Shown: piece by piece, positions 1 through 64,000 of the stretch | Position numbering within the stretch: the first letter of the stretch is position 1 | Layout: each line of letters opens with the position of its first letter | Virus record (IMG/VR): IMGVR_UViG_2875703104_000004 | Length of the DNA stretch: 64,000 nucleotides | Direction: 5' to 3' (one strand) | Source: a virus | Taxonomy: Duplodnaviria > Heunggongvirae > Uroviricota > Caudoviricetes | The notes under the pieces: model-generated | Seen by the model: the letters and a program-made list of their open reading frames with translations, nothing else | Told to the model about the DNA's origin: nothing | Databases searched by the model: none | Translations under genes and position numbers: made by a program

Positions 1-535
1 GGACAGGTGTTGCACAACTCCCGACCGACATGGCCATTGACATACCATACAATAGTGTTGCAGATGATAATATCTTGTTAATTTTCATGTTTTACATGCC
101 TTGACTTATCGGATGAAATTCTCTTACTGAATTTAACGGCAGTTTAATAGCCGTACAACTCGTGGTAGCCAGGGAAATATCCCAGTCGTGGTTAAGGTTG
201 TACTTGACGGCTATTATTTCAACAATGCTTAAAGTGAGAGCTTAAGGTTATGCGTATGTTTTACAGTCCGAGTAGATTCTGACCAATAGCTTCTTTGTAT
301 AATTCTGTCAGAAATAAATCTTGGCTTGCATGAAGTTTGAGACCTTATCTTGTTTGATTATGAATAATCAATTCGCCATAATTGTATCACCGGAGCCTGA
401 ACAACTCCGGTGACTTCTGCGCTAAACGGGGACGTTTATGCGCACACACAATCCAAACTCTCTTCTCCCTTCACAGATGCAGAAATGCACCTGCGTTTTT
501 TTGCATCCAGCGTCTGACCTCTGTGGAGGTGAAGC

Positions 536-991
536 GTGAACCTACCACAAGATGGCATCAAACTGCATCGCGGTAACTTCATCGCTATCGGCCAGCAGAT
601 CCAGCCTTATCTGGAGGACGGAAAATGCTTTCGCATGGTGCTTAAACCGTGGCGTGAGAAACGCAGTCTTTCCCAGAATGCACTCAGCCATATGTGGTAC
701 AGCGAAATCAGTGAATACCTCATCAGCAGGGGGAAATCGTTCGCTACCGCAGCATGGGTAAAAGATGCTCTCAAACACACATACCTCGGTTATGAAACCA
801 AGGACCTGGTTGATGTCGTAACCGGCGAAATCACTACTATCCAGTCGTTACGCCATACCTCCGATCTTGATACCGGAGAGATGTATGTCTTCCTGTGTAA
901 GGTTGAAGCCTGGGCGATGAATATTGGCTGCCACCTGACTATTCCGCAGAGCTGCGAGTTCCAGCTGCTGCGCGACAAGCAGGAGGCGTAA
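536..991 (+). CDS. ybcN: DLP12-type prophage protein YbcN
   Basis: 151-aa ORF with GTG start and GGAGG RBS; sequence recalled as near-identical to E. coli K-12 YbcN; first gene of the nin-region string. Confidence 0.8.
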
Positions 992-1161
992 TGGCTACAC
1001 CGCTTATTCGTGTCATGAACGGACACATCTACAAAGTACCAAATCGTCGTAAGTGTAAACCTGAGCTGAAGCCATCCGAAATACCAACACTGCTCGGGTA
1101 TACCGCCAGCCTGGTTGATAAAAAATGGTTGCGACTGGCAGCAAGGAGGAATCATGGCTGA
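991..1161 (+). CDS. ninE: NinE family prophage protein (56 aa)
   Basis: ATG overlaps ybcN stop (TAATG); translation [56 protein letters not shown]; below the 60-aa ORF-track cut-off. Confidence 0.75.
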   Translation: MATPLIRVMNGHIYKVPNRRKCKPELKPSEIPTLLGYTASLVDKKWLRLAARRNHG

Positions 1162-1444
1162 TTTAAGAAAAGCAGCGCGTGGTCGGGAATGCCAGGTAAG
1201 AATCCCTGGCGTATGTAATGGCAATCCTGAAACGTCAGTACTGGCACATATCCGGCTGGCTGGATTGTGCGGTACCGGTATCAAACCGCCAGACCTGATT
1301 GCCACCATTGCATGTTCTGCCTGCCACGACGAAATCGACCGTCGCACGCATTTTGTTGACGCTGGATATGCAAAAGAATGCGCGCTGGAAGGTATGGCGA
1401 GAACACAGGTTATCTGGTTGAAAGAGGGGGTTATTGAGGCGTGA
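1154..1444 (+). CDS. ybcO: YbcO, DUF1364 putative nuclease (96 aa from [14 protein letters not shown])
   Basis: Internal ATG at 1154 of ORF 1115-1444, overlaps ninE end; Cys-rich motif; lies directly upstream of rusA as in DLP12. Confidence 0.75.
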
Positions 1445-1803
1445 ATACCTACAGCATCACATTACCCTGGCCTCCGAGCAATAATCGCTATTACCGCCAT
1501 AATCGTGGGCGCACGCACGTCAGCGCAGAGGGGCAGGCATACTGCGATAACGTCGCCCGAATCATTAAAAACGCAATGCTGGATATCGGCTTGGCTATGC
1601 CAGTGAAAATCAGCATTGAGTGCCACATGCCGGATCGCCGTCGCCGTGACCTTGATAATCTGCAAAAGGCCGCTTTTGACGCACTCACCAAAGCAGGTTT
1701 CTGGCTGGATGATGCTCAGGTCGTTGATTACCGCGTTGTGAAGATGCCCGTTACCAAAGGTGGGAAGCTGGAGCTGACTATCACTGAACTGGGAGATGAA
1801 TGA
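1441..1803 (+). CDS. rusA: Holliday junction resolvase RusA
   Basis: 120-aa [21 protein letters not shown]...; RusA family; start overlaps ybcO stop. Confidence 0.9.
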
Positions 1804-1940
1804 TGTTTGAGTCTTATATGGCAGAGCGTCTTCGCCGCCGCTGGGTGCGCCTGCGCTTATATCGTTTTCCTGGTTCTGTTTTGACCGATTACCGAATACT
1901 GAAGAATTACGCCAAAACCCTGACAGGAGCAGGAGTATGA
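1800..1940 (+). CDS. ylcG: Small prophage protein YlcG (46 aa)
   Basis: ATGATG start overlapping rusA stop; [46 protein letters not shown]. Confidence 0.6.
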
Positions 1941-2010
1941 AGTCAGAGATAACAATCAACTAATACTGTTTTGTTGATTTTTGCTTGTAATTGGCGTTCT
2001 GGTCTGATTT

Positions 2011-2268
2011 TTGTGGAGTAAGTTGATGCGTGATATTCAGATGGTTCTTGAGCGTTGGGGAGCGTGGGCGGCTAATAATCATGAAGATGTGACCTGGTCG
2101 TCCGTTGCCGCCGGTTTTAAGGGATTAATTCCTTCAAAAGTAAAATCTCGCCCGCAATGTTGTGACGATGACGCGATGATCATTTGCGGGTGCATGGCCC
2201 GTCTGAAAAAGAACAACAGCGATTTACACGATTTATTAGTAGATTATTATGTAAGTGCTTGGCATTAA
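2011..2268 (+). pseudogene. quuD: Antitermination protein Q homologue (QuuD-like), apparently 3'-truncated
   Basis: 85-aa [29 protein letters not shown]...; last 5 codons are encoded by the reverse complement of the porin fragment, so the native 3' end is replaced; K-12 QuuD recalled as longer. Confidence 0.55.
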
Positions 2269-2386
2269 CTTTCCCGTATAGATCCAGCTTGTTACTGTCT
2301 TTATTATAAATTTCAGCTGCCTGAGCAGACATCGCCATCAGTACTGATGCAGCTACAGCAGAAATTGCCACTGTTAATTTTTTCAT
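2254..2386 (-). pseudogene. nmpC: Outer membrane porin (NmpC/Lc-type) N-terminal remnant: signal peptide plus ~23 mature residues
   Basis: Minus-strand [44 protein letters not shown] then porin homology stops at ~2254; ATG 2386 with RBS. Confidence 0.7.
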
Positions 2387-2812
2387 TGTACGCCCTTTTT
2401 TTGAACTTTTATTAAAAAATGATGTCACTGCACTACAAATATTCATCTAATCAATGAGATTATTTCAAGATGTAAGTTTTAGTTTCTCATTTAATTTGTG
2501 AAGTAGATCTCTATTTTTATCTGAACCTTTTCTATCTAATCCTATTCATGGCTCTTGTCTGAACAAAAATAAATCTATTAGCTAATTTATATTAATGGCA
2601 CTTATTTATAAGTGCTCTATAATTCTTTAGCTTAATTTAAACAAACTAAAAATAACATCGGAAATTATTAACTGGTTATTTGTTGAAGTTTTCTTATGCA
2701 TTTGTGGTGGTGTTTTGAACACTCGGTGGCATTCTCACAAATATCATTTAGTAGTTTACGTACGTAAAAAATTGGTTATGCTGTTAAGAGTGGTTACTTC
2801 GTCACACAGCTT

Positions 2813-2846
2813 AAACCCGCCGTCGAGCGGGTTTTTCCATTTTTTG
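2813..2846 (+). terminator. Intrinsic terminator, candidate tR' of the late operon
   Basis: Hairpin AAACCCGC-cgtcga-GCGGGTTT followed by TTCCATTTTTTG, between Q and the holin. Confidence 0.5.
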
Positions 2847-2974
2847 AGTCTCGATATTAGCTGATAACCCAATACCTGAGTTATTCACTGACTCCGAATC
2901 TGTTACGTTTCTGCCTTTATTGCGATACGTAGTATCCCCTTAATTTACACCCGCTTTGTCTGCGAGGTGGGGTT

Positions 2975-3190
2975 ATGAAATCCATGGATAAGTTAACAAC
3001 GGGTGTCGCCTATGGTACCTCAGCAGGTAGTGCCGGGTACTGGTTTTTACAGTTGCTCGATAAAGTCACGCCCTCACAGTGGGCGGCAATAGGTGTGCTG
3101 GGTAGCCTGGTATTTGGCCTGCTGACGTACCTGACAAACCTTTATTTCAAGATTAAAGAAGATAAGCGCAAGGCTGCGAGAGGTGAATAA
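2975..3190 (+). CDS. essD: Phage 21-type pinholin (S21-like, 71 aa)
   Basis: [71 protein letters not shown]; two TMDs; directly precedes the endolysin. Confidence 0.9.
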
Positions 3191-3687
3191 TGCCTCCATC
3201 ATTACGAAAAGCCGTTGCTGCTGCTATTGGTGGCGGAGCAATTGCTATAGCATCAGTGTTAATCACTGGCCCAAGTGGTAACGATGGTCTGGAAGGTGTC
3301 AGCTACATACCATACAAAGATATTGTTGGTGTATGGACTGTATGTCACGGGCATACAGGAAAAGACATCATGCTCGGTAAAACGTATACCAAAGCAGAAT
3401 GCAAAGCCCTCCTGAATAAAGACCTTGCCACGGTCGCCAGACAAATTAACCCGTACATCAAAGTCGATATACCGGAAACAATGCGCGGCGCTCTTTACTC
3501 ATTCGTTTACAACGTGGGTGCTGGCAATTTCAGAACATCGACGCTTCTTCGCAAAATAAACCAGGGCGATATCAAAGGCGCATGTGATCAGCTACGTCGC
3601 TGGACATATGCTGGCGGTAAGCAATGGAAAGGTCTCATGACTCGTCGTGAGATTGAGCGTGAAATCTGTTTGTGGGGTCAGCAATGA
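3190..3687 (+). CDS. rrrD: SAR endolysin (R21-like lysozyme, 165 aa)
   Basis: Gly/Ala-rich N-terminal signal-anchor-release domain, lysozyme body; ATG overlaps holin stop. Confidence 0.9.
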
Positions 3688-4145
3688 ACAGAGTAACCGC
3701 GATTATCTCCGCTCTGGTTATCTGCATCATCGTCTGCCTGTCATGGGCTGTTAATCATTACCGTGATAACGCCATTACCTACAAAGCCCAGCGCGACAAA
3801 AATGCCAGAGAACTGACGCTGGCGAACGCGGCAATTACTGACATACAGATGCGTCAGCGTGATGTTGCTGCGCTCGATGCAAAATACACGAAGGAGTTAG
3901 CTGATGCGAAAGCTGAAAATGATGCTCTGCGTGATGATGTTGCCGCTGGTCGTCGTCGGTTGCACATCAAAGCAGTCTGTCAGTCAGTGCGTGAAGCCAC
4001 CACCGCCTCCGGCGTGGATAATGCAGCCTCCCCCCGACTGGCAGACACCGCTGAACGGGATTATTTCACCCTCAGAGAGAGGCTGATCACTATGCAAAAA
4101 CAACTGGAAGGAACCCAGAAGTATATTAATGAGCAGTGCAGATAG
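3684..4145 (+). CDS. rzpD: i-spanin Rz
   Basis: [40 protein letters not shown]...; N-terminal TMD plus coiled coil; ATGA overlap with endolysin stop. Confidence 0.85.
3904..4086 (+). CDS. rzoD: o-spanin Rz1 lipoprotein, embedded in +1 frame of Rz
   Basis: 60-aa ORF inside rzpD; lipobox LVVVGC; Pro-rich mature part. Confidence 0.85.
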
Positions 4146-4176
4146 AGCTGCCCATATCGATGGGCAACTCATGCAA

Positions 4177-4470
4177 TTATTGTGAGCAATACACACGCGC
4201 TTCCAGCGGAGTATAAATGCCTAAAGTAATAAAACCGAGCAATCCATTTACGAATGTTTGCTGGGTTTCTGTTTTAACAACATTTTCTGCACCACCACAA
4301 ATTTTTGCTGCATCGACAGTTTTCTTCTGCCCAATTCCCGAAACGAAGAAATGATGGGTGATGGTTTCCTTTGGTGTTACTGCTGTAGGTTTGTTTCCAA
4401 CAGTAAACGTCTGTTGAGCACATCCTGTAATAAGCATTGCCAGAGCGGCAGAAAACAACATTTTTTTCAT
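4177..4470 (-). CDS. borD: Bor lipoprotein (serum-resistance moron)
   Basis: MKKMLFSAALAMLITGCAQQTFTVGNKPTAVTPKETITHHFFVSGIGQKKTVDAAKICGG...; lipobox LITGC; lambda Bor position between Rz and cos. Confidence 0.9.
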   Translation of the reverse strand: MKKMLFSAALAMLITGCAQQTFTVGNKPTAVTPKETITHHFFVSGIGQKKTVDAAKICGGAENVVKTETQQTFVNGLLGFITLGIYTPLEARVYCSQ

Positions 4471-4639
4471 CTTATTATCCTGCATTGTTAAAAACGGCAG
4501 AATCCTATGTGACAACAATTAAACGATAGTTAAATGGATTGATGAAAATTAAAACTACACAGGTGGGCTCAGACTATTGGAGGAAGTTGGGGACACTCAG
4601 AATCCTGTGGAATGAAATAAACCGGTCTATCCGTCCATT

Positions 4640-4810
4640 ACCCTTTTAGCTGCGCTGTATCGTCGCCGTATTCCCGCATTAACCATGACCGTAGCCCGAC
4701 GGGGAATTCCTTCTGCGTGAGTGTGCGGGAATAATTAAAAACGATGCACACCGGGTTTTTACCGCGTTAATGATTCGCGGGTTTATCCCGGTGCGATGGT
4801 GGAAGAAACA
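4640..4810. repeat. Conserved non-coding segment shared with 44800-44990 and partly with 25435-25510
   Basis: ~85% identical blocks incl. CGTATTCC(C/T)GCATTAAC and GGTGCGATGGTGGAAGAAAC; flanking genes differ after the shared block. Confidence 0.5.
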
Positions 4811-5360
4811 GGAAGCTGTATTACAGAAAGTGCTACTACTGTATCCCGATGCGATGTATGTAATGTGAGTCAGATAATGGCACAGGATGTGGTGATGTGG
4901 CAGTCTGGAACACAGGATATATTGTCAGAATAAGACCCGTAGGAATAAAAATGAAAAGACGCCTTTTACTACTTTTTCTGTTATCTGTCCTGGCAGTGGG
5001 ATGCTCGCAGCAAAAAGCTGATGAGCCCCGGCAATTAGTGACGGTGTATCCACGATATCCGGAATATGCTGCAGCAAATTATATCAAGGGGCTGGTTGAG
5101 GTTAAGTTCGATATTGGTGCTGATGGGACTGTGACACGGATCGTTTTTCTCCGCTCAGAGCCTCATAATTTGTTTCGTGATGAAGTGGTGAAGGCCATGG
5201 CGAAATGGCGATTTGAAAAGAATCGCCCCTGTCAGGGAGTGAAGAGACAATTTATCTTTACGCCGTCACGTCCTTGATGCTTCCAGGTAGAGAGGGGCTG
5301 GAAGCAGGAGAAAAATGAAAGAGCCAGCGGTTATATTTTTGTCATGGCTGACGAGGAATG
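4733..5360. repeat. ~630-bp block duplicated at 25435-26060 (stf 3' end + lipoprotein gene)
   Basis: Near-identical apart from a T4/T5 homopolymer difference (one N in each copy); copy here ends at the N at 5361. Confidence 0.7.
4951..5277 (+). CDS. Prophage lipoprotein with TonB C-terminal-like domain (109 aa)
   Basis: ATG 4951 with RBS; signal peptide + lipobox LAVGC; motif YPRYPEYAAANYIKGLVEVKFDIGADGTVTRIVFLRSEPHNLFRDEVVKAMAKWRF resembles TonB_C. Confidence 0.6.
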   Translation: MKRRLLLLFLLSVLAVGCSQQKADEPRQLVTVYPRYPEYAAANYIKGLVEVKFDIGADGTVTRIVFLRSEPHNLFRDEVVKAMAKWRFEKNRPCQGVKRQFIFTPSRP

Positions 5361-5483
5361 NGGTAAACGACGCACTTGTGCCGGCACATAATAGCAAGCA
5401 CCATAATAGATCAGATTCGATTCTTGCTGTAAGTGATAATTATTCTCGTTTTCGGGTCCTTTCCGTCGATCCAACAGGTTACG

Positions 5484-5495
5484 GGGCGGCGACCT
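5484..5495 (+). other. Lambda-type cosN cohesive-end sequence GGGCGGCGACCT (cos region ~5440-5600)
   Basis: CAGGTTACG/GGGCGGCGACCT/CGCGG...TTTATGAAAATTTTT matches lambda cos junction, ~180 bp upstream of Nu1. Confidence 0.75.
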
Positions 5496-5671
5496 CGCGG
5501 TTTTTCACTATTTATGAAAATTTTTCAGGGAAAATCGTGTCGGTACTTCTCGAATATAACTTTTTGTTTTTTTTAATATTGCATCCGTAAAGGTCCGACA
5601 TGAAAGTGTCCGAAAATGCCTTTTTCTGGCGTTTTCATGTCGGGCCTTGTATTTGATAATGGGTTGTTTTC

Positions 5672-6220
5672 ATGAAGGTTAATAAAAAGAGGCTTGCCGA
5701 AATTTTCAACGTGGACCCGCGGACGATTGAACGCTGGCAGTCTCAGGGACTCCCTTGCGCCTCCAAAGGTAGTAAGGGCATTGAATCTGTATTTGATACT
5801 GCCATGGCAATTCAGTGGTATGCGCAGAGGGAAACTGATATCGAAAACGAAAAGCTCCGCAAAGAACTGGACGATTTGCGTGCGGCAGCGGAGTCAGATT
5901 TACAACCCGGCACCATTGACTATGAACGCTACCGGCTCACAAAAGCGCAGGCAGATGCGCAGGAACTGAAAAATGCCCGTGAAGACGGAGTAGTGCTGGA
6001 AACTGAACTGTTTACCTTCATTCTGCAACGTGTGGCACAGGAGATTTCGGGGATACTTGTGCGTGTGCCGTTGACATTACAGCGTAAATATCCGGACATT
6101 TCACCATCACACCTTGATGTGGTGAAAACTGAAATCGCGAAAGCCTCCAATGTTGCAGCTAAGGCCGGTGAAAACGTGGGCGGGTGGATCGATGATTTCA
6201 GACGCGCAGAAGGCAGCTAA
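5672..6220 (+). CDS. nu1: Terminase small subunit Nu1
   Basis: [28 protein letters not shown]...; lambda Nu1-like HTH N-terminus. Confidence 0.9.
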
Positions 6221-8120
6221 TGCAGCCGGTGCGATAGCTACAGGGCTTTTATCTCTCATTATTCCTGTTCCACTGACGACAGTTCAGTGGGCCAATAAAC
6301 ATTATTACCTTCCTAAAGAGTCGTCTTATACCCCGGGGCGATGGGAAACACTGCCGTTTCAGGTTGGCATCATGAACTGTATGGGCAACGATCTGATTCG
6401 CACGGTTAACCTGATTAAATCTGCCCGTGTTGGTTATACAAAGATGTTGCTGGGAGTGGAGGCTTATTTTATTGAGCATAAATCACGCAACAGCCTTCTT
6501 TTTCAGCCCACGGACTCAGCTGCTGAAGATTTTATGAAATCTCATGTTGAGCCAACGATAAGGGATGTTCCTGCATTGCTGGAGCTGGCTCCATGGTTCG
6601 GAAGAAAACACCGCGATAATACGCTCACCCTGAAGCGTTTTTCCTCCGGTGTGGGGTTCTGGTGTCTGGGTGGTGCGGCAGCAAAAAACTACCGTGAAAA
6701 ATCCGTGGATGTGGTCTGTTATGACGAGCTTTCCTCGTTCGAACCGGATGTTGAAAAAGAGGGTTCGCCAACCCTGCTGGGGGATAAACGTATTGAGGGC
6801 TCTGTATGGCCAAAATCCATTCGCGGCTCGACGCCTAAAATCAAAGGCTCCTGCCAGATCGAAAAAGCCGCTAACGAGTCGGCACACTTCATGCGTTTTT
6901 ATGTGCCCTGTCCGCACTGTGGGGAGGAGCAGTATCTGAAATTTGGCGATGATGCCTCGCCTTTCGGTCTTAAGTGGGAGAAGAATAAGCCAGAAAGTGT
7001 TTTCTACCTTTGTGAGCATCATGGCTGTGTGATCCATCAGTCTGAGCTTGACCAGAGTAACGGGCGGTGGATCTGTGAAAACACGGGCATGTGGACCCGT
7101 GACGGCCTGATGTTTTTCAGCGCCCGGGGTGATGAAATTCCGCCGCCGCGCTCCATCACTTTCCATATCTGGACGGCGTACAGTCCGTTCACCACCTGGG
7201 TACAGATTGTCTATGACTGGCTGGATGCACTGAAAGATCCCAACGGCCTGAAAACCTTTGTGAACACCACGCTGGGCGAGACCTGGGAAGAGGCTGTGGG
7301 CGAAAAACTCGATCACCAGGTGCTGATGGATAAGGTTGTGCGTTACACGGCGGCGGTGCCTGCCCGGGTGGTTTATCTGACGGCGGGCATTGACTCGCAG
7401 CGAAACCGTTTTGAGATGTATGTCTGGGGATGGGCTCCGGGAGAGGAAGCCTTTCTGGTGGATAAAATCATCATTATGGGGCGTCCCGATGAGGAAGAGA
7501 CGCTGTTACGTGTGGATGCGGCGATCAACAAAAAATACCGCCATGCAGACGGAACCGAAATGACCATTTCCCGTGTCTGCTGGGACATCGGGGGGATCGA
7601 TGGCGAAATCGTTTATCAGAGGTCAAAAAAACACGGTGTTTTCCGGGTGCTGCCGGTAAAAGGCGCGTCTGTCTATGGCAAGCCGGTGATCACCATGCCG
7701 AAAACCCGCAATCAGCGGGGCGTTTATCTGTGTGAAGTGGGGACGGACACCGCAAAAGAAATTCTCTATGCCCGTATGAAAGCCGAGCCCACGCCTGCGG
7801 ATGAAGCCACGTCGTATGCCATCCGTTTTCCTGATGATCCGGAGATTTTTTCGCAGACAGAGGCGCAGCAACTGGTCGCGGAAGAGCTTGTGGAGAAGTG
7901 GGAAAAAGGAAAGATGCGTCTGCTGTGGGATAACAAAAAGCGGCGTAACGAAGCGCTGGACTGCCTGGTGTATGCCTACGCGGCATTACGTGTGTCCGTG
8001 CAACGCTGGCAGCTTGATCTGGCTGTACTGGCAAAATCCCGGGAAGAAGAGACGACCCGGCCAACCCTTAAAGAACTGGCAGCGAAGCTGTCCGGAGGAG
8101 TGAATGGTTACAGTCGCTGA
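6192..8120 (+). CDS. A: Terminase large subunit A
   Basis: Collinear with lambda gpA ([24 protein letters not shown]...[14 protein letters not shown]); ATG 6192 chosen inside ORF 6150-8120, overlapping Nu1 end. Confidence 0.9.
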
Positions 8121-8310
8121 ACTGCAGGCGCTGCGTCAGGCGCGCCTTGATTTATTAACCGGTAAACGGGTGGTGTCTGTCCAGAAAGATGGTCGCAGAA
8201 TTGAATATACGGCGGCTTCTCTGGATGAGCTTAACCGGGCGATCAATGATGCGGAGTCGGTACTGGGGACAACCCGGTGTCGCCGTCGTCCGCTGGGAGT
8301 GAGGTTATGA
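8104..8310 (+). CDS. W: Head-tail joining protein W
   Basis: 68 aa; lambda gpW-like (LTGKRVVSVQKDGRRIEYTAASLDEL). Confidence 0.85.
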   Translation: MVTVAELQALRQARLDLLTGKRVVSVQKDGRRIEYTAASLDELNRAINDAESVLGTTRCRRRPLGVRL

Positions 8311-10015
8311 AACGAACGCCTGTCCTGATTGATGTGAACGGCGTTCCGCTTCGTGAGAGTCTCAGCTACAACGGGGGCGGTGCAGGATTTGGCGGGCAAA
8401 TGGCTGAGTGGTTGCCACCGGCGCAGAGTGCCGATGCGGCCCTGCTGCCCGCGTTGCGTCTGGGGAATGCCCGGGCAGATGATCTGGTGCGCAATAACGG
8501 AATAGCGGCTAATGCGGTGGCTCTGCATAAGGATCACATTGTCGGGCATATGTTTCTGATCAGCTACCGTCCGAACTGGCGCTGGCTGGGGATGCGGGAG
8601 ACCGCAGCAAAAAGCTTTGTCGATGAGGTGGAGGCGGCCTGGTCGGAATACGCCGAAGGGATGTTTGGCGAGATCGACGTGGAAGGAAAACGCACGTTCA
8701 CGGAATTTATCCGTGAAGGTGTGGGCGTTCATGCGTTTAACGGCGAAATCTTTGTGCAGCCGGTCTGGGATACGGAAACCACGCAGTTATTCCGTACGCG
8801 TTTTAAAGCCGTGAGTCCGAAACGGGTGGACACGCCTGGACACGGTATGGGGAACCGTTTTCTGCGGGCCGGTGTGGAGGTCGATCGATATGGCCGTGCC
8901 GTCGCGTACCATATCTGTGAGGATGATTTTCCGTTCTCTGGTAGTGGACGATGGGAACGGATCCCGCGTGAACTTCCCACCGGGCGTCCGGCCATGCTGC
9001 ATATTTTCGAGCCGGTGGAGGACGGGCAGACCCGTGGGGCTAATCAGTTTTACAGCGTCATGGAACGGCTGAAGATGCTCGATTCCCTGCAGGCAACACA
9101 GCTTCAGTCGGCCATAGTGAAGGCGATGTATGCAGCGACGATTGAAAGTGAACTTGATACCGAAAAGGCCTTTGAATATATCGCCGGCGCGCCACAGGAG
9201 CAGAAGGATAATCCGCTTATTAATATTCTGGAGAAGTTCTCCAGCTGGTATGACACGAATAACGTGACACTGGGCGGTGTCAAAATTCCGCACCTTTTCC
9301 CTGGTGATGATCTGAAACTACAGACTGCGCAGGATTCAGACAATGGATTTTCTGCGCTTGAACAGGCGCTGCTGCGGTATATCGCCGCCGGTCTTGGCGT
9401 TTCCTACGAACAGTTGTCCCGTGATTACTCGAAGGTCAGTTACTCAAGTGCCCGCGCCTCCGCCAATGAGTCGTGGAACAGGCGCTGCTGCGGTATATCG
9501 CCGCCGGTCTTGGCGTTTCCTACGAACAGTTGTCCCGTGATTACTCGAAGGTCAGTTACTCAAGTGCCCGCGCCTCCGCCAATGAGTCGTGGCGCTATTT
9601 TATGGGGCGGCGAAAATTTATTGCGGCCCGGCTGGCCACGCAGATGTTTTCCTGCTGGCTGGAAGAGGCACTTCTTCGGGGGATTATTCGTCCGCCACGG
9701 GCACGTTTTGATTTTTATCAGGCGCGATCAGCCTGGTCACGGGCAGAGTGGATTGGTGCCGGAAGAATGGCCATTGACGGGCTCAAGGAAGTCCAGGAAT
9801 CAGTGATGCGCATTGAGGCCGGACTGAGCACGTATGAGAAAGAGCTGGCGCTGATGGGCGAGGATTATCAGGACATTTTCCGCCAGCAGGTCAGGGAATC
9901 TGCTGAGCGGCAAAAAGCCGGACTCTCACGTCCGGTGTGGATAGAGCAGGCGTATCAGCAGCAGATAGCGGAGAGTCGTAGGCCGGAAGAGGAGACAACA
10001 CCACGTGAGACGTAA
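8307..10015 (+). pseudogene. B: Portal protein B, frame broken by a 116-bp tandem duplication
   Basis: Lambda gpB homology through 8307-9476, resumes in another frame after 9592; possibly an assembly artefact. Confidence 0.8.
9361..9592 (+). repeat. Perfect 116-bp tandem duplication inside portal gene
   Basis: AACAGGCGCTGCTGCGGTATATCGCC...CCAATGAGTCGTGG occurs twice head-to-tail (9361-9476, 9477-9592). Confidence 0.9.
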
Positions 10016-11510
10016 TCTTTCACACATTATTGCCGCAGCATTCAATGAACCGCTGCTTCTGGAGCCCGCCTATGCGCGGGTTTTCTTTTGCGCGCTCGGG
10101 CGCGAGATGGGGGCAGCAAGTCTTTCGGTACCACAACAGCAGGTACAGTTTGATGCTCCCGGAATGCTGGCTGAAACGGACGAGTACATGGCCGGAGGTA
10201 AACGACCGGCCCGTGTTTACCGGGTGGTGAACGGTATTGCTGTACTGCCGGTGACCGGCACGCTGGTGCACCGGCTGGGTGGTATGCGGCCATTTTCCGG
10301 AATGACAGGCTATGACGGCATTGTCGCCTGTCTTCAGCAGGCAATGGCGGATAGCCAGGTGCGGGGCGTACTGCTGGACATTGACAGTCCGGGCGGGCAG
10401 GCCGCCGGCGCGTTTGACTGCGCTGACATGATTTACCGCCTCCGTCAGCAGAAGCCGGTCTGGGCACTGTGCAATGACACGGCCTGTTCTGCAGCCATGC
10501 TGCTGGCGTCGGCCTGCTCCCGACGGCTGGTTACCCAGACATCCCGTATCGGCTCCATTGGCGTGATGATGAGCCATGTCAGCTATGCCGGTCATCTGGC
10601 GCAGGCCGGTGTGGATATCACGCTGATTTACTCAGGGGCGCACAAGGTGGATGGCAATCAGTTTGAAGCGTTGCCGGCAGAGGTTCGCCAGGACATGCAG
10701 CAGCGGATTGATGCGGCGCGCCGGATGTTTGCCGAAAAAGTGGCGATGTATACCGGTCTGTCTGTTGATGCCGTCACGGGAACAGAGGCTGCCGTTTTTG
10801 AAGGTCAGTCCGGCATTGAGGCCGGGCTGGCGGATGAATTAATCAATGCGTCGGATGCCATCAGTGTGATGGCCACGGCGCTGAACAGTAATGTCAGAGG
10901 AGGCACTATGCCGCAATTAACTGCAACGGAAGCCGCCGCGCAGGAGAACCAGCGAGTGATGGGGATCCTGACATGCCAGGAAGCGAAAGGACGTGAACAG
11001 CTTGCCACGATGCTGGCAGGACAACAGGGCATGAGCGTTGAACAGGCCCGGGCGATTCTGGCCGCGGCGGCACCGCAGCAGCCGGTGGCATCCACGCAGA
11101 GTGAAGCCGATCGCATTATGGCGTGTGAAGAAGCGAACGGTCGTGAACAACTGGCGGCAACGCTGGCGGCGATGCCGGAGATGACGGTGGAAAAAGCCCG
11201 CCCGATCCTGGCTGCTTCACCGCAGGCGGATGCCGGACCATCACTCCGTGATCAGATCATGGCACTGGATGAGGCAAAAGGGGCTGAGGCGCAGGCTGAA
11301 CAGCTGGCTGCCTGCCCGGGAATGACAGTGGAGAGCGCCCGGGCTGTGCTGGCTGCGGGATCAGGTAAGGCAGAACCGGTCTCTGCATCCACAACCGCCA
11401 TGTTTGAACATTTCATGGCGAACCATTCACCGGCAGCGGTACAGGGTGGCGTGGCACAGACGTCAGCAGACGGTGATGCGGACGTGAAAATGCTCATGGC
11501 CATGCCATGA
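10005..11510 (+). CDS. C: Capsid assembly protease C (S49/ClpP-like) with nested scaffold Nu3
   Basis: GTG start overlapping B stop; NEPLLLEPAYARVFFCAL...SIGVMMSHVSYAG matches lambda gpC. Confidence 0.85.
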   Translation: MRRNLSHIIAAAFNEPLLLEPAYARVFFCALGREMGAASLSVPQQQVQFDAPGMLAETDEYMAGGKRPARVYRVVNGIAVLPVTGTLVHRLGGMRPFSGMTGYDGIVACLQQAMADSQVRGVLLDIDSPGGQAAGAFDCADMIYRLRQQKPVWALCNDTACSAAMLLASACSRRLVTQTSRIGSIGVMMSHVSYAGHLAQAGVDITLIYSGAHKVDGNQFEALPAEVRQDMQQRIDAARRMFAEKVAMYTGLSVDAVTGTEAAVFEGQSGIEAGLADELINASDAISVMATALNSNVRGGTMPQLTATEAAAQENQRVMGILTCQEAKGREQLATMLAGQQGMSVEQARAILAAAAPQQPVASTQSEADRIMACEEANGREQLAATLAAMPEMTVEKARPILAASPQADAGPSLRDQIMALDEAKGAEAQAEQLAACPGMTVESARAVLAAGSGKAEPVSASTTAMFEHFMANHSPAAVQGGVAQTSADGDADVKMLMAMP

Positions 11511-11546
11511 AGTCAGTGCTGACCATCAATAGGAGGTTTTTACAAT

Positions 11547-11894
11547 ATGGTGACGAAAACCATCACTGAACAGCGTGCGGAAGTACGTATTTTTGCCGGT
11601 AATGATCCGGCTCATACCGCCACAGGCAGCAGCGGGATTTCCTCGCCAACACCGGCACTGACGCCCCTGATGCTGGATGAAGCCACCGGGAAACTGGTGG
11701 TCTGGGACGGACAGAAAGCCGGTAGTGCGGTTGGCATACTGGTACTGCCGCTTGAAGGCACAGAGACGGCGCTGACGTATTACAAGTCGGGAACCTTTGC
11801 GACGGAGGCAATCCACTGGCCTGAAAGTGTGGATGAACACAAAAAGGCCAACGCCTTTGCTGGCAGTGCCCTGAGTCACGCGGCGCTGCCGTAA
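11547..11894 (+). CDS. D: Head decoration protein D
   Basis: 115 aa; GNDPAHTATGSSG...YYKSGTFATEAIHWPE lambda gpD-like. Confidence 0.9.
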   Translation: MVTKTITEQRAEVRIFAGNDPAHTATGSSGISSPTPALTPLMLDEATGKLVVWDGQKAGSAVGILVLPLEGTETALTYYKSGTFATEAIHWPESVDEHKKANAFAGSALSHAALP

Positions 11895-11902
11895 CACGTT
11901 AT

Positions 11903-11922
11903 CAGGCCACCGCGGTGGCCTG
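11903..11922 (+). other. Perfect stem-loop between D and E
   Basis: CAGGCCACC-gc-GGTGGCCTG. Confidence 0.4.
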
Positions 11923-11951
11923 ACTGATTTCTGAATGAAAGGAACTGATTT

Positions 11952-12980
11952 ATGGGATTGTTTACGACCCGCCAGTTACTCGGTTATACCGAACAAAAAG
12001 TTAAATTTCGTGCGCTGTTTCTGGAGCTGTTTTTCCGCCGTACGGTGAATTTCCATACCGAAGAGGTGATGCTGGACAAAATTACCGGAAAAACGCCGGT
12101 GGCGGCCTATGTCTCCCCGGTTGTTGAAGGAAAAGTGCTGCGTCATCGTGGTGGTGAAACCCGCGTGTTGCGTCCGGGCTACGTCAAGCCGAAACACGAA
12201 TTTAATTACCAGCAGGCGGTTGAGCGCCTTCCTGGTGAAGATCCATCTCAACTGAATGATCCGGCTTACCGCCGTCTGCGTATCATTACCGATAACCTCA
12301 AACAGGAAGAGCACGCGATTGTCCAGGTGGAAGAAATGCAGGCGGTAAATGCTGTGTTGTATGGCAAATACACCATGGAAGGAGACCAGTTCGAGAAAAT
12401 TGAGGTCGATTTTGGCAGGTCGACGAAGAATAACATCACTCAGGGTAGTGGTAAGGAGTGGTCAAAACAGGATCGTGACACGTTCGATCCTACACATGAT
12501 ATTGACCTCTACTGCGACCTGGCCAGCGGTCTTGTGAATATTGCCATTATGGACGGTACCGTCTGGCGTCTTCTGAATGGTTTTAAGCTGTTCCGCGAAA
12601 AACTGGATACCCGTCGCGGTTCAAATTCTCAACTCGAAACGGCAGTGAAAGATCTGGGCGCAGTGGTGTCCTTCAAGGGGTATTACGGCGATCTGGCCAT
12701 TGTGGTGGCGAAAACGTCTTATATAGCAGAAGACGGTATCGAAAAACGTTATCTTCCAGATGGCATGCTGGTTCTGGGGAATACTGCTGCAGATGGGATC
12801 CGTTGTTACGGTGCCATTCAGGATGCTCAGGCGTTGTCCGAAGGTGTGGTGGCCTCTTCCCGTTATCCGAAACACTGGCTGACGGTAGGGGATCCCGCCC
12901 GTGAATTTACCATGACGCAGTCCGCGCCGCTGATGGTGTTGCCGGACCCGGATGAGTTTGTGGTGGTACAGGTGAAATAA
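11952..12980 (+). CDS. E: Major capsid protein E
   Basis: 342 aa; collinear with lambda gpE (PGYVKPKHE...DPAREFTMTQSAPLM). Confidence 0.95.
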   Translation: MGLFTTRQLLGYTEQKVKFRALFLELFFRRTVNFHTEEVMLDKITGKTPVAAYVSPVVEGKVLRHRGGETRVLRPGYVKPKHEFNYQQAVERLPGEDPSQLNDPAYRRLRIITDNLKQEEHAIVQVEEMQAVNAVLYGKYTMEGDQFEKIEVDFGRSTKNNITQGSGKEWSKQDRDTFDPTHDIDLYCDLASGLVNIAIMDGTVWRLLNGFKLFREKLDTRRGSNSQLETAVKDLGAVVSFKGYYGDLAIVVAKTSYIAEDGIEKRYLPDGMLVLGNTAADGIRCYGAIQDAQALSEGVVASSRYPKHWLTVGDPAREFTMTQSAPLMVLPDPDEFVVVQVK

Positions 12981-12989
12981 TCCGTGAGC

Positions 12990-13017
12990 GGGGGCGAAAT
13001 GCCCCCGTGTCTTTTTT
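12990..13017 (+). terminator. Terminator-like hairpin immediately after E
   Basis: GGGGGC-gaaat-GCCCCC then GTGTCTTTTTT. Confidence 0.45.
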
Positions 13018-13031
13018 CACAGGGGGCTGAT

Positions 13032-13406
13032 ATGGCAACGAAAGAGCAAAATCTGAAACGGCTTGATGAACTGGCCCTGATTCTGGGGCGTGAGCCGGAT
13101 ATATCCGGGAGTGCCGCAGAGATAGCGCAGCGGGTGGCAGAATGGGAAGAGGAAATGCAGTCATCCGGCGATGATGTACAGGTTATGAATATGGATATCC
13201 GGGAGCGGGAAACCGCGGCTCATGATGTTCGTGAGGAAACATCCGGCGCGTTAACGCGCATCAGAGTTCTGACCTGCCTCCATCTCTGTGGCGTTGATGG
13301 TGAAACGGGGGAATCCGTTGAGCTTGCGGATGTTGGTCGGGTGATTCTGATTATGTCCTCAGATGCAAAAACACACGTTGATGGTGGAATGGCTGTTTAT
13401 GCGTGA
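13032..13406 (+). CDS. FI: DNA packaging protein FI
   Basis: ATG 13032 with AGGGGG RBS; MATKEQNLKRLDELALILGRE... Confidence 0.75.
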   Translation: MATKEQNLKRLDELALILGREPDISGSAAEIAQRVAEWEEEMQSSGDDVQVMNMDIRERETAAHDVREETSGALTRIRVLTCLHLCGVDGETGESVELADVGRVILIMSSDAKTHVDGGMAVYA

Positions 13407-13752
13407 TTTTCAGAATGCCTTTGATGCCGCCCTTGCCGGGGTGGACAGTACGATTGTTGAAGTGATGGGCATCAGTGCGCAGTTCACCTCCGGTGCACAG
13501 CGTGGCGGCGAGGTTCATGGCGTTTTTGACGATCCGGAGTCGCTGGGTTTTGCCAGTAGTGGGATCCGTATTGAAGGAAGTAACCCGTCATTATTTGTGC
13601 TTACGGATACGGTTTGTGCTGTACGGCGTGGTGACACGCTGACCATTAACGGCGAGATGTTCTGGGTGGACCGTGTTTCTCCGGATGACGGAGGGAGTTG
13701 TTATCTCTGGCTCAACCGGGGGCAACCACCTGCCGCCAGCCGTCGCCGCTGA
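13399..13752 (+). CDS. FII: Head-tail connector protein FII
   Basis: MRDFQNAFDAALAGVDSTIVEVMG...WVDRVSPDDGGSCYLWL; lambda gpFII-like. Confidence 0.85.
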   Translation: MRDFQNAFDAALAGVDSTIVEVMGISAQFTSGAQRGGEVHGVFDDPESLGFASSGIRIEGSNPSLFVLTDTVCAVRRGDTLTINGEMFWVDRVSPDDGGSCYLWLNRGQPPAASRRR

Positions 13753-13763
13753 AAGGGGGATGT

Positions 13764-14342
13764 ATGGCCATAAAAGGTCTTGAGCAGGCCGTTGAAAACC
13801 TCAGCCGTATCAGCAAAACGGCAGTGCCTGGTGCCGCCGCAATGGCCATTAACCGCGTTGCTTCATCCGCGATATCGCAGTCGGCGTCACTGGTTGCCCG
13901 TGAGACAAAGGTACGCCGGAAACTGGTAAAGGAAAGGGCCAGGCTGAAAAGGGCCACGGTCAAAAATCCGCAGGCCAGAATCAAAGTTAACCGGGGGGAT
14001 TTGCCCGTAATCAGGCTGGGTAATGCGCGGGTTGTCCTTTCGCGCCGCAGGCGTCGTAAAAAGGGGCAGCGTTCATCCCTGAAAGGTGGCGGCAGCGTGC
14101 TTGTGGTGGGTAACCGTCGTATTCCCGGCGCGTTTATTCAGCAACTGAAAAATGGCCGCTGGCATGTCATGCAGCGTGTGGCCGGGAAAAACCGTTACCC
14201 CATTGATGTGGTGAAAATTCCGATGGCGGTGCCGCTGACCACGGCGTTTAAACAGAATATTGAGCGGATACGGCGTGAGCGTCTTCCGAAAGAGCTGGGC
14301 TATGCGCTGCAGCATCAACTGAGGATGGTAATAAAGCGATGA
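13764..14342 (+). CDS. Z: Tail completion protein Z
   Basis: MAIKGLEQAVENLSRISKTAVPGAAAMAINRV...; near-identical to lambda gpZ. Confidence 0.9.
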   Translation: MAIKGLEQAVENLSRISKTAVPGAAAMAINRVASSAISQSASLVARETKVRRKLVKERARLKRATVKNPQARIKVNRGDLPVIRLGNARVVLSRRRRRKKGQRSSLKGGGSVLVVGNRRIPGAFIQQLKNGRWHVMQRVAGKNRYPIDVVKIPMAVPLTTAFKQNIERIRRERLPKELGYALQHQLRMVIKR

Positions 14343-14734
14343 AACATACTGAATTCCGTGCAGCCGTACTGGATGCACTGGAAAAACATGACACCGGGGC
14401 GACGCTTTTTGATGGTCGCCCCGCTGTTTTTGATGAGGCGGATTTTCCGGCAATTGCCGTTTATCTCACCGGCGCTGAATACACGGGCGAAGAGCTGGAC
14501 AGCGATACCTGGCAGGCGGAGCTGCATATTGAAGTTTTCCTGCCTGCTCAGGTGCCGGATTCAGAGCTGGATTCGTGGATGGAAAGCCGGATTTATCCGG
14601 CGATGAGCGATATCCCGGCACTGTCAGATTTGATCACCAGTATGGTGGCCAGTGGCTATGACTACCGGCGCGACGATGATGCGGGCCTGTGGAGTTCAGC
14701 CGATCTGACTTATGTCATTACCTATGAAATGTGA
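14339..14734 (+). CDS. U: Tail terminator protein U
   Basis: 131 aa [26 protein letters not shown]...; lambda gpU. Confidence 0.9.
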
Positions 14735-14741
14735 GGACGAT

Positions 14742-15482
14742 ATGCCAACACCAAATCCTCTGGCACCGGTGAAAGGGGCCGGAACCACACTGTGGGTTTA
14801 TAACGGGAGCGGCGACCCTTATGCAAACCCGCTTTCAGACAATGACTGGTCGCGTCTGGCAAAAATTAAAGACCTGACGCCCGGCGAACTGACCGCTGAG
14901 TCCTATGACGACAGTTATCTCGATGATGAAGATGCGGACTGGACCGCGACCGGGCAGGGGCAGAAATCCGCCGGAGATACCAGCTTCACGCTGGCGTGGA
15001 TGCCCGGAGAGCAGGGGCAGCAGGCGCTGCTGGCGTGGTTTAATGAAGGTGATACCCGTGCCTATAAAATCCGCTTCCCGAACGGCACGGTCGATGTGTT
15101 CCGTGGCTGGGTCAGCAGTATCGGTAAGGCGGTGACGGCGAAGGAAGTGATCACCCGTACGGTGAAGGTCACCAATGTGGGCCGTCCGTCAATGGCAGAA
15201 GATCGCAGTACGGTGACGGCGGCAACCGGTATGACCGTGACGCCTGCCAGCTCCTCGGTGGTGAAAGGGCAGAGCACCACGCTGACCGTGGCCTTCCAGC
15301 CGGAGGGCGCAACTGACAAGAGCTTCCGTGCGGTGTCAGCGGATAAAACAAAAGCCACCGTGTCGGTCAGTGGTATGACCATCACCGTGAACGGCGTTGC
15401 TGCAGGCAAGGTCAACATTCCGGTTGTATCCGGTAATGGTGAACTTGCTGCGGTTGCAGAAATCACTGTCACCGACAGTTAA
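14742..15482 (+). CDS. V: Major tail protein V with C-terminal Ig-like domain
   Basis: [33 protein letters not shown]...; near-identical to lambda gpV. Confidence 0.95.
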
Positions 15483-15497
15483 TCCGGAGAGTCAGCG

Positions 15498-15920
15498 ATG
15501 TTCCTGAAAACCGAATCATTTGAACATAACGGCGTGACCGTCACGCTTTCTGAACTGTCAGCCCTGCAGCGTATTGAGCATCTCGCCCTGATGAAACAGC
15601 AGGCAGAACAGGCGGAGTCAGACAGCAACCGGCAGGTTACTGTGGAAGACGCCATCAGAACCGGTGCTTTTGTGGTGGCGATGTCCCTGTGGCATAACCA
15701 TCCGCAGAAGACAAAGCAGCCTTCCATGAATGAAGCCGTTAAACAGATTGAGCAGGAAGTGCTTACCACCTGGCCCGCGGAGGCAATTTCTCATGCTGAA
15801 AACGTGGTGTACCGGCTGTCCGGTATGTATGGGTTTGTGGTGAATGATGCCCCTGACCAGGCAGAGGACTCCGGGCCTGCAGAGCCTGTTTCTGCGGGAA
15901 AGTGTTCGACGGTGAGCTGA
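15498..15920 (+). CDS. G: Tail assembly chaperone G
   Basis: 140 aa; lambda gpG-like; ends just after slippery site. Confidence 0.9.
   Translation: MFLKTESFEHNGVTVTLSELSALQRIEHLALMKQQAEQAESDSNRQVTVEDAIRTGAFVVAMSLWHNHPQKTKQPSMNEAVKQIEQEVLTTWPAEAISHAENVVYRLSGMYGFVVNDAPDQAEDSGPAEPVSAGKCSTVS
15896..15902 (+). promoter_or_regulatory. Programmed -1 ribosomal frameshift slippery heptamer G GGA AAG (G to GT)
   Basis: GGGAAAG in G zero frame 7 codons before G stop; -1 frame stays open to 16336 (T). Confidence 0.85.
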
Positions 15921-16336
15921 GTTTTGCCCTGAAACTGGCGCGAGAGATGGGGCGACCTGACTGGCGCGCCATGCTTGCCGGGATGTCATCCACGGAGTAT
16001 GCCGACTGGCACCGCTTTTACAGTACCCATTATTTTCATGATGTTCTGCTGGATATGCACTTTTCCGGGCTGACGTACACTGTGCTCAGCCTGTTTTTCA
16101 GCGATCCGGATATGCATCCGCTGGATTTCAGTTTGCTGAACCGGCGTGAGGATGACGAAGAGCCTGAAGATGATGTGCTGATGCAGAAAGCGGCAGGGCT
16201 TACCGGAGGCGTCCGCTTTGACCCGGACGGAAATGAAGTTATCCCCGCTTCCCCGGATATGGCGGGCATGACGGAGGATGACGTAATGCTGATGACAGTA
16301 TCAGAAGGGATCGCAGGAGGAGTCCGGTATGGCTGA
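15902..16336 (+). CDS. T: T segment of tail assembly chaperone fusion gpGT
   Basis: -1 frame after slippery site; VFDGELSFALKLAREMGRPDW... Confidence 0.85.
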   Translation: MFDGELSFALKLAREMGRPDWRAMLAGMSSTEYADWHRFYSTHYFHDVLLDMHFSGLTYTVLSLFFSDPDMHPLDFSLLNRREDDEEPEDDVLMQKAAGLTGGVRFDPDGNEVIPASPDMAGMTEDDVMLMTVSEGIAGGVRYG

Positions 16337-18825
16337 ACCGGTAGGCGATCTGGTCGTTGATTTAAGTCTGGATGCGGCCAGATTTGACGAGCAGATGGCC
16401 AGAGTCAGGCGTCATTTTTCCGGTACGGAAAGTGATGCGAAAAAAACAGCGGCAGTCGTTGAACAGTCGCTGAGCCGACAGGCGCTGGCTGCACAGAAAG
16501 CGGGGATTTCCGTCGGGCAGTATAAAGCCGCCATGCGTATGCTGCCTGCACAGTTCACCGACGTGGCCACGCAGCTTGCAGGCGGGCAAAGCCCGTGGCT
16601 GATCCTGCTGCAACAGGGTGGTCAGGTTAAGGACTCCTTCGGCGGGATGATCCCCATGTTCCGGGGGCTTGCCGGTGCGATCACCCTGCCGATGGTCGGG
16701 GCCACCTCGCTGGCGGTGGCGACCGGTGCGCTGGCGTATGCCTGGTATCAGGGTAACTCAACCCTGTCCGATTTCAACAAAACGCTGGTCCTTTCCGGCA
16801 ATCAGTCGGGTCTGACGGCAGATCGTATGCTGGTCCTGTCCAGAGCCGGGCAGGCGGCAGGGCTGACGTTTAACCAGACCAGCGAGTCACTCAGCGCACT
16901 GGTTAAGGCGGGAGTAAGCGGTGAGGCTCAGATTGCATCCATCAGCCAGAGTGTGGCGCGTTTCTCCTCTGCATCCGGCGTGGAGGTGGACAAGGTCGCT
17001 GAAGCCTTCGGGAAGCTGACCACTGACCCGACGTCGGGGCTGACGGCGATGGCGCGCCAGTTCCATAACGTAACGGCGGAGCAGATTGCGTATGTTGCTC
17101 AGTTGCAGCGTTCCGGCGATGAATCCGGGGCATTGCAGGCGGCGAACGAGGCCGCAACGAAAGGGTTTGATGACCAGACCCGACGCCTGAAAGAGAACAT
17201 GGGCACGCTGGAAACCTGGGCAGACAGGACAGCACGGGCATTCAAATCCATGTGGGATGCGGTGCTGGATATTGGTCGTCCTGATACCGCTCAGGAGATG
17301 CTGATTAAGGCAGAGGCTGCGTTTAAGAAAGCGGACGACATCTGGAATCTGCGCAAGGATGATTATTTTGTTAACGATGAAGCGCGGGCGCGTTACTGGG
17401 ATGATCGTGAAAAGGCCCGTCTTGCGCTTGAAGCCGCCCGAAAGAAGGCTGAACAGCAGAGTCAACAGGACAAAAATGCGCAGCAGCAGAGCGATACCGA
17501 AGCATCACGGCTGAAATATACCGAAGAGGCGCAGAAGGCTTACGAACGGCTGCAGACACCGCTGGAGAAATATACCGCCCGTCAGGAAGAACTGAACAAG
17601 GCACTGAAAGACGGGAAAATCCTGCAGGCAGATTACAACACGCTGATGGCGGCGGCGAAAAAGGATTATGAAGCGACGCTGAAAAAGCCGAAACAGTCCG
17701 GCGTGAAGGTGTCTGCGGGCGATCGTCAGGAAGACAGTGCTCATGCTGCCCTGCTGACGCTTCAGGCTGAACTCCGGACGCTGGAGAAGCATGCCGGAGC
17801 AAATGAGAAAATCAGCCAGCAGCGCCGGGATTTGTGGAAAATCCCTGCTGGCGCATAAAGATGAGACGCTGGAGTACAAACGCCAGCTGGCTGCACTTGG
17901 CGACAAGGTTACGTATCAGGAGCGCCTGAACGCGCTGGCGCAGCAGGCGGATAAATTCGCACAGCAGCAACGGGCAAAACGGGCCGCTATTGATGCGAAA
18001 AGCCGGGGGCTGACTGACCGGCAGGCAGAACGGGAAGCCACGGAACAGCGCCTGAAGGAACAGTATGGCGATAATCCTCTGGCGCTGAATAACGTCATGT
18101 CAGAGCAGAAAAAGACCTGGGCGGCTGAAGACCTGCTTCGCGGGAACTGGATGGCAGGCCTGAAGTCCGGCTGGAGTGAGTGGGAAGAGAGTGCCACGGA
18201 CAGTATGTCGCAGGTTAAAAGTGCTGCCACGCAGACCTTTGATGGTATTGCGCAGAATATGGCGGCGATGCTGACCGGCAGTGAACAGAACTGGCGCAGC
18301 TTCACCCGTTCCGTGCTGTCCATGATGACAGAAATTCTGCTTAAGCAGGCAATGGTGGGGATTGTCGGGAGTATCGGCAGCGCTATTGGCGGGGCTGTTG
18401 GTGGCGGCGCATCCGCGTCAGGCGGTACAGCCATTCAGGCCGCTGCGGCGAAACTCCATTTTGCAACCGGAGGATTTACGGGAACCGGCGGCAAATATGA
18501 GCCAGCGGGGATTGTTCACCGTGGTGAATTTGTCTTCACGAAGGAGGCAACCAGCCGGATTGGCGTGGGAAATCTCTACCGGCTGATGCGCGGCTATGCC
18601 ACCGGCGGTTATGTCGGTGGCACCGGAAGTCCGGCGCAAATGCGGCGTTCAGAGGGTATCAGGTTTGAGCAGAACAACAACGTGGTGATTCAGAACGACG
18701 GTACGAATGGTCTGCCAGGTCCACAGATGATGAAGGCGGTGTATGACATGGCCCGCAAGGGTGCCCGTGATGAAATCCAGGCACAGATGCGCGATGGTGG
18801 TCTGTTCTCCGGAGGTGGACGATGA
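16329..18825 (+). pseudogene. H: Tape measure protein H, frame broken by ~65-bp deletion relative to copy 2
   Basis: ORFs 16329-17858 and 17791-18825 both gpH-like; copy 2 has 65 extra bp at the equivalent of 17838/17839. Confidence 0.8.
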
Positions 18826-19151
18826 AAACCTTCCGCTGGAAAGTGAAACCCGGGATGGATGTGACATCGGCTCCTTCCGTCAGGGAGGTGCGCTTTGGTG
18901 ATGGCTATTCCCAGCGTGCGCCTGCCGGGCTGAACGCTGACCTGAAAACGTACAGCGTGACGCTGTCTGTCTCCCGTGAGGAGGCCACGGCGCTGGAGTC
19001 GTTTCTGGCTGAGCACGGGGGCTGGAAGGCCTTTCTGTGGACGCCGCCTTATGGTTACAGGCAGATAAAGGTGACCTGCGCAAAATGGTCGTCGCGGGTC
19101 AGTATGCTGCGTGTTGAGTTCAGCGCAGAGTTTGAACAGGTGGTGAACTGA
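18822..19151 (+). CDS. M: Tail tip protein M
   Basis: 109 aa; lambda gpM-like. Confidence 0.9.
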   Translation: MKTFRWKVKPGMDVTSAPSVREVRFGDGYSQRAPAGLNADLKTYSVTLSVSREEATALESFLAEHGGWKAFLWTPPYGYRQIKVTCAKWSSRVSMLRVEFSAEFEQVVN

Positions 19152-19849
19152 TGCAGGATATCCGGCAGGAAACATTGAATGAATGCACCCGTGCGGAGCA
19201 GTCGGCCAGCGTGGTGCTCTGGGAAATCGATCTGACAGAGGTCGGTGGAGAACGTTATTTTTTCTGTAATGAGCAGAACGAAAAAGGTGAGCCGGTCACC
19301 TGGCAGGGGCGACAGTATCAGCCGTATCCCATTCAGGGGAGTAGTTTTGAACTGAATGGCAAAGGCACCAGTACGCGCCCCACGCTGACGGTTTCTAACC
19401 TGTACGGTATGGTCACCGGGATGGTGGAAGATCTGCAGAGTCTGGTCGGCGGAACGGTGGTCAGGCGTAAGGTTTACGCCCGTTTTCTGGATGCGGTGAA
19501 CTTCGTCAACGGAAACAGCGACGCCGATCCGGAGCAGGAGGTGATCAGCCGCTGGCGCATCGAGCAGTGCAGCGAACTGAGTGCGGTCAGTGCCTCCTTT
19601 GTACTGTCCACACCGACGGAAACGGATGGTGCCGTTTTTCCGGGGCGCATCATGCTGGCTAATACCTGCACCTGGACCTATCGCGGTGATGAGTGCGGTT
19701 ATCACGGTCCGGCGGTCGCGGATGAATATGATCAGCCGACTTCCGATATCACGAAGGATAAATGCAGCAAATGCCTGAGCGGCTGTAAGTTTCGCAATAA
19801 CGTCGGCAACTTTGGCGGCTTCCTTTCCATTAACAAACTTTCGCAGTAA
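19151..19849 (+). CDS. L: Tail tip protein L
   Basis: 232 aa; lambda gpL-like incl. C-terminal Cys cluster. Confidence 0.9.
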   Translation: MQDIRQETLNECTRAEQSASVVLWEIDLTEVGGERYFFCNEQNEKGEPVTWQGRQYQPYPIQGSSFELNGKGTSTRPTLTVSNLYGMVTGMVEDLQSLVGGTVVRRKVYARFLDAVNFVNGNSDADPEQEVISRWRIEQCSELSAVSASFVLSTPTETDGAVFPGRIMLANTCTWTYRGDECGYHGPAVADEYDQPTSDITKDKCSKCLSGCKFRNNVGNFGGFLSINKLSQ

Positions 19850-19854
19850 ATCCC

Positions 19855-20598
19855 ATGACAGAGACAGAATCAGCGATTCTGGCGCATGCCCGGCGATGTG
19901 CGCCAGCGGAGTCGTGCGGCTTCGTGGTGAGAGCGCCGGAGGGGGAAAGATATTTTCCCTGCGTGAATATCTCCGGTGAGCCGGAGGCGTATTTCCGGAT
20001 GGCTCCGGAGGACTGGCTGCAGGCAGAGATGCAGGGTGAGATTGTGGCGCTGGTCCACAGTCATCCCGGTGGTCTGCCCTGGCTGAGTGAGGCCGACCGG
20101 CGGCTGCAGGTGCAGAGTGATTTGCCGTGGTGGCTGGTCTGCCGGGGGGCGATTCATAAGTTCCGCTGTGTGCCGCATCTCACCGGGCGGCGCTTTGAGC
20201 ACGGGGTGACGGACTGTTACACGCTGTTCCGGGACGCTTACCATCTGGCGGGGATTGAGATGCCGGACTTTCATCGTGAGGATGACTGGTGGCGTAACGG
20301 CCAGAATCTCTATCTTGATAATCTGGAGGCCACAGGGCTGTATCAGGTGCCGTTGTCAGCGGCGCAGCCGGGCGATGTGCTGCTGTGCTGCTTTGGTTCA
20401 TCGGTGCCGAATCATGCCGCTATTTACTGTGGTGACGGCGAGCTGCTGCACCATATTCCTGAACAACTGAGTAAACGAGAGAGGTATACCGACAAATGGC
20501 AGCGACGCACACACTCCCTCTGGCGTCACCGGGCATGGCGCGCATCTGCCTTTACGGGGATTTACAACGATTTGGCCGCCGCATCGACCTTCGTGTGA
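19855..20598 (+). CDS. K: Tail tip assembly protein K (JAB/MPN + NlpC/P60-like)
   Basis: HSHPGG motif and C..H region; lambda gpK-like. Confidence 0.9.
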   Translation: MTETESAILAHARRCAPAESCGFVVRAPEGERYFPCVNISGEPEAYFRMAPEDWLQAEMQGEIVALVHSHPGGLPWLSEADRRLQVQSDLPWWLVCRGAIHKFRCVPHLTGRRFEHGVTDCYTLFRDAYHLAGIEMPDFHREDDWWRNGQNLYLDNLEATGLYQVPLSAAQPGDVLLCCFGSSVPNHAAIYCGDGELLHHIPEQLSKRERYTDKWQRRTHSLWRHRAWRASAFTGIYNDLAAASTFV

Positions 20599-21167
20599 AA
20601 ACGGGGGCTGAAGCCATCCGCGCACTGGCCACACAGCTCCCGGTGTTTCGTCAGAAACTGAGCGACGGCTGGTATCAGGTACGGATTGCCGGGCGGGACG
20701 TCAGCACGTCCGGGTTAACGGCGCAGTTACATGAGACTCTGCCTGATGGCGCTGTGATTCATATTGTTCCCAGAGTCGCCGGGGCCAAGTCAGGTGGCGT
20801 ATTCCAGATTGTCCTGGGGGCTGCCGCCATTGCCGGATCATTCTTTACCGCCGGAGCCACCCTTGCAGCATGGGGGGCAGCCATTGGGGCCGGTGGTATG
20901 ACCGGCATCCTGTTTTCTCTCGGTGCCAGTATGGTGCTCGGTGGTGTGGCGCAGATGCTGGCACCGAAAGCCAGAACTCCCCGTACACAGACAACGGATA
21001 ACGGCAAACAGAACACCTATTTCTCCTCACTGGATAACATGGTTGCCCAGGGCAATGTTCTGCCGGTTCTGTACGGTGAAATGCGCGTGGGGTCACGCGT
21101 GGTTTCTCAGGAGATCAGCACGGCAGACGAAGGGGATGGTGGTCAGGTTGTGGTGATTGGTCGCTGA
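20496..21167 (+). CDS. I: Tail tip assembly protein I
   Basis: 223 aa MAATHTLPLASPGMARICLYGDLQRFGRR...; lambda gpI-like; overlaps K 3' end. Confidence 0.9.
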   Translation: MAATHTLPLASPGMARICLYGDLQRFGRRIDLRVKTGAEAIRALATQLPVFRQKLSDGWYQVRIAGRDVSTSGLTAQLHETLPDGAVIHIVPRVAGAKSGGVFQIVLGAAAIAGSFFTAGATLAAWGAAIGAGGMTGILFSLGASMVLGGVAQMLAPKARTPRTQTTDNGKQNTYFSSLDNMVAQGNVLPVLYGEMRVGSRVVSQEISTADEGDGGQVVVIGR

Positions 21168-21185
21168 TGCAAAATGTTTTATGTG

Positions 21186-21214
21186 AAACCGCCTCCGGGC
21201 GGTTTTATCGTTTA
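21186..21214 (+). other. Stem-loop with T-rich tail in the 60-bp I-J spacer
   Basis: AAACCGCC-tccg-GGCGGTTT then TATCGTTTAT. Confidence 0.35.
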
Positions 21215-21227
21215 TGGAGCATGAGGA

Positions 21228-24200
21228 ATGGGTAAAGGCAGCAGTAAGGGGCATACCCCGCGCGAAGCGAAGGACAACCTGAAATCATCCCAGATGCTGA
21301 GCGTGATAGACGCCATCAGCGAAGGGCCGGTTGAAGGTCCGGTGGATGGATTAAAAAGCGTGCTGCTGAACAGTACGCCGGTGCTGGACAGTGAGGGGAA
21401 TACCAATATATTCGGCGTCACGGTGGTGTTCCGGGCCGGTGAGCAGGAGCAGACACCGCCGGAGGGATTTGAATCCTCCGGCTCCGAGACGGTGCTCGGT
21501 ACAGAAGTGAAATATGACACGCCGATCACCCGGACCATCACGTCGGCAAACATTGACCGTCTGCGTTTTACTTTCGGCGTGCAGGCACTGGTGGAAACCA
21601 CCTCAAAGGGGGACAGGAATCCATCGGAAGTCCGCCTGCTGGTTCAGATTCAACGTAACGGTGGCTGGGTGACGGAAAAAGACATCACCATTAAGGGCAA
21701 AACCACGTCGCAGTATCTGGCCTCGGTGGTGGTGGATAACCTGCCGCCGCGCCCGTTTAATATCCGGATGCGCAGGATGACGCCGGACAGCACCACAGAC
21801 CAGTTGCAGAACAAAACGCTCTGGTCGTCATACACCGAAATCATCGATGTGAAACAGTGCTACCCGAACACGGCACTGGTCGGCGTACAGGTGGACTCGG
21901 AGCAGTTCGGCAGCCAGCAGGTGAGCCGTAATTATCATCTTCGCGGGCGCATTCTGCAGGTGCCGTCGAACTATAACCCGCAGACGCGGCAATACAGCGG
22001 TATCTGGGACGGAACGTTTAAGCCAGCATACAGCAACAACATGGCCTGGTGTCTGTGGGATATGCTGACCCATCCGCGCTACGGCATGGGGAAACGTCTT
22101 GGTGCGGCAGATGTGGATAAATGGGCGCTGTATGTCATCGGCCAGAATTGCGACCAGTCAGTGCCGGACGGCTTTGGCGGCACGGAGCCGCGCATCACCT
22201 GTAATGCGTACCTGACCACACAGCGCAAGGCGTGGGATGTGCTCAGTGATTTTTGCTCGGCGATGCGCTGTATGCCGGTATGGAACGGGCAGACGCTGAC
22301 ATTCGTGCAGGACCGACCGTCGGATAAGGTGTGGACCTATAACCGCAGTAATGTGGTGATGCCGGATGATGGCGCGCCGTTCCGCTACAGCTTCAGCGCC
22401 CTGAAAGACCGCCATAATGCCGTTGAGGTGAACTGGATTGACCCGGATAACGGCTGGGAGACGGCGACAGAGCTTGTGGAGGACACGCAGGCCATTGCCC
22501 GTTACGGTCGTAACGTCACGAAGATGGATGCCTTTGGCTGTACCAGCCGGGGGCAGGCACACCGCGCCGGGCTGTGGCTGATTAAAACGGAGCTGCTGGA
22601 AACGCAGACCGTGGACTTCAGCGTGGGTGCAGAAGGGCTTCGCCATGTACCGGGCGATGTCATTGAAATCTGTGATGATGACTATGCGGGGATCAGCATC
22701 GGCGGGCGCGTGCTGGCGGTGAACAACCAGACGCGGACACTGACGCTCGACCGTGAAATCACGCTGCCATCCTCCGGCACCACGCTGATAAGCCTGGCTG
22801 ACGGACAGGGGAATCCGGTCAGCGTGGAGGTCCAGTCCGTCACCGACGGCGTGAAGGTAAAAGTGAGCCGTGTTCCTGACGGCGTTGCAGAATACAGCGT
22901 GTGGGGGCTGAAGTTGCCAACGTTGCGCCAGCGCCTGTTCCGCTGTGTGAGTATCCGTGAGAACGATGACGGCACGTATGCCATCACTGCCGTGCAGCAT
23001 GTACCGGAAAAAGAGGCCATCGTGGATAACGGGGCGCACTTTGACGGCGACCAGAGCGGCACGGTGAATGGTGTCACGCCGCCAGCGGTGCAGCACCAGC
23101 GGGGAATATCAGGTGCTGGCGCGCTGGGACACGCCGAAGGTGGTGAAGGGGGTGAGCTTTATGCTTCGCCTGACCGTGGCAGCGGATGACGGCAGTGAGC
23201 GGCTGGTCAGCACGGCCCGGACGACGGAAACCACATACCGCTTCAGGCAACTGGCGCTGGGGAACTACAGGCTGACAGTCCGGGCGGTAAATGCGTGGGG
23301 GCAGCAGGGCGATCCGGCATCGGTATCGTTCCGGATTGCCGCACCGGCAGCGCCGTCGCAGATTGAGCTGACACCGGGGTATTTTCAGATAACCGCCACG
23401 CCGCATCTTGCGGTTTATGATCCGACGGTACAGTTTGAGTTCTGGTTCTCGGAAAAGCGGATTGCGGATATCAGGCAGGTTGAAACCACAGCACGCTATC
23501 TTGGCACGGCGCTGTACTGGATAGCCGCCAGTATCAATATCAAACCGGGCCATGATTATTATTTTTACATCCGCAGTGTGAACACCGTTGGCAAATCGGC
23601 ATTTGTGGAGGCTGTTGGCCAGCCGAGTGATGATGCATCCGGCTATCTGAATTTTTTCAAAGGAGAGATAGGGAAAACCCATCTGGCTCAGGAGTTGTGG
23701 ACGCAGATTGATAACGGTCAGCTTGCGCCTGACCTGGCTGAAATCAGGACGTCCATTACGGGTGTCAGCAATGAAATCACGCAGACCGTCAATAAGAAAC
23801 TGGAAGACCAGAGTGCAGCGATCCAGCAGATACAGAAGGTTCAGGTTGATACAAATAATAACCTGAACAGCATGTGGGCTGTGAAGCTGCAGCAGATGCA
23901 GGACGGACGCCTTTATATCGCGGGTATTGGTGCCGGTGTTGAGAATACTCCTGACGGTATGCAGAGTCAGGTGCTGCTGGCGGCGGACAGGATTGCGATG
24001 ATTAATCCTGCGAATGGCAACACAAAGCCGATGTTTGTTGGGCAGGGCGATCAGATATTCATGAACGAAGTGTTCCTGAAATATCTGACGGCTCCCACCA
24101 TTACCAGCGGTGGCAATCCCCCAACGTTTTCACTGACACCTGATGGTCGACTTTCTGCGAAAAATGCGGATATCAGCGGTAACGTGAACGCGAACTCCGG

Positions 24201-24687
24201 GACGCTCAACAACGTCACGATTAATCAGAACTGTCGGATTCTGGGAAAACTGTCAGCTAACCAGATTGAAGGTGATATTGTCAAAACGGTGGGAAAAGCC
24301 TTTCCGAGAAATGGCAGTTATGCCAGCGGTACAATAACGGTCACTGTGTACGATGACCAGGCTTTTGACCGTCAGATAGTAGTCCCCCCCGTTCTGTTTC
24401 GTGGGGGTAAGCATGAAAACTTCAACAGCAACAACCAACAGTCATACTGGTATTCAACCTGTAAGCTGCAGGTACTGAAGAACGGACAGGAAATCTTTCA
24501 GCAACCCGCGACGGATGTCAGCAGGGTATTTTCATCAGTCATTGATATGCCTGCCGGACACGGCCATGTCACCCTGACTTTCAATGTTTCTTCATATGGT
24601 GCTAATAACTGGACGCCAACGACCAGTATCAGCGACCTTCTTGTTGTTGTGATGAAGAAATCTACAGCCGGTATCAGTATCAGTTGA
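21228..24687 (+). pseudogene. J: Host-specificity tail tip protein J, frameshifted near 23070-23190; C-terminal domain diverged from lambda
   Basis: ORF 21228-23189 = gpJ residues 1-~620; homology continues in ORF 23068-24687 in another frame. Confidence 0.85.
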
Positions 24688-24706
24688 ATTTTATAACCCA
24701 GATACG

Positions 24707-24730
24707 GGCGCCAGAAATGGCGCCTTTTTT
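24707..24730 (+). terminator. Intrinsic terminator after J
   Basis: GGCGCC-agaaat-GGCGCC then TTTTTTATTT. Confidence 0.6.
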
Positions 24731-24745
24731 ATTTGTGGAGTGAAT

Positions 24746-25570
24746 ATGGCAGTACAGATTTCAGGCGTGCTGAAAGACGGTGCAGGAAAACCGATACAGA
24801 ACTGCACCATTCAGCTCAAAGCAAAACGTAACAGCACCACGGTTGTGGTGAACACGGTGGCCTCAGAAAATCCGGATGAAGCCGGACGTTACAGCATGGA
24901 TGTCGAGTATGGCCAGTACAGCGTTATCCTGCTGGTTGAAGGTTTTCCGCCTTCACATGCCGGGGCCATCACCGTGTATGAGGATTCTAAGCCGGGGACA
25001 TTGAATGATTTTCTGGGCGCTGCAACAGAAGATGATGTTCGTCCGGAGGCACTGTATCGTTTTGAAAAGATGGTGGAAGAGGTGGCACGCAACGCTGAAG
25101 CCGCCTCTCAGAGCGCAGCGGCAGCAAAGAAATCAGAAACAGCAGCGGCATCGTCCAGGAATGCGGCGAAAACATCAGAGACGAATGCAGGTAACAGCGC
25201 GAAAGCGGCAGCTTCTTCAAAAACAGCCGCACAAAACGCAGCAACAGCGGCAGAACGTTCAGAGACAAATGCCCGTGCGTCAGAAGAAGCCTCCGCAGAC
25301 AGTGAAGAGGCTTCCCGCCGTAATGCAGAGTCAGCCGCTGAAAATGCCGGAGTCGCCACCACAAAAGCGCGGGAGGCCGCAGCAGACGCAACAAAGGCCG
25401 GGCAGAAAAAGGATGAGGCTCTGTCGGCAGCGATAATTAAAAACGATGCACACCGGGTTTTTACCGCGTTAATGATTCGCGGGTTTATCCCGGTGCGATG
25501 GTGGAAGAAACAGGAAGCTGTATTACAGAAAGTGCTACTACTGTATCCCGATGCGATGTATGTAATGTGA
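24746..25570 (+). pseudogene. stf: Side tail fibre stf, N-terminal ~230 residues only
   Basis: MAVQISGVLKDGAGKPIQNCTIQLKAKRNSTTVVVNTV... as lambda Stf N-terminus; 3' end is the bor-cos conserved block. Confidence 0.75.
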
Positions 25571-25652
25571 GTCAGATAATGGCACAGGATGTGGTGATGT
25601 GGCAGTCTGGAACACAGGATATATTGTCAGAATAAGACCCGTAGGAATAAAA

Positions 25653-25979
25653 ATGAAAAGACGCCTTTTACTACTTTTTCTGTTATCTGTCCTGGCAGTG
25701 GGATGCTCGCAGCAAAAAGCTGATGAGCCCCGGCAATTAGTGACGGTGTATCCACGATATCCGGAATATGCTGCAGCAAATTATATCAAGGGGCTGGTTG
25801 AGGTTAAGTTCGATATTGGTGCTGATGGGACTGTGACACGGATCGTTTTTCTCCGCTCAGAGCCTCATAATTTGTTTCGTGATGAAGTGGTGAAGGCCAT
25901 GGCGAAATGGCGATTTGAAAAGAATCGCCCCTGTCAGGGAGTGAAGAGACAATTTATCTTTACGCCGTCACGTCCTTGA
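25653..25979 (+). CDS. Second copy of TonB C-terminal-like lipoprotein
   Basis: Protein identical to 4951-5277. Confidence 0.6.
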   Translation: MKRRLLLLFLLSVLAVGCSQQKADEPRQLVTVYPRYPEYAAANYIKGLVEVKFDIGADGTVTRIVFLRSEPHNLFRDEVVKAMAKWRFEKNRPCQGVKRQFIFTPSRP

Positions 25980-26101
25980 TGCTTCCAGGTAGAGAGGGGC
26001 TGGANGCAGGAGAAAAATGAAAGAGCCAGCGGTTATATTTTTGTCATGGCTGACGAGGAATGATGGAAGAAGGCGTTGTATGCCACACAACGCCTCACTG
26101 T

Positions 26102-26280
26102 TCATTTCTTCTTTTTCTCTGGTGGAACCCGATGAATAAGAGTTGCACTGGTTTCCGATGAGATGGCGATATACTCGGGCAAAGTATGCTGGCAGTTTTC
26201 CAACTGGTCAAAAATACCTGCTCTCGTCTGTTGCAATGCCTGCAGCATGCGGCGGCAATGCGCCTTGCTTTTACTAACCA
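26102..26280 (-). CDS. Hypothetical small basic protein (59 aa)
   Basis: Minus ATG 26280 with GAGGAAGGAAAG RBS; MVSKSKAHCRRMLQALQQTRAGIFDQLENCQHTLPEYIAISSETSATLIHRVPPEKKKK. Confidence 0.35.
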
Positions 26281-26342
26281 TCTTTCCTTCCTCTATCAGT
26301 CGCTGCGTGAACTCATCATGNAATACCAGGTAAATGCGGATG

Positions 26343-26592
26343 TTATCGGTTTTGGCTACGCAGCATAGTACAAAACGGACAGGTGCATCCCGGGACGGGG
26401 GAGGCGTCACATGTCCCTGTGATGGTTGTTCCGGGTAATGNACTGTGTGGGGCATAAAAATGTCCGATAATTTTACTTTCTACCGCAGTTAGTTGATTCG
26501 TTGGTCCTGGTAGCACATTGGGCGAGGATTTAAATGCCAGGCAACTGAAGGATGATGTNGCAAGGGAGATAGCGAGAATATTTCTGATTTTC
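26343..26592 (-). CDS. Hypothetical small secreted Cys-rich peptide (83-aa precursor)
   Basis: Minus ATG 26592; signal peptide MKIRNILAISLxTSSFSCLA; mature part has CDASPVPGCTCPFC; two N inside. Confidence 0.4.
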
Positions 26593-26607
26593 ATTTGATG
26601 ATGCCTC

Positions 26608-26909
26608 TGTGTGAAATGACGGTAAACGACGCACTTGTGCCGGCACATAATAGCAAGCACCATAATAGATCAGATTCGATTCTTGCTGTAAGTGATAATT
26701 ATTCTCGTTTTCGGGTCCTTTCCGTCGATCCAACAGGTTACGGGGCGGCGACCTCGCGGTGTGAAATGACGGTAAACGACGCACTTGTGCCGGCACATAA
26801 TAGCAAGCACCATAATAGATCAGATTCGATTCTTGCTGTAAGTGATAATTATTCTCGTTTTCGGGTCCTTTCCGTCGATCCAACAGGTTACGGGGCGGCG
26901 ACCTCGCGG
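26608..26909 (+). repeat. Tandem duplication (2 x ~151 bp) of the cosQ-cosN region
   Basis: Unit TGTGAAATGACGGTAAACGACGCACTTGTGCCGGCACATAAT...GGGGCGGCGACCTCGCGG occurs twice. Confidence 0.85.
26893..26904 (+). other. cosN cohesive-end sequence of copy 2 (duplicate at 26743-26754)
   Basis: GTTACG/GGGCGGCGACCT/CGCGGGTTTTCGCTATTTATGAAAATTTTT as lambda cos. Confidence 0.75.
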
Positions 26910-27073
26910 GTTTTCGCTATTTATGAAAATTTTTAGGGAAAAATCAGATCCGTTTTTCTTCTTTTTAACTGATTGATTATCAATAGAATTTTAAAAATAT
27001 AAAAGGATCTAACAAAGGCTGTTTTTGTTAGAAAACGCCATTTTCAGATCCTTTCTGGTTCCCGGGGGAGTGT

Positions 27074-27622
27074 ATGAACGTCAATAAGAAAAAACTGGCC
27101 GATATTTTTGGCGTTGATGTCAGGACCATCACCGCCTGGCAGAGTCAGGGGTTACCACTAGTTTCTGGTGGAGGGAAAGGGACTGAATCAGTTTTTGATA
27201 CAACTGCTGCCATTCAGTGGTATGCGCAGAGGGAAGCTGATATTAAAAACGAAAAACTCCGTAAAGAGATCGAGGATTTGAGGGCTGCCAGCGAATCAGA
27301 CCTTCAGCCCGGCACCATTGATTACGAACGTTACCGACTGACGAAGGCACAGGCCGATGCACAGGAGCTGAAAAATGCTCGTGAGGAAGGCCTTGTCCTC
27401 GAGACGGAGTTATTTACCTACATCTTTCAGCGAGTGGCACAGAATATATCAGGGATCCTTGTCCGTGTCCCTCAGACACTGCAGCGTAAATACCCTGATA
27501 TATCACCCGTACATCTTGATGCTGTGAAAACTGAAATCGCGAAAGCATCCGATGTGGCTTCTGAAGCCGGTGAGAATGTGCGCAGGTGGATTGATGATTT
27601 CAGACGAACTGAGGGCGGCTAA
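27074..27622 (+). CDS. nu1: Terminase small subunit Nu1 (copy 2)
   Basis: 182 aa, ~85% identical to copy 1 Nu1. Confidence 0.9.
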
Positions 27623-29522
27623 TTCTGCAGGAGCGATAGCAACCGGCCTCCTTGCGCTAAAAATTCCTGTCCCTCTGACGACAGTTCAGTGGGCAGATCG
27701 ACATTATTACCTTCCGAAAGAGTCATCTTACACCCCGGGGCGGTGGGAAACACTGCCGTTTCAGGTTGCCATCATGAACAGCATGGGGAATGACCGGATC
27801 CGCACTGTTAATCTGATTAAATCTGCCCGTGTTGGTTATACAAAGATGTTGCTGGGAGTGGAGGCTTATTTTATTGAGCATAAATCACGCAACAGCCTTC
27901 TTTTCCAGCCCACGGATTCTGCTGCTGAAGATTTTATGAAATCTCATGTGGAACCCACGATCAGGGATGTGCCGGTTTTACTCGATCTTGCACCGTGGTT
28001 TGGGCGTAAACATCGTGATAATACCCTCACGCTGAAACGTTTTTCATCGGGCGTGGGCTTCTGGTGCCTGGGCGGGGCTGCCGCTAAAAACTACCGTGAA
28101 AAATCCGTGGACGTGGTCTGCTATGACGAACTTTCCTCGTTCGAACCGGATGTCGAAAAAGAGGGTTCGCCAACCCTGCTTGGGGATAAACGTATTGAGG
28201 GCTCGGTATGGCCAAAATCCATTCGCGGCTCGACGCCTAAAATAAAAGGCTCCTGCCAGATCGAAAAAGCGGCCAACGAGTCGGCGCATTTCATGCGTTT
28301 TTATGTGCCCTGCCCACACTGTGGGGAGGAGCAGTATCTGAAATTTGGCGATGAATCCACGCCTTTTGGCCTTAAATGGGAGAAAGACAGCCCCGAAAGC
28401 GTTTTCTACCTCTGTGAACATCATGGCTGCGTGATCCATCAGTCTGAGCTTGACCAGAGCAACGGGCGGTGGATCTGTGAAAACACGGGGATGTGGACCC
28501 GTGACGGTCTGACGTTTTTCAGCGCCGCGGATAATGAAATTCCGCCGCCGCGCTCCATCACGTTCCATATCTGGACGGCGTACAGTCCGTTCACCACCTG
28601 GGTACAGATAGTCTATGACTGGCTGGATGCACTGAAAGATCCCAACGGCCTGAAAACCTTTGTGAACACCACGCTGGGCGAGACCTGGGAAGAGGCCGTG
28701 GGCGAAAAACTCGATCACCAGGTACTGATGGATAAGGTCGTGCATTACACGGCGGCGGTGCCAGCCCGGGTGGTTTATCTGACGGCGGGCATTGACTCGC
28801 AGCGAAACCGTTTTGAGATGTATGTCTGGGGATGGGCACCGGGAGAGGAAGCTTTTCTGGTGGATAAAATCATCATTATGGGCCGTCCCGATGAGGAAGA
28901 GACGCTGTTACGTGTGGATGCGGCGATCAACAAAAAATACTGCCATGCAGACGGAACCGAAATGACCATTTCCCGTGTCTGCTGGGACACCGGGGGGATC
29001 GATGGTGAAATTGTCTATCAGAGGTCAAAAAAACACGGTGTTTTCCGGGTGCTGCCGGTAAAAGGTGCATCTGTTTATGGCAAGCCGGTGATCACCATGC
29101 CAAAAACCCGCAATCAGCGGGGCGTGTATCTGTGCGAAGTGGGGACGGACACCGCAAAAGAAATTCTCTATGCCCGTATGAAAGCCGATCCCACGCCTGC
29201 GGATGAAGCCACGTCGTATGCCATCCGTTTTCCTGATGATCCGGAGATTTTTTCGCAGACAGAGGCGCAGCAACTGGTGGCGGAAGAGCTTGTGGAGAAG
29301 TGGGAAAAAGGAAAGATGCGTCTGCTGTGGGATAACAAAAAGCGGCGTAACGAAGCGCTGGACTGCCTGGTGTATGCCTATGCGGCATTACGTGTGTCCG
29401 TGCAACGCTGGCAGCTTGATCTGGCTGTACTGGCAAAATCCCGGGAAGAAGAGACGACCCGGCCAACCCTTAAAGAACTGGCAGCGAAGCTGTCCGGAGG
29501 AGTGAATGGTTACAGTCGCTGA
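27594..29522 (+). CDS. A: Terminase large subunit A (copy 2)
   Basis: Collinear with copy 1 A; ATG 27594. Confidence 0.9.
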
Positions 29523-29712
29523 ACTACAGGCGCTGCGTCAGGCGCGCCTTGATTTATTAACCGGTAAACGGGTGGTGTCTGTCCAGAAAGATGGTCGCAG
29601 AATTGAATATACGGCGGCCTCTCTGGATGAGCTTAACCGTGCGATCAATGATGCTGAGTTGGTACTGGGGACAACCCGCCGTCGCCGTCGTCCGCTGGGA
29701 GTGAGGTTATGA
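29506..29712 (+). CDS. W: Head-tail joining protein W (copy 2)
   Basis: 68 aa, 2 substitutions vs copy 1. Confidence 0.85.
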   Translation: MVTVAELQALRQARLDLLTGKRVVSVQKDGRRIEYTAASLDELNRAINDAELVLGTTRRRRRPLGVRL

Positions 29713-31417
29713 AACGAACGCCTGTCCTGATTGATGTGAACGGCGTTCCGCTTCGGGAGAGCCTCAGCTACAACGGGGGCGGCGCAGGATTTGGCGGGCA
29801 AATGGCGGAGTGGTTGCCACCGGCGCAGAGTGCCGATGCGGCCCTGCTGCCCGCGTTGCGTCTGGGGAATGCCCGGGCAGATGATCTGGTGCGCAATAAC
29901 GGGATAGCGGCCAATGCGGTGGCCCTGCATAAGGATCACATTGTCGGGCATATGTTTCTTATCAGCTACCGCCCGAACTGGCGCTGGCTGGGGATGCGGG
30001 AGACCGCGACAAAAAGTTTTGTCGATGAGGTGGAGGCGGCCTGGTCAGAATACGCAGAAGGGATGTTTGGTGAGATCGACGTGGAAGGGAAACGCACGTT
30101 TACGGAATTTATCCGTGAAGGTGTGGGCGTTCATGCGTTTAACGGCGAAATCTTTGTGCAGCCGGTCTGGGATACGGAGAGCACGCAACTGTTTCGTACG
30201 CGTTTTAAAGCCGTGAGTCCGAAACGGGTGGACACGCCAGGACACGGTATCGGGAACCGTTTTCTGCGGGCCGGTGTGGAGGTTGATCGATATGGCCGTG
30301 CCGTTGCGTACCATATCTGTGAGGATGATTTTCCTCGCTCCGGGAGTGGACGATGGGAACGGATCCCGCGTGAACTTCCCACCGGGCGTCCGGCCATGCT
30401 GCATATTTTCGAGCCGGTGGAGGACGGGCAGACCCGTGGGGCCAACCAGTTTTACAGCGTCATGGAACGGCTGAAGATGCTCGATTCCCTGCAGGCAACA
30501 CAGCTTCAGTCGGCCATTGTCAAGGCGATGTATGCAGCGACAATTGAAAGTGAACTGGATACCGAAAAGGCCTTTGAATATATCGCCGGTGCGCCGCAGG
30601 GGCAGAAGGATAATCCGCTTATTAATATTCTGGAGAAGTTCTCCAGCTGGTATGACACGAATAACGTGACGCTGGGCGGTGTCAAAATTCCGCACCTTTT
30701 CCCTGGTGATGATCTGAAACTACAGACAGCGCAGGATTCAGACAATGGATTTTCTGCGCTTGAACAGGCGCTGCTGCGGTATATCGCCGCCGGTCTTGGC
30801 GTTTCCTACGAACAGTTGTCCCGTGATTACTCGAAGGTCAGTTACTCAAGTGCCCGCGCCTCCGCCAATGAGTCGTGGAACAGGCGCTGCTGCGGTATAT
30901 CGCCGCCGGTCTTGGCGTTTCCTACGAACAGTTGTCCCGTGATTACTCGAAGGTCAGTTACTCAAGTGCCCGCGCCTCCGCCAATGAGTCGTGGCGCTAT
31001 TTTATGGGGCGGCGAAAATTTATTGCGTCCCGGCTGGCCACGCAGATGTTTTCCTGCTGGCTGGAAGAGGCACTTCTGCGGGGGATTATCCGTCCGCCAC
31101 GGGCACGTTTTGATTTTTATCAGGCGCGTTCAGCCTGGTCACGGGCTGAGTGGATTGGTGCCGGAAGAATGGCCATTGACGGGCTCAAGGAGGTTCAGGA
31201 ATCGGTGATGCGTATTGATTCCGGACTGAGCACGTATGAGAAAGAGCTGGCGCTGATGGGCGAGGATTATCAGGACATTTTCCGCCAGCAGGTCAGGGAA
31301 TCTGCAGAGCGGGAAAAAGCCGGACTCTCACGTCCGGTGTGGATAGCGCAGGCGTATCAGCAGCAGATAGCGGAGAGTCGCAGGCCGGAAGAGGAGACAA
31401 CACCACGTGAGACGTAA
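29709..31417 (+). pseudogene. B: Portal protein B (copy 2), same 116-bp tandem duplication
   Basis: Frame breaks at duplication 30763-30994. Confidence 0.8.
30763..30994 (+). repeat. 116-bp tandem duplication in portal gene (copy 2)
   Basis: Same unit as 9361-9592, twice. Confidence 0.9.
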
Positions 31418-33460
31418 TCTTTCACACATTATTGCAGCAGCATTCAATGAACCGCTGCTTCTGGAGCCCGCCTATGCGCGGGTTTTCTTTTGCGCGCTCG
31501 GGCGCGAGATGGGGGCAGCAAGTCTTTCGGTACCGCAACAGCAGGTACAGCTTGATGCTCCCGGGATGCTGGCTGAAACGGACGAGTACATGGCCGGAGG
31601 TAAACGACCGGCCCGTGTTTACCGGGTGGTGAACGGTATTGCGGTACTGCCGGTGACCGGCACGCTGGTGCACCGGCTGGGGGGGATGCGGCCATTTTCC
31701 GGAATGACTGGCTATGACGGCATTGTCGCCTGTCTTCAGCAGGCAATGGCAGATAGCCAGGTGCGGGGCATACTGCTGGACATTGACAGTCCGGGCGGGC
31801 AGGCCGCCGGCGCGTTTGACTGCGTTGACATGATTTACCGCCTCCGGCAGCAGAAGCCGGTCTGGGCACTGTGCAATGACACGGCCTGTTCTGCAGCCAT
31901 GCTGCTGGCGTCGGCCTGCTCCCGACGGCTGGTTACCCAGACATCCCGTATCGGCTCCATTGGCGTGATGATGAGCCATGTCAGCTATGCCGGTCATCTG
32001 GCGCAGGCCGGTGTGGATATCACGCTGATTTACTCAGGGGCGCACAAGGTGGATGGCAATCAGNGGTGCACCGGCTGGGTGGTATGCGGCCATTTTCCGG
32101 AATGACAGGCTATGACGGCATTGTCGCCTGTCTTCAGCAGGCAATGGCGGATAGCCAGGTGCGGGGCGTACTGCTGGACATTGACAGTCCGGGCGGGCAG
32201 GCCGCCGGCGCGTTTGACTGCGCTGACATGATTTACCGCCTCCGTCAGCAGAAGCCGGTCTGGGCACTGTGCAATGACACGGCCTGTTCTGCAGCCATGC
32301 TGCTGGCGTCGGCCTGCTCCCGACGGCTGGTTACCCAGACATCCCGTATCGGCTCCATTGGCGTGATGATGAGCCATGTCAGCTATGCCGGTCATCTGGC
32401 GCAGGCCGGTGTGGATATCACGCTGATTTANNCNGGGGCGCACAAGGTGGATGGCAATCAGTTTGAAGCGTTGCCGGCAGAGGTTCGCCAGGACATGCAG
32501 CAGCGGATTGATGCGGCGCGCCGGATGTTTGCCGAAAAAGTGGCGATGTATACCGGTCTGTCTGTTGATGCCGTCACGGGAACAGAGGCTGCCGTTTTTG
32601 AAGGTCAGTCCGGCATTGAGGCCGGGCTGGCGGATGAATTAATCAATGCGTCGGATGCCATCAGTGTGATGGCCACGGCGCTGAACAGTAATGTCAGAGG
32701 AGGCACTATGCCGCAATTAACTGCAACGGAAGCCGCCGCTGCCGTTTTTGAAGGTCAGTCCGGCATTGAGGCCGGGCTGGCGGATGAATTAATCAATGCG
32801 TCGGATGCCATCAGTGTGATGGCCACGGCGCTGAACAGTAATGTCAGAGGAGGCACTATGCCGCAATTAACTGCAACGGAAGCCGCCGTGCAGGAGAACC
32901 AGCGAGTGATGGGGATCCTGACATGCCAGGAAGCGAAAGGACGTGAACAGCTTGCCACGATGCTGGCAGGGCAACAGGGCATGAGCGTTGAACAGGCCCG
33001 GGCGATTCTGGCCGCGGCGGCACCGCAGCAGCCGGTGGCATCCGCACAGAGTGAAGCCGATCGCATTATGGCGTGTGAAGAAGCGAACGGTCGTGAACAA
33101 CTGGCAGCAACGCTGGCGGCGATGCCGGAGAGGACGGTGGAAAAAGCCCGCCCGATCCTGGCTGCTTCACCGCAGGCGAATGCCGGGCCCTCACTTCGTG
33201 ATCAGATCATGGCACTGGATGAGGCAAAAGGGGCTGAGGCGCAGGCTGAACAGCTGGCTGCCTGCCCGGGAATGACTGTGGAGAGCGCCCGGGCTGTGCT
33301 GGCTGCGGGATCAGGTAAGGCAGAACCGGTCTCTGCATCCACAACCGCCCTGTTTGAACATTTCATGGCGAACCATTCACCGGCTGCGGTCCAGGGGGGC
33401 GTGTCACAGGCGTCAGAAGACGGTGATGCGGACGTGAAAATGCTCATGGCCATGCCATGA
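31407..33460 (+). pseudogene. C: Capsid protease/scaffold C (copy 2), interrupted by N-flanked ~397-bp duplication and an in-frame 150-bp tandem duplication
   Basis: 31666-32062 repeated at 32065-32460 (N at 32063; second copy carries copy-1 SNPs); 32588-32737 repeated at 32738-32887. Confidence 0.8.
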
Positions 33461-33496
33461 AGTCAGTGCTGAACATCAATACGAGGTTTTAACAAT

Positions 33497-33844
33497 ATGG
33501 TGACGAAAACCATCACTGAACAGCGTGCGGAAGTACGTATTTTTGCCGGTAATGATCCGGCTCACACCGCCACAGGCAGCAGCGGGATTTCCTCGGCAAC
33601 ACCGGCACTGACACCCCTGATGCTGGATGGGGCCACCGGGAAACTGGTGGTCTGGGACGGACAGAAAGCCGGTAGTGCGGTTGGCATACTGGTACTGCCG
33701 CTTGAAGGCACAGAGGCGGTGCTGACGTATTACAAGTCGGGGACCTTTGCGACGGAGGCAATCCGCTGGCCTGAAAGTGTGGATGAACACAAAAAGGCCA
33801 ACGCCTTTACCGGCAGTGCCCTGAGTCACGCGGCGCTGCCGTAA
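33497..33844 (+). CDS. D: Head decoration protein D (copy 2)
   Basis: 115 aa. Confidence 0.9.
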   Translation: MVTKTITEQRAEVRIFAGNDPAHTATGSSGISSATPALTPLMLDGATGKLVVWDGQKAGSAVGILVLPLEGTEAVLTYYKSGTFATEAIRWPESVDEHKKANAFTGSALSHAALP

Positions 33845-33901
33845 CACGTTATCAGGCCACCGCGTTGGCCTGACTGATTTCTTAATGAAAGGAACTGATT
33901 T

Positions 33902-34930
33902 ATGGGATTGTTTACGACCCGCCAGTTACTCGGTTATACCGAACAAAAAGTGAAATTCCGTGCGCTGTTTCTGGAGCTGTTTTTCCGCCGTACGGTGAAT
34001 TTCCACACCGAAGAGGTGATGCTGGACAAAATTACCGGAAAAACGCCGGTGGCGGCCTATGTCTCCCCGATCGTTGAAGGAAAAGTGCTTCGCCATCGCG
34101 GTGGTGAAACCCGCGTGTTACGTCCGGGCTACGTCAAGCCCAAACACGAATTTAATTACCAGCAGGCGGTTGAGCGCCTTCCTGGTGAAGATCCGGCTCA
34201 GCTGAACGACCCGGCCTACCGTCGTCTGCGTATCATTACCGATAACCTCAAACAGGAAGAGCACGCCATTGTCCAGGTGGAAGAAATGCAGGCGGTGAAT
34301 GCCGTGCTGTATGGCAAATACACCATGGAAGGGGATCAGTTTGATACTGTCGAGGTGGATTTCGGGCGCTCTGAAGGAAATAACATTGAGCAGGCTGACG
34401 GTAAAAAATGGTCTGAGCAGGACCGTGATACGTTTGATCCGACGCATGATATTGACCTCTACTGCGATCAGGCCAGCGGCCTTGTGAATATCGCCATTAT
34501 GGACGGTACGGTCTGGCGTCTGCTGAATGGCTTTAAGCTGTTCCGCGAAAAACTGGATACCCGTCGCGGCTCAAATTCACAACTCGAAACGGCAGTGAAA
34601 GACCTGGGGGCGGTGGTGTCCTTCAAGGGGTATTACGGCGATCTGGCCATTGTGGTGGCGAAAACGTCTTATGTGGCAGAGGACGGTACCGAAAAACGTT
34701 ATCTGCCGGAGGGCACACTGGTCCTGGGGAATACGGCAGCAGAGGGCATTCGTTGCTATGGTGCCATTCAGGATGCGCAGGCGTTGTCCGAAGGTGTGGT
34801 GGCCTCTTCCCGTTATCCGAAACACTGGCTGACCGTGGGCGATCCGGCCCGTGAATTCACCATGACGCAGTCCGCACCGCTGATGGTGCTGCCGGATCCG
34901 GATGAGTTTGTGGTGGTACAGGTGAAATAA
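33902..34930 (+). CDS. E: Major capsid protein E (copy 2)
   Basis: 342 aa. Confidence 0.95.
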   Translation: MGLFTTRQLLGYTEQKVKFRALFLELFFRRTVNFHTEEVMLDKITGKTPVAAYVSPIVEGKVLRHRGGETRVLRPGYVKPKHEFNYQQAVERLPGEDPAQLNDPAYRRLRIITDNLKQEEHAIVQVEEMQAVNAVLYGKYTMEGDQFDTVEVDFGRSEGNNIEQADGKKWSEQDRDTFDPTHDIDLYCDQASGLVNIAIMDGTVWRLLNGFKLFREKLDTRRGSNSQLETAVKDLGAVVSFKGYYGDLAIVVAKTSYVAEDGTEKRYLPEGTLVLGNTAAEGIRCYGAIQDAQALSEGVVASSRYPKHWLTVGDPAREFTMTQSAPLMVLPDPDEFVVVQVK

Positions 34931-34939
34931 TCCGTGAGC

Positions 34940-34967
34940 GGGGGCGAAATGCCCCCGTGTCTTTTTT
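34940..34967 (+). terminator. Terminator-like hairpin after E (copy 2)
   Basis: GGGGGC-gaaat-GCCCCC + T6. Confidence 0.45.
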
Positions 34968-34981
34968 CACAGGAGGCTGAG

Positions 34982-35365
34982 ATGGCAACAAAAGAAGAAA
35001 ATCTGAATCGTCTTCGTCAACTGGCTGGCCTGCTGGGGCGCGAGGCGGATATGTCGGGGAGTGCTGCGGATATTGCTCAACGTGTGTCTGAGTGGGAAGA
35101 GGAGCTTGCTGTTTCCCCGGAGGGCATTATGCACTCTGATGAGAGCGGGGCTGATCAAAATCACACAGACGATGGTGAGCAGTTGCACAACACTGATGCT
35201 ACGGATGATGTTAAAGCGGTCCGTGTGCGGAAATGCCTGCATGTGATGGGGTATTGCCCGGAGACAGGCCGTCCCGTTGAACTGACGTACCGGGGCATGC
35301 GTGTTATGGTGCCATCACCACTGGCGACAGCCATGATACAGCACGGAACGGCTGAGCATGCGTGA
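34982..35365 (+). CDS. FI: DNA packaging protein FI (copy 2, divergent C-terminal half)
   Basis: MATKEENLNRLRQLAGLLGRE...; C-terminal half unrelated to copy 1. Confidence 0.75.
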   Translation: MATKEENLNRLRQLAGLLGREADMSGSAADIAQRVSEWEEELAVSPEGIMHSDESGADQNHTDDGEQLHNTDATDDVKAVRVRKCLHVMGYCPETGRPVELTYRGMRVMVPSPLATAMIQHGTAEHA

Positions 35366-35711
35366 TTTTCAGAATGCCTTTGATGCTGCCCTTGCCGGGG
35401 TGGACAGCACGATTGTTGAAGTGATGGGGATCCGTGCGCAGTTCACCTCCGGAGCACAACGTGGCGGCGAAGTTCAGGGGGTTTTTGACGATCCGGAGTC
35501 GCTGGGTTTTGCCGGTGGCGGGGTCCGTATTGAAGGAAGCAGCCCGTCATTATTTGTGCGGACGGATACGGTGCGTGCCGTGCGGCGTGGTGACACGCTG
35601 ACCATTAACGGCGAGATGTTCTGGGTGGATCGTGTTTCTCCGGATGACGGGGGAAGCTGTTATCTCTGGCTCAACCGTGGGCAACCACCCGCTGTTAACC
35701 GGCGACGATAA
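35358..35711 (+). CDS. FII: Head-tail connector FII (copy 2)
   Basis: 117 aa. Confidence 0.85.
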   Translation: MRDFQNAFDAALAGVDSTIVEVMGIRAQFTSGAQRGGEVQGVFDDPESLGFAGGGVRIEGSSPSLFVRTDTVRAVRRGDTLTINGEMFWVDRVSPDDGGSCYLWLNRGQPPAVNRRR

Positions 35712-35726
35712 ACGCAGGGTGAAATT

Positions 35727-36260
35727 ATGGCGATAAAAGGGCTTGATCAGGCGATTGATAATCTGAGCCGGGTTCGTAAAAACGCCATTCCGGCGGCTTC
35801 AGCAATGGCCATTAACCGCGTGGCCACAACGGCGATTAATCAGTCTTCATCACAGGTTGCCCGGGAGACAAAGGTACGCCGGAAACTGGTAAAGGAACGG
35901 TCCAGACTGAAACGGGCGACGGTCAGAAATCCGAACGCAAAAATTATCGTTAACCGCGGTGATCTTCCAGTGATTAAGCTGGGGATCAGGATGCTGGGCC
36001 GTCGTCCGAACAGCATACTTAAAGCCGGTCAGCATCGGTATCAGCGGGCATTCATTCAGCGATTAAAAAACGGTCGCTGGCATGTCATGCAGCGTGTGGC
36101 CGGGAAAAACCGTTACCCTATTGATGTGGTGAAAATCCCGATGGCGGCCCCACTGAAACAGGCGTTTGATGAGAATGTTGACCGTATCCGGCGTGAACGC
36201 CTGCCCGGAGAACTGGCATCCGCGCTGAAACAACAACTGAGGATTGCGATAAAACGATGA
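35727..36260 (+). CDS. Z: Tail completion protein Z (copy 2)
   Basis: 177 aa. Confidence 0.9.
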   Translation: MAIKGLDQAIDNLSRVRKNAIPAASAMAINRVATTAINQSSSQVARETKVRRKLVKERSRLKRATVRNPNAKIIVNRGDLPVIKLGIRMLGRRPNSILKAGQHRYQRAFIQRLKNGRWHVMQRVAGKNRYPIDVVKIPMAAPLKQAFDENVDRIRRERLPGELASALKQQLRIAIKR

Positions 36261-36652
36261 AACACACTGACATTCGTGCCGCAGTGCTGGATGCACTCGA
36301 GCAGCATGAACACGGGGCGACGCTGTTTGATGGTCGCCCCGTTGTTTTTGACGAAGAGGATTTTCCTGCGATCGCGGTTTATCTGACGGATGCAGAGTAT
36401 ACCGGTGAAGAGCTGGATGCAGATACCTGGCGGGCCACGCTGCATATTGAGGTGTTTTTACCGGCACAGGTACCGGATTCAGAGCTTGATCAGTGGATGG
36501 AAAGCCGGATTTACCCGGCGATGACCGCGATCCCGGCACTGGCAGGACTGATTACCACGATGGTTACGCAGGGCTATGAGTATCGTCGTGATGACGATAT
36601 GGCGTTATGGAGTTCTGCAGATCTGACTTATTCCATTACATACGAGATGTGA
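36257..36652 (+). CDS. U: Tail terminator U (copy 2)
   Basis: 131 aa. Confidence 0.9.
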
Positions 36653-36659
36653 GGACGAT

Positions 36660-37406
36660 ATGGCAACACCAAATCCCCTTGAGCCGGTAAAAGGTGCCGG
36701 TACCACTCTGTGGGTTTACAACGGCAAGGCTGATGCTTATGCAAACCCGTTGTCAGACGATGGCTGGCAGCGACTGGCTAAGGTGAAGGATCTGACGCCG
36801 GGCGAGATGACGGCTGAACCCTACGATGATAACTACCTGGATGATGAAGACGCGGACTGGACCGCGACCGGGCAGGGACAGAAATCTGCAGGTGATACCA
36901 GTTTTACGCTGGCCTGGAAACCGGGAGAGGAAGGCCAGAAAGGGCTTATAGGCTGGTTTGAAAGCGGCGATGTCCGGGCCTATAAAATCCGTTTTCCGAA
37001 TGGCACGGTGGATGTGTTTCGTGGCTGGGTCAGCAGTATCGGTAAGGCCGTGACGGCGAAAGAAGTGATCACCCGCACGGTGAAAGTCACTAACGTGGGT
37101 AAACCTTCTGTAGCGGAAGAACGCAGCAAAATTACGCCGGTCACTGCGATTAAGGTGACGCCGACAGGTACGGTTGAAAAAGGGAAAACAACCACCCTGA
37201 CCGTTACTGTGGAACCGGAAAATGCAACGGATAAGACATTCAGGGCGATTTCCGCCGATCCATCAAAAGCCACCATTAGCGTGAAAGATATGACGATTAC
37301 TGTGGCGGGGGTTAAGGATGGAAAAGTCAGCATCCCTGTGATTTCCGGTAATGGTCAGTTTGCTGCGGTGGCTGAAATTACCGTTAATAATGTGCCGGGT
37401 GGCTAA
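36660..37406 (+). CDS. V: Major tail protein V (copy 2)
   Basis: 248 aa. Confidence 0.95.
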
Positions 37407-37424
37407 AGAGCTGAGAGATAAGCG

Positions 37425-37856
37425 ATGTTCCTGAAAACAGAACAATTTGAATATAACGGTGTATCCGTCACGCTTTCTGAGCTGTCTGCGCTGCAGCGTA
37501 TTGAGCATCTTGCCCTCCTGAAACGGCGGGCAGAAGAGGCTGAAGCCAGCGGCAACCTGCAGGTGAGTGTGGAAGATCTTGTCAGAACCGGCGCGTTTCT
37601 GGTGGCGATGTCCCTGTGGCATAACCATCCACAGAAAACGCAGTCACCGTCAATGAATGAGGCCGTGATGAAGATAGAGCAGGAAGTGCTCACCACCTGG
37701 CCTGCCGATGCCATTGCCCGGGCGGAAGACGTGGTGTTGTGCCTGTCCGGGATGATCGAAGCTGTTCGTCCGGATACTGATATTACTGAAGTGGCGAAAA
37801 ATAACACGCTGACTGATGATGATTTTTCTGCGGGAAAGTCTTCGACGGCGAGCTGA
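37425..37856 (+). CDS. G: Tail assembly chaperone G (copy 2)
   Basis: 143 aa. Confidence 0.9.
   Translation: MFLKTEQFEYNGVSVTLSELSALQRIEHLALLKRRAEEAEASGNLQVSVEDLVRTGAFLVAMSLWHNHPQKTQSPSMNEAVMKIEQEVLTTWPADAIARAEDVVLCLSGMIEAVRPDTDITEVAKNNTLTDDDFSAGKSSTAS
37832..37838 (+). promoter_or_regulatory. Programmed -1 frameshift slippery heptamer G GGA AAG (copy 2)
   Basis: GGGAAAG in G zero frame; -1 frame open to 38296. Confidence 0.85.
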
Positions 37857-38296
37857 ACTTTGCCCTCAGACTGGCGCGTGAGATGGGGAGACCCGACTGG
37901 CGCGCCATGCTTGCCGGGATGACATCCACCGAATATGCCGACTGGCACCGTTTTTACCGCACGCATTATTTTCAGGATACCCAGCTGGATATGCATTTTT
38001 CCGGGCTGACGTACGCTGTACTCAGCCTGTTTTTTTGCGATCCGGATATGCATCCCTCTGATTTCAGTCTGCTTGTCCCCCGGCATGAGGAAGAGCAGGT
38101 GGAGAGGCCGGATGAGGACAAAATGCTGATGCAGAAAGCGGCAGGACTTGCCGGAGGCGTCCGGTTCGGTGGGGACGGAGGGCGCGATATTTTATCGTCT
38201 GTGGATGTGGCGGATGTCATGGTGGATGATGCCGCATTAATGATGGCTTCAGCGGGGATTCCGGGAGGTGTGAGATATGTCCCAGCCGGTTGGTGA
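37838..38296 (+). CDS. T: T segment of gpGT fusion (copy 2)
   Basis: -1 frame after slippery site. Confidence 0.8.
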   Translation, partial: VFDGELNFALRLAREMGRPDWRAMLAGMTSTEYADWHRFYRTHYFQDTQLDMHFSGLTYAVLSLFFCDPDMHPSDFSLLVPRHEEEQVERPDEDKMLMQKAAGLAGGVRFGGDGGRDILSSVDVADVMVDDAALMMASAGIPGGVRYVPAGW

Positions 38297-40988
38297 TCTT
38301 GTTATTGACCTGAGTCTGGATGCTGTCCGTTTCGATGAGCAGATGAGCCGGGTAAGGCGTCATTTTTCAGGTCTGGATACCGACGCCAGAAAAACCGCCA
38401 GTGCTGTTGAACAGGGCCTGAGCCGCCAGGCGCTGGCTGCACAAAAAGCCGGGATTTCCGTCGGGCAGTATAAAGCGGCCATGCGAACCCTGCCCGCACA
38501 GTTTACGGATATCGCCACGCAGCTTGCCGGTGGTCAGAATCCCTGGCTGATCCTGCTGCAACAGGGCGGTCAGGTGAAGGACTCCTTCGGCGGGATGATC
38601 CCCATGTTCAGGGGGCTTGCCGGTGCGATCACCCTGCCGATGGTCGGGGTCACCTCGCTGGCGGTGGCGACAGGTGCGCTGGTGTACGCCTGGTACCAGG
38701 GAGATTCCACGCTTTCAGCGTTTAATAAAACCCTGGTTCTTTCCGGTAATCAGTCCGGACTGACTGCCGATCGCATGCTGACGCTCTCCAGAGCCGGACA
38801 GGCCGCAGGGCTGACGTTTAACCAGGCGAGTGAGTCACTGGCAGCCCTGGTGAATGCCGGTGTGCGTGGTGGTGAACAGTTTGATGCCATCAACCAGAGT
38901 GTCGCGCGTTTTGCTTCTGCATCCGGTGTGGAGGTGGACAAGGTTGCAGAGGCTTTCGGAAAACTGACCACTGACCCGACGTCGGGGCTGATTGCGATGG
39001 CGAAGCAGTTCCATAACGTGACGGCGGAGCAGATTGCGTATGTTGCTCAGTTGCAGCGTTCCGGCGATGAAGCCGGGGCATTGCAGGCGGCGAACGAGGC
39101 CGCAACGAAAGGGTTTGATGACCAGACCCGACGCTTGAAAGAGAACATGGGCACGCTGGAAACCTGGGCAGACAGGACAGCACGGGCATTCAAATCCATG
39201 TGGGATGCGGTGCTGGATATTGGTCGTCCTGATACCGCGCAGGAGATGCTGATTAAGGCAGAGGCCGCGTTTAAGAAAGCGGACGATATCTGGAATCTGC
39301 GCAAGGATGATTATTTTGTTAACGATGAAGCGCGGGCGCGTTACTGGGATGATCGTGAAAAGGCCCGTCTTGCGCTTGAAGCCGCCCGAAAGAAGGCTGA
39401 GCAGCAGAGTCAACAGGACAAAAATGCGCAGCAGCAGAGCGATACCGAAGCGTCACGGCTGAAATATACCGAAGAGGCGCAGAAGGCTTACGAACGGCTG
39501 CAGACGCCGCTGGAGAAATATACCGCCCGTCAGGAAGAACTGAACAAGGCACTGAAAGACGGGAAAATCCTGCAGGCGGATTACAACACGCTGATGGCGG
39601 CGGCGAAAAAGGATTATGAAGCGACGCTGAAAAAGCCGAAACAGTCCGGCGTGAAGGTGTCTGCGGGCGATCGTCAGGAAGACAGTGCTCATGCTGCCCT
39701 GCTGACGCTTCAGGCNGAACTCCGGACGCTGGAGAAGCATGCCGGAGCAAATGAGAAAATCAGCCAGCAGCGCCGGGATTTGTGGAAGGCGGAGAGTCAG
39801 TTCGCGGTACTGGAGGAGGCGGCGCAACGTCGCCAGCTGTCTGCACAGGAGAAATCCCTGCTGGCGCATAAAGATGAGACGCTGGAGTACAAACGCCAGC
39901 TGGCTGCACTTGGCGACAAGGTTACGTATCAGGAGCGCCTGAACGCGCTGGCGCAGCAGGCGGATAAATTCGCACAGCAGCAACGGGCAANNNNNNNNNN
40001 NNNNNNNNNNNTGGCGCATAAAGATGAGACGCTGGAGTACAAACGCCAGCTGGCTGCACTTGGCGACAAGGTTACGTATCAGGAGCGCCTGAACGCGCTG
40101 GCGCAGCAGGCGGATAAATTCGCACAGCAGCAACGGGCAAAACGGGCCGCCATTGATGCGAAAAGCCGGGGGCTGACTGACCGGCAGGCAGAACGGGAAG
40201 CCACGGAACAGCGCCTGAAGGAACAGTATGGCGATAATCCGCTGGCGCTGAATAACGTCATGTCAGAGCAGAAAAAGACCTGGGCGGCTGAAGACCTGCT
40301 TCGCGGGAACTGGATGGCAGGCCTCAGGTCCGGCTGGAGTGAGTGGGAAGAGAGTGCCACGGACAGTATGTCGCAGGTAAAAAGTGCAGCCACGCAGACC
40401 TTTGACGGTATTGCACAGAATATGGCAGCGATGCTGACCGGCAGCGAACAGAACTGGCGTGGTTTCACCCGTTCTGTGCTGTCCATGCTGACAGAGATTT
40501 TTCTGAAGCAGGCGATGGTGGGGATTGTCGGGAGTATCGGCAGCGCTATTGGCGGGGCTGTTGGTGGCGGCGCATCCGCGTCAGGCGGTACAGCCATTCA
40601 GGCCGCTGCGGCGAAATTCCATTTTGCAACCGGAGGATTTACGGGAACCGGCGGCAAATATGAGCCAGCGGGGATTGTTCACCGTGGTGAATTTGTCTTC
40701 ACGAAGGAGGCAACCAGCCGGATTGGTGTCGGCAACCTGTATCGTCTGATGCGCGGGTATGCGGAAGGTGGTTATGTCGGCGGTGCCGGAAGTCCGGCGC
40801 AGATGCGGCGGGCCGAAGGTATTAATTTTAATCAGAACAATCACGTGGTGATTCAGAACGACGGTATCAACGGACAGGCGGGGTCGCAGCTGATGAAGGC
40901 GGTGTATGACATGGCCCGCAAGGGGGCACAGGATGAACTCCGGCTGCAGTTGCGTGATGGCGGTCTGTTATCAGGGAGCGGTCGATGA
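38277..40988 (+). CDS. H: Tape measure protein H (copy 2), inflated by an N-gap with duplicated flanks
   Basis: 903-aa ORF; 21 N at 39991-40011 flanked by repeats of ~130 bp. Confidence 0.85.
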   Translation: MSQPVGDLVIDLSLDAVRFDEQMSRVRRHFSGLDTDARKTASAVEQGLSRQALAAQKAGISVGQYKAAMRTLPAQFTDIATQLAGGQNPWLILLQQGGQVKDSFGGMIPMFRGLAGAITLPMVGVTSLAVATGALVYAWYQGDSTLSAFNKTLVLSGNQSGLTADRMLTLSRAGQAAGLTFNQASESLAALVNAGVRGGEQFDAINQSVARFASASGVEVDKVAEAFGKLTTDPTSGLIAMAKQFHNVTAEQIAYVAQLQRSGDEAGALQAANEAATKGFDDQTRRLKENMGTLETWADRTARAFKSMWDAVLDIGRPDTAQEMLIKAEAAFKKADDIWNLRKDDYFVNDEARARYWDDREKARLALEAARKKAEQQSQQDKNAQQQSDTEASRLKYTEEAQKAYERLQTPLEKYTARQEELNKALKDGKILQADYNTLMAAAKKDYEATLKKPKQSGVKVSAGDRQEDSAHAALLTLQXELRTLEKHAGANEKISQQRRDLWKAESQFAVLEEAAQRRQLSAQEKSLLAHKDETLEYKRQLAALGDKVTYQERLNALAQQADKFAQQQRAXXXXXXXXAHKDETLEYKRQLAALGDKVTYQERLNALAQQADKFAQQQRAKRAAIDAKSRGLTDRQAEREATEQRLKEQYGDNPLALNNVMSEQKKTWAAEDLLRGNWMAGLRSGWSEWEESATDSMSQVKSAATQTFDGIAQNMAAMLTGSEQNWRGFTRSVLSMLTEIFLKQAMVGIVGSIGSAIGGAVGGGASASGGTAIQAAAAKFHFATGGFTGTGGKYEPAGIVHRGEFVFTKEATSRIGVGNLYRLMRGYAEGGYVGGAGSPAQMRRAEGINFNQNNHVVIQNDGINGQAGSQLMKAVYDMARKGAQDELRLQLRDGGLLSGSGR

Positions 40989-41314
40989 AAACCTTTCGCT
41001 GGAAAGTGAAGCCGGATATGGAGGTGAACTCGCAGCCATCGGTGCGTGAAGTGCGTTTTGGTGACGGGTACTCACAGCGTATGGCGGCAGGGCTGAATGC
41101 TGACCTGAAAACATACAGGGTGACGCTTTCCGTGACCCGGGAGGAGGCCCGGCATCTGGAAGCGTTCCTGGCAGAGCACGGTGGCTGGAAGGCATTTTTG
41201 TGGAAGCCACCCTATGCATACCGGCAGATAAAGGTGACCTGTGCCGGGTGGTCTGCGCGGGTCGGGATGTTGCGCGTTGAGTTCAGCGCGGAGTTTAAGC
41301 AGGTGGTGAACTGA
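40985..41314 (+). CDS. M: Tail tip protein M (copy 2)
   Basis: 109 aa. Confidence 0.9.
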   Translation: MKTFRWKVKPDMEVNSQPSVREVRFGDGYSQRMAAGLNADLKTYRVTLSVTREEARHLEAFLAEHGGWKAFLWKPPYAYRQIKVTCAGWSARVGMLRVEFSAEFKQVVN

Positions 41315-41949
41315 TGCAGGATATTCGCGAAGAAAGTCTGAACGAGTCGGTTAAGTCAGAGCAGTCACCGCGGGTGGTACTCTGGGAAATCGACCTGACG
41401 GTACAGGGTGGTGAGCGGTATTTTTTCTGTAATGAGCTGAATGAAAAAGGGGAGCCGGTCACCTGGCAGGGGCGTAAGTATGAGGCATACCCGATTGACG
41501 GCAGCGGCTTTGAGATGAACGGCCGGGGCAGCAGTGCCAGACCGTCGCTGACGGTGTCGGTCCGCCGCCGGGTGTATGCCCGTTTTCTGGATGCGGTGAA
41601 TTTCGTTGCGGGCAATCCGGAGGCGGACCCGGAGCAGGAGCTGAGTGACCGCTGGGTGGTGGAGCAGATGTCGCAGCTGACAGCCATGACGGCCTCGTTT
41701 GTGCTGGCTACACCGACCGAGACGGACGGGGCGCTGTTTCCCGGTCGCATCATGCTGGCGAACACCTGTATGTGGGATTACCGGGGAGATGAATGCGGGT
41801 ATAACGGTCCTGCGGTGGCGGATGAGTTCGATAAACCCACCACGGATATCCGTAAGGACAGATGCAGCAAGTGCATGCGCGGGTGTGAACTGCGCAGGAA
41901 TGTCGGCAATTTTGGCGGTTTCCTTTCCATTAATAAACTTTCGCAGTAA
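41314..41949 (+). CDS. L: Tail tip protein L (copy 2), 63-bp in-frame deletion
   Basis: 211 aa; lacks NLFGLVTGMAEDLQSLVGATV present in other copies. Confidence 0.85.
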   Translation: MQDIREESLNESVKSEQSPRVVLWEIDLTVQGGERYFFCNELNEKGEPVTWQGRKYEAYPIDGSGFEMNGRGSSARPSLTVSVRRRVYARFLDAVNFVAGNPEADPEQELSDRWVVEQMSQLTAMTASFVLATPTETDGALFPGRIMLANTCMWDYRGDECGYNGPAVADEFDKPTTDIRKDRCSKCMRGCELRRNVGNFGGFLSINKLSQ

Positions 41950-42145
41950 ATCCCGGTTTATGAGGCAGTCTGTGTTATGTATCTTCTTTCGGGTGGGTAC
42001 AGGGCAGTGCGCGATTTCTGGCGCAGGCAGATTGATAAAAGGGCCGCTGAGAGAATCAGCGCCAGTCAGTCAGCCGGAAGCAAACCCGAAGATCCGCTCA
42101 TTCCGTAGTCACTTTCTTGACAACACCTTTCAACGAGAAAATCCC

Positions 42146-42391
42146 ATGTCAGAAATCACATCCCTGGTCACTGCTGAGGCAGTGAAGGAAGTCCTGCGCT
42201 CTGAAGAAGTCCNGAGNGCACTGAAACAGAAACTCCGCCAGAACCTTGAGNCGCGTCTTGATGCAGAAGTGGATGCCATTCTGGATGAGCTGCTGGGCGT
42301 ACCAGCGGTTCCGGAGCCGGAAGGTATCGCGGGTGACGGGAGTGCTTCAGATGGCGGTGAACCCACACCTGACAGCGACATGATGATGTAA
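42146..42391 (+). CDS. Hypothetical acidic protein (81 aa)
   Basis: ATG 42146; [22 protein letters not shown]...[39 protein letters not shown]; 3 N inside; weak RBS. Confidence 0.35.
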
Positions 42392-42467
42392 GCCTGCGCA
42401 AGGGACCATCGGTGTGTGCCGGTGGTCTTTATATTGTTGTGAGCTTCCGGATAACGGGAGACGGGGT

Positions 42468-42833
42468 ATGTACCAGATGGAAAAAATCACAACAGGTGTG
42501 TCATACACCACGTCAGCGGTGGGAACGGGCTACTGGTTCCTGCAGTTGCTGGACAGGGTTTCCCCGTCTCAGTGGGCGGCAATAGGCGTGCTGGGGAGTC
42601 TGCTGTTTGNNNNNNNNNNNNNNNNNNNNNAAAAAATCACAACAGGTGTGTCATACACCACGTCAGCGGTGGGAACGGGCTACTGGTTCCTGCAGTTGCT
42701 GGACAGGGTTTCCCCGTCTCAGTGGGCGGCAATAGGCGTGCTGGGGAGTCTGCTGTTTGGGCTGCTGACATATCTGACTAACCTGTATTTCAAAATCAGA
42801 GAGGACCGGCGTAAGGCGGCGCGGGGAGAGTAA
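42468..42833 (+). CDS. Phage 21-type pinholin (copy 3) with dual start MYQM; inflated by N-gap duplication
   Basis: ...[66 protein letters not shown]; 21 N at 42610-42630 with ~130-bp duplicated flanks. Confidence 0.8.
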
Positions 42834-42837
42834 AGCG

Positions 42838-43188
42838 ATGAAGAAAAAATACGAACTGGTTGTTAAAGGGATAAATAATTACCCGGATAAGATTACTGTT
42901 ACTGTGGCACTGGAAGTTGGTGGGTATCCGTCACTGTTGTTGCCAGATGTGGCGATTAGTCTTGACCGTACTGAAGGTGCCACGCTGGAGTTTTACGAAG
43001 CTGAGGCGAAAAAGCAGGCGAAGCAGTTTTTCATGGATGTTGCTGCCGGGTTATGTGAAGGGAACGAACCGTTGCCGGAAAAGCGCCCCGTGATTTTAGA
43101 GGCGCAGAATGTATGGATAACCTACAAAGGAAATCTACCGGGAAGAATTACTGGTTCTCTGAAGACTCCACCGGAATCACAACCTTAA
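42838..43188 (+). CDS. Hypothetical protein between holin and endolysin (YdfR-like position)
   Basis: 116 aa MKKKYELVVKGINNYPDKITVTVALEVGGYPSLLLPD... Confidence 0.5.
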   Translation: MKKKYELVVKGINNYPDKITVTVALEVGGYPSLLLPDVAISLDRTEGATLEFYEAEAKKQAKQFFMDVAAGLCEGNEPLPEKRPVILEAQNVWITYKGNLPGRITGSLKTPPESQP

Positions 43189-43251
43189 TTCACTGACCGG
43201 AACAGATAAACCTGTCCGTGGGCAGAAACCGATAAATCCTGATAAATATCC

Positions 43252-43785
43252 ATGAACGCAAAAATCAGATACGGCCTGTCGGCTGCCGTTCTGGCGCTGA
43301 TTGCCGCTGGTGCGCCTGCGCCTGACATTCTCGACCAGTTTCTGGATGAAAAGGAAGGTAACCACACCACGGCATACCGTGATGGTGCGGGGATCTGGAC
43401 CATCTGCCGTGGTGCCATCATGGTGGATGGTAAACCTGTTGTTCCAGGCATGAAGTTGTCGAAGGCAAAATGCGACCGGGTTAACGCCATTGAGCGTGAT
43501 AAGGCGCTGGCATGGGTGGAGAAAAACATCAGAGTGCCACTGACCGAACCCCAGAAAGCGGGGATCGCGTCATTCTGTCCGTACAACATTGGTCCCGGTA
43601 AGTGTTTCCCGTCGACGTTTTACAGACGAATTAATGCAGGTGATCGAAAAGGTGCCTGCGAAGCGATTCGCTGGTGGATTAAGGACGGTGGCAGAGACTG
43701 CCGTATTCGTTCAAACAACTGTTACGGTCAGGTATCCCGTCGCGACCAGGAGAGTGCGCTGGCGTGCTGGGGAATTGACAGATAA
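43252..43785 (+). CDS. SAR endolysin (lysozyme, 177 aa)
   Basis: N-terminal RYGLSAAVLALIAAGAPA SAR-like segment; lysozyme body. Confidence 0.85.
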   Translation: MNAKIRYGLSAAVLALIAAGAPAPDILDQFLDEKEGNHTTAYRDGAGIWTICRGAIMVDGKPVVPGMKLSKAKCDRVNAIERDKALAWVEKNIRVPLTEPQKAGIASFCPYNIGPGKCFPSTFYRRINAGDRKGACEAIRWWIKDGGRDCRIRSNNCYGQVSRRDQESALACWGIDR

Positions 43786-43877
43786 GCAGAATATTTTGCT
43801 GAAAAATGCGGTTTGCTCACACGGACGGATAACACGAAATCCTGCGAACTGACAAAAACTAAGTGAATAAAAGTAAA

Positions 43878-43917
43878 AACCCCGTTTGTTGGCTGCAAGC
43901 GGGGTTTTGTGTTTCCT
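43878..43917 (+). terminator. Terminator-like hairpin after endolysin
   Basis: AAAACCCCG-(15-nt loop)-CGGGGTTTT then GTGTTT. Confidence 0.4.
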
Positions 43918-43944
43918 GACTCTGGAAAAGTCAAAGGAGAAAGT

Positions 43945-53440: not shown

Positions 53441-53883
53441 TCGAAACCCTGCTGGATTTTTCGGGGCTGGAGGACATCAGCCGCGATTTGCAGCTTCTGA
53501 GTGGTGCGGAAAATAACCGGGTGCTGCGTGAGGCAACCCGTGCGGGTGCGAATGTGCTGAAAGAAGAAGTGGTGTCACGGGCACCGGTACGCAGGGGAAA
53601 ACTGCGCCGCAATGTGGTGATCCTTTCCCGGCGCTCCCGCGATGGCGGGATGGAATCCGGTGTCCATATCCGTGGTGTTAATCCGGACACCGGTAACAGC
53701 GATAACACCATGAAGGCGGATAACCCGCGCAATGCTTTCTACTGGCGGTTTGTGGAAATGGGGACCGTGAATATGCCACCGCACCCGTTTGTGCGCCCGG
53801 CGTTTGATGTGCGCAGTGAACAGGCAGCTCAGGTGGCGATTGCGCGGATGAACCGGGCCATTGATGAGGTACTGAGACGATGA
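53437..53883 (+). CDS. HK97 gp10-like tail component
   Basis: 148 aa; position. Confidence 0.55.
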   Translation: MIETLLDFSGLEDISRDLQLLSGAENNRVLREATRAGANVLKEEVVSRAPVRRGKLRRNVVILSRRSRDGGMESGVHIRGVNPDTGNSDNTMKADNPRNAFYWRFVEMGTVNMPPHPFVRPAFDVRSEQAAQVAIARMNRAIDEVLRR

Positions 53884-54224
53884 CGGAGGCGGATTTGTAT
53901 CCTCATCTGGCGCATCTTGCCGGCGGGCAGGTGTACCCGTATGTGGTCCCCCTGCTGGATGGCAGGCCGTCGGTGGCGCTTCCGTGGGTGGTTTTCAGCC
54001 TGATTTCATCGGTGTCAGCGGACGTGATGGGCGGGCAGGCGGAGTCCTCAGTGTCGGTGCAGATAGACGTTTATGCCGGGACTGTGACGCAGGCGCGTCA
54101 GATACGTCAGGACGCCCGTGAAGCCATAATGCTGCTGGCCCCGGGATCCGTCAGTGAAATGCAGGACTATATTCCGGAAAACCGCTGTTACCGTGCAACC
54201 CTGGAGTTTCAGGTCACGGTGTGA
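53880..54224 (+). CDS. Tail completion protein (DUF3168-like)
   Basis: 114 aa; position. Confidence 0.55.
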   Translation: MTEADLYPHLAHLAGGQVYPYVVPLLDGRPSVALPWVVFSLISSVSADVMGGQAESSVSVQIDVYAGTVTQARQIRQDAREAIMLLAPGSVSEMQDYIPENRCYRATLEFQVTV

Positions 54225-54252
54225 CTTTTTCTTTTTTTCTACAAAACCATAC

Positions 54253-54273
54253 CCCGCCGCGTGCGGGTTTTTT
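54253..54273 (+). terminator. Terminator-like hairpin upstream of major tail gene
   Basis: CCCGC-cgcgt-GCGGG + TTTTTTATT. Confidence 0.4.
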
Positions 54274-54289
54274 ATTATCAGGAGGCAGA

Positions 54290-55003
54290 ATGTCTGCTTT
54301 GTATGAACGCTCACAGCTGACGCAGGTGATGATTTCATCTGCCCCGGCGACTGCTGAAACTATGGATAAGGCGGAATATCTGCGCCTGGACTGCACCATC
54401 AAGGAAGTCCAGTTCACCGCCGGTCAGAAACAGGATATTGATGTGACCACGCTCTGCTCCACAGAGCAGGAGAACATCAACGGTCTGGGGGCGTCGTCTG
54501 AGATTTCCATGTCGGGTAATTTTTATCTGAATCAGGCCCAGAACGCCCTGCGTGATGCCTATGACAATGACGCGTTGTATGCGTTTAAGGTGCTGTTTCC
54601 GTCCGGTAAGGGCTTTAAATTCCTGGCGGAAGTGCGTCAGCACACCTGGTCATCCGGTACCAACGGCGTGGTGGCTGCAACGTTCTCACTGCGTCTGAAA
54701 GGCAAACCGGTGTCCTTTGTGGTACCGCTGGCGTTTGTGAAAAATCTGGATAAAACACTTACCGTGAATACCGGTGCGCTGCTGACAATGTCAGTCAGTG
54801 CCAACGGGGGAACGCCGCCGTATAAATACGCCTGGAAGAAGGATGGTCAGCCGGTTGACGGGCAGACGACAGACACCTTCAGTAAGCCAGGTGCGCAGTC
54901 CGCTGATGCGGGGAAATATACCTGCGTGGTGACCGATTCGGCAGAGAAAGCACAGAGTGTGACGTCTTTTGAATGCACCGTGACAGTGAGCGCAGCCGCC
55001 TGA
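54290..55003 (+). CDS. Major tail protein with C-terminal Ig-like domain
   Basis: ATG 54290 with AGGAGG RBS; Ig-like C-terminus (GGTPPYKYAWKKDGQPVDG...YTCVVTD). Confidence 0.75.
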   Translation: MSALYERSQLTQVMISSAPATAETMDKAEYLRLDCTIKEVQFTAGQKQDIDVTTLCSTEQENINGLGASSEISMSGNFYLNQAQNALRDAYDNDALYAFKVLFPSGKGFKFLAEVRQHTWSSGTNGVVAATFSLRLKGKPVSFVVPLAFVKNLDKTLTVNTGALLTMSVSANGGTPPYKYAWKKDGQPVDGQTTDTFSKPGAQSADAGKYTCVVTDSAEKAQSVTSFECTVTVSAAA

Positions 55004-55020
55004 TAAGGGGATGGGTCATC

Positions 55021-55395
55021 ATGAAAAAGGATCTGAAAACGCTGGCGCTGGCCAGACTGTCAGGGTTTCGTCATAAAACGGTGAAGGTGCCGGAATGGGG
55101 TAATGTCAGCGTGGTGCTGCGGGAGCCTTCGGCAGAGGCCTGGTATCTGTGGCAGGAAGTGCTCAATGGTGATGGAGAGGATGACGATACCCTGTCGGTG
55201 GTGGCGAAAACCCGCCGTAACCTGGAAGCGGATGTGACGCTGTTCTGCGATGTCCTGTGTGATACGGATCTGCAGCGGGTGTTCACTCCGGACGACCGTG
55301 AGCAGGTGCTGGCCGTCTATGGTCCGGTACATGCCCGGTTGCTGCGTCAGGCACTGGAACTGATCGCTGATGCAGAGTCGGCCAGAAAAAAGTAG
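55021..55395 (+). CDS. Tail assembly chaperone (G-like)
   Basis: ATG 55021; ends at A AAA AAG TAG. Confidence 0.7.
   Translation: MKKDLKTLALARLSGFRHKTVKVPEWGNVSVVLREPSAEAWYLWQEVLNGDGEDDDTLSVVAKTRRNLEADVTLFCDVLCDTDLQRVFTPDDREQVLAVYGPVHARLLRQALELIADAESARKK
55386..55392 (+). promoter_or_regulatory. Candidate -1 frameshift slippery heptamer A AAA AAG
   Basis: AAAAAAG in zero frame 1 codon before stop; -1 frame open from 55392 into ORF 55419-55700. Confidence 0.65.
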
Positions 55396-55700
55396 CCCGC
55401 CCGGAAATTCGCTTTCTGATGCGACTTGCGCTCCGTCTGGGGCGCACCTTATCCGAACTGCGGCACAGCCTGAGTGCGAGCGAGGCGATGATGTGGATGG
55501 AGTTCGACAGGGTATCCCCGCTGGGTGATGAGCGCGGGGATATCCGTAATGCACAGATCGTGAAAGCGGTTTTCGGGGCACAGGGGATGAATGTTGCACT
55601 GAAGGACGCCATGCTCTGCTGGGGCGAGGATGAGGATAAGCCGGAGGTGGATCCGTTTGCGGCGCTGGAAGACGCGCTGAACTTTGCAGCACAGTCATGA
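55392..55700 (+). CDS. Tail assembly chaperone extension (T-like)
   Basis: -1 frame; ...MRLALRLGRTLSELRHSLSASEAMMWMEF... Confidence 0.65.
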   Translation, partial: VARPEIRFLMRLALRLGRTLSELRHSLSASEAMMWMEFDRVSPLGDERGDIRNAQIVKAVFGAQGMNVALKDAMLCWGEDEDKPEVDPFAALEDALNFAAQS

Positions 55701-55747
55701 ATGATGAGAACCGCTGAGGCGGTTTTTTTACGCCCGGAGAAAGGTGA

Positions 55748-58700
55748 ATGGCGACGTTACGTGAACTGATTATCAAAATTTCGGCAAATTCGCAGTCATT
55801 CCAGTCGGAGATCCAGCGGGCTTCCCGCATGGGCAGTGAATATTATCGGACCCTGCAGAATGGCGGGCGTCAGGCTGCCGCAGTCGCCCGGGAGCAGCGA
55901 CGCGCCCTGGCTGAGCTGAACAGCCAGTTGACGGAAATCCGCGCTTCAGCTGCCGGAACGGCGGGGGCATTTGCCGGTGCCTTTGCCACCGGGCACCTGA
56001 TTTCTCTGGCCGATGAATGGAGTTCCGTGAATGCCCGACTGAAACAGGCGTCGCAGTCATCCGATGAATTTTCGTCATCACAGAAAGTGCTGATGGATAT
56101 CAGCCAGCGGACGGGCACGGCATTTTCAGATAATGCGGCCCTGTTTGCCCGCTCGGCAGCCTCAATGCGTGAATATGGTTACAGTGCTGATGATGTGCTG
56201 AAGGTGACGGAGGCCATTTCGACAGGACTGAAACTGTCAGGGGCTGGAGTTGCGGAATCCGGTTCGGTGATCACCCAGTTCAGCCAGGCACTGGCACAGG
56301 GTGTACTGCGTGGCGAAGAATTTAATGCTGTTAACGAAAATGGCGACCGGGTGATCCGCGCGCTTGCTGCGGGGATGGGTGTGGCCCGTAAAGATCTGAA
56401 GGCAATGGCGGATGACGGAAAACTGACAGCGGATAAAGTGGTCCCTGCGTTAATCAGCCAGCTGGGGATATTACGTGATGAATATGCGGCCATGCCGGAA
56501 ACGGTTTCCGGTAGTATCACGAAGGTGGAAAACGCCTTTATGGCCTGGGTGGGCGGTGTGAATGAAGCCAGCGGCTCGACGAAAACGCTCTCCGGCGTGC
56601 TGAATGGTGTGGCCGGACATATTGATGCAGTGGCAACAGCAGCGGGGGCGCTGGTTGCCGTCGGGGTTGCCCGGTACTTTGGCAATATGGCCTCCGGAGC
56701 GGTGTCTGCCACGGCAGGACTTGTGACGGCAGCACGTAATGAAGTGGCACTGGCGGAAGCACAGCTCAGGGGGACGCAGATTGCCACGGCGCGGGCAAGG
56801 GCAGCCGTGTACCGTGCACAGCAGGCTGTGGCGGCAGCCCGCGGGACGGAGATGCAGATTGCTGCAGAAGCCCGTCTGGCGGCCACACAGGAACGCCTGA
56901 ACAGAAATATTGCTGCCAGAACCGCAGCCCAGAATGCGCTGAACAGTACAACGGCGGTGGGTTCACGTCTGATGACTGGTGCGTTGGGACTGGTTGGTGG
57001 CGTACCCGGACTGGTGATGCTGGGGGCAGCAGCATGGTATACGCTGTACCAGAATCAGGAGCAGGCCAGGGAGTCAGCGCGCCAGTATGCACTGACGATA
57101 GATGAAATCGCGCATAAAACGCCGTCAATGTCTTTGCCTGAAGCCTCAGATAATGAAGGACGAACACGGGCGGCGCTGACAGAGCAGAACCGGCTGATTG
57201 ATGAACAGGCCAGCCGGGTGAAATCCCTGCAGGAAAAAATCGCTGGATATCAGTATGTTCTGGCTAACCCTGGCTGGACAACCGGTGACGGATTCATGAT
57301 AAACCATCTGACATCGGTGAAGACCGTAACGGAAGGGCTTTCTCAGGCAACAGAGCAGCTTGCCGTTGAGCAGTCCCGTCTGGCACAGATGCAGGAAAAA
57401 GCGCAGTCCATTCAGGATGTGCTTGCCGGGCTGGAAGACCGTCGTGTGGCGTTAATTCGTCAGCAGGCGGCAGAGCAGAATAAGGTGTACCAGTCCATGC
57501 TGGTTATGAACGGTCAGCATACGGAATTCAACCGTCTGCTGGGGCTGGGGAATGAACTGCTTCAGCAGCGGCAGGGACTGGTGAATGTGCCGTTACGGCT
57601 GCCACAGACCACTCTGGATAATAAACAGCAGAGCGCCCTGACAAAAACAGAGCGTGAGCTGGCCCTGTCCAGACTGAAAGGGGAAGAAAAAGAGCGTGCC
57701 CGGCTGGGGTATGCGGCCGATGACCTCGGTTTTGTGGGGGATTCGTATCAGGAGGCGAGACAGCGTTATATCAGTAATGCTCTGGAAGCCTGGCGTAATA
57801 ACGAGGCGAACAAACCTAAATCCCGGGGTGGAAAATCAGAGACGGAAAAAGCGGAAGACAGTTTTTCCCGGCTACTGAAACAGCAGAAAGAGCAACTGGC
57901 ACTGGCGGGTCAGAATACAGAACTGGCGAAGCTGAAGTACCAGACTGCGCAGGGAGAACTGAAAACCCTGACGGAGATGCAGAAGCAGGAACTGCTGCGT
58001 AACGCGGCCCTGATTGACCAGCAAAAAATCCGGGAACAGTTGCGATCCCGGGAAGAGACCCTGAAGAATGATAATGTGGCTGCGCGTGCATCAAATGAAG
58101 CCGAACTGCTGGGGTACGGGCAGGGAGAACGAGCCAGGGAACGCATGCGGGAGTTGCAGCAGATCCGCGACAGCTTCCGCCAGAAGGATGCGGACCTTCA
58201 GTCTCAGTATCAGACCGGGGATATCAGTGAGGATTTTTACAGACAGGCACGGGCACAGAACGCGCAGTATCTGAGCGAACGCCTTAAGGACCAGGCAGCC
58301 TTTTATGCCGAATCGGATGCGCAGCGTGCGGACTGGCAGAAAGGCTTGCAGGAGGGGCTCAGTAACTGGGTGGACAATGCATCCGATTACGCCTCTCAGG
58401 CAGCACAGCTGGCAACGGAGGGGATTTCAGGACTGGTGAATAACATCACGGAGATGCTGAACGGAAACAAAGTGGAATGGCGCAACTGGGCCTCATCCGT
58501 ACTGCAGGAAATCTCAAAAGTTCTTATGAATGCCGCGATTGTCAACGGAATTAAGACGGCGGCAAACGGTATGTCCGGTGCGGGAGGATTTATTGGCAGC
58601 ATTGGTGACTGGCTGGGCGGTGCGGTGGCCAATGCAAAAGGCGGCGTGTATACCTCGGCAAACCTGAGTGCGTACAGCAACAGCATTGTGGACACGCCCA

Positions 58701-58990
58701 CGTACTTTGCGTTTGCAAAAGGGGCCGGGCTGATGGGGGAAGCCGGACCTGAAGCCATTATGCCCCTGACCCGGGCGGCGGATGGCTCGCTGGGCGTACG
58801 CGCGGTGGGCAGTATGAACGGCAGTGCCGGTCTGGTGTATTCCCCGGTCTACCACATCGCCATTCAGAATGACGGGGCTAACGGACAGATAGGGCCGGAG
58901 GCGGCAGGCAGTCTTGTGCAGCTGATTGACCAGCGGGTGCAGGCGGTGATGCTGTCCATGCGACGTGACGGAGGAATGCTGAGTGGCTGA
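55748..58990 (+). CDS. Tape measure protein (1080 aa)
   Basis: Long coiled-coil-rich ORF between chaperones and M. Confidence 0.9.
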   Translation: MATLRELIIKISANSQSFQSEIQRASRMGSEYYRTLQNGGRQAAAVAREQRRALAELNSQLTEIRASAAGTAGAFAGAFATGHLISLADEWSSVNARLKQASQSSDEFSSSQKVLMDISQRTGTAFSDNAALFARSAASMREYGYSADDVLKVTEAISTGLKLSGAGVAESGSVITQFSQALAQGVLRGEEFNAVNENGDRVIRALAAGMGVARKDLKAMADDGKLTADKVVPALISQLGILRDEYAAMPETVSGSITKVENAFMAWVGGVNEASGSTKTLSGVLNGVAGHIDAVATAAGALVAVGVARYFGNMASGAVSATAGLVTAARNEVALAEAQLRGTQIATARARAAVYRAQQAVAAARGTEMQIAAEARLAATQERLNRNIAARTAAQNALNSTTAVGSRLMTGALGLVGGVPGLVMLGAAAWYTLYQNQEQARESARQYALTIDEIAHKTPSMSLPEASDNEGRTRAALTEQNRLIDEQASRVKSLQEKIAGYQYVLANPGWTTGDGFMINHLTSVKTVTEGLSQATEQLAVEQSRLAQMQEKAQSIQDVLAGLEDRRVALIRQQAAEQNKVYQSMLVMNGQHTEFNRLLGLGNELLQQRQGLVNVPLRLPQTTLDNKQQSALTKTERELALSRLKGEEKERARLGYAADDLGFVGDSYQEARQRYISNALEAWRNNEANKPKSRGGKSETEKAEDSFSRLLKQQKEQLALAGQNTELAKLKYQTAQGELKTLTEMQKQELLRNAALIDQQKIREQLRSREETLKNDNVAARASNEAELLGYGQGERARERMRELQQIRDSFRQKDADLQSQYQTGDISEDFYRQARAQNAQYLSERLKDQAAFYAESDAQRADWQKGLQEGLSNWVDNASDYASQAAQLATEGISGLVNNITEMLNGNKVEWRNWASSVLQEISKVLMNAAIVNGIKTAANGMSGAGGFIGSIGDWLGGAVANAKGGVYTSANLSAYSNSIVDTPTYFAFAKGAGLMGEAGPEAIMPLTRAADGSLGVRAVGSMNGSAGLVYSPVYHIAIQNDGANGQIGPEAAGSLVQLIDQRVQAVMLSMRRDGGMLSG

Positions 58991-59324
58991 GATAAAAACG
59001 CTGCATCTGGTCCCGCGTGAAGGGATGCAGGTGAGTGAGAAACCGTCGGTGGTGAGGGTTCGGTTTGGTGACGGTTATGAACAGCGCCGACCGACGGGAC
59101 TTAATGCCAGACTGAAGACGTTTCAGGCGGTGTTCCGGGTGACGGATGAACCAACCCGGCGCTGGCTGGATGAATTTTTATCCTGGCATGGTGGTTACCG
59201 TGCCTTTTTGTGGCGACCGCCGAAACATAACCGGACGGTGAGGGTGGTATGCCGGGAGTGGAGCGTCACAGATAACGCCAGGTACAGTGATTTCAGTTGT
59301 ACGATTGAGCAGGTGGTGAACTGA
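58983..59324 (+). CDS. Tail tip protein M-like
   Basis: 113 aa; RFGDGY...FLW motifs shared with lambda gpM. Confidence 0.85.
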   Translation: MAEIKTLHLVPREGMQVSEKPSVVRVRFGDGYEQRRPTGLNARLKTFQAVFRVTDEPTRRWLDEFLSWHGGYRAFLWRPPKHNRTVRVVCREWSVTDNARYSDFSCTIEQVVN

Positions 59325-60179
59325 TGCAGGATATTCACGAAGAAAGTCTGAACGAGTCGGTTAAATCAGAGCAGTCACCGCGGGTGGTACTCTGGGAAAT
59401 CGACCTGACGGTACAGGGCGGTGAGCGGTATTTTTTCTGTAATGAGCTGAATGAAAAAGGGGAGCCGGTCACCTGGCAGGGGCGTAAGTATGAGGCATAC
59501 CCGATTGACGGCAGCGGCTTTGAGATGAACGGCCGGGGCAGCAGTGCCAGACCGTCGCTGACGGTGTCCAATCNGTGGTGAGCGGTATTTTTTCTGTAAT
59601 GAGCTGAATGAAAAAGGGGAGCCGGTCACCTGGCAGGGGCGTAAGTATGAGGCATACCCGATTGACGGCAGCGGCTTTGAGATGAACGGCCGGGGCAGCA
59701 GTGCCAGACCGTCGCTGACGGTGTCCAATCTGTTCGGTCTGGTCACCGGGATGGCGGAAGACCTGCAGAGTCTGGTGGGGGCCACGGTGGTCCGCCGCCG
59801 GGTGTATGCCCGTTTTCTGGATGCGGTGAATTTCGTTGCGGGCAATCCGGAGGCGGACCCGGAGCAGGAGCTGAGTGACCGCTGGGTGGTGGAGCAGATG
59901 TCGCAGCTGACAGCCATGACGGCCTCGTTTGTGCTGGCTACACCGACCGAGACGGACGGGGCGCTGTTTCCCGGTCGCATCATGCTGGCGAACACCTGTA
60001 TGTGGGATTACCGGGGAGATGAATGCGGGTATAACGGTCCTGCGGTGGCGGATGAGTTCGATAAACCCACCACGGATATCCGTAAGGACAGATGCAGCAA
60101 GTGCATGCGCGGGTGTGAACTGCGCAGGAATGTCGGCAATTTTGGCGGTTTCCTTTCCATTAATAAACTTTCGCAGTAA
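59324..60179 (+). pseudogene. L: Tail tip protein L (copy 3), inflated by ~150-bp duplication at an N
   Basis: L-like sequence; 59417-59570 repeated at 59576-59727, N at 59573. Confidence 0.7.
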
Positions 60180-61347
60180 ATCCCGGTTTATGACACAGAC
60201 TGAATCAGCGATTCTGGCGCATGCCCGGCGGTGTGTGCCTGCGGAGTCGTGCGGCTTAGTGGTGAGAACGCCGGAGGGGGAGCGGTATATCCCTTGTGTG
60301 AATATCTNCCAATCTGTTCGGTCTGGTCACCGGGATGGCGGAAGACCTGCAGAGTCTGGTGGGGGCCACGGTGGTCCGCCGCCGGGTGTATGCCCGTTTT
60401 CTGGATGCGGTGAATTTCGTTGCGGGCAATCCGGAGGCGGACCCGGAGCAGGAGCTGAGTGACCGCTGGGTGGTGGAGCAGATGTCGCAGCTGACAGCCA
60501 TGACGGCCTCGTTTGTGCTGGCCACACCGACCGAGACGGACGGGGCGCTGTTTCCCGGTCGTATCATGCTGGCGAACACCTGTATGTGGACCTACCGCTC
60601 TGATGAGTGTGGTTACACGGGCGGGGCAGTGGCGGATGAGTTCGATAAACCCACCACGGATATCCGTAAGGACAGATGCAGCAAGTGCATGCGCGGGTGT
60701 GAACTGCGCAGGAATGTCGGCAATTTTGGCGGTTTCCTTTCCATTAATAAACTTTCGCAGTAAATCCCGGTTTATGACACAGACTGAATCAGCGATTCTG
60801 GCGCATGCCCGGCGGTGTGTGCCTGCGGAGTCGTGCGGCTTNCTTTGAGATGAACGGCCGGGGCAGCAGTGCCAGACCGTCGCTGACGGTGTCCAATCTG
60901 TTCGGTCTGGTCACCGGGATGGCGGAAGACCTGCAGAGTCTGGTGGGGGCCACGGTGGTCCGCCGCCGGGTGTATGCCCGTTTTCTGGATGCGGTGAATT
61001 TCGTTGCGGGCAATCCGGAGGCGGACCCGGAGCAGGAGCTGAGTGACCGCTGGGTGGTGGAGCAGATGTCGCAGCTGACAGCCATGACGGCCTCGTTTGT
61101 GCTGGCTACACCGACCGAGACGGACGGGGCGCTGTTTCCCGGTCGCATCATGCTGGCGAACACCTGTATGTGGGATTACCGGGGAGATGAATGCGGGTAT
61201 AACGGTCCTGCGGTGGCGGATGAGTTCGATAAACCCACCACGGATATCCGTAAGGACAGATGCAGCAAGTGCATGCGCGGGTGTGAACTGCGCAGGAATG
61301 TCGGCAATTTTGGCGGTTTCCTTTCCATTAATAAACTTTCGCAGTAA
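60180..61347 (+). repeat. Collapsed-paralog fragments: K 5' pieces and two further L 3' portions, separated by N
   Basis: K-start fragments 60180-60307 and 60766-60841; L 3' parts 60309-60763 and 60843-61347; N at 60308 and 60842. Confidence 0.8.
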
Positions 61348-61357
61348 ATCCCGGTTT

Positions 61358-62101
61358 ATGACACAGACTGAATCAGCGATTCTGGCGCATGCCCGGCGGT
61401 GTGTGCCTGCGGAGTCGTGCGGCTTAGTGGTGAGAACGCCGGAGGGGGAGCGGTATATCCCTTGTGTGAATATCTCTGCAGAGCCGGAGGCGTATTTTCG
61501 TATTGCACCGGAAGACTGGCTGCGGGCAGAGATGCAGGGGGAGATTGTGGCACTGGTCCACAGTCATCCCGGTGGGCTGCCCTGGCTGAGCGAGGCTGAC
61601 CGGCGGCTGCAGATAAAAAGCGCACTGCCCTGGTGGCTGGTCTGCCGGGGTGACATTCACAAATTCCGCTGCGTGCCGCACCTGACGGGACGGCGCTTTG
61701 AGCACGGGGTGACGGACTGTTACACCCTGTTCCGGGATGCATACCATCTGGCGGGGACTGAAATGCCGGATTTTCATCGCGAGGATGACTGGTGGCGCAA
61801 CGGTCAGAACCTTTACCTGGACAATATGGCGGTCACCGGCTTTTACCGGGTGCCCCTGTCCTCTGCACAGGCGGGCGATATTCTGCTGTGCTGCTTTGGT
61901 GCTTCGGTACCGAACCATGCCGCCATTTACTGCGGCAACGGTGAGCTGCTTCACCATCTGCCTGAACAACTGAGTAAACGGGAGAGGTATTCCGAAAAAT
62001 GGCAACGACGAACGCATTCTGTCTGGCGTCACCGCCACTGGCACGCATCTGCCTTCACGGGGATTTGCAACGATTTGGCCGCCGCCTCAGCCTGTATGTG
62101 A
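61358..62101 (+). CDS. K: Tail tip assembly protein K (copy 3)
   Basis: MTQTESAILAHARRCVPAESCG...HSHPGG... Confidence 0.85.
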   Translation: MTQTESAILAHARRCVPAESCGLVVRTPEGERYIPCVNISAEPEAYFRIAPEDWLRAEMQGEIVALVHSHPGGLPWLSEADRRLQIKSALPWWLVCRGDIHKFRCVPHLTGRRFEHGVTDCYTLFRDAYHLAGTEMPDFHREDDWWRNGQNLYLDNMAVTGFYRVPLSSAQAGDILLCCFGASVPNHAAIYCGNGELLHHLPEQLSKRERYSEKWQRRTHSVWRHRHWHASAFTGICNDLAAASACM

Positions 62102-62679
62102 ACACGGCAGCGGAAGCCATTCGCGCCCTGTCGATGCAGATGCCGGGCTTTCGCCGTCAGATGAACGAAGGCTGGTACCAGATACGTATTGCCGGTGATG
62201 ACACGGCACCGGAGGCGGTGTATGCCCGTCTTCACGAACAGCTGGGTGAGGGAACGGTCATCCACATTGTGCCGCGACTGGCCGGGGCCGGAAAGGGTGG
62301 ACTGCAGATTGTGCTGGGGGCGGCAGCCATCGTGGGCTCTTTCTTCACGGCCGGAGGCTCGATGGCGTTATGGGGTACAGCCCTGAGTGCCGGTGGTTTT
62401 TCTGCCACCACGATGCTGTTTTCACTGGGTGCCAGCATGATACTGGGCGGAGTGGCCCAGATGCTGGCCCCGAAGGCAAAAACACCGGATTACCGCGCAA
62501 CGGATAACGGCAGACAGAACACGTACTTTTCCTCGCTGGATAACATGATTGCCCAGGGGAACCCGATGCCGGTGCCTTACGGGGAAATGCTGGTTGGCTC
62601 CCGCCGTATATCCCAGGACATCAGTACCCGTGATGAAGGCGGGGGCGGAAAGGTCGTGGTTATCGGGCGGCAGGGGTAA
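61999..62679 (+). CDS. I: Tail tip assembly protein I (copy 3)
   Basis: 226 aa; lambda gpI-like. Confidence 0.85.
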   Translation: MATTNAFCLASPPLARICLHGDLQRFGRRLSLYVNTAAEAIRALSMQMPGFRRQMNEGWYQIRIAGDDTAPEAVYARLHEQLGEGTVIHIVPRLAGAGKGGLQIVLGAAAIVGSFFTAGGSMALWGTALSAGGFSATTMLFSLGASMILGGVAQMLAPKAKTPDYRATDNGRQNTYFSSLDNMIAQGNPMPVPYGEMLVGSRRISQDISTRDEGGGGKVVVIGRQG

Positions 62680-62683
62680 AAAG

Positions 62684-62723
62684 AATAAAAAAATCCCGCA
62701 GTGATCGCGGACAGGAACTGCGG
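62684..62723 (-). terminator. Minus-strand intrinsic terminator
   Basis: Minus strand: CCCGCAG-(16-nt loop)-CTGCGGG then ATTTTTTTATTCTTTTT. Confidence 0.55.
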
Positions 62724-62783
62724 GAGAGTTACGAAGATTAAGTGTAAGGAATTATTCTTATATCACGACAAAAAAATTAACGC
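62686..62783 (-). ncRNA. Candidate ~95-nt small RNA in I-J intergenic insertion
   Basis: Minus-strand -35 TTCACA / 16-bp spacer / -10 TATAAT (+ coords 62790-62817), no ORF, terminator ~90 nt downstream. Confidence 0.3.
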
Positions 62784-62890
62784 AGAGAAATTATACGCGC
62801 CACAGTCAGTTTGTGAAAATGTGAAGATATTCAGAATTTTTATGCCATTACCGGTTTTAACCAACAGGATTATCGGTGGGCATGAAAGAA

Positions 62891-62918
62891 AACCCCGGTA
62901 TCTGCTGATACCGGGGTT
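62891..62918. terminator. Bidirectional terminator-like hairpin in I-J insertion
   Basis: CCCCGGTATC-tgctg-GATACCGGGG flanked by A-rich and T-rich tracts. Confidence 0.4.
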
Positions 62919-63022
62919 TCTCTTTAGCATGGCAGAAATGTGTTTCATGCTTTTCGGGCGAAGGATATCCGACTTCTGTACGGAATGGCAAGTGGCGGTT
63001 AATTTATTCAGGGGAAGGCTGT

Positions 63023-64000
63023 ATGGGAAAAGGTGGCGGTAAGGCACACACGCCTCGTGAGGCGAAGGATAATCTCAAATCCACGCAGATGATGAGTGTG
63101 ATTGATGCGATTGGTGAGGGACCGATAGAAGGTCCGGTGAAGGGACTGCAGAGTATTCTGGTGAACAAAACCCCACTGACGGACACGGACGGCAATCCCG
63201 TGATACACGGTGTGACGGCGGTCTGGCGTGCCGGGGAGCAGGAGCAGACACCACCGGAAGGCTTTGAGTCCTCCGGAGCTGAAACCGGACTGGGTGTGGA
63301 AGTGACGAAGGCAAAGCCGGTGACGCGCACCATTACGTCCGCGAACATTGACCGCCTGCGGGTTACCTTCGGGGTGCAGTCACTGGTGCAGACCACGTCA
63401 AAGGGCGACCGTAACCCGGCATCCGTCCGCCTGCTGATTCAGTTACAGCGTAATGGCCGCTGGGTGACGGAAAAGGATGTCACCATTAACGGCAAGACCA
63501 CCTCGCAGTTCCTGGCCTCGGTGATTCTGGATAATCTGCCGCCCCGGCCCTTTAACATCCGGATGGTCCGGGAGACGGCGGACAGCACCACGGACCAGTT
63601 GCAGAACAGAACGCTCTGGTCATCGTACACTGAAATCATCGATGTGAAACAGTGCTACCCGAACACGGCCATTGTGGGGCTGCAGGTGGATGCGGAGCAG
63701 TTCGGCGGCCAGCAGATGACGGTGAACTACCATATCCGCGGTCGCATCATTCAGGTGCCGTCAAACTATGACCCGGAAAAACGCACGTACAGTGGTATCT
63801 GGGACGGCAGTCTGAAACCGGCATACAGCAACAATCCGGCCTGGTGTCTGTGGGACATGCTGACTCACCCGCGCTACGGCATGGGAAAACGTCTGGGGGC
63901 GGCGGATGTGGACAAGTGGGCGCTGTATGCCATCGGGCAGTACTGCGACCAGACGGTCCCGGATGGTTTCGGGGGGACCGAGCCGCGGATGACCTTTAAT
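63023..64000 (+). CDS. J: Host-specificity tail tip protein J (copy 3), 5' partial
   Basis: ATG 63023 with RBS; MGKGGGKAHTPREAKDNLKSTQMMSVIDAIGEGPIEGPV...; open to window end. Confidence 0.9.
   Translation, partial: MGKGGGKAHTPREAKDNLKSTQMMSVIDAIGEGPIEGPVKGLQSILVNKTPLTDTDGNPVIHGVTAVWRAGEQEQTPPEGFESSGAETGLGVEVTKAKPVTRTITSANIDRLRVTFGVQSLVQTTSKGDRNPASVRLLIQLQRNGRWVTEKDVTINGKTTSQFLASVILDNLPPRPFNIRMVRETADSTTDQLQNRTLWSSYTEIIDVKQCYPNTAIVGLQVDAEQFGGQQMTVNYHIRGRIIQVPSNYDPEKRTYSGIWDGSLKPAYSNNPAWCLWDMLTHPRYGMGKRLGAADVDKWALYAIGQYCDQTVPDGFGGTEPRMTFN

Follow-up and report, generated by a model that had tools for sequence, protein, structure and literature searches.

A prophage lipoprotein built on a TonB C-terminal domain beside cos, and its possible action as a TonB decoy

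Why should a temperate phage carry, next to its cohesive-end site, a small lipoprotein built on the receptor-docking C-terminal domain of TonB, the energy-coupling protein? The question is raised by a gene that occurs twice in the window, the whole stretch of 64,000 nucleotides of caudoviral DNA that was analysed here. Its answer depends on where the gene lies, on what the protein contains and lacks, on whether it is expressed in lysogens, and on how it compares with phage lipoproteins of known function.

The gene, its setting and its second copy

The first copy of the gene follows a lysis cassette (S/R/Rz/Rz1, at 2975-4145) and bor, and precedes cosN and Nu1. The features of this region are:

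3672 to 4145, plus strand: Rz i-spanin (phrog_13, E=3.8e-78)
3904 to 4086, plus strand: Rz1 o-spanin, embedded in Rz (phrog_3198, E=3.7e-30)
4177 to 4470, minus strand: bor/iss lipoprotein gene, a neighbouring moron (phrog_260, Bor-like, E=4e-59)
4941 to 4944, plus strand: Shine-Dalgarno sequence AGGA, 6 nt before the ATG (read from the sequence)
4951 to 5277 including the stop codon, plus strand: first gene copy, a 108-aa prolipoprotein with a TonB C-terminal domain (open reading frame, translation, Pfam)
5484 to 5495, plus strand: cosN of the first prophage, GGGCGGCGACCT (the linear record of phage 21 ends at window position 5483)

The gene begins with an ATG codon. A sequence-only reading had described a lipoprotein of 109 residues; the open reading frame stands, but its translation gives 108 residues plus the stop. 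In the phage 21 record a ribosome-binding site is annotated at the same place as the AGGA, and the annotations of phage 21 and Nissle also give bor/iss at the neighbouring position. The end of the gene is 207 bp from cosN, whose 12 bases we take to be a lambda-type cohesive end, and 395 bp from Nu1 (5672). Morons, bor among them, classically occupy the slot between lysis genes and cos, and the earlier placing of this copy in a bor-cos moron zone is confirmed by the lysis genes and bor on one side and cosN and Nu1 on the other. Upstream of the gene, a 45-aa open reading frame (4796-4933) that is annotated in phage 21 is probably non-coding, because it is frame-shifted in an allele of 72% identity and has no family match. 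An Rfam scan of 4100-5700 gave no RNA family near threshold.

The second copy belongs to a longer repeat:

4731 to 5361, plus strand: repeated 631-bp block, first copy (alignment, exact extension)
25433 to 26063, plus strand: repeated 631-bp block, second copy (alignment, exact extension)
25653 to 25979, plus strand: second gene copy (open reading frame list; tblastn, 100% over 108 aa)

The block consists of the gene with 220 bp upstream and 84 bp downstream, and its two copies are identical except for one N in each, so that the claim of two identical copies holds. The stretch from 25433 to 26742 is colinear with the right end of phage 21, and a second cos/Nu1/A module lies downstream of the gene. 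Upstream, the reading frame of a truncated side-tail-fibre gene (24740-25570) runs on into this block; the bor-cos location that had been noted is thus correct for the first copy and not for the second. With a query spanning the junction of the truncated fibre gene and the TonB-like gene, no genome carrying that junction was found, and six apparent matches at 89% proved to be differently ordered pieces (a deleted prophage).

As a sequence, the gene is already catalogued and hence not new. The protein is identical to CPT_21_73 of phage 21 ("TonB C-terminal domain protein") and to the PGAP entry WP_000830178 ("TonB family protein"), and in CP-933N, ev017 and Perceval the gene is annotated as 'partial tonB-like' or 'TonB fragment'. 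In the literature on prophage TonB-like lipoproteins, on TonB morons, decoys or exclusion, and on bor/iss, no functional study of the protein was found; the mentions that were found are at the level of annotation or transcriptome. Of 5426 complete E. coli genomes, 1617 (~30%) carry the gene, 1612 of them at full length; ExPEC strains commonly have it, and so does Nissle 1917. Three phage lineages from two host genera encode it immediately downstream of their lysis genes, namely lambda/21-type cos phages, Stx/O157 prophages with an HK97-type terminase, and a Klebsiella phage. Compared with the 72%-identical allele (88 nucleotide differences, both alleles full length), dN/dS is 0.12 at a dS of 1.46. 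Selection, expression (see below) and a conserved slot together mark this as a real, functional gene.

In Klebsiella, Raoultella and Serratia, relatives at 37-49% identity lie in ordinary parts of the chromosome, outside prophages. Their neighbours are lacZ/lacI, a Spy/CpxP-like periplasmic protein, dsbB/nhaB and a GNAT gene, and they adjoin neither genes for TonB-dependent transporters nor exbBD.

The lipid anchor and the TonB C-terminal domain

The protein is composed of two parts:

4951 to 5004, plus strand: signal peptide and lipobox, MKRRLLLLFLLSVLAVG-C18 (PS51257 pattern match)
5020 to 5259, plus strand: TonB C-terminal domain, residues 24-103, alpha1-beta1-beta2-alpha2-beta3 (homology, AF2, Foldseek)

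PROSITE rule PS51257 describes lipoprotein signals by a positive N-region, a hydrophobic core and [LVI][ASTVI][GAS]C within the first ~35 residues. The N-terminus, MKRRLLLLFLLSVLAVGC followed by SQQ, matches this rule with the charged residues K2, R3 and R4, the core LLLLFLLSVL and the lipobox LAVG-C18, which bears out the lipobox LAVGC recognised earlier, with Ser19 at position +2. A lipobox (PS51257) is also present in 19 short relatives, where +2 is S, T or A in 19 of 19 and never D, and some other relatives have plain signal peptides instead. Under the established +2 sorting rule for lipoproteins, Ser19, in the absence of Asp, predicts sorting to the outer membrane. The tether between Cys18 and the TonB_C domain has only 7-8 residues and contains no Pro-rich region.

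The TonB_C signature noted in the sequence-only reading proved significant in profile searches: PF03544 was matched at 49.2 bits (cut-off 24.6, E=7.3e-13), as the sole Pfam family, and TIGR01352 at 47.4 bits (cut-off 27.1). With phmmer, the solved E. coli TonB C-terminal domains were matched at E ~1e-14, ungapped over residues 24-103, and ungapped identity to E. coli TonB 151-230 is 40%. Equivalents of TonB Y163, P164, F180, G186, F202, W213 and F230 are kept, and that of Y215 is Phe. Replacements are found at R158, Q160 and R166 (T31, Y33 and Y39 here), which we take to be Ton-box contact or suppressor/specificity positions.

An AF2 model built on an alignment of 39 sequences reached a mean pLDDT of 86, with more than 96 in the domain; it superseded a model from six sequences that was too weak for use (pLDDT 61). 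The top Foldseek matches in the PDB are TonB C-terminal domains (1u07_A, E=5.6e-8), and the model superposes on BtuB-bound TonB (2gsk_B) with an rmsd of 1.0 Å and a TM of 0.92, and on FhuA-bound TonB (2grx_C) with an rmsd of 0.9 Å. The beta3 strand, which in TonB pairs with Ton boxes, is present. A BFVD fold search gave no viral structure as a significant match. The earlier structural reading, that of a lipoprotein whose mature part is a TonB_C domain, is therefore supported by profiles, solved structures and fold search alike; this moron of phage-21-like lambdoid prophages codes for a lipid-anchor signal, a short tether and a TonB C-terminal domain that is complete and of the monomer type, and for nothing more.

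The protein was also considered, and rejected, as a TonB energy transducer. The TonB equivalogs NF008080-NF008084 were matched at 44.8-69.2 bits, against full-length cut-offs of 265-448, over the last ~80 profile positions, and an 18-residue lipoprotein signal, with predicted cleavage at Cys18, replaces the inner-membrane anchor helix. Because the protein has neither this helix nor a proline-rich spacer, it can neither transduce energy nor couple to ExbB-ExbD.

Expression in lysogens and possible roles

Expression data are available for the same 327-nt gene in the prophage Perceval of E. coli LF82. In LB, the TonB-like gene of LF82 is 8-fold above the prophage background (PMC9928086, Table 1). 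In the supplement of the same study, its values are 5.0-6.6 (apparently log2) in all conditions, and on the same scale those of Rz are 2.3-3.7 and those of the terminase genes 2.3-4.3 (PMC9928086). In this lysogen the gene is thus transcribed independently of its neighbours and above both. Its expression is constitutive, responding neither to iron nor to macrophages; in the LF82 comparison, bor is up by a log2 fold-change of ~7 while the TonB-like gene is unchanged.

The region upstream of the gene contains one candidate element for this transcription:

4923 to 4931, plus strand: candidate extended -10 promoter element TGTCAGAAT (inferred from conservation between alleles)

The element reads TGTTAGAAT in the 72% allele (consensus TGT(C/T)AGAAT) and is an island of conservation between the diverged alleles, in which the Shine-Dalgarno site and upstream region are also kept. 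A simple sigma-70 scan of 4100-5750 called no plus-strand promoter upstream of the gene. The prophage sRNA svsR was considered for the conserved upstream block (PMC12803456) and set aside, as it lies at cI and is unrelated. In a scan of 4400-5000 on both strands the best match to a Fur box was 11/19, and there is therefore no sign of iron regulation. After the stop codon, a hairpin (5278-5306) has no U-tract (z=-1.8), and no strong intrinsic terminator is seen.

On this basis, we tentatively favour, at somewhat less than an even chance, the reading that an outer-membrane TonB_C lipoprotein expressed by the lysogen competes with energised TonB and dampens TonB-dependent entry. Lipidation at Cys18 and Lol sorting would suspend the domain from the outer membrane's inner leaflet, on the periplasmic side and close to the exposed Ton boxes of TonB-dependent transporters. 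[quoted passage not shown] Expressed constitutively at a low level, it would make the lysogen less open to the TonB-dependent entry of colicins, microcins, sideromycins and foreign phages, a Llp/Cor-like outcome reached through a borrowed host domain and not through a Cor-family protein. The C-terminal tip of the prophage J protein is 100% identical to that of phage 21 J, and the native receptor of phage 21 is LamB, which is not a TonB-dependent receptor (PMC11336670). Since the carrier uses LamB, its own adsorption would be unaffected, and any exclusion would be aimed at other phages or colicins. The idea is plausible by analogy and from the modelled fold, which superposes on Ton-box-bound TonB, and given the precedents of Llp and, as far as summarised in the source cited below, of periplasmic TonB domains.

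Some observations point away from a decoy. A general inhibitor of TonB should be costly to iron-limited hosts, yet the gene is common and constitutively on, and the equivalents of TonB R158, Q160 and R166 are the residues replaced. The chromosomal relatives and those with plain signal peptides suggest a physiological role that is not tied to phage defence, and with LamB as the receptor of the carrier there is no logic of self-exclusion. Neither a PADLOC match nor a Fur box accompanies the gene; in PADLOC-DB 2.0 no family was matched at E<=1 by the protein or by the two flanking small open reading frames.

A bolder form of the decoy reading, a 'Ton-box cap', is unlikely in our estimation. Here the tethered domain would occupy Ton boxes or host TonB from the side of the periplasm, so that a single moron gave broad, receptor-independent protection. 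If this were true, protection would extend to TonB-dependent phages, group B colicins, microcins and siderophore-antibiotic conjugates (albomycin, cefiderocol); the trait would be carried by ~30% of E. coli, including EC958, Nissle 1917 and O157:H7; and the chromosomal relatives of Klebsiella, Serratia and Erwinia, lipoproteins and soluble proteins alike, would serve their hosts as endogenous brakes on uptake through TonB.

Among the alternatives, a role in the envelope survives best, although we consider it rather improbable. The anchored TonB_C fold would bind peptidoglycan or an envelope protein other than a receptor, to the benefit of the envelope or of host fitness and with TonB transport unaffected; the phage would have borrowed the gene from a chromosomal enterobacterial lipoprotein family, for a role like that of bor/iss, beside which it lies. 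There are reports that the C-terminus of TonB associates with peptidoglycan, Lpp and OmpA. The non-prophage location of the relatives, away from genes for TonB-dependent transporters and exbBD, is consistent with such a role, as are the replaced specificity residues and an expression that follows neither iron nor macrophages. However, the fold is nearest to receptor-bound TonB, the beta3 edge for Ton-box pairing is present, and no peptidoglycan-binding motif was found in the Pfam/TIGRFAM profile libraries.

A role late in infection is given only a small chance. The protein would be a bulk product of the Q-antiterminated late transcript and, rather than being a factor of lysogenic conversion, would serve at lysis or shortly before it: it could stop TonB-dependent traffic and superinfection as the cell dies, or it could modulate the disruption of the outer membrane. 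The gene is co-oriented with the late operon, directly after the holin-endolysin-spanin cassette in three lineages, and no strong terminator follows it; yet the slot is that of classical morons, and uninduced lysogens transcribe the gene well above the flanking lysis and terminase genes. Its best family in PHROGs, phrog_1267 ('Rz-like spanin', E=5e-43), is filed under lysis, but Rz1 touches this family over residues 5-49 only, the signal-peptide region (E=1e-4), and the label seems to derive from signal-peptide similarity only. As a spanin the protein was rejected, since the prophage has a complete Rz/Rz1 pair of its own and since, instead of the short proline-rich mature part of an o-spanin, this protein has a globular TonB_C domain of 90 residues.

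Finally, that the gene is a non-functional remnant, a captured fragment of bacterial tonB carried passively, is scarcely credible: the older 'fragment' annotations and the restriction of the protein to the C-terminal third of TonB would fit, but the reading is effectively refuted by selection (the dN/dS given above, across 88 differences) and expression in lysogens, by the intact lipoprotein signal grafted on and kept in both alleles and relatives, by the retained Shine-Dalgarno and upstream region and by full length in 1612 genomes, and an identity to E. coli TonB of only 40% indicates that it is not a recent capture of tonB.

If competition for Ton boxes is true, it would be a new mechanism of exclusion, in which a host docking domain is borrowed and re-anchored to the opposite membrane and a whole class of outer-membrane gateways is blocked rather than a single receptor. 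With the gene in ~30% of complete E. coli genomes, among them pathogens and Nissle 1917, it could then influence host range in phage therapy, the ecology of colicins and microcins in the gut, how iron is acquired and how well siderophore-conjugated antibiotics work, and it would offer a natural dominant-negative tool for TonB research. If the decoy idea is untrue, a correctly annotated moron is left and only annotation gains, in that the names 'TonB fragment' and 'Rz-like spanin' mislead about a lipoprotein that is intact and under selection.

Comparison with known systems

The closest comparison is with TonB (C-terminal domain 150-239; PDB 1U07, 1XX3, 2GSK, 2GRX), with which the phage protein shares the alpha-beta-beta-alpha-beta topology and the YP motif. 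It stops at the equivalent of TonB-235, so that the last four TonB residues are absent, and its lipoprotein signal should anchor it to the opposite, outer membrane. FusB of Pectobacterium (PDB 7ZC8, 9HI3), a TonB homologue and the 6th-ranked structural match (36-38% identity), keeps an inner-membrane anchor and works as an energy transducer, whereas the phage protein has no such anchor. The FusB domain binds a substrate protein, an indication that the TonB_C fold can gain a partner other than a Ton box.

With lambda Bor/Iss, the protein has in common that both are small outer-membrane lipoprotein morons in the lysis-to-cos slot and are expressed from the prophage; however, the sequences are unrelated (phrog_260 versus phrog_1267), the genes lie on opposite strands and their regulation differs.

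The Cor proteins of phi80, N15, HK022 and T1 are superinfection-exclusion lipoproteins acting on FhuA. [quoted passage not shown] The expected outcome would be alike, namely blocked entry through these transporters, but the protein was rejected as a Cor/Llp homologue: TonB_C is its sole Pfam match, its top PDB folds are TonB or TolA domains, and no Llp entry is among the 50 PDB fold matches listed. The presumed target here would be the generic Ton box and not the plug of one receptor; the gene lies after the lysis cassette by cos, while theirs lie downstream of the receptor-binding gene (J/pb5); and the Cys11-Cys58 disulphide of Llp has no conserved equivalent, Cys94 being Arg in several alleles. 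The comparison with Cor/Llp acting on FhuA, which the sequence-only reading had drawn, is weakened accordingly by the LamB receptor and by the lack of a sequence relationship.

For the proposed dominant-negative effect, the nearest parallel is with engineered periplasmic TonB fragments, those of Howard, Herrmann, Stratilo and Braun (2001, J Bacteriol 183:5885). As summarised, these are likewise exported TonB C-terminal domains without the energy-coupling N-terminus; they are E. coli TonB, soluble and overexpressed, whereas the phage protein is natural, diverged, predicted to be lipid-anchored, and constitutive at a low level. Overexpression of a periplasmic TonB domain is reported to inhibit TonB-dependent iron import (as summarised in PMC9841981). 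By analogy, and within the scope of that summary, the engineered fragments are a direct experimental precedent for a dominant-negative effect of the kind that the phage lipoprotein may exert.

Domain identity and predicted lipid anchor

The first copy of the TonB-like gene lies among these features of the first prophage:

upstream of copy 1: Rz with Rz1 embedded (phrog_13 and phrog_3198)
upstream of copy 1, opposite strand: bor (phrog_260)
6 nt 5' of the copy 1 ATG, + strand: Shine-Dalgarno sequence AGGA
4951-5277, + strand: TonB-like gene copy 1, ATG start, 108 codons and a stop
5484-5495: cohesive-end sequence GGGCGGCGACCT, which we take to be of lambda type; sole cos site of this prophage
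from 5672: Nu1, 3' of cos
from 6150: A, after Nu1

The 109 residues of the sequence-only reading were off by one (108 codons and a stop), and its lipobox stands: the N-terminus, MKRRLLLLFLLSVLAVGC/SQQ, in which Cys18 is followed by Ser at +2, meets the PROSITE rule for lipoproteins. The HMM search that it had named gave significant matches of the mature part to Pfam TonB_C (E=7.3e-13, 49.2 bits, cut-off 24.6) and to TIGR01352 (47.4 bits, cut-off 27.1). Residues 24-103 align without gaps to residues 151-230 of the solved E. coli TonB C-terminal domain (40% identity, E ~1e-14), and the C-terminal end is equivalent to TonB-235. An AF2 model from a 39-sequence alignment has a mean pLDDT of 86, with the domain above 96 and the signal peptide and tether at low confidence. 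With this model, the top Foldseek matches in the PDB were exclusively TonB C-terminal domains: 1U07 at E=5.6e-8, BtuB-bound TonB (2GSK chain B) at rmsd 1.0 Å and TM 0.92, and FhuA-bound TonB (2GRX chain C) at rmsd 0.9 Å. FusB, Pseudomonas TonB and others ranked lower, and TolA domain III far down. The lipobox rule, profile matches, structural alignment and fold search all support a lipoprotein with a TonB C-terminal domain in its mature part.

The protein retains equivalents of TonB Y163, P164, F180, G186, F202, W213 and F230 and has Phe in place of Y215. TonB R158, Q160 and R166, presumably Ton-box contact positions, correspond to Thr31, Tyr33 and Tyr39. Only 7-8 residues form the tether between the cysteine predicted to carry the lipid and the first ordered residue.

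Two other identities were rejected. The protein is not a TonB energy transducer: it scores 45-69 bits against NCBIfam TonB equivalogs with cut-offs of 265-448, and has neither a membrane helix nor a proline-rich spacer. Nor is it a spanin, despite the label 'Rz-like spanin' of PHROG 1267, as the prophage already has its own Rz/Rz1. The match of Rz1 (3904-4086) to phrog_1267 is confined to the signal-peptide region (E=1e-4), so that the label, which would mislead automatic phage annotation, is probably a clustering artefact. Pfam and PDB fold searches gave no relationship to Cor or Llp in sequence or fold, and PADLOC gave no match.

Genomic setting of the two copies

By sequence comparison, the first prophage is essentially phage 21. 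Positions 2974-5360, from the S gene through the TonB-like gene, are 97.7% identical to that phage, and J matches phage 21 J at 100% identity over its C-terminal 250 residues. Past a 558-bp deletion, 5362-5483 correspond exactly to the final 122 bp of phage 21. The single N at 5361 is the exact junction of this deletion, with which two small hypothetical ORFs, still present beside copy 2, were lost.

The second copy (25653-25979, + strand) does encode an identical protein, as first read, and the block common to both copies spans 631 bp (4731-5361 and 25433-26063), with one N in each as the sole difference. The proposed bor-cos location holds for copy 1, between bor and cosN, but not for copy 2, which has a rearranged setting after a side-tail-fibre gene. 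At 25433 this gene (24740-25570, an N-terminal portion) passes without a break into the repeated block; the stretch 25433-26742 is colinear with the phage 21 right end, and a second Nu1/A module, about 90% similar, follows. At the 25433 junction, the tail end of a phage-21-like prophage thus meets the right end and cos of a second lambdoid module. A search with a query across this join found it in 0 of 5426 complete E. coli genomes.

Before the second Nu1, a perfect tandem duplication (26609-26909; 150 bp, 2.0 copies, 100% match) carries GGGCGGCGACCT in each unit, which gives this module two cosN sites 150 bp apart; it could be real or an assembly artefact. The window contains 58 Ns, as two 21-base runs (39991-40011 and 42610-42630) and scattered singles, which shows that the assembly is of draft quality; J is among several structural genes that are split. 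A third Rz-like stretch (44147-44514, 86% identical to 3745-4111) indicates a third lambdoid lysis region. No TonB-like gene lies near it, and tblastn of the window gave just the two copies.

Distribution, selection and expression

Phages 21 and ev017 both carry the 631-bp block with 100% identity, and Perceval, a prophage of E. coli LF82, carries it at 99.8%. The gene is annotated as 'TonB C-terminal domain protein' in phage 21, as 'Partial tonB-like membrane protein encoded within prophage CP-933N' / 'TonB family protein' in ev017, and as 'TonB fragment' in Perceval. Under PGAP the product is a 'TonB family protein' with accession WP_000830178; in Nissle 1917, one of the strains so annotated, the gene adjoins iss. 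Both alleles together occur in 1617 of 5426 complete E. coli genomes: 1225 carry the window allele (at least 95% identity) and 392, such as O157:H7, an allele at about 73% DNA identity (the 72% allele). Only 15 of 50,697 phage records have the gene. The gene had already been annotated publicly, so its sequence is no discovery. The literature searched contained no functional study of the protein, no test of its predicted role and no description of it as an intact and complete TonB C-terminal domain, under selection and with a predicted lipid anchor, as opposed to a 'fragment'.

In the ExPEC-type strains CEA601S (L003) and Nissle 1917 (L002), the gene lies within a prophage or prophage remnant with iss and, between Q and the lysis genes, an ompC/nmpC-like porin gene. 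The sitABCD iron/manganese transporter is in the same element of CEA601S and in Perceval. Several envelope- and metal-related morons (prophage cargo genes) are thus gathered in one element.

The gene's slot, directly 3' of the lysis cassette and 5' of the packaging genes, recurs in three backgrounds:

background 1: lambda/21 cos type
background 2: HNH plus HK97-type terminase prophages of O157 and Stx1a phages
background 3: Klebsiella phage ST13-OXA48phi12.4, with a 41% relative, lipobox present

Between the window allele and the 72% allele, dN/dS is 0.12 at dS=1.46 (0.10 for the domain alone), and each is full length at 108 residues with the lipobox intact. About 300 bp 5' of the gene are conserved together with it, and TGT(C/T)AGAAT at 4923-4931 could be an extended -10 promoter. 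The non-coding stretch ~4650-4815 is more than 90% conserved between the alleles, above the coding sequence, and its 59-nt core (4731-4789) is found at 93-95% in lambda-like phages near the right end. Rfam gave no match for this block (predicted RNA fold z=-2.5), which may mark a recombination boundary or have a regulatory function. A 45-aa ORF (4796-4933, 25498-25635; hypothetical in phage 21) is interrupted by indels in the 72% allele, matched nothing in PHROG or PADLOC, and is probably not a gene.

The same 327-nt gene in LF82, LF82_160 (PERCE_65), is listed in PMC9928086 as a moron whose expression stands 8-fold above the prophage background. Supplementary values for it are 5.0-6.6 (apparently log2) across all conditions, against 2.3-3.7 for Rz and 2.3-4.3 for terminase genes; in the macrophage comparison it was flat (log2FC 0.26) and bor rose by about 7 log2 (PMC9928086). 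Levels above Rz and terminase, with no macrophage response, mean that the gene has its own transcription in the lysogen, which is constitutive and modest. Together with the sequence, these published data show that the gene is functional rather than a fragment.

With E<=1e-3 as the limit, exhaustive scanning with HMMER gave 2795 TonB_C proteins. Many of the best matches were single-domain proteins of 105-130 residues that align end to end at 35-46% identity. Nineteen of the short relatives examined have a lipobox with S, T or A at +2; others, from Serratia and Erwinia according to their source names, have an ordinary signal peptide and would be soluble periplasmic TonB-domain-only proteins. Among reference genomes, the closest relatives are in Klebsiella and Raoultella (45-49% identity), followed by Erwinia and Serratia (37-39%). 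Where flanks were readable (Klebsiella, Raoultella, Serratia), relatives lie in ordinary chromosomal neighbourhoods, outside prophages and with no TBDT (TonB-dependent transporter) or exbBD genes beside them:

examples of neighbourhoods: lacZ-lacI with a Spy-like gene; ycgN/dsbB/nhaB; a GNAT gene with a toxin-antitoxin pair
chromosomal loci, 37-49% identity: L005 and L008 (Klebsiella/Raoultella), L012 (Serratia grimesii), L010 (Raoultella planticola)
related proteins: P0085, P0180-P0188

Exported TonB-domain-only proteins thus form an uncharacterised enterobacterial family, of which the coliphage gene is one branch.

Possible competition with TonB

Competition with TonB by an outer-membrane-anchored TonB domain is the best-supported model, which we advance tentatively and by analogy; if true, it would matter. 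The data show the protein's identity, its export signal, selection on the gene and lysogenic transcription in LF82. The +2 sorting rule and the short tether suggest that the domain would hang from the inner leaflet of the outer membrane, where TBDTs offer their Ton boxes. There it would compete with energised TonB, through beta-strand pairing either with the Ton boxes of receptors or group B colicins, or with TonB's own C-terminal domain. As precedents, iron import through TBDTs was reportedly inhibited when a periplasmic TonB domain was overexpressed (Howard et al. 2001, via PMC9841981), and a Ton-box pentapeptide lowered colicin killing and phi80 infection (PMC9841981). The TonB-decoy function first suggested is reasonable as a proposal and partly adjusted here. 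Against the model, the three presumed contact residues are altered, and a general inhibitor should cost iron uptake, yet the gene is common in siderophore-rich lineages.

The chromosomal relatives also count against competition, since they point to housekeeping and hence to an envelope or other-partner role, which we nonetheless consider unlikely. A late-infection role seems more doubtful still. That the gene is a dead remnant of tonB is highly improbable given the low dN/dS, the full length of both alleles and transcription in the LF82 lysogen.

A further precedent for the competition model is T5 Llp, a periplasmic outer-membrane lipoprotein that jams FhuA; the authors of that study propose that small phage lipoproteins commonly jam TBDTs (PMC9586334). 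The native receptor of phage 21 is LamB (PMC11336670), so its own adsorption would not be harmed; the protein therefore does not fit the style of Cor and Llp, which block their phage's own receptor. It is a TonB family member by descent and a phage outer-membrane lipoprotein moron by lifestyle.

What the first reader, a model, noticed from the sequence alone, without database searches (positions are those of the whole stretch)
24746..26910. Truncated stf joined directly to bor-cos sequence, then cos and a second head module
After J, stf keeps ~230 N-terminal codons and runs into the conserved block that normally lies between bor and cos, followed by moron genes, a duplicated cos and Nu1 of copy 2. 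No attachment site, integrase or early region intervenes. This is either a real tandem defective-prophage array made by deletion between homologous late regions, or an assembly chimera.
Basis: partly seen in the sequence, partly recalled or inferred. Interest (0 to 1): 0.45.

Follow-up and report, generated by a model that had tools for sequence, protein, structure and literature searches.

The report
Assembly misjoin between two E. coli prophages
The truncated tail-fibre gene running into a second phage head module is not a real tandem prophage array: two contigs were butted together at the edge of a repeat that a short-read assembly had collapsed, so it is an artefact.

Summary
In detail: 229 codons of stf (24746-25432) run straight into the iss/bor-to-cos block (TonB_C gene), then 558 nt of small ORFs, a 150-nt tandem duplication carrying cosN twice, then Nu1 of a second late region.

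It is an assembly artefact. Segment 25433-26759 is, to the base at both ends, the near-identical repeat shared by two natural prophages: the Nissle 1917 sit-prophage at icd (copy 1) and the MCJCHV-1 prophage beside potB (copy 2). Those prophages differ inside it at four SNPs, which are exactly the window's four N's (26005, 26321, 26441, 26559). So it is a collapsed-repeat consensus contig.

- Copy 1 has one N at 5361 where 558 nt of this segment belong.
- The "duplicated cos" is an unmerged 150-nt contig overlap, absent from natural references; at least five more such overlaps occur in the window.
- The stf/TonB join shares 1 nt. It is in none of 5,426 complete E. coli genomes, nor in the phage, IMG/VR, GTDB or JGI collections.
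- In long-read Nissle genomes stf continues to 686 codons, then sitDCBA and icd'.

Verdict: not a real feature; low interest.

The parts
4731..5360 (.). First copy of the iss-to-cos 'TonB block', at the end of the contig carrying lysis module 1. A single N at 5361 follows, standing in for 558 missing nt.
   Evidence: 99.84% identical to 25433-26062. Window 2254-5360 = Nissle L007 5336-8442, and 5362-9476 = L007 9001-13115, so L007 8443-9000 is replaced by one N.
21228..24687 (+). Tail tip gene J of copy 1. It reads as two ORFs because 23 nt are missing at 23096 compared with the intact Nissle gene.
   Evidence: ORFs 21228-23189 and 23068-24687. A 23-nt gap against L007 26685-26707. J is an intact 3483 nt in Nissle.
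24746..25432 (+). First 229 codons of the side tail fibre gene stf; the last sequence of the copy-1 contig.
   Evidence: PF08400 at E=1.5e-69. Identical to codons 1-229 of the 686-codon Nissle gene. Window 17836-25433 = L007 21423-29044 with 0 mismatches.
25432..25433 (.). Blunt, non-natural contig abutment between stf codon 229 and the first base of the collapsed repeat.
   Evidence: Only 1 nt ('a') is shared by the two contexts. A 300-nt probe across it is joined in 0 of 5,426 complete genomes. The 34-mer across it has 0 hits in IMG/VR, GTDB genomes and JGI metagenomes.
25433..26759 (.). Collapsed-repeat consensus contig (1,327 nt): the repeat shared by the Nissle-type and MCJCHV-1-type prophages. 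N's at 26005, 26321, 26441 and 26559.
   Evidence: Equals L007 7813-9139 and L005rc 8584-9910. The two natural prophages differ at the base just before and just after it, and inside it only at L007 8385/8701/8821/8939, which map to the four N's.
25653..25979 (+). TonB C-terminal-domain gene with a lipoprotein-like N-terminus; an ordinary accessory gene between iss/bor and cos in these prophages and in phage 21.
   Evidence: PF03544 at E=7e-13. Annotated 'TonB family protein' WP_000830178.1 in Nissle, MCJCHV-1 and CEA601S. Also present in phage 21 (H31).
26063..26620 (.). 558 nt of small uncharacterised ORFs. They are present here but replaced by the N at 5361 in copy 1.
   Evidence: L007 8443-9000. 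No Pfam hit for ORFs 26102-26455(-), 26343-26663(-) or 26186-26368(+).
26610..26909 (.). Two tandem 150-nt units (26610-26759, 26760-26909), each with cosN (26743-26754, 26893-26904). This is an unmerged overlap between the repeat contig and the copy-2 contig.
   Evidence: 100% self-identity at offset 150. MCJCHV-1 matches 25432-26759 and then restarts 150 nt back for 26759-30878 at 100%. Natural genomes hold 1,619 nt where the window has 1,769.
27074..27622 (+). Nu1 (terminase small subunit) of late region 2.
   Evidence: PF07471 at E=8e-86. Lies within the 4,120-nt stretch 100% identical to MCJCHV-1.

Best explanation
The window is a scaffold or pseudomolecule built from short-read contigs of a sample holding at least three related lambdoid prophages. 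Copy 1 is a Nissle-1917-type sit-prophage at icd. Copy 2 is an MCJCHV-1-type prophage beside potB. Copy 3 is an HK97-like prophage of the 23AR0151 type.

The stf/TonB-block junction at 25432/25433 is a blunt abutment of two contigs.
- The left contig simply stops in the alanine-rich part of stf.
- The right contig (25433-26759) is the collapsed consensus of a 1,327-nt repeat shared by copies 1 and 2. It was placed once, in front of copy 2's Nu1.
- That placement left a one-N gap at 5361 in copy 1.

The 'duplicated cos' arises because the next contig reaches 150 nt, about one read length, back into the repeat, and the overlap was not merged.

In the real chromosome stf continues to 686 codons, followed by sitDCBA and icd'. 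The TonB block of copy 2 is preceded by that prophage's own lysis genes.

Shown: segment identities, repeat boundaries, N's at SNP positions, and absence of the junction elsewhere. Inferred: the read length, which assembler or scaffolder was used, and why the left contig ends where it does.
For: 1. Between joins the window is 99.99-100% identical to natural prophages in complete genomes: 5362-9476 and 9476-17839 to Nissle, 26759-30878 and 32738-39990 to MCJCHV-1, 42631-59576 to 23AR0151. Apart from a few base substitutions near 2432-2457 and one unexplained 23-nt loss inside J (23096), the differences lie at joins or at the N positions.
2. The exact repeat between the Nissle and MCJCHV-1 prophages starts at ATAATTAAAAACG (window 25433) and ends at GACCTCGCGG (window 26759). 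The bases immediately outside differ between the two prophages. Both ends of the segment therefore match the repeat boundaries to the base.
3. The only four differences between the two prophages inside the repeat (A/C, G/T, T/C, C/T) fall exactly on the four N's. The chance of four N's landing on those four of 1,327 positions is about 8e-12 (my calculation, 1/C(1327,4)).
4. The same rule holds for the N's at 32431/32432/32434, 39716 and 42213/42217/42251.
5. Copy 1 has N at 5361 in place of the 558 nt found at 26063-26620.
6. True neighbours in this scaffold overlap and are duplicated: 116-117 nt at 9476 and 30878; 150 nt at 26759, 32738, 40012 and 42631; 397 nt at 32064. The references lack these duplications. 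The stf/TonB join has no overlap at all, so nothing in the sequence supports continuity there.
7. Across the junction: 0 of 5,426 complete genomes, 0 of 50,697 phage records covering at least 80%, 0 exact hits in three contig collections, and the fusion protein is not on record.
8. Natural stf is continuous across the break point in 1,087 complete genomes. It reads 686 codons in Nissle, followed by sitDCBA and icd'.
9. Strain UPEC-455U/190220 carries both prophage types. Their order there is copy 2, then potBA...icd, then integrase, early genes and copy 1, which is the reverse of the window and has host genes and int in between.
Against: No reads are available, so depth and read-pair support at 25432/25433 were not examined directly. 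Why the left contig ends at exactly L007 29044 is unexplained: one search found no common mosaic boundary there. The tool that produced the joins is unknown, including the odd constant of 129 nt of overlap plus 21 N's = 150. A blunt join with no N differs from most other joins in the window, although a second one occurs at 41963/41964.
Confidence: 0.94

Rival explanations
1. The junction is real. In the source strain an illegitimate deletion joined stf codon 229 of one prophage to the iss-cos spacer of a downstream prophage, giving a tandem array of late regions with no int, att or early genes between them.
For: Real deletions inside these prophages exist. Six complete genomes join cos to stf codon 15, in the opposite order. 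UPEC-455U/190220 fuses essD to J. Deletions and compound prophages are documented in O157 by long reads (PMC10925052). The two prophage types can lie about 12 kb apart in the same orientation.
Against: - The right endpoint would have to coincide by chance, to the base, with the start of the inter-prophage repeat.
- The segment to its right is demonstrably a two-copy consensus, with N's at the SNPs, so it is not assigned to any one place.
- In a genome carrying both prophage types the order is copy 2 then copy 1, so a simple deletion could not produce copy 1 followed by copy 2.
- The junction is absent from every collection searched.
- A second, equally unnatural blunt join at 41963/41964 would need a second independent event.
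Confidence: 0.03
2. Still an artefact, but the collapsed repeat and its N's come from a mixture of strains (a metagenome or a contaminated culture) and not from two paralogous prophages in a single genome.
For: The three late regions have their best matches in three different sets of complete genomes: Nissle/ST73-type for copy 1, MCJCHV-1-type for copy 2, 23AR0151-type for copy 3. No single genome listed was top for all three.
Against: Single genomes do carry both the copy-2-type prophage and a sit-prophage, so a mixture is not required. The tools list only the top rows, so a genome holding all three may exist unseen. Either way the verdict on the junction is unchanged.
Confidence: 0.25
3. The cos duplication is biological, for example a joined-ends or concatemer signature of packaged phage DNA.
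For: Each 150-nt unit contains a complete cosN.
Against: - The unit ends 5 nt past the cohesive end, exactly at the end of the inter-prophage repeat, not at the nick sites.
- Joined cohesive ends would give a single cosN, not a 150-nt repeat.
- Identical period-150 duplications occur at 32738, 40012 and 42631, inside the head protease and tape-measure genes and at the holin gene.
- Natural genomes, 100% identical on both sides, lack the duplication.
Confidence: 0.01

Closest known systems
E. coli Nissle 1917 lambdoid prophage at icd carrying sitABCD (NZ_CP022686.1 4792371-4830413, long-read assembly)
   Same: Window 2254-25433 (lysis genes, iss, TonB block, cos, Nu1 through J, first 229 codons of stf) is 99.9-100% identical within each contig segment.
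   Different: In Nissle there is no N-gap at the TonB block, no 116-nt duplication in the portal gene, and no 65-nt or 23-nt loss in the tape-measure gene and J. Its stf continues to 686 codons, followed by two small ORFs, sitDCBA and icd'.
Lambdoid prophage beside potB in E. coli MCJCHV-1 (NZ_CP030111.1, about 2.836-2.870 Mb)
   Same: Window 25432-41558 matches at 99.7-100% in segments, including 4,120 nt and 1,547 nt at 100%.
   Different: In MCJCHV-1 the TonB block is preceded by that prophage's own holin, lysozyme and Rz genes, not by stf. It has one cos, not two. The late region continues through K, I, J, lom and stf to potB.
Phage 21 right end and cos (OL657228.1)
   Same: Window 25433-26892 is 99.7% identical to the last 1,310 nt of the phage 21 record, which carries the TonB C-terminal domain gene and an annotated cosQ. 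The record ends at the base before GGGCGGCGACCT (H31).
   Different: Phage 21 is a virion genome with a single cos. The window shows the prophage-permuted form with an artefactual second copy.
Real cos-to-stf deletion derivative of the sit-prophage (CEA601S NZ_CP166713.1, 19AR1724 NZ_CP195804.1 and four other complete genomes)
   Same: The same two sequence blocks (TonB block with cos, and the stf N-terminus) lie next to each other at 99.5% identity.
   Different: The order is reversed: iss, TonB, cos, then 33 nt of lambda-type cosB sequence, then stf from codon 15 onward into the full fibre. This deletes Nu1 through J inside one prophage. It does not join two late regions.
Compound prophages and deletions between homologous tail regions in E. 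coli O157:H7 (PMC10925052)
   Same: Real events that remove or rearrange large parts of neighbouring lambdoid prophages. The paper also states that short reads cannot handle homologous prophage content.
   Different: Those events are flanked by kilobases of homology and were seen in long reads. Here the junction has 1 nt of homology and is seen only in this N-containing assembly.

Membership tests
Collapsed-repeat contig and scaffold misjoin (short-read assembly artefact) | Segment boundaries coincide with the boundaries of a repeat present at least twice in the sample | tested here: met
   25433 and 26759 are the first and last bases of the repeat shared by the Nissle-type and MCJCHV-1-type prophages. 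The flanking bases differ between the two.
Collapsed-repeat contig and scaffold misjoin (short-read assembly artefact) | Ambiguous consensus bases at the positions that distinguish the repeat copies | tested here: met
   4 of 4 N's in the segment fall on the only 4 SNPs. The same holds for 7 further N's elsewhere in the window.
Collapsed-repeat contig and scaffold misjoin (short-read assembly artefact) | The repeat is missing (a gap) at its other genomic location | tested here: met
   N at 5361 replaces L007 8443-9000, which equals window 26063-26620.
Collapsed-repeat contig and scaffold misjoin (short-read assembly artefact) | Unmerged contig overlaps or other join scars nearby that are absent from finished genomes | tested here: met
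   Tandem duplications of 116-117, 150, 157, 397 and 584 nt, single N's and 21-N runs at joins. The references run through these points with no duplication.
Collapsed-repeat contig and scaffold misjoin (short-read assembly artefact) | About twofold read depth over the collapsed segment and no reads spanning the false join | not testable with these tools
   No reads are available for the window.
Real tandem or compound defective prophage array | Junction reproducible in independent, preferably long-read, assemblies | tested here: not met
   0 of 5,426 complete genomes. 0 phage records. 0 hits in IMG/VR, GTDB and JGI contigs. The fusion protein is not on record.
Real tandem or compound defective prophage array | If made by recombination between homologous late regions: homology at the exchange point | tested here: not met
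   stf and the iss-TonB spacer share 1 nt at the junction.
Real tandem or compound defective prophage array | Parental prophages adjacent in the order required for a simple deletion | tested here: not met
   In a genome carrying both types the order is copy 2, host genes, int, copy 1, not copy 1 then copy 2. This rests on one genome only, so the test is weak.
Lambda-type cos / Nu1 packaging site | 12-nt cohesive-end sequence GGGCGGCGACCT upstream of a Nu1 gene, matching an experimentally defined phage end | tested here: met
   cosN lies at 26893-26904. The phage 21 record ends at window 26892 and annotates cosQ. Nu1 matches PF07471 at E=8e-86.
Lambda-type cos / Nu1 packaging site | A single cos per prophage; the second copy would need natural support | tested here: not met
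   Natural genomes 100% identical on both sides hold a single copy: 1,619 nt against 1,769 nt in the window.
Lambda Stf-type side tail fibre | N-terminal domain PF08400 plus a C-terminal receptor-binding part | tested here: inconclusive
   The N-terminal domain is present. The C-terminal 457 codons are absent from the window, but the identical natural gene has them. The truncation belongs to the assembly and was not shown for the strain.

The most novel reading that the evidence does not exclude
The stf(229)::TonB-block junction is a genuine illegitimate deletion in the source strain whose endpoint happens to fall on the repeat boundary. It would then mark a true head-to-tail array of late regions with two cos sites and no lysogeny module.
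Probability: 0.03. Interest if true: 0.2.

Novelty: not a real feature. Interest (0 to 1): 0.04.

Why it matters
It matters only as quality control. This window chains three prophage late regions through collapsed repeats. Any structural oddity in it (truncated genes, duplicated cos, frameshifted H and J, triple L/K segments) should therefore not be read as biology. The test used here carries over to other scaffolds: check whether N's fall on paralogue SNPs and whether segment ends fall on repeat boundaries, using finished genomes as the reference. The underlying elements are ordinary, well-sampled lambdoid prophages of B2-type E. coli.

Tried and rejected
1. Six complete genomes seemed to cover 83% of the 2.6-kb query. 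On inspection the blocks are in the opposite order, a real cos-to-stf deletion, so they do not support the junction.
2. The oversized 2014 Nissle assembly NZ_CP007799.1 (5.44 Mb) was the top hit for copy 1, so I considered it as the source of the window. It has its own duplicated lysis and terS fragments, but there stf continues normally into sitDCBA, so it is not the source.
3. I tested whether the stf break point (L007 29044) is a common mosaic boundary that would explain a contig end. It is not: 1,087 genomes are continuous across it, and partial hits break at other positions. The alanine-rich, repetitive coding sequence there may explain the contig end, but this is inference.
4. Exact look-up of the 274-aa fusion protein found nothing on record.
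5. Exact 34-mer scans of IMG/VR, GTDB genomes and JGI metagenomes found nothing, so the source record was not identified.
6. A 24-kb query across the junction gave '98% covered' places. These were cyclic wrap-arounds onto a single late region, so they carry no information about the junction.

Full report
**What is there**

- After J (21228-24687), a gene starts at ATG 24746. It matches the prophage tail fibre N-terminal domain (PF08400, E=1.5e-69).
- After 229 codons, at 25433, the sequence switches to a block 99.8% identical to window 4731-5360. In copy 1 that block lies between iss/bor and cos. It carries a TonB_C gene (25653-25979, PF03544).
- Next come 558 nt of small ORFs with no family hit (26063-26620).
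- Then comes a perfect 150-nt tandem duplication (26610-26759 = 26760-26909). Each unit contains the lambda cohesive-end sequence GGGCGGCGACCT.
- Then comes Nu1 (27074-27622, PF07471).
- No int, att or early genes intervene.

**Wider structure**

A self-comparison shows that the window chains three late regions:
- lysis 1, cos, Nu1 through J, truncated stf;
- TonB block, cos, Nu1 through K/L (to about 41960);
- holin/lysis 3, terminase, and on through J (HK97-like heads).

The window holds 58 N's. Single N's and two 21-N runs sit at joins flanked by tandem duplications:
- 397 nt at 32064;
- period 150 at 40012 and 42631;
- 157 nt at 59574;
- 584 nt, three times, at 60308 and 60842.

Duplications without N's occur at 9476 and 30878 (116-117 nt) and at 26759 and 32738 (150 nt).

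**Is the junction seen anywhere else?**

No.
- A 300-nt probe centred on 25432/25433 is never found joined in 5,426 complete E. coli genomes, although 2,212 of them hold one half or the other.
- No phage record spans it. All hits to the 2.6-kb query break at query position 834.
- The 34-mer across the junction has no exact match in IMG/VR, GTDB genome contigs or JGI metagenome contigs.
- The 274-aa fusion protein is not on record.
- Six complete genomes that seemed to cover 83% of the query hold the blocks in the opposite order. They read iss, TonB, cos, 33 nt of lambda-type cosB, then stf from codon 15. This is a genuine deletion of Nu1 through J within one prophage.

**The natural counterparts**

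- Copy 1 is the sit-carrying prophage at icd of E. coli Nissle 1917.
- Copy 2 is the prophage beside potB of MCJCHV-1 and relatives.
- Copy 3 is an HK97-like prophage of 23AR0151.

Segment by segment the window is 99.99-100% identical to these: 5362-9476 at 100%, 9476-17839 with one mismatch, 26759-30878 at 100% over 4,120 nt, 40012-41558 at 100%, and 42631-59576 with two mismatches. Apart from four substitutions at 2432-2457 and a 23-nt loss inside J (23096), departures lie at the joins or at the N positions. The references run through each join with no duplication.

**The decisive result**

Exact-match mapping between the Nissle prophage and the MCJCHV-1 prophage shows that they share a near-identical stretch, L007 7813-9139 = L005rc 8584-9910.
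- The stretch is interrupted by only four SNPs, at L007 8385, 8701, 8821 and 8939. In window coordinates these are 26005, 26321, 26441 and 26559, exactly the four N's in the finding's region.
- The base before ATAATTAAAAACG (window 25433) differs between the two prophages (a versus g). So does the base after GACCTCGCGG (window 26759; t versus g).
- Segment 25433-26759 is therefore, to the base at both ends, the repeat common to two prophages. It is written as a consensus with N wherever they disagree.
- The chance of four N's landing on those four of 1,327 positions is about 8e-12 (my calculation).
- The same rule explains the N's at 32431/32432/32434, 39716 and 42213/42217/42251.
- The repeat was placed once, in front of copy 2's Nu1. 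At its other location, in copy 1, a single N (5361) replaces the 558 nt found at 26063-26620.

**The 'duplicated cos'**

The copy-2 contig begins 150 nt inside the repeat (L005rc 9760), and the overlap with the repeat contig was not merged.
- The duplication unit ends at the repeat boundary, 5 nt past the cohesive end, not at the nick sites.
- Identical period-150 scars lie inside the head protease and tape-measure genes and at the holin gene.
- The duplication therefore says nothing about packaging.

**The junction itself**

- True neighbours in this scaffold overlap by 116-397 nt. The stf/TonB join shares 1 nt, so the sequence offers no sign of continuity there.
- A second blunt, unnatural join (tail K-type sequence into the DUF826/holin region) lies at 41963/41964.
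- In long-read Nissle genomes stf is a continuous 686-codon ORF. Its first 229 residues equal the window's. It is followed by two small ORFs, sitDCBA and the icd remnant.
- The natural sequence is continuous across the break point in 1,087 complete genomes.
- In UPEC-455U/190220, which has both prophage types, the order is copy 2, potBA through icd, integrase, early genes, then the sit-prophage. This is the reverse of the window, with host genes and int in between.

**Interpretation**

The finding is a scaffold misjoin at a collapsed repeat. It is not a tandem defective-prophage array.
- Real deletions in these prophages do occur (PMC10925052). That paper also notes that short reads cannot resolve homologous prophage content.
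- A real event here would need an endpoint that coincides by chance with the repeat boundary. It would also need a parental order opposite to the one seen, and a second independent event at 41963.
- I put the real-junction reading at about 3%.
- Whether the two repeat copies came from one genome or from a strain mixture is open. It does not change the verdict.

**Unexplained**

- Why the copy-1 contig stops at exactly L007 29044: there is no common mosaic boundary there. The region encodes an alanine-rich repetitive stretch.
- Which software produced the joins, including the constant of 129 nt of overlap plus 21 N's = 150.
- What the source record is.

Noticed in passing
L001 13320-13420 (NZ_CP166713.1); also L002 and four other complete genomes: A real defective sit-prophage. 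Lambda-type cos (to about 62 nt past cosN) is joined to stf codon 15, deleting Nu1 through J. The order is opposite to the window's junction, and it is conserved at 99.5% in six long-read genomes.
   Followed up: partly
window 17836-17839 and 23096: Compared with the Nissle long-read genome, the copy-1 tape-measure gene lacks about 64-65 nt at a contig join and J lacks 23 nt. Both losses split the ORFs. They are probably further assembly errors and not pseudogenes.
   Followed up: partly
window 32065-32739: A 675-nt piece of copy-1-type sequence (= 10265-10939) sits inside the copy-2 chain. It is flanked by an N (32064) plus a 397-nt imperfect overlap on one side and a 151-nt overlap on the other, with N's at the paralogue differences. 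This is another collapsed-repeat contig.
   Followed up: yes
window 59575-61475: Three stacked, overlapping versions (period 584) of the L/K tail-gene region, separated by single N's at 60308 and 60842. One version matches 23AR0151 at 100%; the others are about 97-98% variants. These look like alternative alleles laid end to end.
   Followed up: partly
window 41559-41972 and 41963/41964: A second blunt, non-natural join. A tail L/K-type fragment (97.7% to MCJCHV-1, 99.3% to window 59789-60202) runs straight into the DUF826/holin region that precedes late region 3.
   Followed up: partly
window 9360-9592 and 30762-30994: A 116-117-nt tandem duplication in the portal gene at homologous positions of copies 1 and 2. 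It lies within a 183-nt exact match between the two prophages, is repeated at the contig joins, and is absent from the Nissle and MCJCHV-1 genomes.
   Followed up: yes
window 2254-2266: The Q-to-lysis interval lacks the 1.28 kb that holds the porin (ompC/nmpC-like) gene in the Nissle prophage (L007 4056-5335). Upstream sequence is only 93-96% identical to the references. This may be another join or a natural variant.
   Followed up: no
window 51848-52333: Three diverged tandem copies of a 162-nt (54-codon) unit (65-80% identity) inside ORF 51693-52754 (353 aa), in the head-gene part of late region 3.
   Followed up: no
L006 (NZ_CP007799.1 1340000-1352000): The 2014 'complete' Nissle 1917 record (5.44 Mb, against about 5.05 Mb in later assemblies) contains serial duplicates of the essD-rrrD-rzpD-iss-TonB-terS segment in this same prophage. 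That is a similar repeat-related assembly problem in a RefSeq record.
   Followed up: no
L009 40866-44671 (NZ_CP049839.1): In UPEC-455U/190220 the sit-prophage has essD directly followed by J: the rest of the lysis cassette, cos, and the head and tail-shaft genes are missing. This is another natural deletion variant of the prophage.
   Followed up: no

What the first reader, a model, noticed from the sequence alone, without database searches (positions are those of the whole stretch)
26102..26592. Two small minus-strand genes beside cos: a Cys-rich secreted peptide and a small basic protein
Between the lipoprotein gene and cos, a minus-strand ORF encodes a signal peptide followed by a short mature peptide with four cysteines (CDASPVPGCTCPFC), then a 59-aa basic protein with a good RBS. 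This resembles small secreted toxin or bacteriocin-like modules, but the region has three N and only one copy, so the reading frames are uncertain.
Basis: partly seen in the sequence, partly recalled or inferred. Interest (0 to 1): 0.5.

Follow-up and report, generated by a model that had tools for sequence, protein, structure and literature searches.

The report
Unannotated secreted four-cysteine prophage protein
Beside the packaging site of a phage-21-type prophage lies a real but almost never annotated gene for a small exported four-cysteine protein whose relatives in other enteric bacteria sit in zinc-starvation gene islands, so it is more likely a metal-related cargo gene than a toxin; the second small ORF next to it remains unproven.

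Summary
Window 25600-26760 is the right end of E. coli phage 21, identical except for four N. These N fall on known SNPs, so the reading frames are intact.

ORF-A (26343-26594, minus strand, 83 aa) is a genuine gene:
- It has same-length homologs at 25-77% identity across Enterobacterales.
- dN/dS is 0.06-0.23.
- The family shows a conserved A-x-A|F signal-peptidase site and an invariant C-x7-C-x-C-x2-C cluster.
- It has no Pfam, NCBIfam, PHROG, PADLOC or PDB match.
- It is unannotated in the phage 21 record and in the RefSeq E. coli records inspected, although about 23% of complete E. coli genomes carry the region.

Non-phage homologs recur in zinc-starvation contexts. Neighbours include COG0523/ZigA, AztCD, DksA2/FolE2 paralogs, a P1B ATPase and pliG. 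Several homologs have near-perfect Zur boxes 36-107 nt upstream. My best reading is a periplasmic, probably zinc-related mini-protein carried as a prophage moron. I found no support for a toxin or bacteriocin.

ORF-B (26102-26281, 59 aa) is an orphan confined to this module. It stays open in all seven alleles compared and varies less than the flanking DNA. Its synonymous excess is not significant, so its coding status is equivocal. The plus-strand ORF that RefSeq usually annotates here acquires stop codons in other alleles and is probably spurious.

The parts
26343..26594 (-). ORF-A coding sequence: 83-aa precursor including the stop codon, giving a 63-aa mature secreted four-Cys protein
   Evidence: ORF. 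Same-length homologs at 25-77% identity in Salmonella, Citrobacter, Klebsiella, Buttiauxella, Enterobacter, Serratia and Pantoea. pN 0.11-0.30 against pS 0.47-0.90, and dN/dS 0.06-0.23. 7 synonymous: 3 non-synonymous changes among E. coli alleles, p = 0.003.
26535..26594 (-). Signal peptide, residues 1-20 (MKIRNILAISLATSSFSCLA), with predicted SPase I cleavage between Ala20 and Phe21
   Evidence: The family alignment has a K/R-rich N-terminus and a hydrophobic core. Ala20 and Phe21 are at least 90% conserved, with the motif A-[LMWY]-A|F-[QK] in distant members. Cys18 is absent from most distant members, which argues against a lipobox. SignalP was not run.
26370..26411 (-). Cysteine cluster C62-x7-C70-x-C72-x2-C75 (CDASPVPGCTCPFC)
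   Evidence: C62, G69, C70 and C72 are invariant. C75, P66, G60, L78 and R79 are at least 90% conserved across 26 family members.
26604..26608 (-). Shine-Dalgarno AGAGG, 9 nt upstream of the ORF-A ATG
   Evidence: Read directly from the sequence.
26647..26655 (-). Candidate extended -10 promoter element TGCTATTAT for leftward transcription of ORF-A (inferred only)
   Evidence: Sequence match only. It is unchanged in the 93.8% variant L016. The tool's two-hexamer scan did not call a promoter here.
26102..26281 (-). ORF-B: 59-aa basic orphan ORF, MVSKSKAHCRRMLQ...PPEKKKK, with equivocal coding status
   Evidence: Matches phrog_4843. Annotated as WP_000253883.1 in some RefSeq genomes. Open in all 7 alleles. 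4 synonymous: 4 non-synonymous changes, p = 0.065. Variation density 4.5% against 11.6% in flanking non-coding DNA, p = 0.009. No homolog below about 85% identity, and none beside any other ORF-A homolog.
26282..26293 (-). Shine-Dalgarno region GAGGAAGGAAAG directly upstream of the ORF-B ATG
   Evidence: Read directly from the sequence.
26070..26096 (.). 12-bp G+C-rich hairpin between the convergent ORF-B and the TonB_C lipoprotein gene. It is the likely 3' end of the leftward ORF-A(/B) transcript, although the U-tract is poor.
   Evidence: RNA fold -23.2 kcal/mol, z = -3.5, with 0 of 200 shuffles as stable. No hairpin lies between ORF-A and ORF-B.
26186..26368 (+). Antisense 60-aa ORF annotated in the phage 21 record (CPT_21_75) and in RefSeq (WP_000881610.1). 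Probably not a gene.
   Evidence: Annotations. It gains stop codons in alleles L037/L038 (E>*) and L016 (Q>*, C>*). 10 of 11 substitutions are non-synonymous or nonsense.
26692..26754 (+). cos region of phage 21 type: degenerate cos-proximal palindrome (26692-26706), cosQ GGTCCTT (26714-20) and cohesive end GGGCGGCGACCT (26743-54)
   Evidence: Identity to the phage 21 right end, with the cosQ annotation in OL657228. The lambda-type palindrome is seen in HK630.
26759..26908 (+). Exact 150-bp tandem duplicate of 26609-26758, giving a second cos copy. It is an artefact or peculiarity of this window, not part of the natural module.
   Evidence: 150/150 identical. Absent from phage 21 and PhiR57_1.
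25654..25979 (+). Neighbouring TonB C-terminal-domain lipoprotein gene, convergent with ORF-B
   Evidence: PF03544 E = 7e-13 and TIGR01352. Annotated 'TonB family protein' WP_000830178.1.

Best explanation
ORF-A is a genuine lysogenic-conversion ('moron') gene of phage-21-type lambdoid prophages.

How it is made (inferred):
- It is transcribed leftward, against the late operon, from the cos-proximal spacer.
- Transcription probably runs through ORF-B to the hairpin at 26070-26096.
- The 83-aa precursor is exported by Sec and cut by signal peptidase I after Ala20.
- This releases a 63-aa periplasmic (or released) mini-protein.
- Its only invariant feature is the C-terminal cluster C-x7-C-x-C-x2-C, followed by LR.

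What is shown: the protein belongs to a previously undescribed family restricted to Enterobacterales. Its chromosomal and plasmid members lie in, and often carry operators of, the Zur zinc-starvation regulon.

What I infer: the mature protein acts in the periplasm in metal handling, most probably zinc. The four cysteines would serve either as a thiolate metal site or as two disulfides that hold a small binding fold. The prophage copy would help lysogens under host-imposed metal limitation. It sits alongside iss/bor and the TonB_C lipoprotein in the same cargo region.

ORF-B may be a second cistron encoding a 59-aa basic helical protein, but this is unproven.
For: Gene reality:
- 22 database homologs at 55-98% identity, with the same length of 82-84 aa in four genera.
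- An exhaustive profile search finds about 30 clusters, nearly all 79-86 aa.
- Synonymous sites are saturated while pN is 0.11-0.30, and dN/dS is 0.06-0.23.
- 7 synonymous: 3 non-synonymous changes among E. coli alleles, p = 0.003.

Export:
- The n- and h-regions are conserved, and A-x-A|F is at least 90% conserved.

Zinc link from gene neighbours:
- Pantoea: the homolog lies between dksA-like/FolE2/hexapeptide/ThrRS paralogs and COG0523, a Fur-family gene and a CysRS paralog.
- An unnamed enterobacterium: cobW/COG0523, then the homolog 143 bp downstream.
- K. pneumoniae: AztD (459 bits, cutoff 400), AztC, a dihydroorotase and a HemB paralog.
- Enterobacter: 62 bp downstream of a P1B heavy-metal ATPase.
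- Klebsiella IncF plasmids (66 of the 73 plasmid hits are Klebsiella): beside zigA, a second COG0523 gene and a Fur-family repressor.
- Salmonella diarizonae and arizonae: 93 bp downstream of a pliG-like gene. pliG is an experimentally shown Zur target in E. coli (PMC4219657).

Zinc link from operators:
- Matches to the Zur core TGTTATAWTATAACA lie at -36 (14/15), -89 (14/15), -107 (14/15) and -39 (12/15) from homolog start codons.
- The 123.8 kb of fetched loci hold only 14 sites scoring at least 12/15. Most of the others precede cobW, the azt operon or pliG, which serves as a positive control. None occurs in the 64-kb window.

Moron character:
- ORF-A runs opposite to the late genes.
- It is absent from lambda-type HK630 at the same place.
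- It is present with different terminases.
- The region is carried by 1232 of 5426 complete E. coli genomes.
Against: - The phage-21 copy has no Zur core upstream, and the TA464-type copy also lacks one. Zinc-responsive expression of this particular gene is therefore not indicated.
- Its apparent Fur-like box is only the conserved lambdoid cos-proximal palindrome.
- Cysteine thiolate metal sites are unusual in the oxidising periplasm. The four Cys may simply form disulfides.
- AlphaFold gave no confident fold (pLDDT 47), and there is no homology to any metal-binding protein.
- Some contexts are not metal related: Salmonella ICE with DUF1090, and a K. variicola mobile element.
- Gene neighbourhood is indirect evidence.
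- The promoter is only a sequence match.
Confidence: 0.55

Rival explanations
1. ORF-A is a Zur-associated periplasmic mini-protein that does not bind metal. In this reading it is a disulfide-knotted inhibitor or protective factor (as PliG is for lysozyme), or a small thiol-disulfide redox protein using its C-P-[FY]-C motif.
For: - Four Cys in an exported protein are normally oxidised to two disulfides.
- The last two Cys form C-P-F-C, C-P-Y-C or C-A-F-C, which resembles glutaredoxin/DsbA-type CxxC motifs.
- In Salmonella the gene follows pliG, a Zur-regulated inhibitor with no metal role.
- His50 is not conserved in distant members.
Against: - No thioredoxin fold is possible in 63 aa.
- There is no similarity to any inhibitor family.
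- The neighbours are overwhelmingly metal-trafficking genes rather than envelope-defence genes.
Confidence: 0.2
2. ORF-A would be a Sec-exported pre-pro toxin, enterotoxin or bacteriocin-like peptide (STa/STb-like architecture), with ORF-B as a partner such as an immunity or regulator protein.
For: - The architecture is a signal peptide followed by a Cys-rich C-terminus, and the size is similar to the STb precursor (71 aa, 4 Cys; from my own knowledge).
- It lies in a prophage cargo region beside the virulence-associated iss.
Against: - No Pfam, NCBIfam, PHROG or PADLOC hit to any toxin or bacteriocin family.
- The whole mature region, not only the C-terminus, is conserved.
- Homologs sit singly in housekeeping zinc islands without exporter or immunity genes.
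- ORF-B never accompanies homologs.
Confidence: 0.06
3. ORF-B is not translated. In this reading the 26102-26342 stretch is the 3' untranslated region or terminator region of the ORF-A mRNA, and its lower variability reflects RNA-level or recombination effects.
For: - ORF-B has no homolog outside this module and none below about 85% identity.
- 43% of shuffles give an ORF this long.
- The synonymous excess is not significant (4:4, p = 0.065).
- In L016 the identical block at 541-686 looks like a recombination tract.
- Annotators disagree on strand and frame.
Against: - The Shine-Dalgarno is strong and well spaced.
- The ORF is intact in 7 of 7 alleles, while the antisense ORF collects three stop codons.
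- Variation density equals that of ORF-A and is 2.6-fold below the flanks, p = 0.009.
Confidence: 0.45
4. ORF-A is an outer-membrane lipoprotein of the Cor/Llp superinfection-exclusion type that blocks a TonB-dependent receptor.
For: - Cys18 lies 17 residues from the N-terminus, in a sequence that fits the loose PROSITE lipobox rule (own knowledge).
- Cys18 is invariant among the close homologs.
- The neighbour is a TonB_C lipoprotein, and one homolog lies next to fecIR and a TonB-dependent receptor.
Against: - Most distant family members lack Cys at this position and instead have a canonical A-x-A|F site.
- Positions -3 and -2 (S, F) are poor lipobox residues.
- There is no similarity to Cor or Llp families in PHROGs.
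Confidence: 0.04

Closest known systems
ZinT (YodA), the Zur-regulated periplasmic zinc-binding accessory protein of enterobacteria
   Same: Both are Sec-exported and periplasmic. Both belong to, or are associated with, the Zur zinc-starvation response. Both are accessory rather than core transporter components.
   Different: There is no sequence similarity. ZinT is about 200 aa, has a lipocalin-like fold and uses His ligands. ORF-A is 63 aa mature with four Cys. Metal binding by ORF-A is untested, and the phage copy has no Zur box.
PliG (YcgK), the Zur-regulated periplasmic lysozyme inhibitor
   Same: Both are small exported proteins under Zur control with no obvious zinc chemistry. In Salmonella diarizonae and arizonae the ORF-A homolog lies 93 bp downstream of the pliG-like gene and its Zur box.
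   Different: The sequence is unrelated, and PliG is about 110 aa mature without the Cys cluster.
Bor/Iss and Lom, the classical lambdoid 'moron' genes
   Same: Both are small exported proteins encoded against the direction of late transcription, in the Rz-to-cos cargo region of lambdoid prophages. Their presence varies among related phages. ORF-A shares the region with iss in E. coli.
   Different: Bor/Iss are lipoproteins of a known family (serum resistance). ORF-A is SPase I-type, belongs to an undescribed family, and also has chromosomal and plasmid homologs outside phages.
Heat-stable enterotoxin STb precursor (71 aa, Sec signal, 4 Cys)
   Same: The overall size, the Sec signal and the four cysteines in the exported part are shared.
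   Different: There is no homology. The Cys spacing differs. ORF-A homologs are single genes in zinc islands of non-pathogens such as Pantoea, Buttiauxella and Serratia.
DUF3950 (PF13132) small proteins near cos/Nu1 in E. coli prophages, as a comparison for ORF-B
   Same: Both are about 60 aa, basic, and occupy the same position downstream of an ORF-A homolog in the TA464-type prophage.
   Different: ORF-B has no Pfam hit, and BLASTP finds no alignment.

Membership tests
Sec/SPase I-exported protein | Positively charged n-region, hydrophobic h-region of 10-15 residues, small residues at -3 and -1 (A-x-A) | tested here: met
   The signal is MK(I/V)(R/K) followed by a hydrophobic core. Ala20 (-1) and Phe21 (+1) are at least 90% conserved. 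Position -3 is A, C, S or V across 26 members. SignalP itself was not available.
Bacterial lipoprotein (SPase II) | Invariant Cys at +1 of a lipobox [LVI][ASTVI][GAS]C | tested here: not met
   Cys18 is present only in the phage-type clade. Most distant members have A, P, S or N there. Positions -3 and -2 are S and F in the window copy.
Zur regulon | Zur operator (core TGTTATAWTATAACA / RNNNYxxxRNNNY) overlapping the promoter | tested here: inconclusive
   The feature is met for homologs in Buttiauxella (-36), K. pneumoniae (-107), the P0058 host (-89) and Serratia (-39, weaker). It is met through the upstream pliG-like gene in Salmonella. It is not met for the window/phage 21 copy or the TA464-type copy.
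Zur regulon | Derepression on zinc depletion or in a zur mutant | not testable with these tools
   No expression data exist for this mostly unannotated gene. No paper in the searched library mentions the sequence.
Zinc-binding protein | Demonstrable metal ligand set or fold | tested here: inconclusive
   Four invariant or near-invariant Cys are present. The AlphaFold model has pLDDT 47, and there is no PDB or Pfam relative.
Heat-stable enterotoxins / class II microcins / bacteriocins | Homology to STa/STb or microcin families; a double-glycine leader with a dedicated ABC exporter and an immunity gene | tested here: not met
   No Pfam, NCBIfam, PHROG or PADLOC hit. The signal is Sec-type. No exporter or immunity genes appear in any of about 13 contexts.
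Phage moron | A non-essential insert between conserved modules, with variable presence among related phages, its own orientation, and terminator or promoter signals | tested here: met
   ORF-A is absent at the same place in HK630/lambda. It is present with two different terminase types. It runs opposite to the late genes, and a hairpin lies at its 3' end. Promoter activity was not tested.
DUF3950 (for ORF-B) | Match to PF13132 | tested here: not met
   There is no Pfam hit at E <= 1. BLASTP against the DUF3950 protein of L011 gives no alignment.

The most novel reading that the evidence does not exclude
The ORF-A family is a new class of Zur-controlled periplasmic Cys4 mini-proteins that capture or hand over zinc (a protein 'zincophore' or chaperone for ZnuA/AztC-type importers). 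In this reading, lambdoid prophages and Klebsiella IncF plasmids have captured it as cargo that improves survival of ExPEC and Klebsiella under host nutritional immunity. The gene is present in about a quarter of E. coli genomes but is almost never annotated.
Probability: 0.3. Interest if true: 0.7.

Novelty: new variant of a known kind. Interest (0 to 1): 0.5.

Why it matters
- A real gene for an exported protein is missing from the curated phage 21 record and from the RefSeq annotations inspected. About 23% of complete E. coli genomes carry the region, including ST131, Nissle 1917, NRG857C and APEC strains. RefSeq usually annotates a probably spurious antisense ORF nearby instead.
- The family has no Pfam domain, no solved structure, and no literature that I could find.
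- Comparative genomics places the family in the zinc-starvation response of several Enterobacterales. This would add a new and easily testable member to a small, well-studied regulon.
- It also suggests that prophages and virulence-type plasmids traffic metal-homeostasis accessories alongside iss/bor.
- For the scan itself, the case shows that N in this window mark collapsed allelic SNPs, not frame-breaking errors.

Tried and rejected
1. Pfam, NCBIfam, PHROGs and PADLOC scans of ORF-A and of 26 family members gave no family. ORF-B hits only the anonymous phrog_4843, and its antisense ORF hits phrog_3744.
2. A profile search of PDB sequences found nothing at E <= 10.
3. AlphaFold2 of ORF-A with a 15-sequence alignment gave pLDDT 47, so I ran no fold search. 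ORF-B as a single sequence gave one long helix at pLDDT 75, which is uninformative.
4. Fur regulation of the phage copy was rejected. The GAGAATAATTATCAC element 36 nt from cosQ is the degenerate form of a palindrome found next to cosQ in lambda-type phages that lack ORF-A (TGATAATCATTATCA in HK630).
5. The lipoprotein / Cor-Llp idea was rejected on the family alignment.
6. The 117-aa reading of ORF-B was rejected. In the stretch that overlaps ORF-A, substitutions are synonymous in the ORF-A frame and non-synonymous in the 117-aa frame.
7. An ORF-B relationship to DUF3950 was rejected.
8. An Rfam scan of 25500-27200 gave only a chance miRNA hit at E = 0.94.
9. Searches of literature full text for peptide strings from ORF-A gave 0 papers. 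The phage 21 genome announcement says only that its morons differ from lambda's. The Klebsiella zinc papers do not mention the gene.
10. A scan of species-representative genomes with peptide patterns found only 3 loci. The profile search was much more productive.
Full report
WHAT IS IN THE SEQUENCE

Window 25600-26760 is the right end of Escherichia coli phage 21 (OL657228). It also matches PhiR57_1, ev017, Perceval and related phages. The alignment is base-for-base identical except for four N, each a one-base substitution.

- ORF-A runs from the ATG at 26594 to the stop at 26343-26345. It encodes 83 aa, with an AGAGG Shine-Dalgarno 9 nt upstream.
- ORF-B runs from the ATG at 26281 to the stop at 26102-26104. 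It encodes 59 aa with pI 9.7, directly preceded by GAGGAAGGAAAG.

The neighbours are also as described.
- To the left is a lipoprotein gene at 25654-25979 carrying a TonB C-terminal domain.
- To the right is cos, with cosQ at 26714-26720 and the cohesive end at 26743-26754, followed by Nu1 and A.

THE N POSITIONS

The N lie at 26005, 26321, 26441 and 26559. I compared seven natural alleles of this module. These four positions are exactly the four SNPs that separate the phage-21 allele from the allele of E. coli AR_0006 (L038).

The N are therefore ambiguity calls from two collapsed alleles, not sequencing damage. No frame is affected.
- ORF-A residue 12 is Ala in both alleles.
- Residue 52 is Thr or Ala.
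- Position 26321 lies in the spacer between the two ORFs.

IS IT MORE THAN CHANCE?

ORF length alone is not evidence. 43% of shuffles of 25980-26700 contain an ATG-ORF of at least 59 aa, and 12% contain one of at least 83 aa. The window holds 228 ATG-ORFs of at least 59 aa.

Annotators also disagree on this region.
- The curated phage 21 record calls two plus-strand ORFs (40 and 60 aa) and neither minus-strand ORF.
- PhiR57_1 calls the 117-aa extended version of ORF-B and another ORF.
- RefSeq/PGAP calls the plus-strand 60-aa ORF in most genomes and ORF-B in some.
- None of the inspected annotated records calls ORF-A.

ORF-A IS A REAL GENE

A search of 5.8 billion proteins found 22 relatives. 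Twelve or more have 82-84 aa at 55-77% identity, from Salmonella enterica subspecies, Citrobacter, Klebsiella and a divergent E. coli prophage. An exhaustive profile search of 1.84 billion cluster representatives found about 30 clusters. Nearly all are 79-86 aa and all are from Enterobacterales: Enterobacter, Klebsiella, Salmonella, Serratia, Pantoea and Buttiauxella. Every one is named 'hypothetical'.

Selection acts on the ORF-A frame.
- Between seven codon-aligned homologs, synonymous sites are near saturation (pS 0.47-0.90).
- Non-synonymous divergence is much lower (pN 0.11-0.30).
- dN/dS is 0.06-0.23 wherever it can be computed.
- Among E. coli alleles, ORF-A shows 7 synonymous and 3 non-synonymous changes (p = 0.003).
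- Its variation density is 4.0%, against 11.6% in flanking non-coding DNA (p = 0.001).

ANATOMY OF THE ORF-A PROTEIN

The family alignment shows these features:
- a K/R-rich N-terminus and a hydrophobic core;
- a cleavage motif with Ala20 and Phe21 at least 90% conserved (A-[LMWY]-A|F-[QK] in distant members);
- a moderately conserved E..I...FY..H segment;
- an invariant C-terminal cluster G-x-C62-x3-P-x2-G-C70-x-C72-x2-C75-x2-L-R.

Cys18 in the signal peptide made me consider a lipoprotein. Most distant members lack that Cys, so the family is of SPase I type. The mature protein is 63 aa (6.65 kDa, pI 8.5) with four Cys.

No Pfam, NCBIfam, PHROG, PADLOC or PDB relative exists. AlphaFold2 gave no confident model (pLDDT 47).

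WHAT THE ORF-A FAMILY IS ASSOCIATED WITH

I examined about 13 independent genomic contexts. Metal-related neighbours were found in nine of them:
- Pantoea: the homolog sits inside a typical zinc-sparing island. On one side are DksA-like, FolE2-type GTP cyclohydrolase, hexapeptide-repeat and ThrRS paralogs. On the other are COG0523, a Fur-family regulator and a CysRS paralog.
- An unnamed enterobacterium (P0058): it lies 143 bp downstream of a cobW/COG0523 gene.
- K. pneumoniae chromosome: the neighbours are AztD (NF038015, 459 bits against a cutoff of 400), AztC, an ABC permease and ATPase, a dihydroorotase and a porphobilinogen-synthase paralog.
- Enterobacter: it lies 62 bp downstream of a CPC-motif P1B heavy-metal ATPase.
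- Klebsiella IncF plasmids (66 of the 73 plasmid hits are Klebsiella; the gene is unannotated in the Klebsiella rows inspected): it lies beside zigA, a second COG0523 gene and a Fur-family repressor. A degenerate cos sequence is still visible upstream, so this copy derives from a phage-type copy.
- Salmonella diarizonae and arizonae: it lies 93 bp downstream of a pliG-like gene. pliG is an experimentally established Zur target in E. coli (PMC4219657).
- Serratia: it is divergent from a NikA-like binding protein of family TIGR04028.
- Citrobacter: it is divergent from fecI-fecR and a TonB-dependent receptor.

Two contexts have no metal link: a Salmonella ICE with DUF1090, and a K. variicola mobile element.

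I then scanned for the Zur-box core TGTTATAWTATAACA.
- Matches of 14/15 lie at -36 (Buttiauxella), -89 (P0058 host) and -107 (K. pneumoniae) from the homolog start codons. A 12/15 match lies at -39 (Serratia).
- The 123.8 kb of fetched loci hold only 14 sites scoring at least 12/15. Most of the rest precede cobW, the azt operon or pliG. This serves as a positive control for the motif.
- The 64-kb window has none.

The family-level link to the Zur zinc-starvation response is therefore well supported by comparative evidence, but it has not been shown experimentally.

THE PHAGE COPY

The phage-21 copy has no Zur core. The Fur-like element GAGAATAATTATCAC near cosQ is the degenerate form of a palindrome that lies next to cosQ in lambda-type phages lacking ORF-A. 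It reads TGATAATCATTATCA in HK630 and TGATAATAATTATCA in the TA464-type prophage. It therefore says nothing about ORF-A regulation.

Several features support ORF-A as a moron.
- A candidate extended -10 (TGCTATTAT, 26647-26655) lies about 50 nt upstream of the ATG. This is sequence only.
- No hairpin separates ORF-A from ORF-B.
- A 12-bp G+C-rich hairpin follows ORF-B at 26070-26096 (-23.2 kcal/mol, z = -3.5).
- The gene runs against late transcription.
- It is absent from HK630/lambda at this position.
- It is linked to two different terminase types.
- In E. coli it sits in the Rz-iss/bor-TonB_C-cos cargo region.

The 630-bp ORF-A/ORF-B segment is present in 1232 of 5426 complete E. coli genomes, at 99% identity or more in 1202 of them. 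Carriers include NRG857C, ST131 isolates and APEC strains, and Nissle 1917 by the flanking match.

ORF-B

ORF-B occurs only in this module (tblastn against all fetched loci). All database relatives are at least about 85% identical or are frameshift fusions.

The 117-aa extended reading is not under selection. Where it overlaps ORF-A, changes are synonymous for ORF-A and non-synonymous for the 117-aa frame.

Evidence in favour of the 59-aa ORF:
- a strong ribosome-binding site;
- an intact frame in all seven alleles;
- variation density of 4.5% against 11.6% in the flanks (p = 0.009).

Evidence against:
- 4 synonymous and 4 non-synonymous changes is not a significant excess (p = 0.065);
- most of the variation comes from one mosaic allele (L016).

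ORF-B has no Pfam hit and no similarity to the DUF3950 protein that occupies the equivalent place in the TA464-type prophage. I put the chance that ORF-B is translated at roughly one half.

The plus-strand 60-aa ORF (WP_000881610.1, CPT_21_75) is very probably an annotation artefact. It gains a stop codon in the common L037/L038 allele and two more in L016. Ten of its 11 substitutions are non-synonymous or nonsense.

MECHANISM: SHOWN VERSUS INFERRED

Shown by computation:
- ORF-A is under purifying selection.
- It carries a conserved Sec/SPase I signal and an invariant four-Cys cluster.
- Its family is restricted to Enterobacterales.
- Family members recur next to zinc-homeostasis genes and behind Zur-box-like operators.

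Inferred:
- The protein is exported, and its signal peptide is cleaved after Ala20.
- It has a periplasmic role in zinc (metal) handling. The Cys cluster would act either as the ligand set or as two structural disulfides.
- It is transcribed leftward from the cos-proximal spacer to the hairpin.
- It benefits lysogens under metal limitation.

The main rival keeps the Zur association but denies metal binding. In that reading the protein is a disulfide-knotted inhibitor or a redox mini-protein with a CP[FY]C motif. The toxin/bacteriocin reading has no positive evidence.

NOVELTY AND VERDICT

I found no literature on the family. Peptide-string searches returned no papers, and the phage 21 and Klebsiella zinc papers do not mention it.

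This is a new protein family of a familiar kind: a small exported prophage cargo protein and a candidate accessory of the Zur regulon. I score interest at 0.5. It would be higher if zinc binding and Zur control are confirmed.

Noticed in passing
window 26005, 26321, 26441, 26559: All four N coincide with the four SNPs between the phage-21 allele and the E. coli AR_0006-type allele of this module. The window therefore looks like a consensus of two collapsed near-identical prophage copies or strains. The window has 58 N in all.
   Followed up: yes
window 26609-26758 and 26759-26908: An exact 150-bp tandem duplication gives two cos sites. It is absent from phage 21 and PhiR57_1. Other repeats with 150-bp spacing lie at 32576/32726 and 39852/40002. 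Repeats with 116-, 162-, 398- and 584-bp spacing occur elsewhere, which suggests assembly artefacts.
   Followed up: partly
window 4950-5500: A second copy of the TonB_C lipoprotein gene to cos stretch joins 'gacgaggaatg' directly to 'ggtaaacgacgc'. It lacks the ~570-bp segment that holds ORF-A and ORF-B. In the top-matching E. coli genomes listed (Nissle 1917, ATCC 11775 and others) the match to this copy spans 1358 bp for the 801-base query, consistent with their carrying the segment.
   Followed up: partly
window ~25420-25433 and the window as a whole: A side-tail-fibre N-terminal ORF (24740-25570) runs straight into the phage-21 right-end DNA. None of 5426 E. coli genomes has this junction. 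The window holds three successive lambdoid late-gene sets (about 5.7-25.4, 27-44 and 45.8-64 kb) with several structural genes split into two ORFs. It is probably a chimeric or mis-assembled contig.
   Followed up: partly
L023 (HK630) about 607-622; L011 about 3865-3880; window 26692-26706: Lambda-type phages carry a 15-bp palindrome a few bases from cosQ that is a perfect 7-1-7 Fur-box core (TGATAATCATTATCA). It is conserved in the TA464-type prophage and degenerate in phage 21. I did not explore whether it has any role in packaging or Fur binding.
   Followed up: no
window 26186-26368 (+): The 60-aa 'hypothetical protein' WP_000881610.1, annotated by PGAP in the inspected genomes that carry the phage-21 allele, and CPT_21_75 of the phage 21 record, acquire stop codons in other alleles. 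They are probably spurious. In those alleles PGAP switches to ORF-B (WP_000253883.1).
   Followed up: yes
window 25654-25979 (+), and 4953-5278: A 108-aa lipoprotein consists of a lipobox (LAVGC) plus a TonB C-terminal domain. It is widespread in E. coli prophages between iss/bor and cos. PHROGs files it under 'Rz-like spanin'. A lipid-anchored TonB_C domain could interfere with TonB-box interactions, but its function is unknown.
   Followed up: no
L011 4345-4476; L005 4814-4948: A conserved 44-aa lipoprotein ORF with two further Cys (MKYFALISALLLSAC...PSGKSASGECR) lies downstream of ORF-A homologs in the E. coli TA464-type prophage and in Salmonella diarizonae and arizonae. It is 77% identical between the two and was not among the genes called on the E. 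coli contig.
   Followed up: no
proteins P0062, P0064 (611-627 aa): Long, asparagine-rich, eukaryote-like proteins carry 4-5 repeats of P[IL]PGCNCPKCT.LRN. This matches the C-terminal PGCxCPxCxxLR motif of the ORF-A family (E = 1e-8 to 3e-7). Convergence or a shared mini-motif are both possible.
   Followed up: no
window ~26395-26402 (C/G run inside ORF-A); proteins P0030, P0038, P0003, P0006: Some E. coli records have frameshifts at the CCCCC run. These fuse the ORF-A N-terminus to the out-of-frame 117-aa reading and remove the Cys cluster. They could be homopolymer sequencing errors or real pseudogenisation in some lineages.
   Followed up: no
L014 3961-3978; L011 about 3943-3960: Perfect 7-4-7 palindromes lie 40-55 nt upstream of the ORF-A homologs. 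They read GATATGT-TATT-ACATATC in Citrobacter and GTTACGT-GTTA-ACGTAAC in the TA464-type prophage. The spacing differs from the canonical Zur box, and any operator identity is unknown.
   Followed up: no

Follow-up and report, generated by a model that had tools for sequence, protein, structure and literature searches.

The closest described relative of the locus analysed here is PasB (E2348CN_0006), an Hfq-dependent small RNA (sRNA) of prophage PP6 in the EPEC O127:H6 strain E2348/69 and one of five prophage sRNAs found in this strain by Hfq RIL-seq (Pearl Mizrahi et al., Sci Adv 2021, PMC8550237). Table S6 of that work lists it at NC_011601 1466343..1466261, minus strand, 83 nt, between E2348C_1436 and E2348C_1437. 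In Northern blots it gave a band of the predicted size and its stability depended on Hfq; the accompanying tables show log2 changes of -6.8 and -2.4 for the hfq mutant (PMC8550237). PasB was more expressed in overnight static LB than in DMEM and had 37 RIL-seq interactions, being the second RNA in 99-100% of its chimeras, which is the signature of an sRNA (PMC8550237). All these data (expression, size, Hfq dependence and the 37 partners) come from the literature and belong to the E2348/69 allele. Zhu, Shabalina and Storz (bioRxiv 2026, 10.64898/2026.05.13.724894) put the seed just upstream of the terminator, as a conservation-based guess and with none derived from RIL-seq. The same authors surveyed complete genomes by blastn with word size 28 and query coverage >75%, found variants with only few-nucleotide differences and described PasB as the least diverse of the Pas sRNAs (10.64898/2026.05.13.724894).

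Other prophage sRNAs of this kind are the anti-sRNAs AsxR/AgvB (EcOnc01-03) of EHEC lambdoid prophages (Tree et al. 2014, PMC4104026) and HnrS (EcOnc10-12), also from EHEC lambdoid prophages (Poudyal et al. 2026, PMC13502914). Like PasB, they are prophage-borne, Hfq-associated short RNAs located at moron-type sites, convergent with late transcription, and their alleles make up families in which the 3' part is conserved and the 5' part varies. Unlike PasB, they lie downstream of PR' or after stx, outside the tail module, and their sequences are unrelated. Identity with these known EHEC sRNAs was rejected: the E2348-type pasB copy of Sakai is found at 2217631-2217727 in Sp12, where the EcOnc table has no entry, and HnrS is a different gene some 16.5 kb away in Sp12. 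A broader comparison is with the morons of lambdoid phages such as lom, bor and prophage sodC (Juhala et al. 2000, as presented in a citing paper), discussed below.

The window, i.e. the whole stretch of viral DNA analysed (64,000 nucleotides, IMG/VR record IMGVR_UViG_2875703104_000004), ends with a lambdoid tail module in which genes I and J are separated by a long spacer. Its features are the following.

61999..62679, plus strand: gene I, tail assembly, upstream flank (Pfam Lambda_tail_I PF06805, 1.8e-16)
62687..62725, minus strand: rho-independent terminator, with a 9-bp stem (62725-62717/62702-62694), a 14-nt loop and U7 (62693-62687)
62687..62783, minus strand: predicted primary transcript of the pasB-family sRNA, about 97 nt (aligned to E2348/69 PasB), its start predicted from the -10 box
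62731..62759, minus strand: single-stranded body, candidate Hfq-binding and seed region (conserved columns, unpaired in the consensus fold)
62790..62817, minus strand: sigma-70 promoter, -35 TTCACA (62817-62812), 16-nt spacer, -10 TATAAT (62795-62790), 11 of 12 consensus matches
62820..62835, minus strand: conserved CRP-like dyad TCTGA-N6-TCACA upstream of the -35 box, centre at about -44.5, candidate regulator-binding site
62836..63022, no strand assigned: second mosaic module, outside the sRNA cassette and recombining independently, with a hairpin and the ribosome-binding region of J
62890..62919, no strand assigned: 13-bp perfect hairpin (arms 62890-62902 and 62907-62919) with U-runs on both strands
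63023..64000, plus strand: 5' part of gene J, tail tip, downstream flank (PF24801, 1.4e-41, FNIII-A_GpJ; gpJ in RefSeq), continuing past the end of the window

The stop codon of I (TAA, 62677-62679) and the ATG of J at 63023 delimit a spacer of 343 bp (62680-63022). There is another lambdoid tail module in the window, with the stop codon of I at 21165-21167 and the start of J at 21228, which leaves a spacer of 60 bp (21168-21227), a length as in phage lambda. The two spacers could not be aligned to each other, as anticipated in a preliminary description made by inspection of the sequence, which had given 60 and about 340 bp of unrelated sequence. The GC content of the long spacer is 41.7%, against 60.5% in I and 58.8% in J, and this AT-richness fits inserted DNA. 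The spacer has, in addition to the extra DNA (343 versus 60 bp) and the deviant GC, its own promoter and terminator, all marks of a moron. As far as the lambdoid morons are described in the citing paper, the likeness lies in these same points (extra DNA between conserved genes, own promoter and terminator, different base composition) and the difference is in the cargo, a non-coding RNA here and a protein gene there. An IS or repeat fragment had been named beforehand as the finding that would speak against an sRNA gene; the 343-bp spacer has no IS-like ends, no terminal inverted repeats and no target-site duplication, and a transposon or IS origin was rejected as unsupported on these grounds. 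The spacer upstream of J (62957-62967) and the 5' end of J (63061-63071) share an exact 11-nt direct repeat, GGCGAAGGATA, which may be due to chance.

The part of the spacer next to I is organized as an sRNA gene on the minus strand. The preliminary description had reported there a promoter, about 90 nt without ORF and a terminator with seven Ts, and all of them are present: the promoter matches the consensus at 11 of 12 positions, no ORF in the predicted 97-nt transcript exceeds 3 codons, and the terminator is formed by a 9-bp stem with fully (100%) complementary arms (UCCCGCAGU at 62725-62717 and ACUGCGGGA at 62702-62694) followed by U7. This 9-bp stem with its U7 agrees with the description of an sRNA 3' end in table S6 of Pearl Mizrahi et al. 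(3' stem-loop, U tract of at least 4). The terminator ends 8 nt away from the stop codon of I. Folding of the 97-nt transcript gave -19.4 kcal/mol (z = -2.1), nearly all of it contributed by the terminator. The body preceding it contains an A-R-N-rich tract, AAGAAUAAU (62759-62751), the motif UUCCUUA (62750-62744) and a conserved core, UUAAUCUUCGU (62741-62731). From what is generally known of Hfq-dependent sRNAs, an RNA that binds Hfq and acts by base pairing would be expected to look like this, with A-R-N repeats, a long unpaired body and a U tail. The consensus scan for promoters by itself was not above chance (3 promoter-like sites in 2 kb versus 1.3 expected), and the feature is accepted as real because it is conserved across phages and identical with an experimentally detected sRNA.

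The spacer also has two stop-free frames, of 113 codons on the plus strand (62701-63042) and of 94 codons on the minus strand (62763-63047), which are unusually long for 343 bp of AT-rich DNA and might point to a protein-coding insert. However, none of the other alleles and spacer types keeps the plus frame intact, the minus frame is open only in the same mosaic module, neither has a Pfam match, and the indels between alleles are not multiples of three. The coding potential of both frames was rejected for the lack of conservation and of Pfam matches; they are probably fortuitous, and we give a coding insert a negligible probability.

The cassette between I and J is a real sRNA gene and a divergent, unannotated allele of the described PasB. 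The genes E2348C_1436 and E2348C_1437 that flank pasB in E2348/69 code for the tail assembly protein and gpJ and are 240 bp apart, so that the location between I and J, antisense to the late operon, is common to the window, E2348/69 and 8-9 phage loci. When the spacers were aligned on the sRNA strand, a 66-nt promoter block was identical at 62 of 66 positions (94%) to that of E2348/69 pasB, the start region GCGTTA was shared, and 27 nt comprising the terminator 3' arm and the U tail (TCCGCGATCACTGCGGGATTTTTTTAT) were identical. The core (U/C)(A/G)AUCUUC is also common to both RNAs. Furthermore, the probe used in the PasB Northern blot (AATCCCGCAGTGATCGCGGAGCT) matches the plus strand of the window at 20 of 23 positions (62692-62711), within the terminator. 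From the start to the U tail the identity is 69%, and two intermediate alleles link the window form with that of E2348/69: PhiR12_4 (83% to E2348/69 and 70% to the window) and 1720a-02 (72% and 74%). The published 5' end of the E2348/69 RNA, taken from read coverage, maps to about 62769, 14 nt downstream of the start at 62783 predicted from the -10 box; either the start was mispredicted or the RNA is processed.

The preliminary description, which recognised the locus from the raw sequence alone, was thus right in proposing an sRNA gene antisense inside a late operon, since the homologous locus of E2348/69 makes an RNA detected by Northern blot and RIL-seq, and the finding is now largely explained. 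It had not recognised the element as a described one: PasB was described in 2021 and its distribution surveyed in 2026. The Rfam check proposed with it gave no family at the gathering threshold in the window spacer, where a permissive search found only sub-threshold, terminator-like noise, and nothing reached the gathering threshold in the E2348/69, VT1-Sakai and PhiR12_4 loci either. We found no literature on the window allele in UPEC under another name. The present analysis establishes the anatomy, homology, synteny, allele structure and distribution of the window allele; its expression, Hfq dependence, seed and regulator we infer.

The same cassette was found in the same I-J spacer of nine phage loci, with pairwise transcript identities of 54-99%. 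For a wider view, IMG/VR was scanned with a pattern taken only from the 3' part of the RNA and chosen without regard to the promoter, which yielded 121 loci with 55 distinct sequences, 50 of which retain the dyad. These 50 and the window copy were grouped at 90% identity into 11 clusters, and one of the two largest contains the window allele. There are at least 11 allele classes of pasB in phage databases. Throughout the alleles the -10 box, the start region CTGCGTTA, a U-run near the 5' end and the terminator are kept, and so are the A-rich tract of A-R-N triplets, the motif (C/U)UCC(U/C/A)U and the core UUAAUCUUC, within which AUCUUC was demanded by the search pattern. The consensus fold contains the terminator helix only and leaves the body unpaired. 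As the terminator stem is invariant in all alleles, covariation speaks neither for nor against it.

A scan of one genome per species with a 3'-part pattern gave 41 matches, mostly generic terminators in unrelated taxa. The genuine ones were in E. albertii and in contigs labelled Streptomyces and Parendozoicomonas. The last two are short contigs (Streptomyces flavalbus NZ_JBHTEB010000006.1 and Parendozoicomonas haliclonae NZ_FWPT01000051.1) with an E. coli-type pasB cassette and the flank of gene I, and probably reflect contamination of public assemblies. In phage Stx2_EH1846 (LC567840.1) and in E. albertii NZ_BBMY01000216.1, a same-strand sequence linked to sodC takes the place of the pasB promoter, with the body and terminator of pasB lying in the 3' region of the prophage sodC. 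These copies are either promoterless remnants or the source of a 3'-UTR-type sRNA. Extra genes, sodC among them, recur at the I-J junction.

The existence of such truncated forms raises the question of whether the window allele too might be decaying or silent, that is, mosaic DNA simply inherited with a non-functional promoter or RNA. Against this, its promoter matches 11 of 12 consensus positions and is 94% identical to the active one of E2348/69, its terminator is intact, and the 97 nt are found at 99-100% identity in hundreds of genomes of different lineages. We regard a silent remnant as very unlikely.

The preliminary description spoke of a single insertion of 340 bp. The extra DNA inside the operon stands, the single insertion does not: judged by comparison of spacer sequences, this region is a two-part mosaic in which only about 62684-62835 corresponds to the sRNA cassette, the rest (62836-63022) being a separate module. 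This separation follows from two patterns. In PPompW-type phages the right part of the spacer is nearly identical to that of the window, yet their pasB allele is of the E2348 type (91.3% identity to the window over the whole spacer and 80.2% in the pasB part), and the phages Stx1a, Stx2c and PhiR5_1 have the window-type allele at 94-97% and lack the right part. In E2348/69 pasB is present and the second module absent, the spacer being of 240 bp there against 343 bp with the extra module in the window.

The second hairpin noticed in the preliminary description lies in this right-hand module, and its arms are indeed perfect over 13 bp (62890-62919). It probably belongs to the late operon rather than to the sRNA gene, since every I-J spacer type has a counterpart a short distance before J, in which a U-run comes after a GC-rich stem on the strand of the late operon. 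This counterpart is formed by AAACCGCC..GGCGGUUUU in the lambda-type spacer of 60 bp (21186-21206 in the window), and in the 240-bp spacer by CAGGCACC..GGUGCCUG followed by UUGUUUUU, with a compensatory change from C:G to U:A between phages. These hairpins were seen upstream of J in loci L001-L009 and have unrelated sequences in the different spacer types. They look like a conserved terminator-like or RNA-stabilising element, for which we know of no described role. A plus-strand sRNA ending at the second hairpin was considered and discarded, as no promoter was found on that strand and the short spacers leave no room for one.

Upstream of the -35 box the cassette carries the dyad TCTGA-ATATCT-TCACATTT (62835-62820, minus strand). 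It agrees with the CRP consensus TGTGA-N6-TCACA at 9 of 10 core positions, with a perfect right half (TCACATTT), a degree of similarity for which one match in 64 kb is expected by chance. Both half-sites are unchanged in 50 of the 55 distinct IMG/VR sequences, the N6 taking five forms, and the distance from the dyad to the start region GCGTTA is fixed at 52 nt (51 or 53 in two sequences) even where the -35 box has diverged. This conserved promoter dyad suggests host-controlled expression. CRP sites are 22 bp long, and are centred at -41.5 in class II promoters and at -61.5 or further upstream in class I promoters; from the predicted start, the centre of the dyad is at about -44.5, which is neither of the canonical positions. 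PasB of E2348/69 is expressed in overnight LB, a condition in which Spf, repressed by CRP, is low; this fits activation by CRP, and other stationary-phase regulators fit equally well. We propose regulation by CRP through this dyad only tentatively and consider it rather doubtful.

Taken as a whole, the data are best explained by a pasB-family gene, a moron-like sRNA cassette between the lambdoid genes I and J, antisense to the late operon and coding for an Hfq-dependent RNA acting in trans, to which we give a probability of about 0.82. In the lysogen, host RNA polymerase would start at the near-consensus sigma-70 promoter, perhaps modulated by a host regulator bound to the CRP-like dyad, and the intrinsic terminator would end transcription to give an RNA of about 83-97 nt. 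Hfq would be bound by the U7 tail and probably by the A-R-N tract, and the unstructured body (UUCCUUA ... UUAAUCUUC) would be free to pair with host and prophage mRNAs, altering their translation or stability.

The orientation of the gene allows for another role, as a cis-antisense regulator of the late operon that would cause cleavage or interference between I and J and lower the expression of J; conversely, the late mRNA could mop up PasB on induction. Late transcripts crossing the I-J junction are perfectly complementary to PasB, whose 3' end is only 8 nt from the stop codon of I, and the antisense orientation is kept in all loci examined. Pearl Mizrahi et al. (PMC8550237) themselves mark PasB as '(> <) >', an antisense overlap with the 3' region of the upstream gene. 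However, the ribosome-binding site of J is about 240 nt away and is not overlapped, nor is any coding sequence, and the RIL-seq partners of the E2348/69 allele in trans are many and come from both the core and the accessory genome. The variation of the body would also be unneeded, because any sequence complements its own antisense strand. A cis-antisense function is unlikely on this balance, and it would be compatible with the trans-acting one.

Going back to the trans-acting RNA, the body varies between alleles and the promoter and terminator are fixed, so that different prophages probably deliver different target specificities. A more specific proposal would make the I-J junction a multi-allelic sRNA locus, with at least 11 classes, an exchangeable pairing region and a fixed promoter, dyad and terminator, of which the window holds an ExPEC allele with targets of its own. 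We consider this possible, and on present data less probable than not by a good distance. If it were true, each prophage would install its own set of host targets with its pasB allele, and the window allele would be an unstudied form prevalent in ExPEC (CFT073, IAI39, ATCC 25922), roughly as common as canonical PasB and with carbon- or stationary-phase-responsive expression.

We have compared the presence of both forms in 5,426 complete E. coli genomes. The 97 nt of the window were found in 800 of them (~15%), among them IAI39 and ATCC 25922, with 613 records at >=99% identity, and the whole spacer (~343 bp) is 100% identical in CFT073, S88 and others. In the 40 records listed, no annotated feature underlies the match, the gene being unannotated in RefSeq there. 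The E2348-type allele was present in 956 of the 5,426 genomes, including O157 Sakai (Sp12) and ST131. With the 83-nt E2348/69 PasB as BLAST query, the window gave no match at word size 28, and lowering the word size to 11 and 7 brought up only a 25-nt match to the terminator (~30% of the query). The window allele falls outside the limits of the 2026 survey (word size 28, coverage >75% with the 83-nt PasB), which are a search rule and not a biological definition, and without a match at word size 28 it is probably missing from the counts of that survey. The PasB family is considerably more polymorphic than stated there, in a search seeded with one allele at that word size, and ~15% of complete E. 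coli genomes, those of standard laboratory strains of ExPEC among them, have an unannotated allele. With an Rfam-type model of the locus, a label would be given to ~1,750 genomes that carry no mark at present (800 window-type and 956 E2348-type), some of which may have both alleles.

Elsewhere in the window, pieces of the tail genes L and K recur in two to three copies that are 94-100% identical (59420-61475 and 41295-41963). Single N bases are found at the joins of the L/K repeats (59574, 60308 and 60842), and there are runs of 20 Ns at 39991-40011 and 42610-42630. The repeats look like an artefact of a draft genome, in which multi-copy prophage genes were scaffolded or assembled wrongly, and not like a true tandem duplication.
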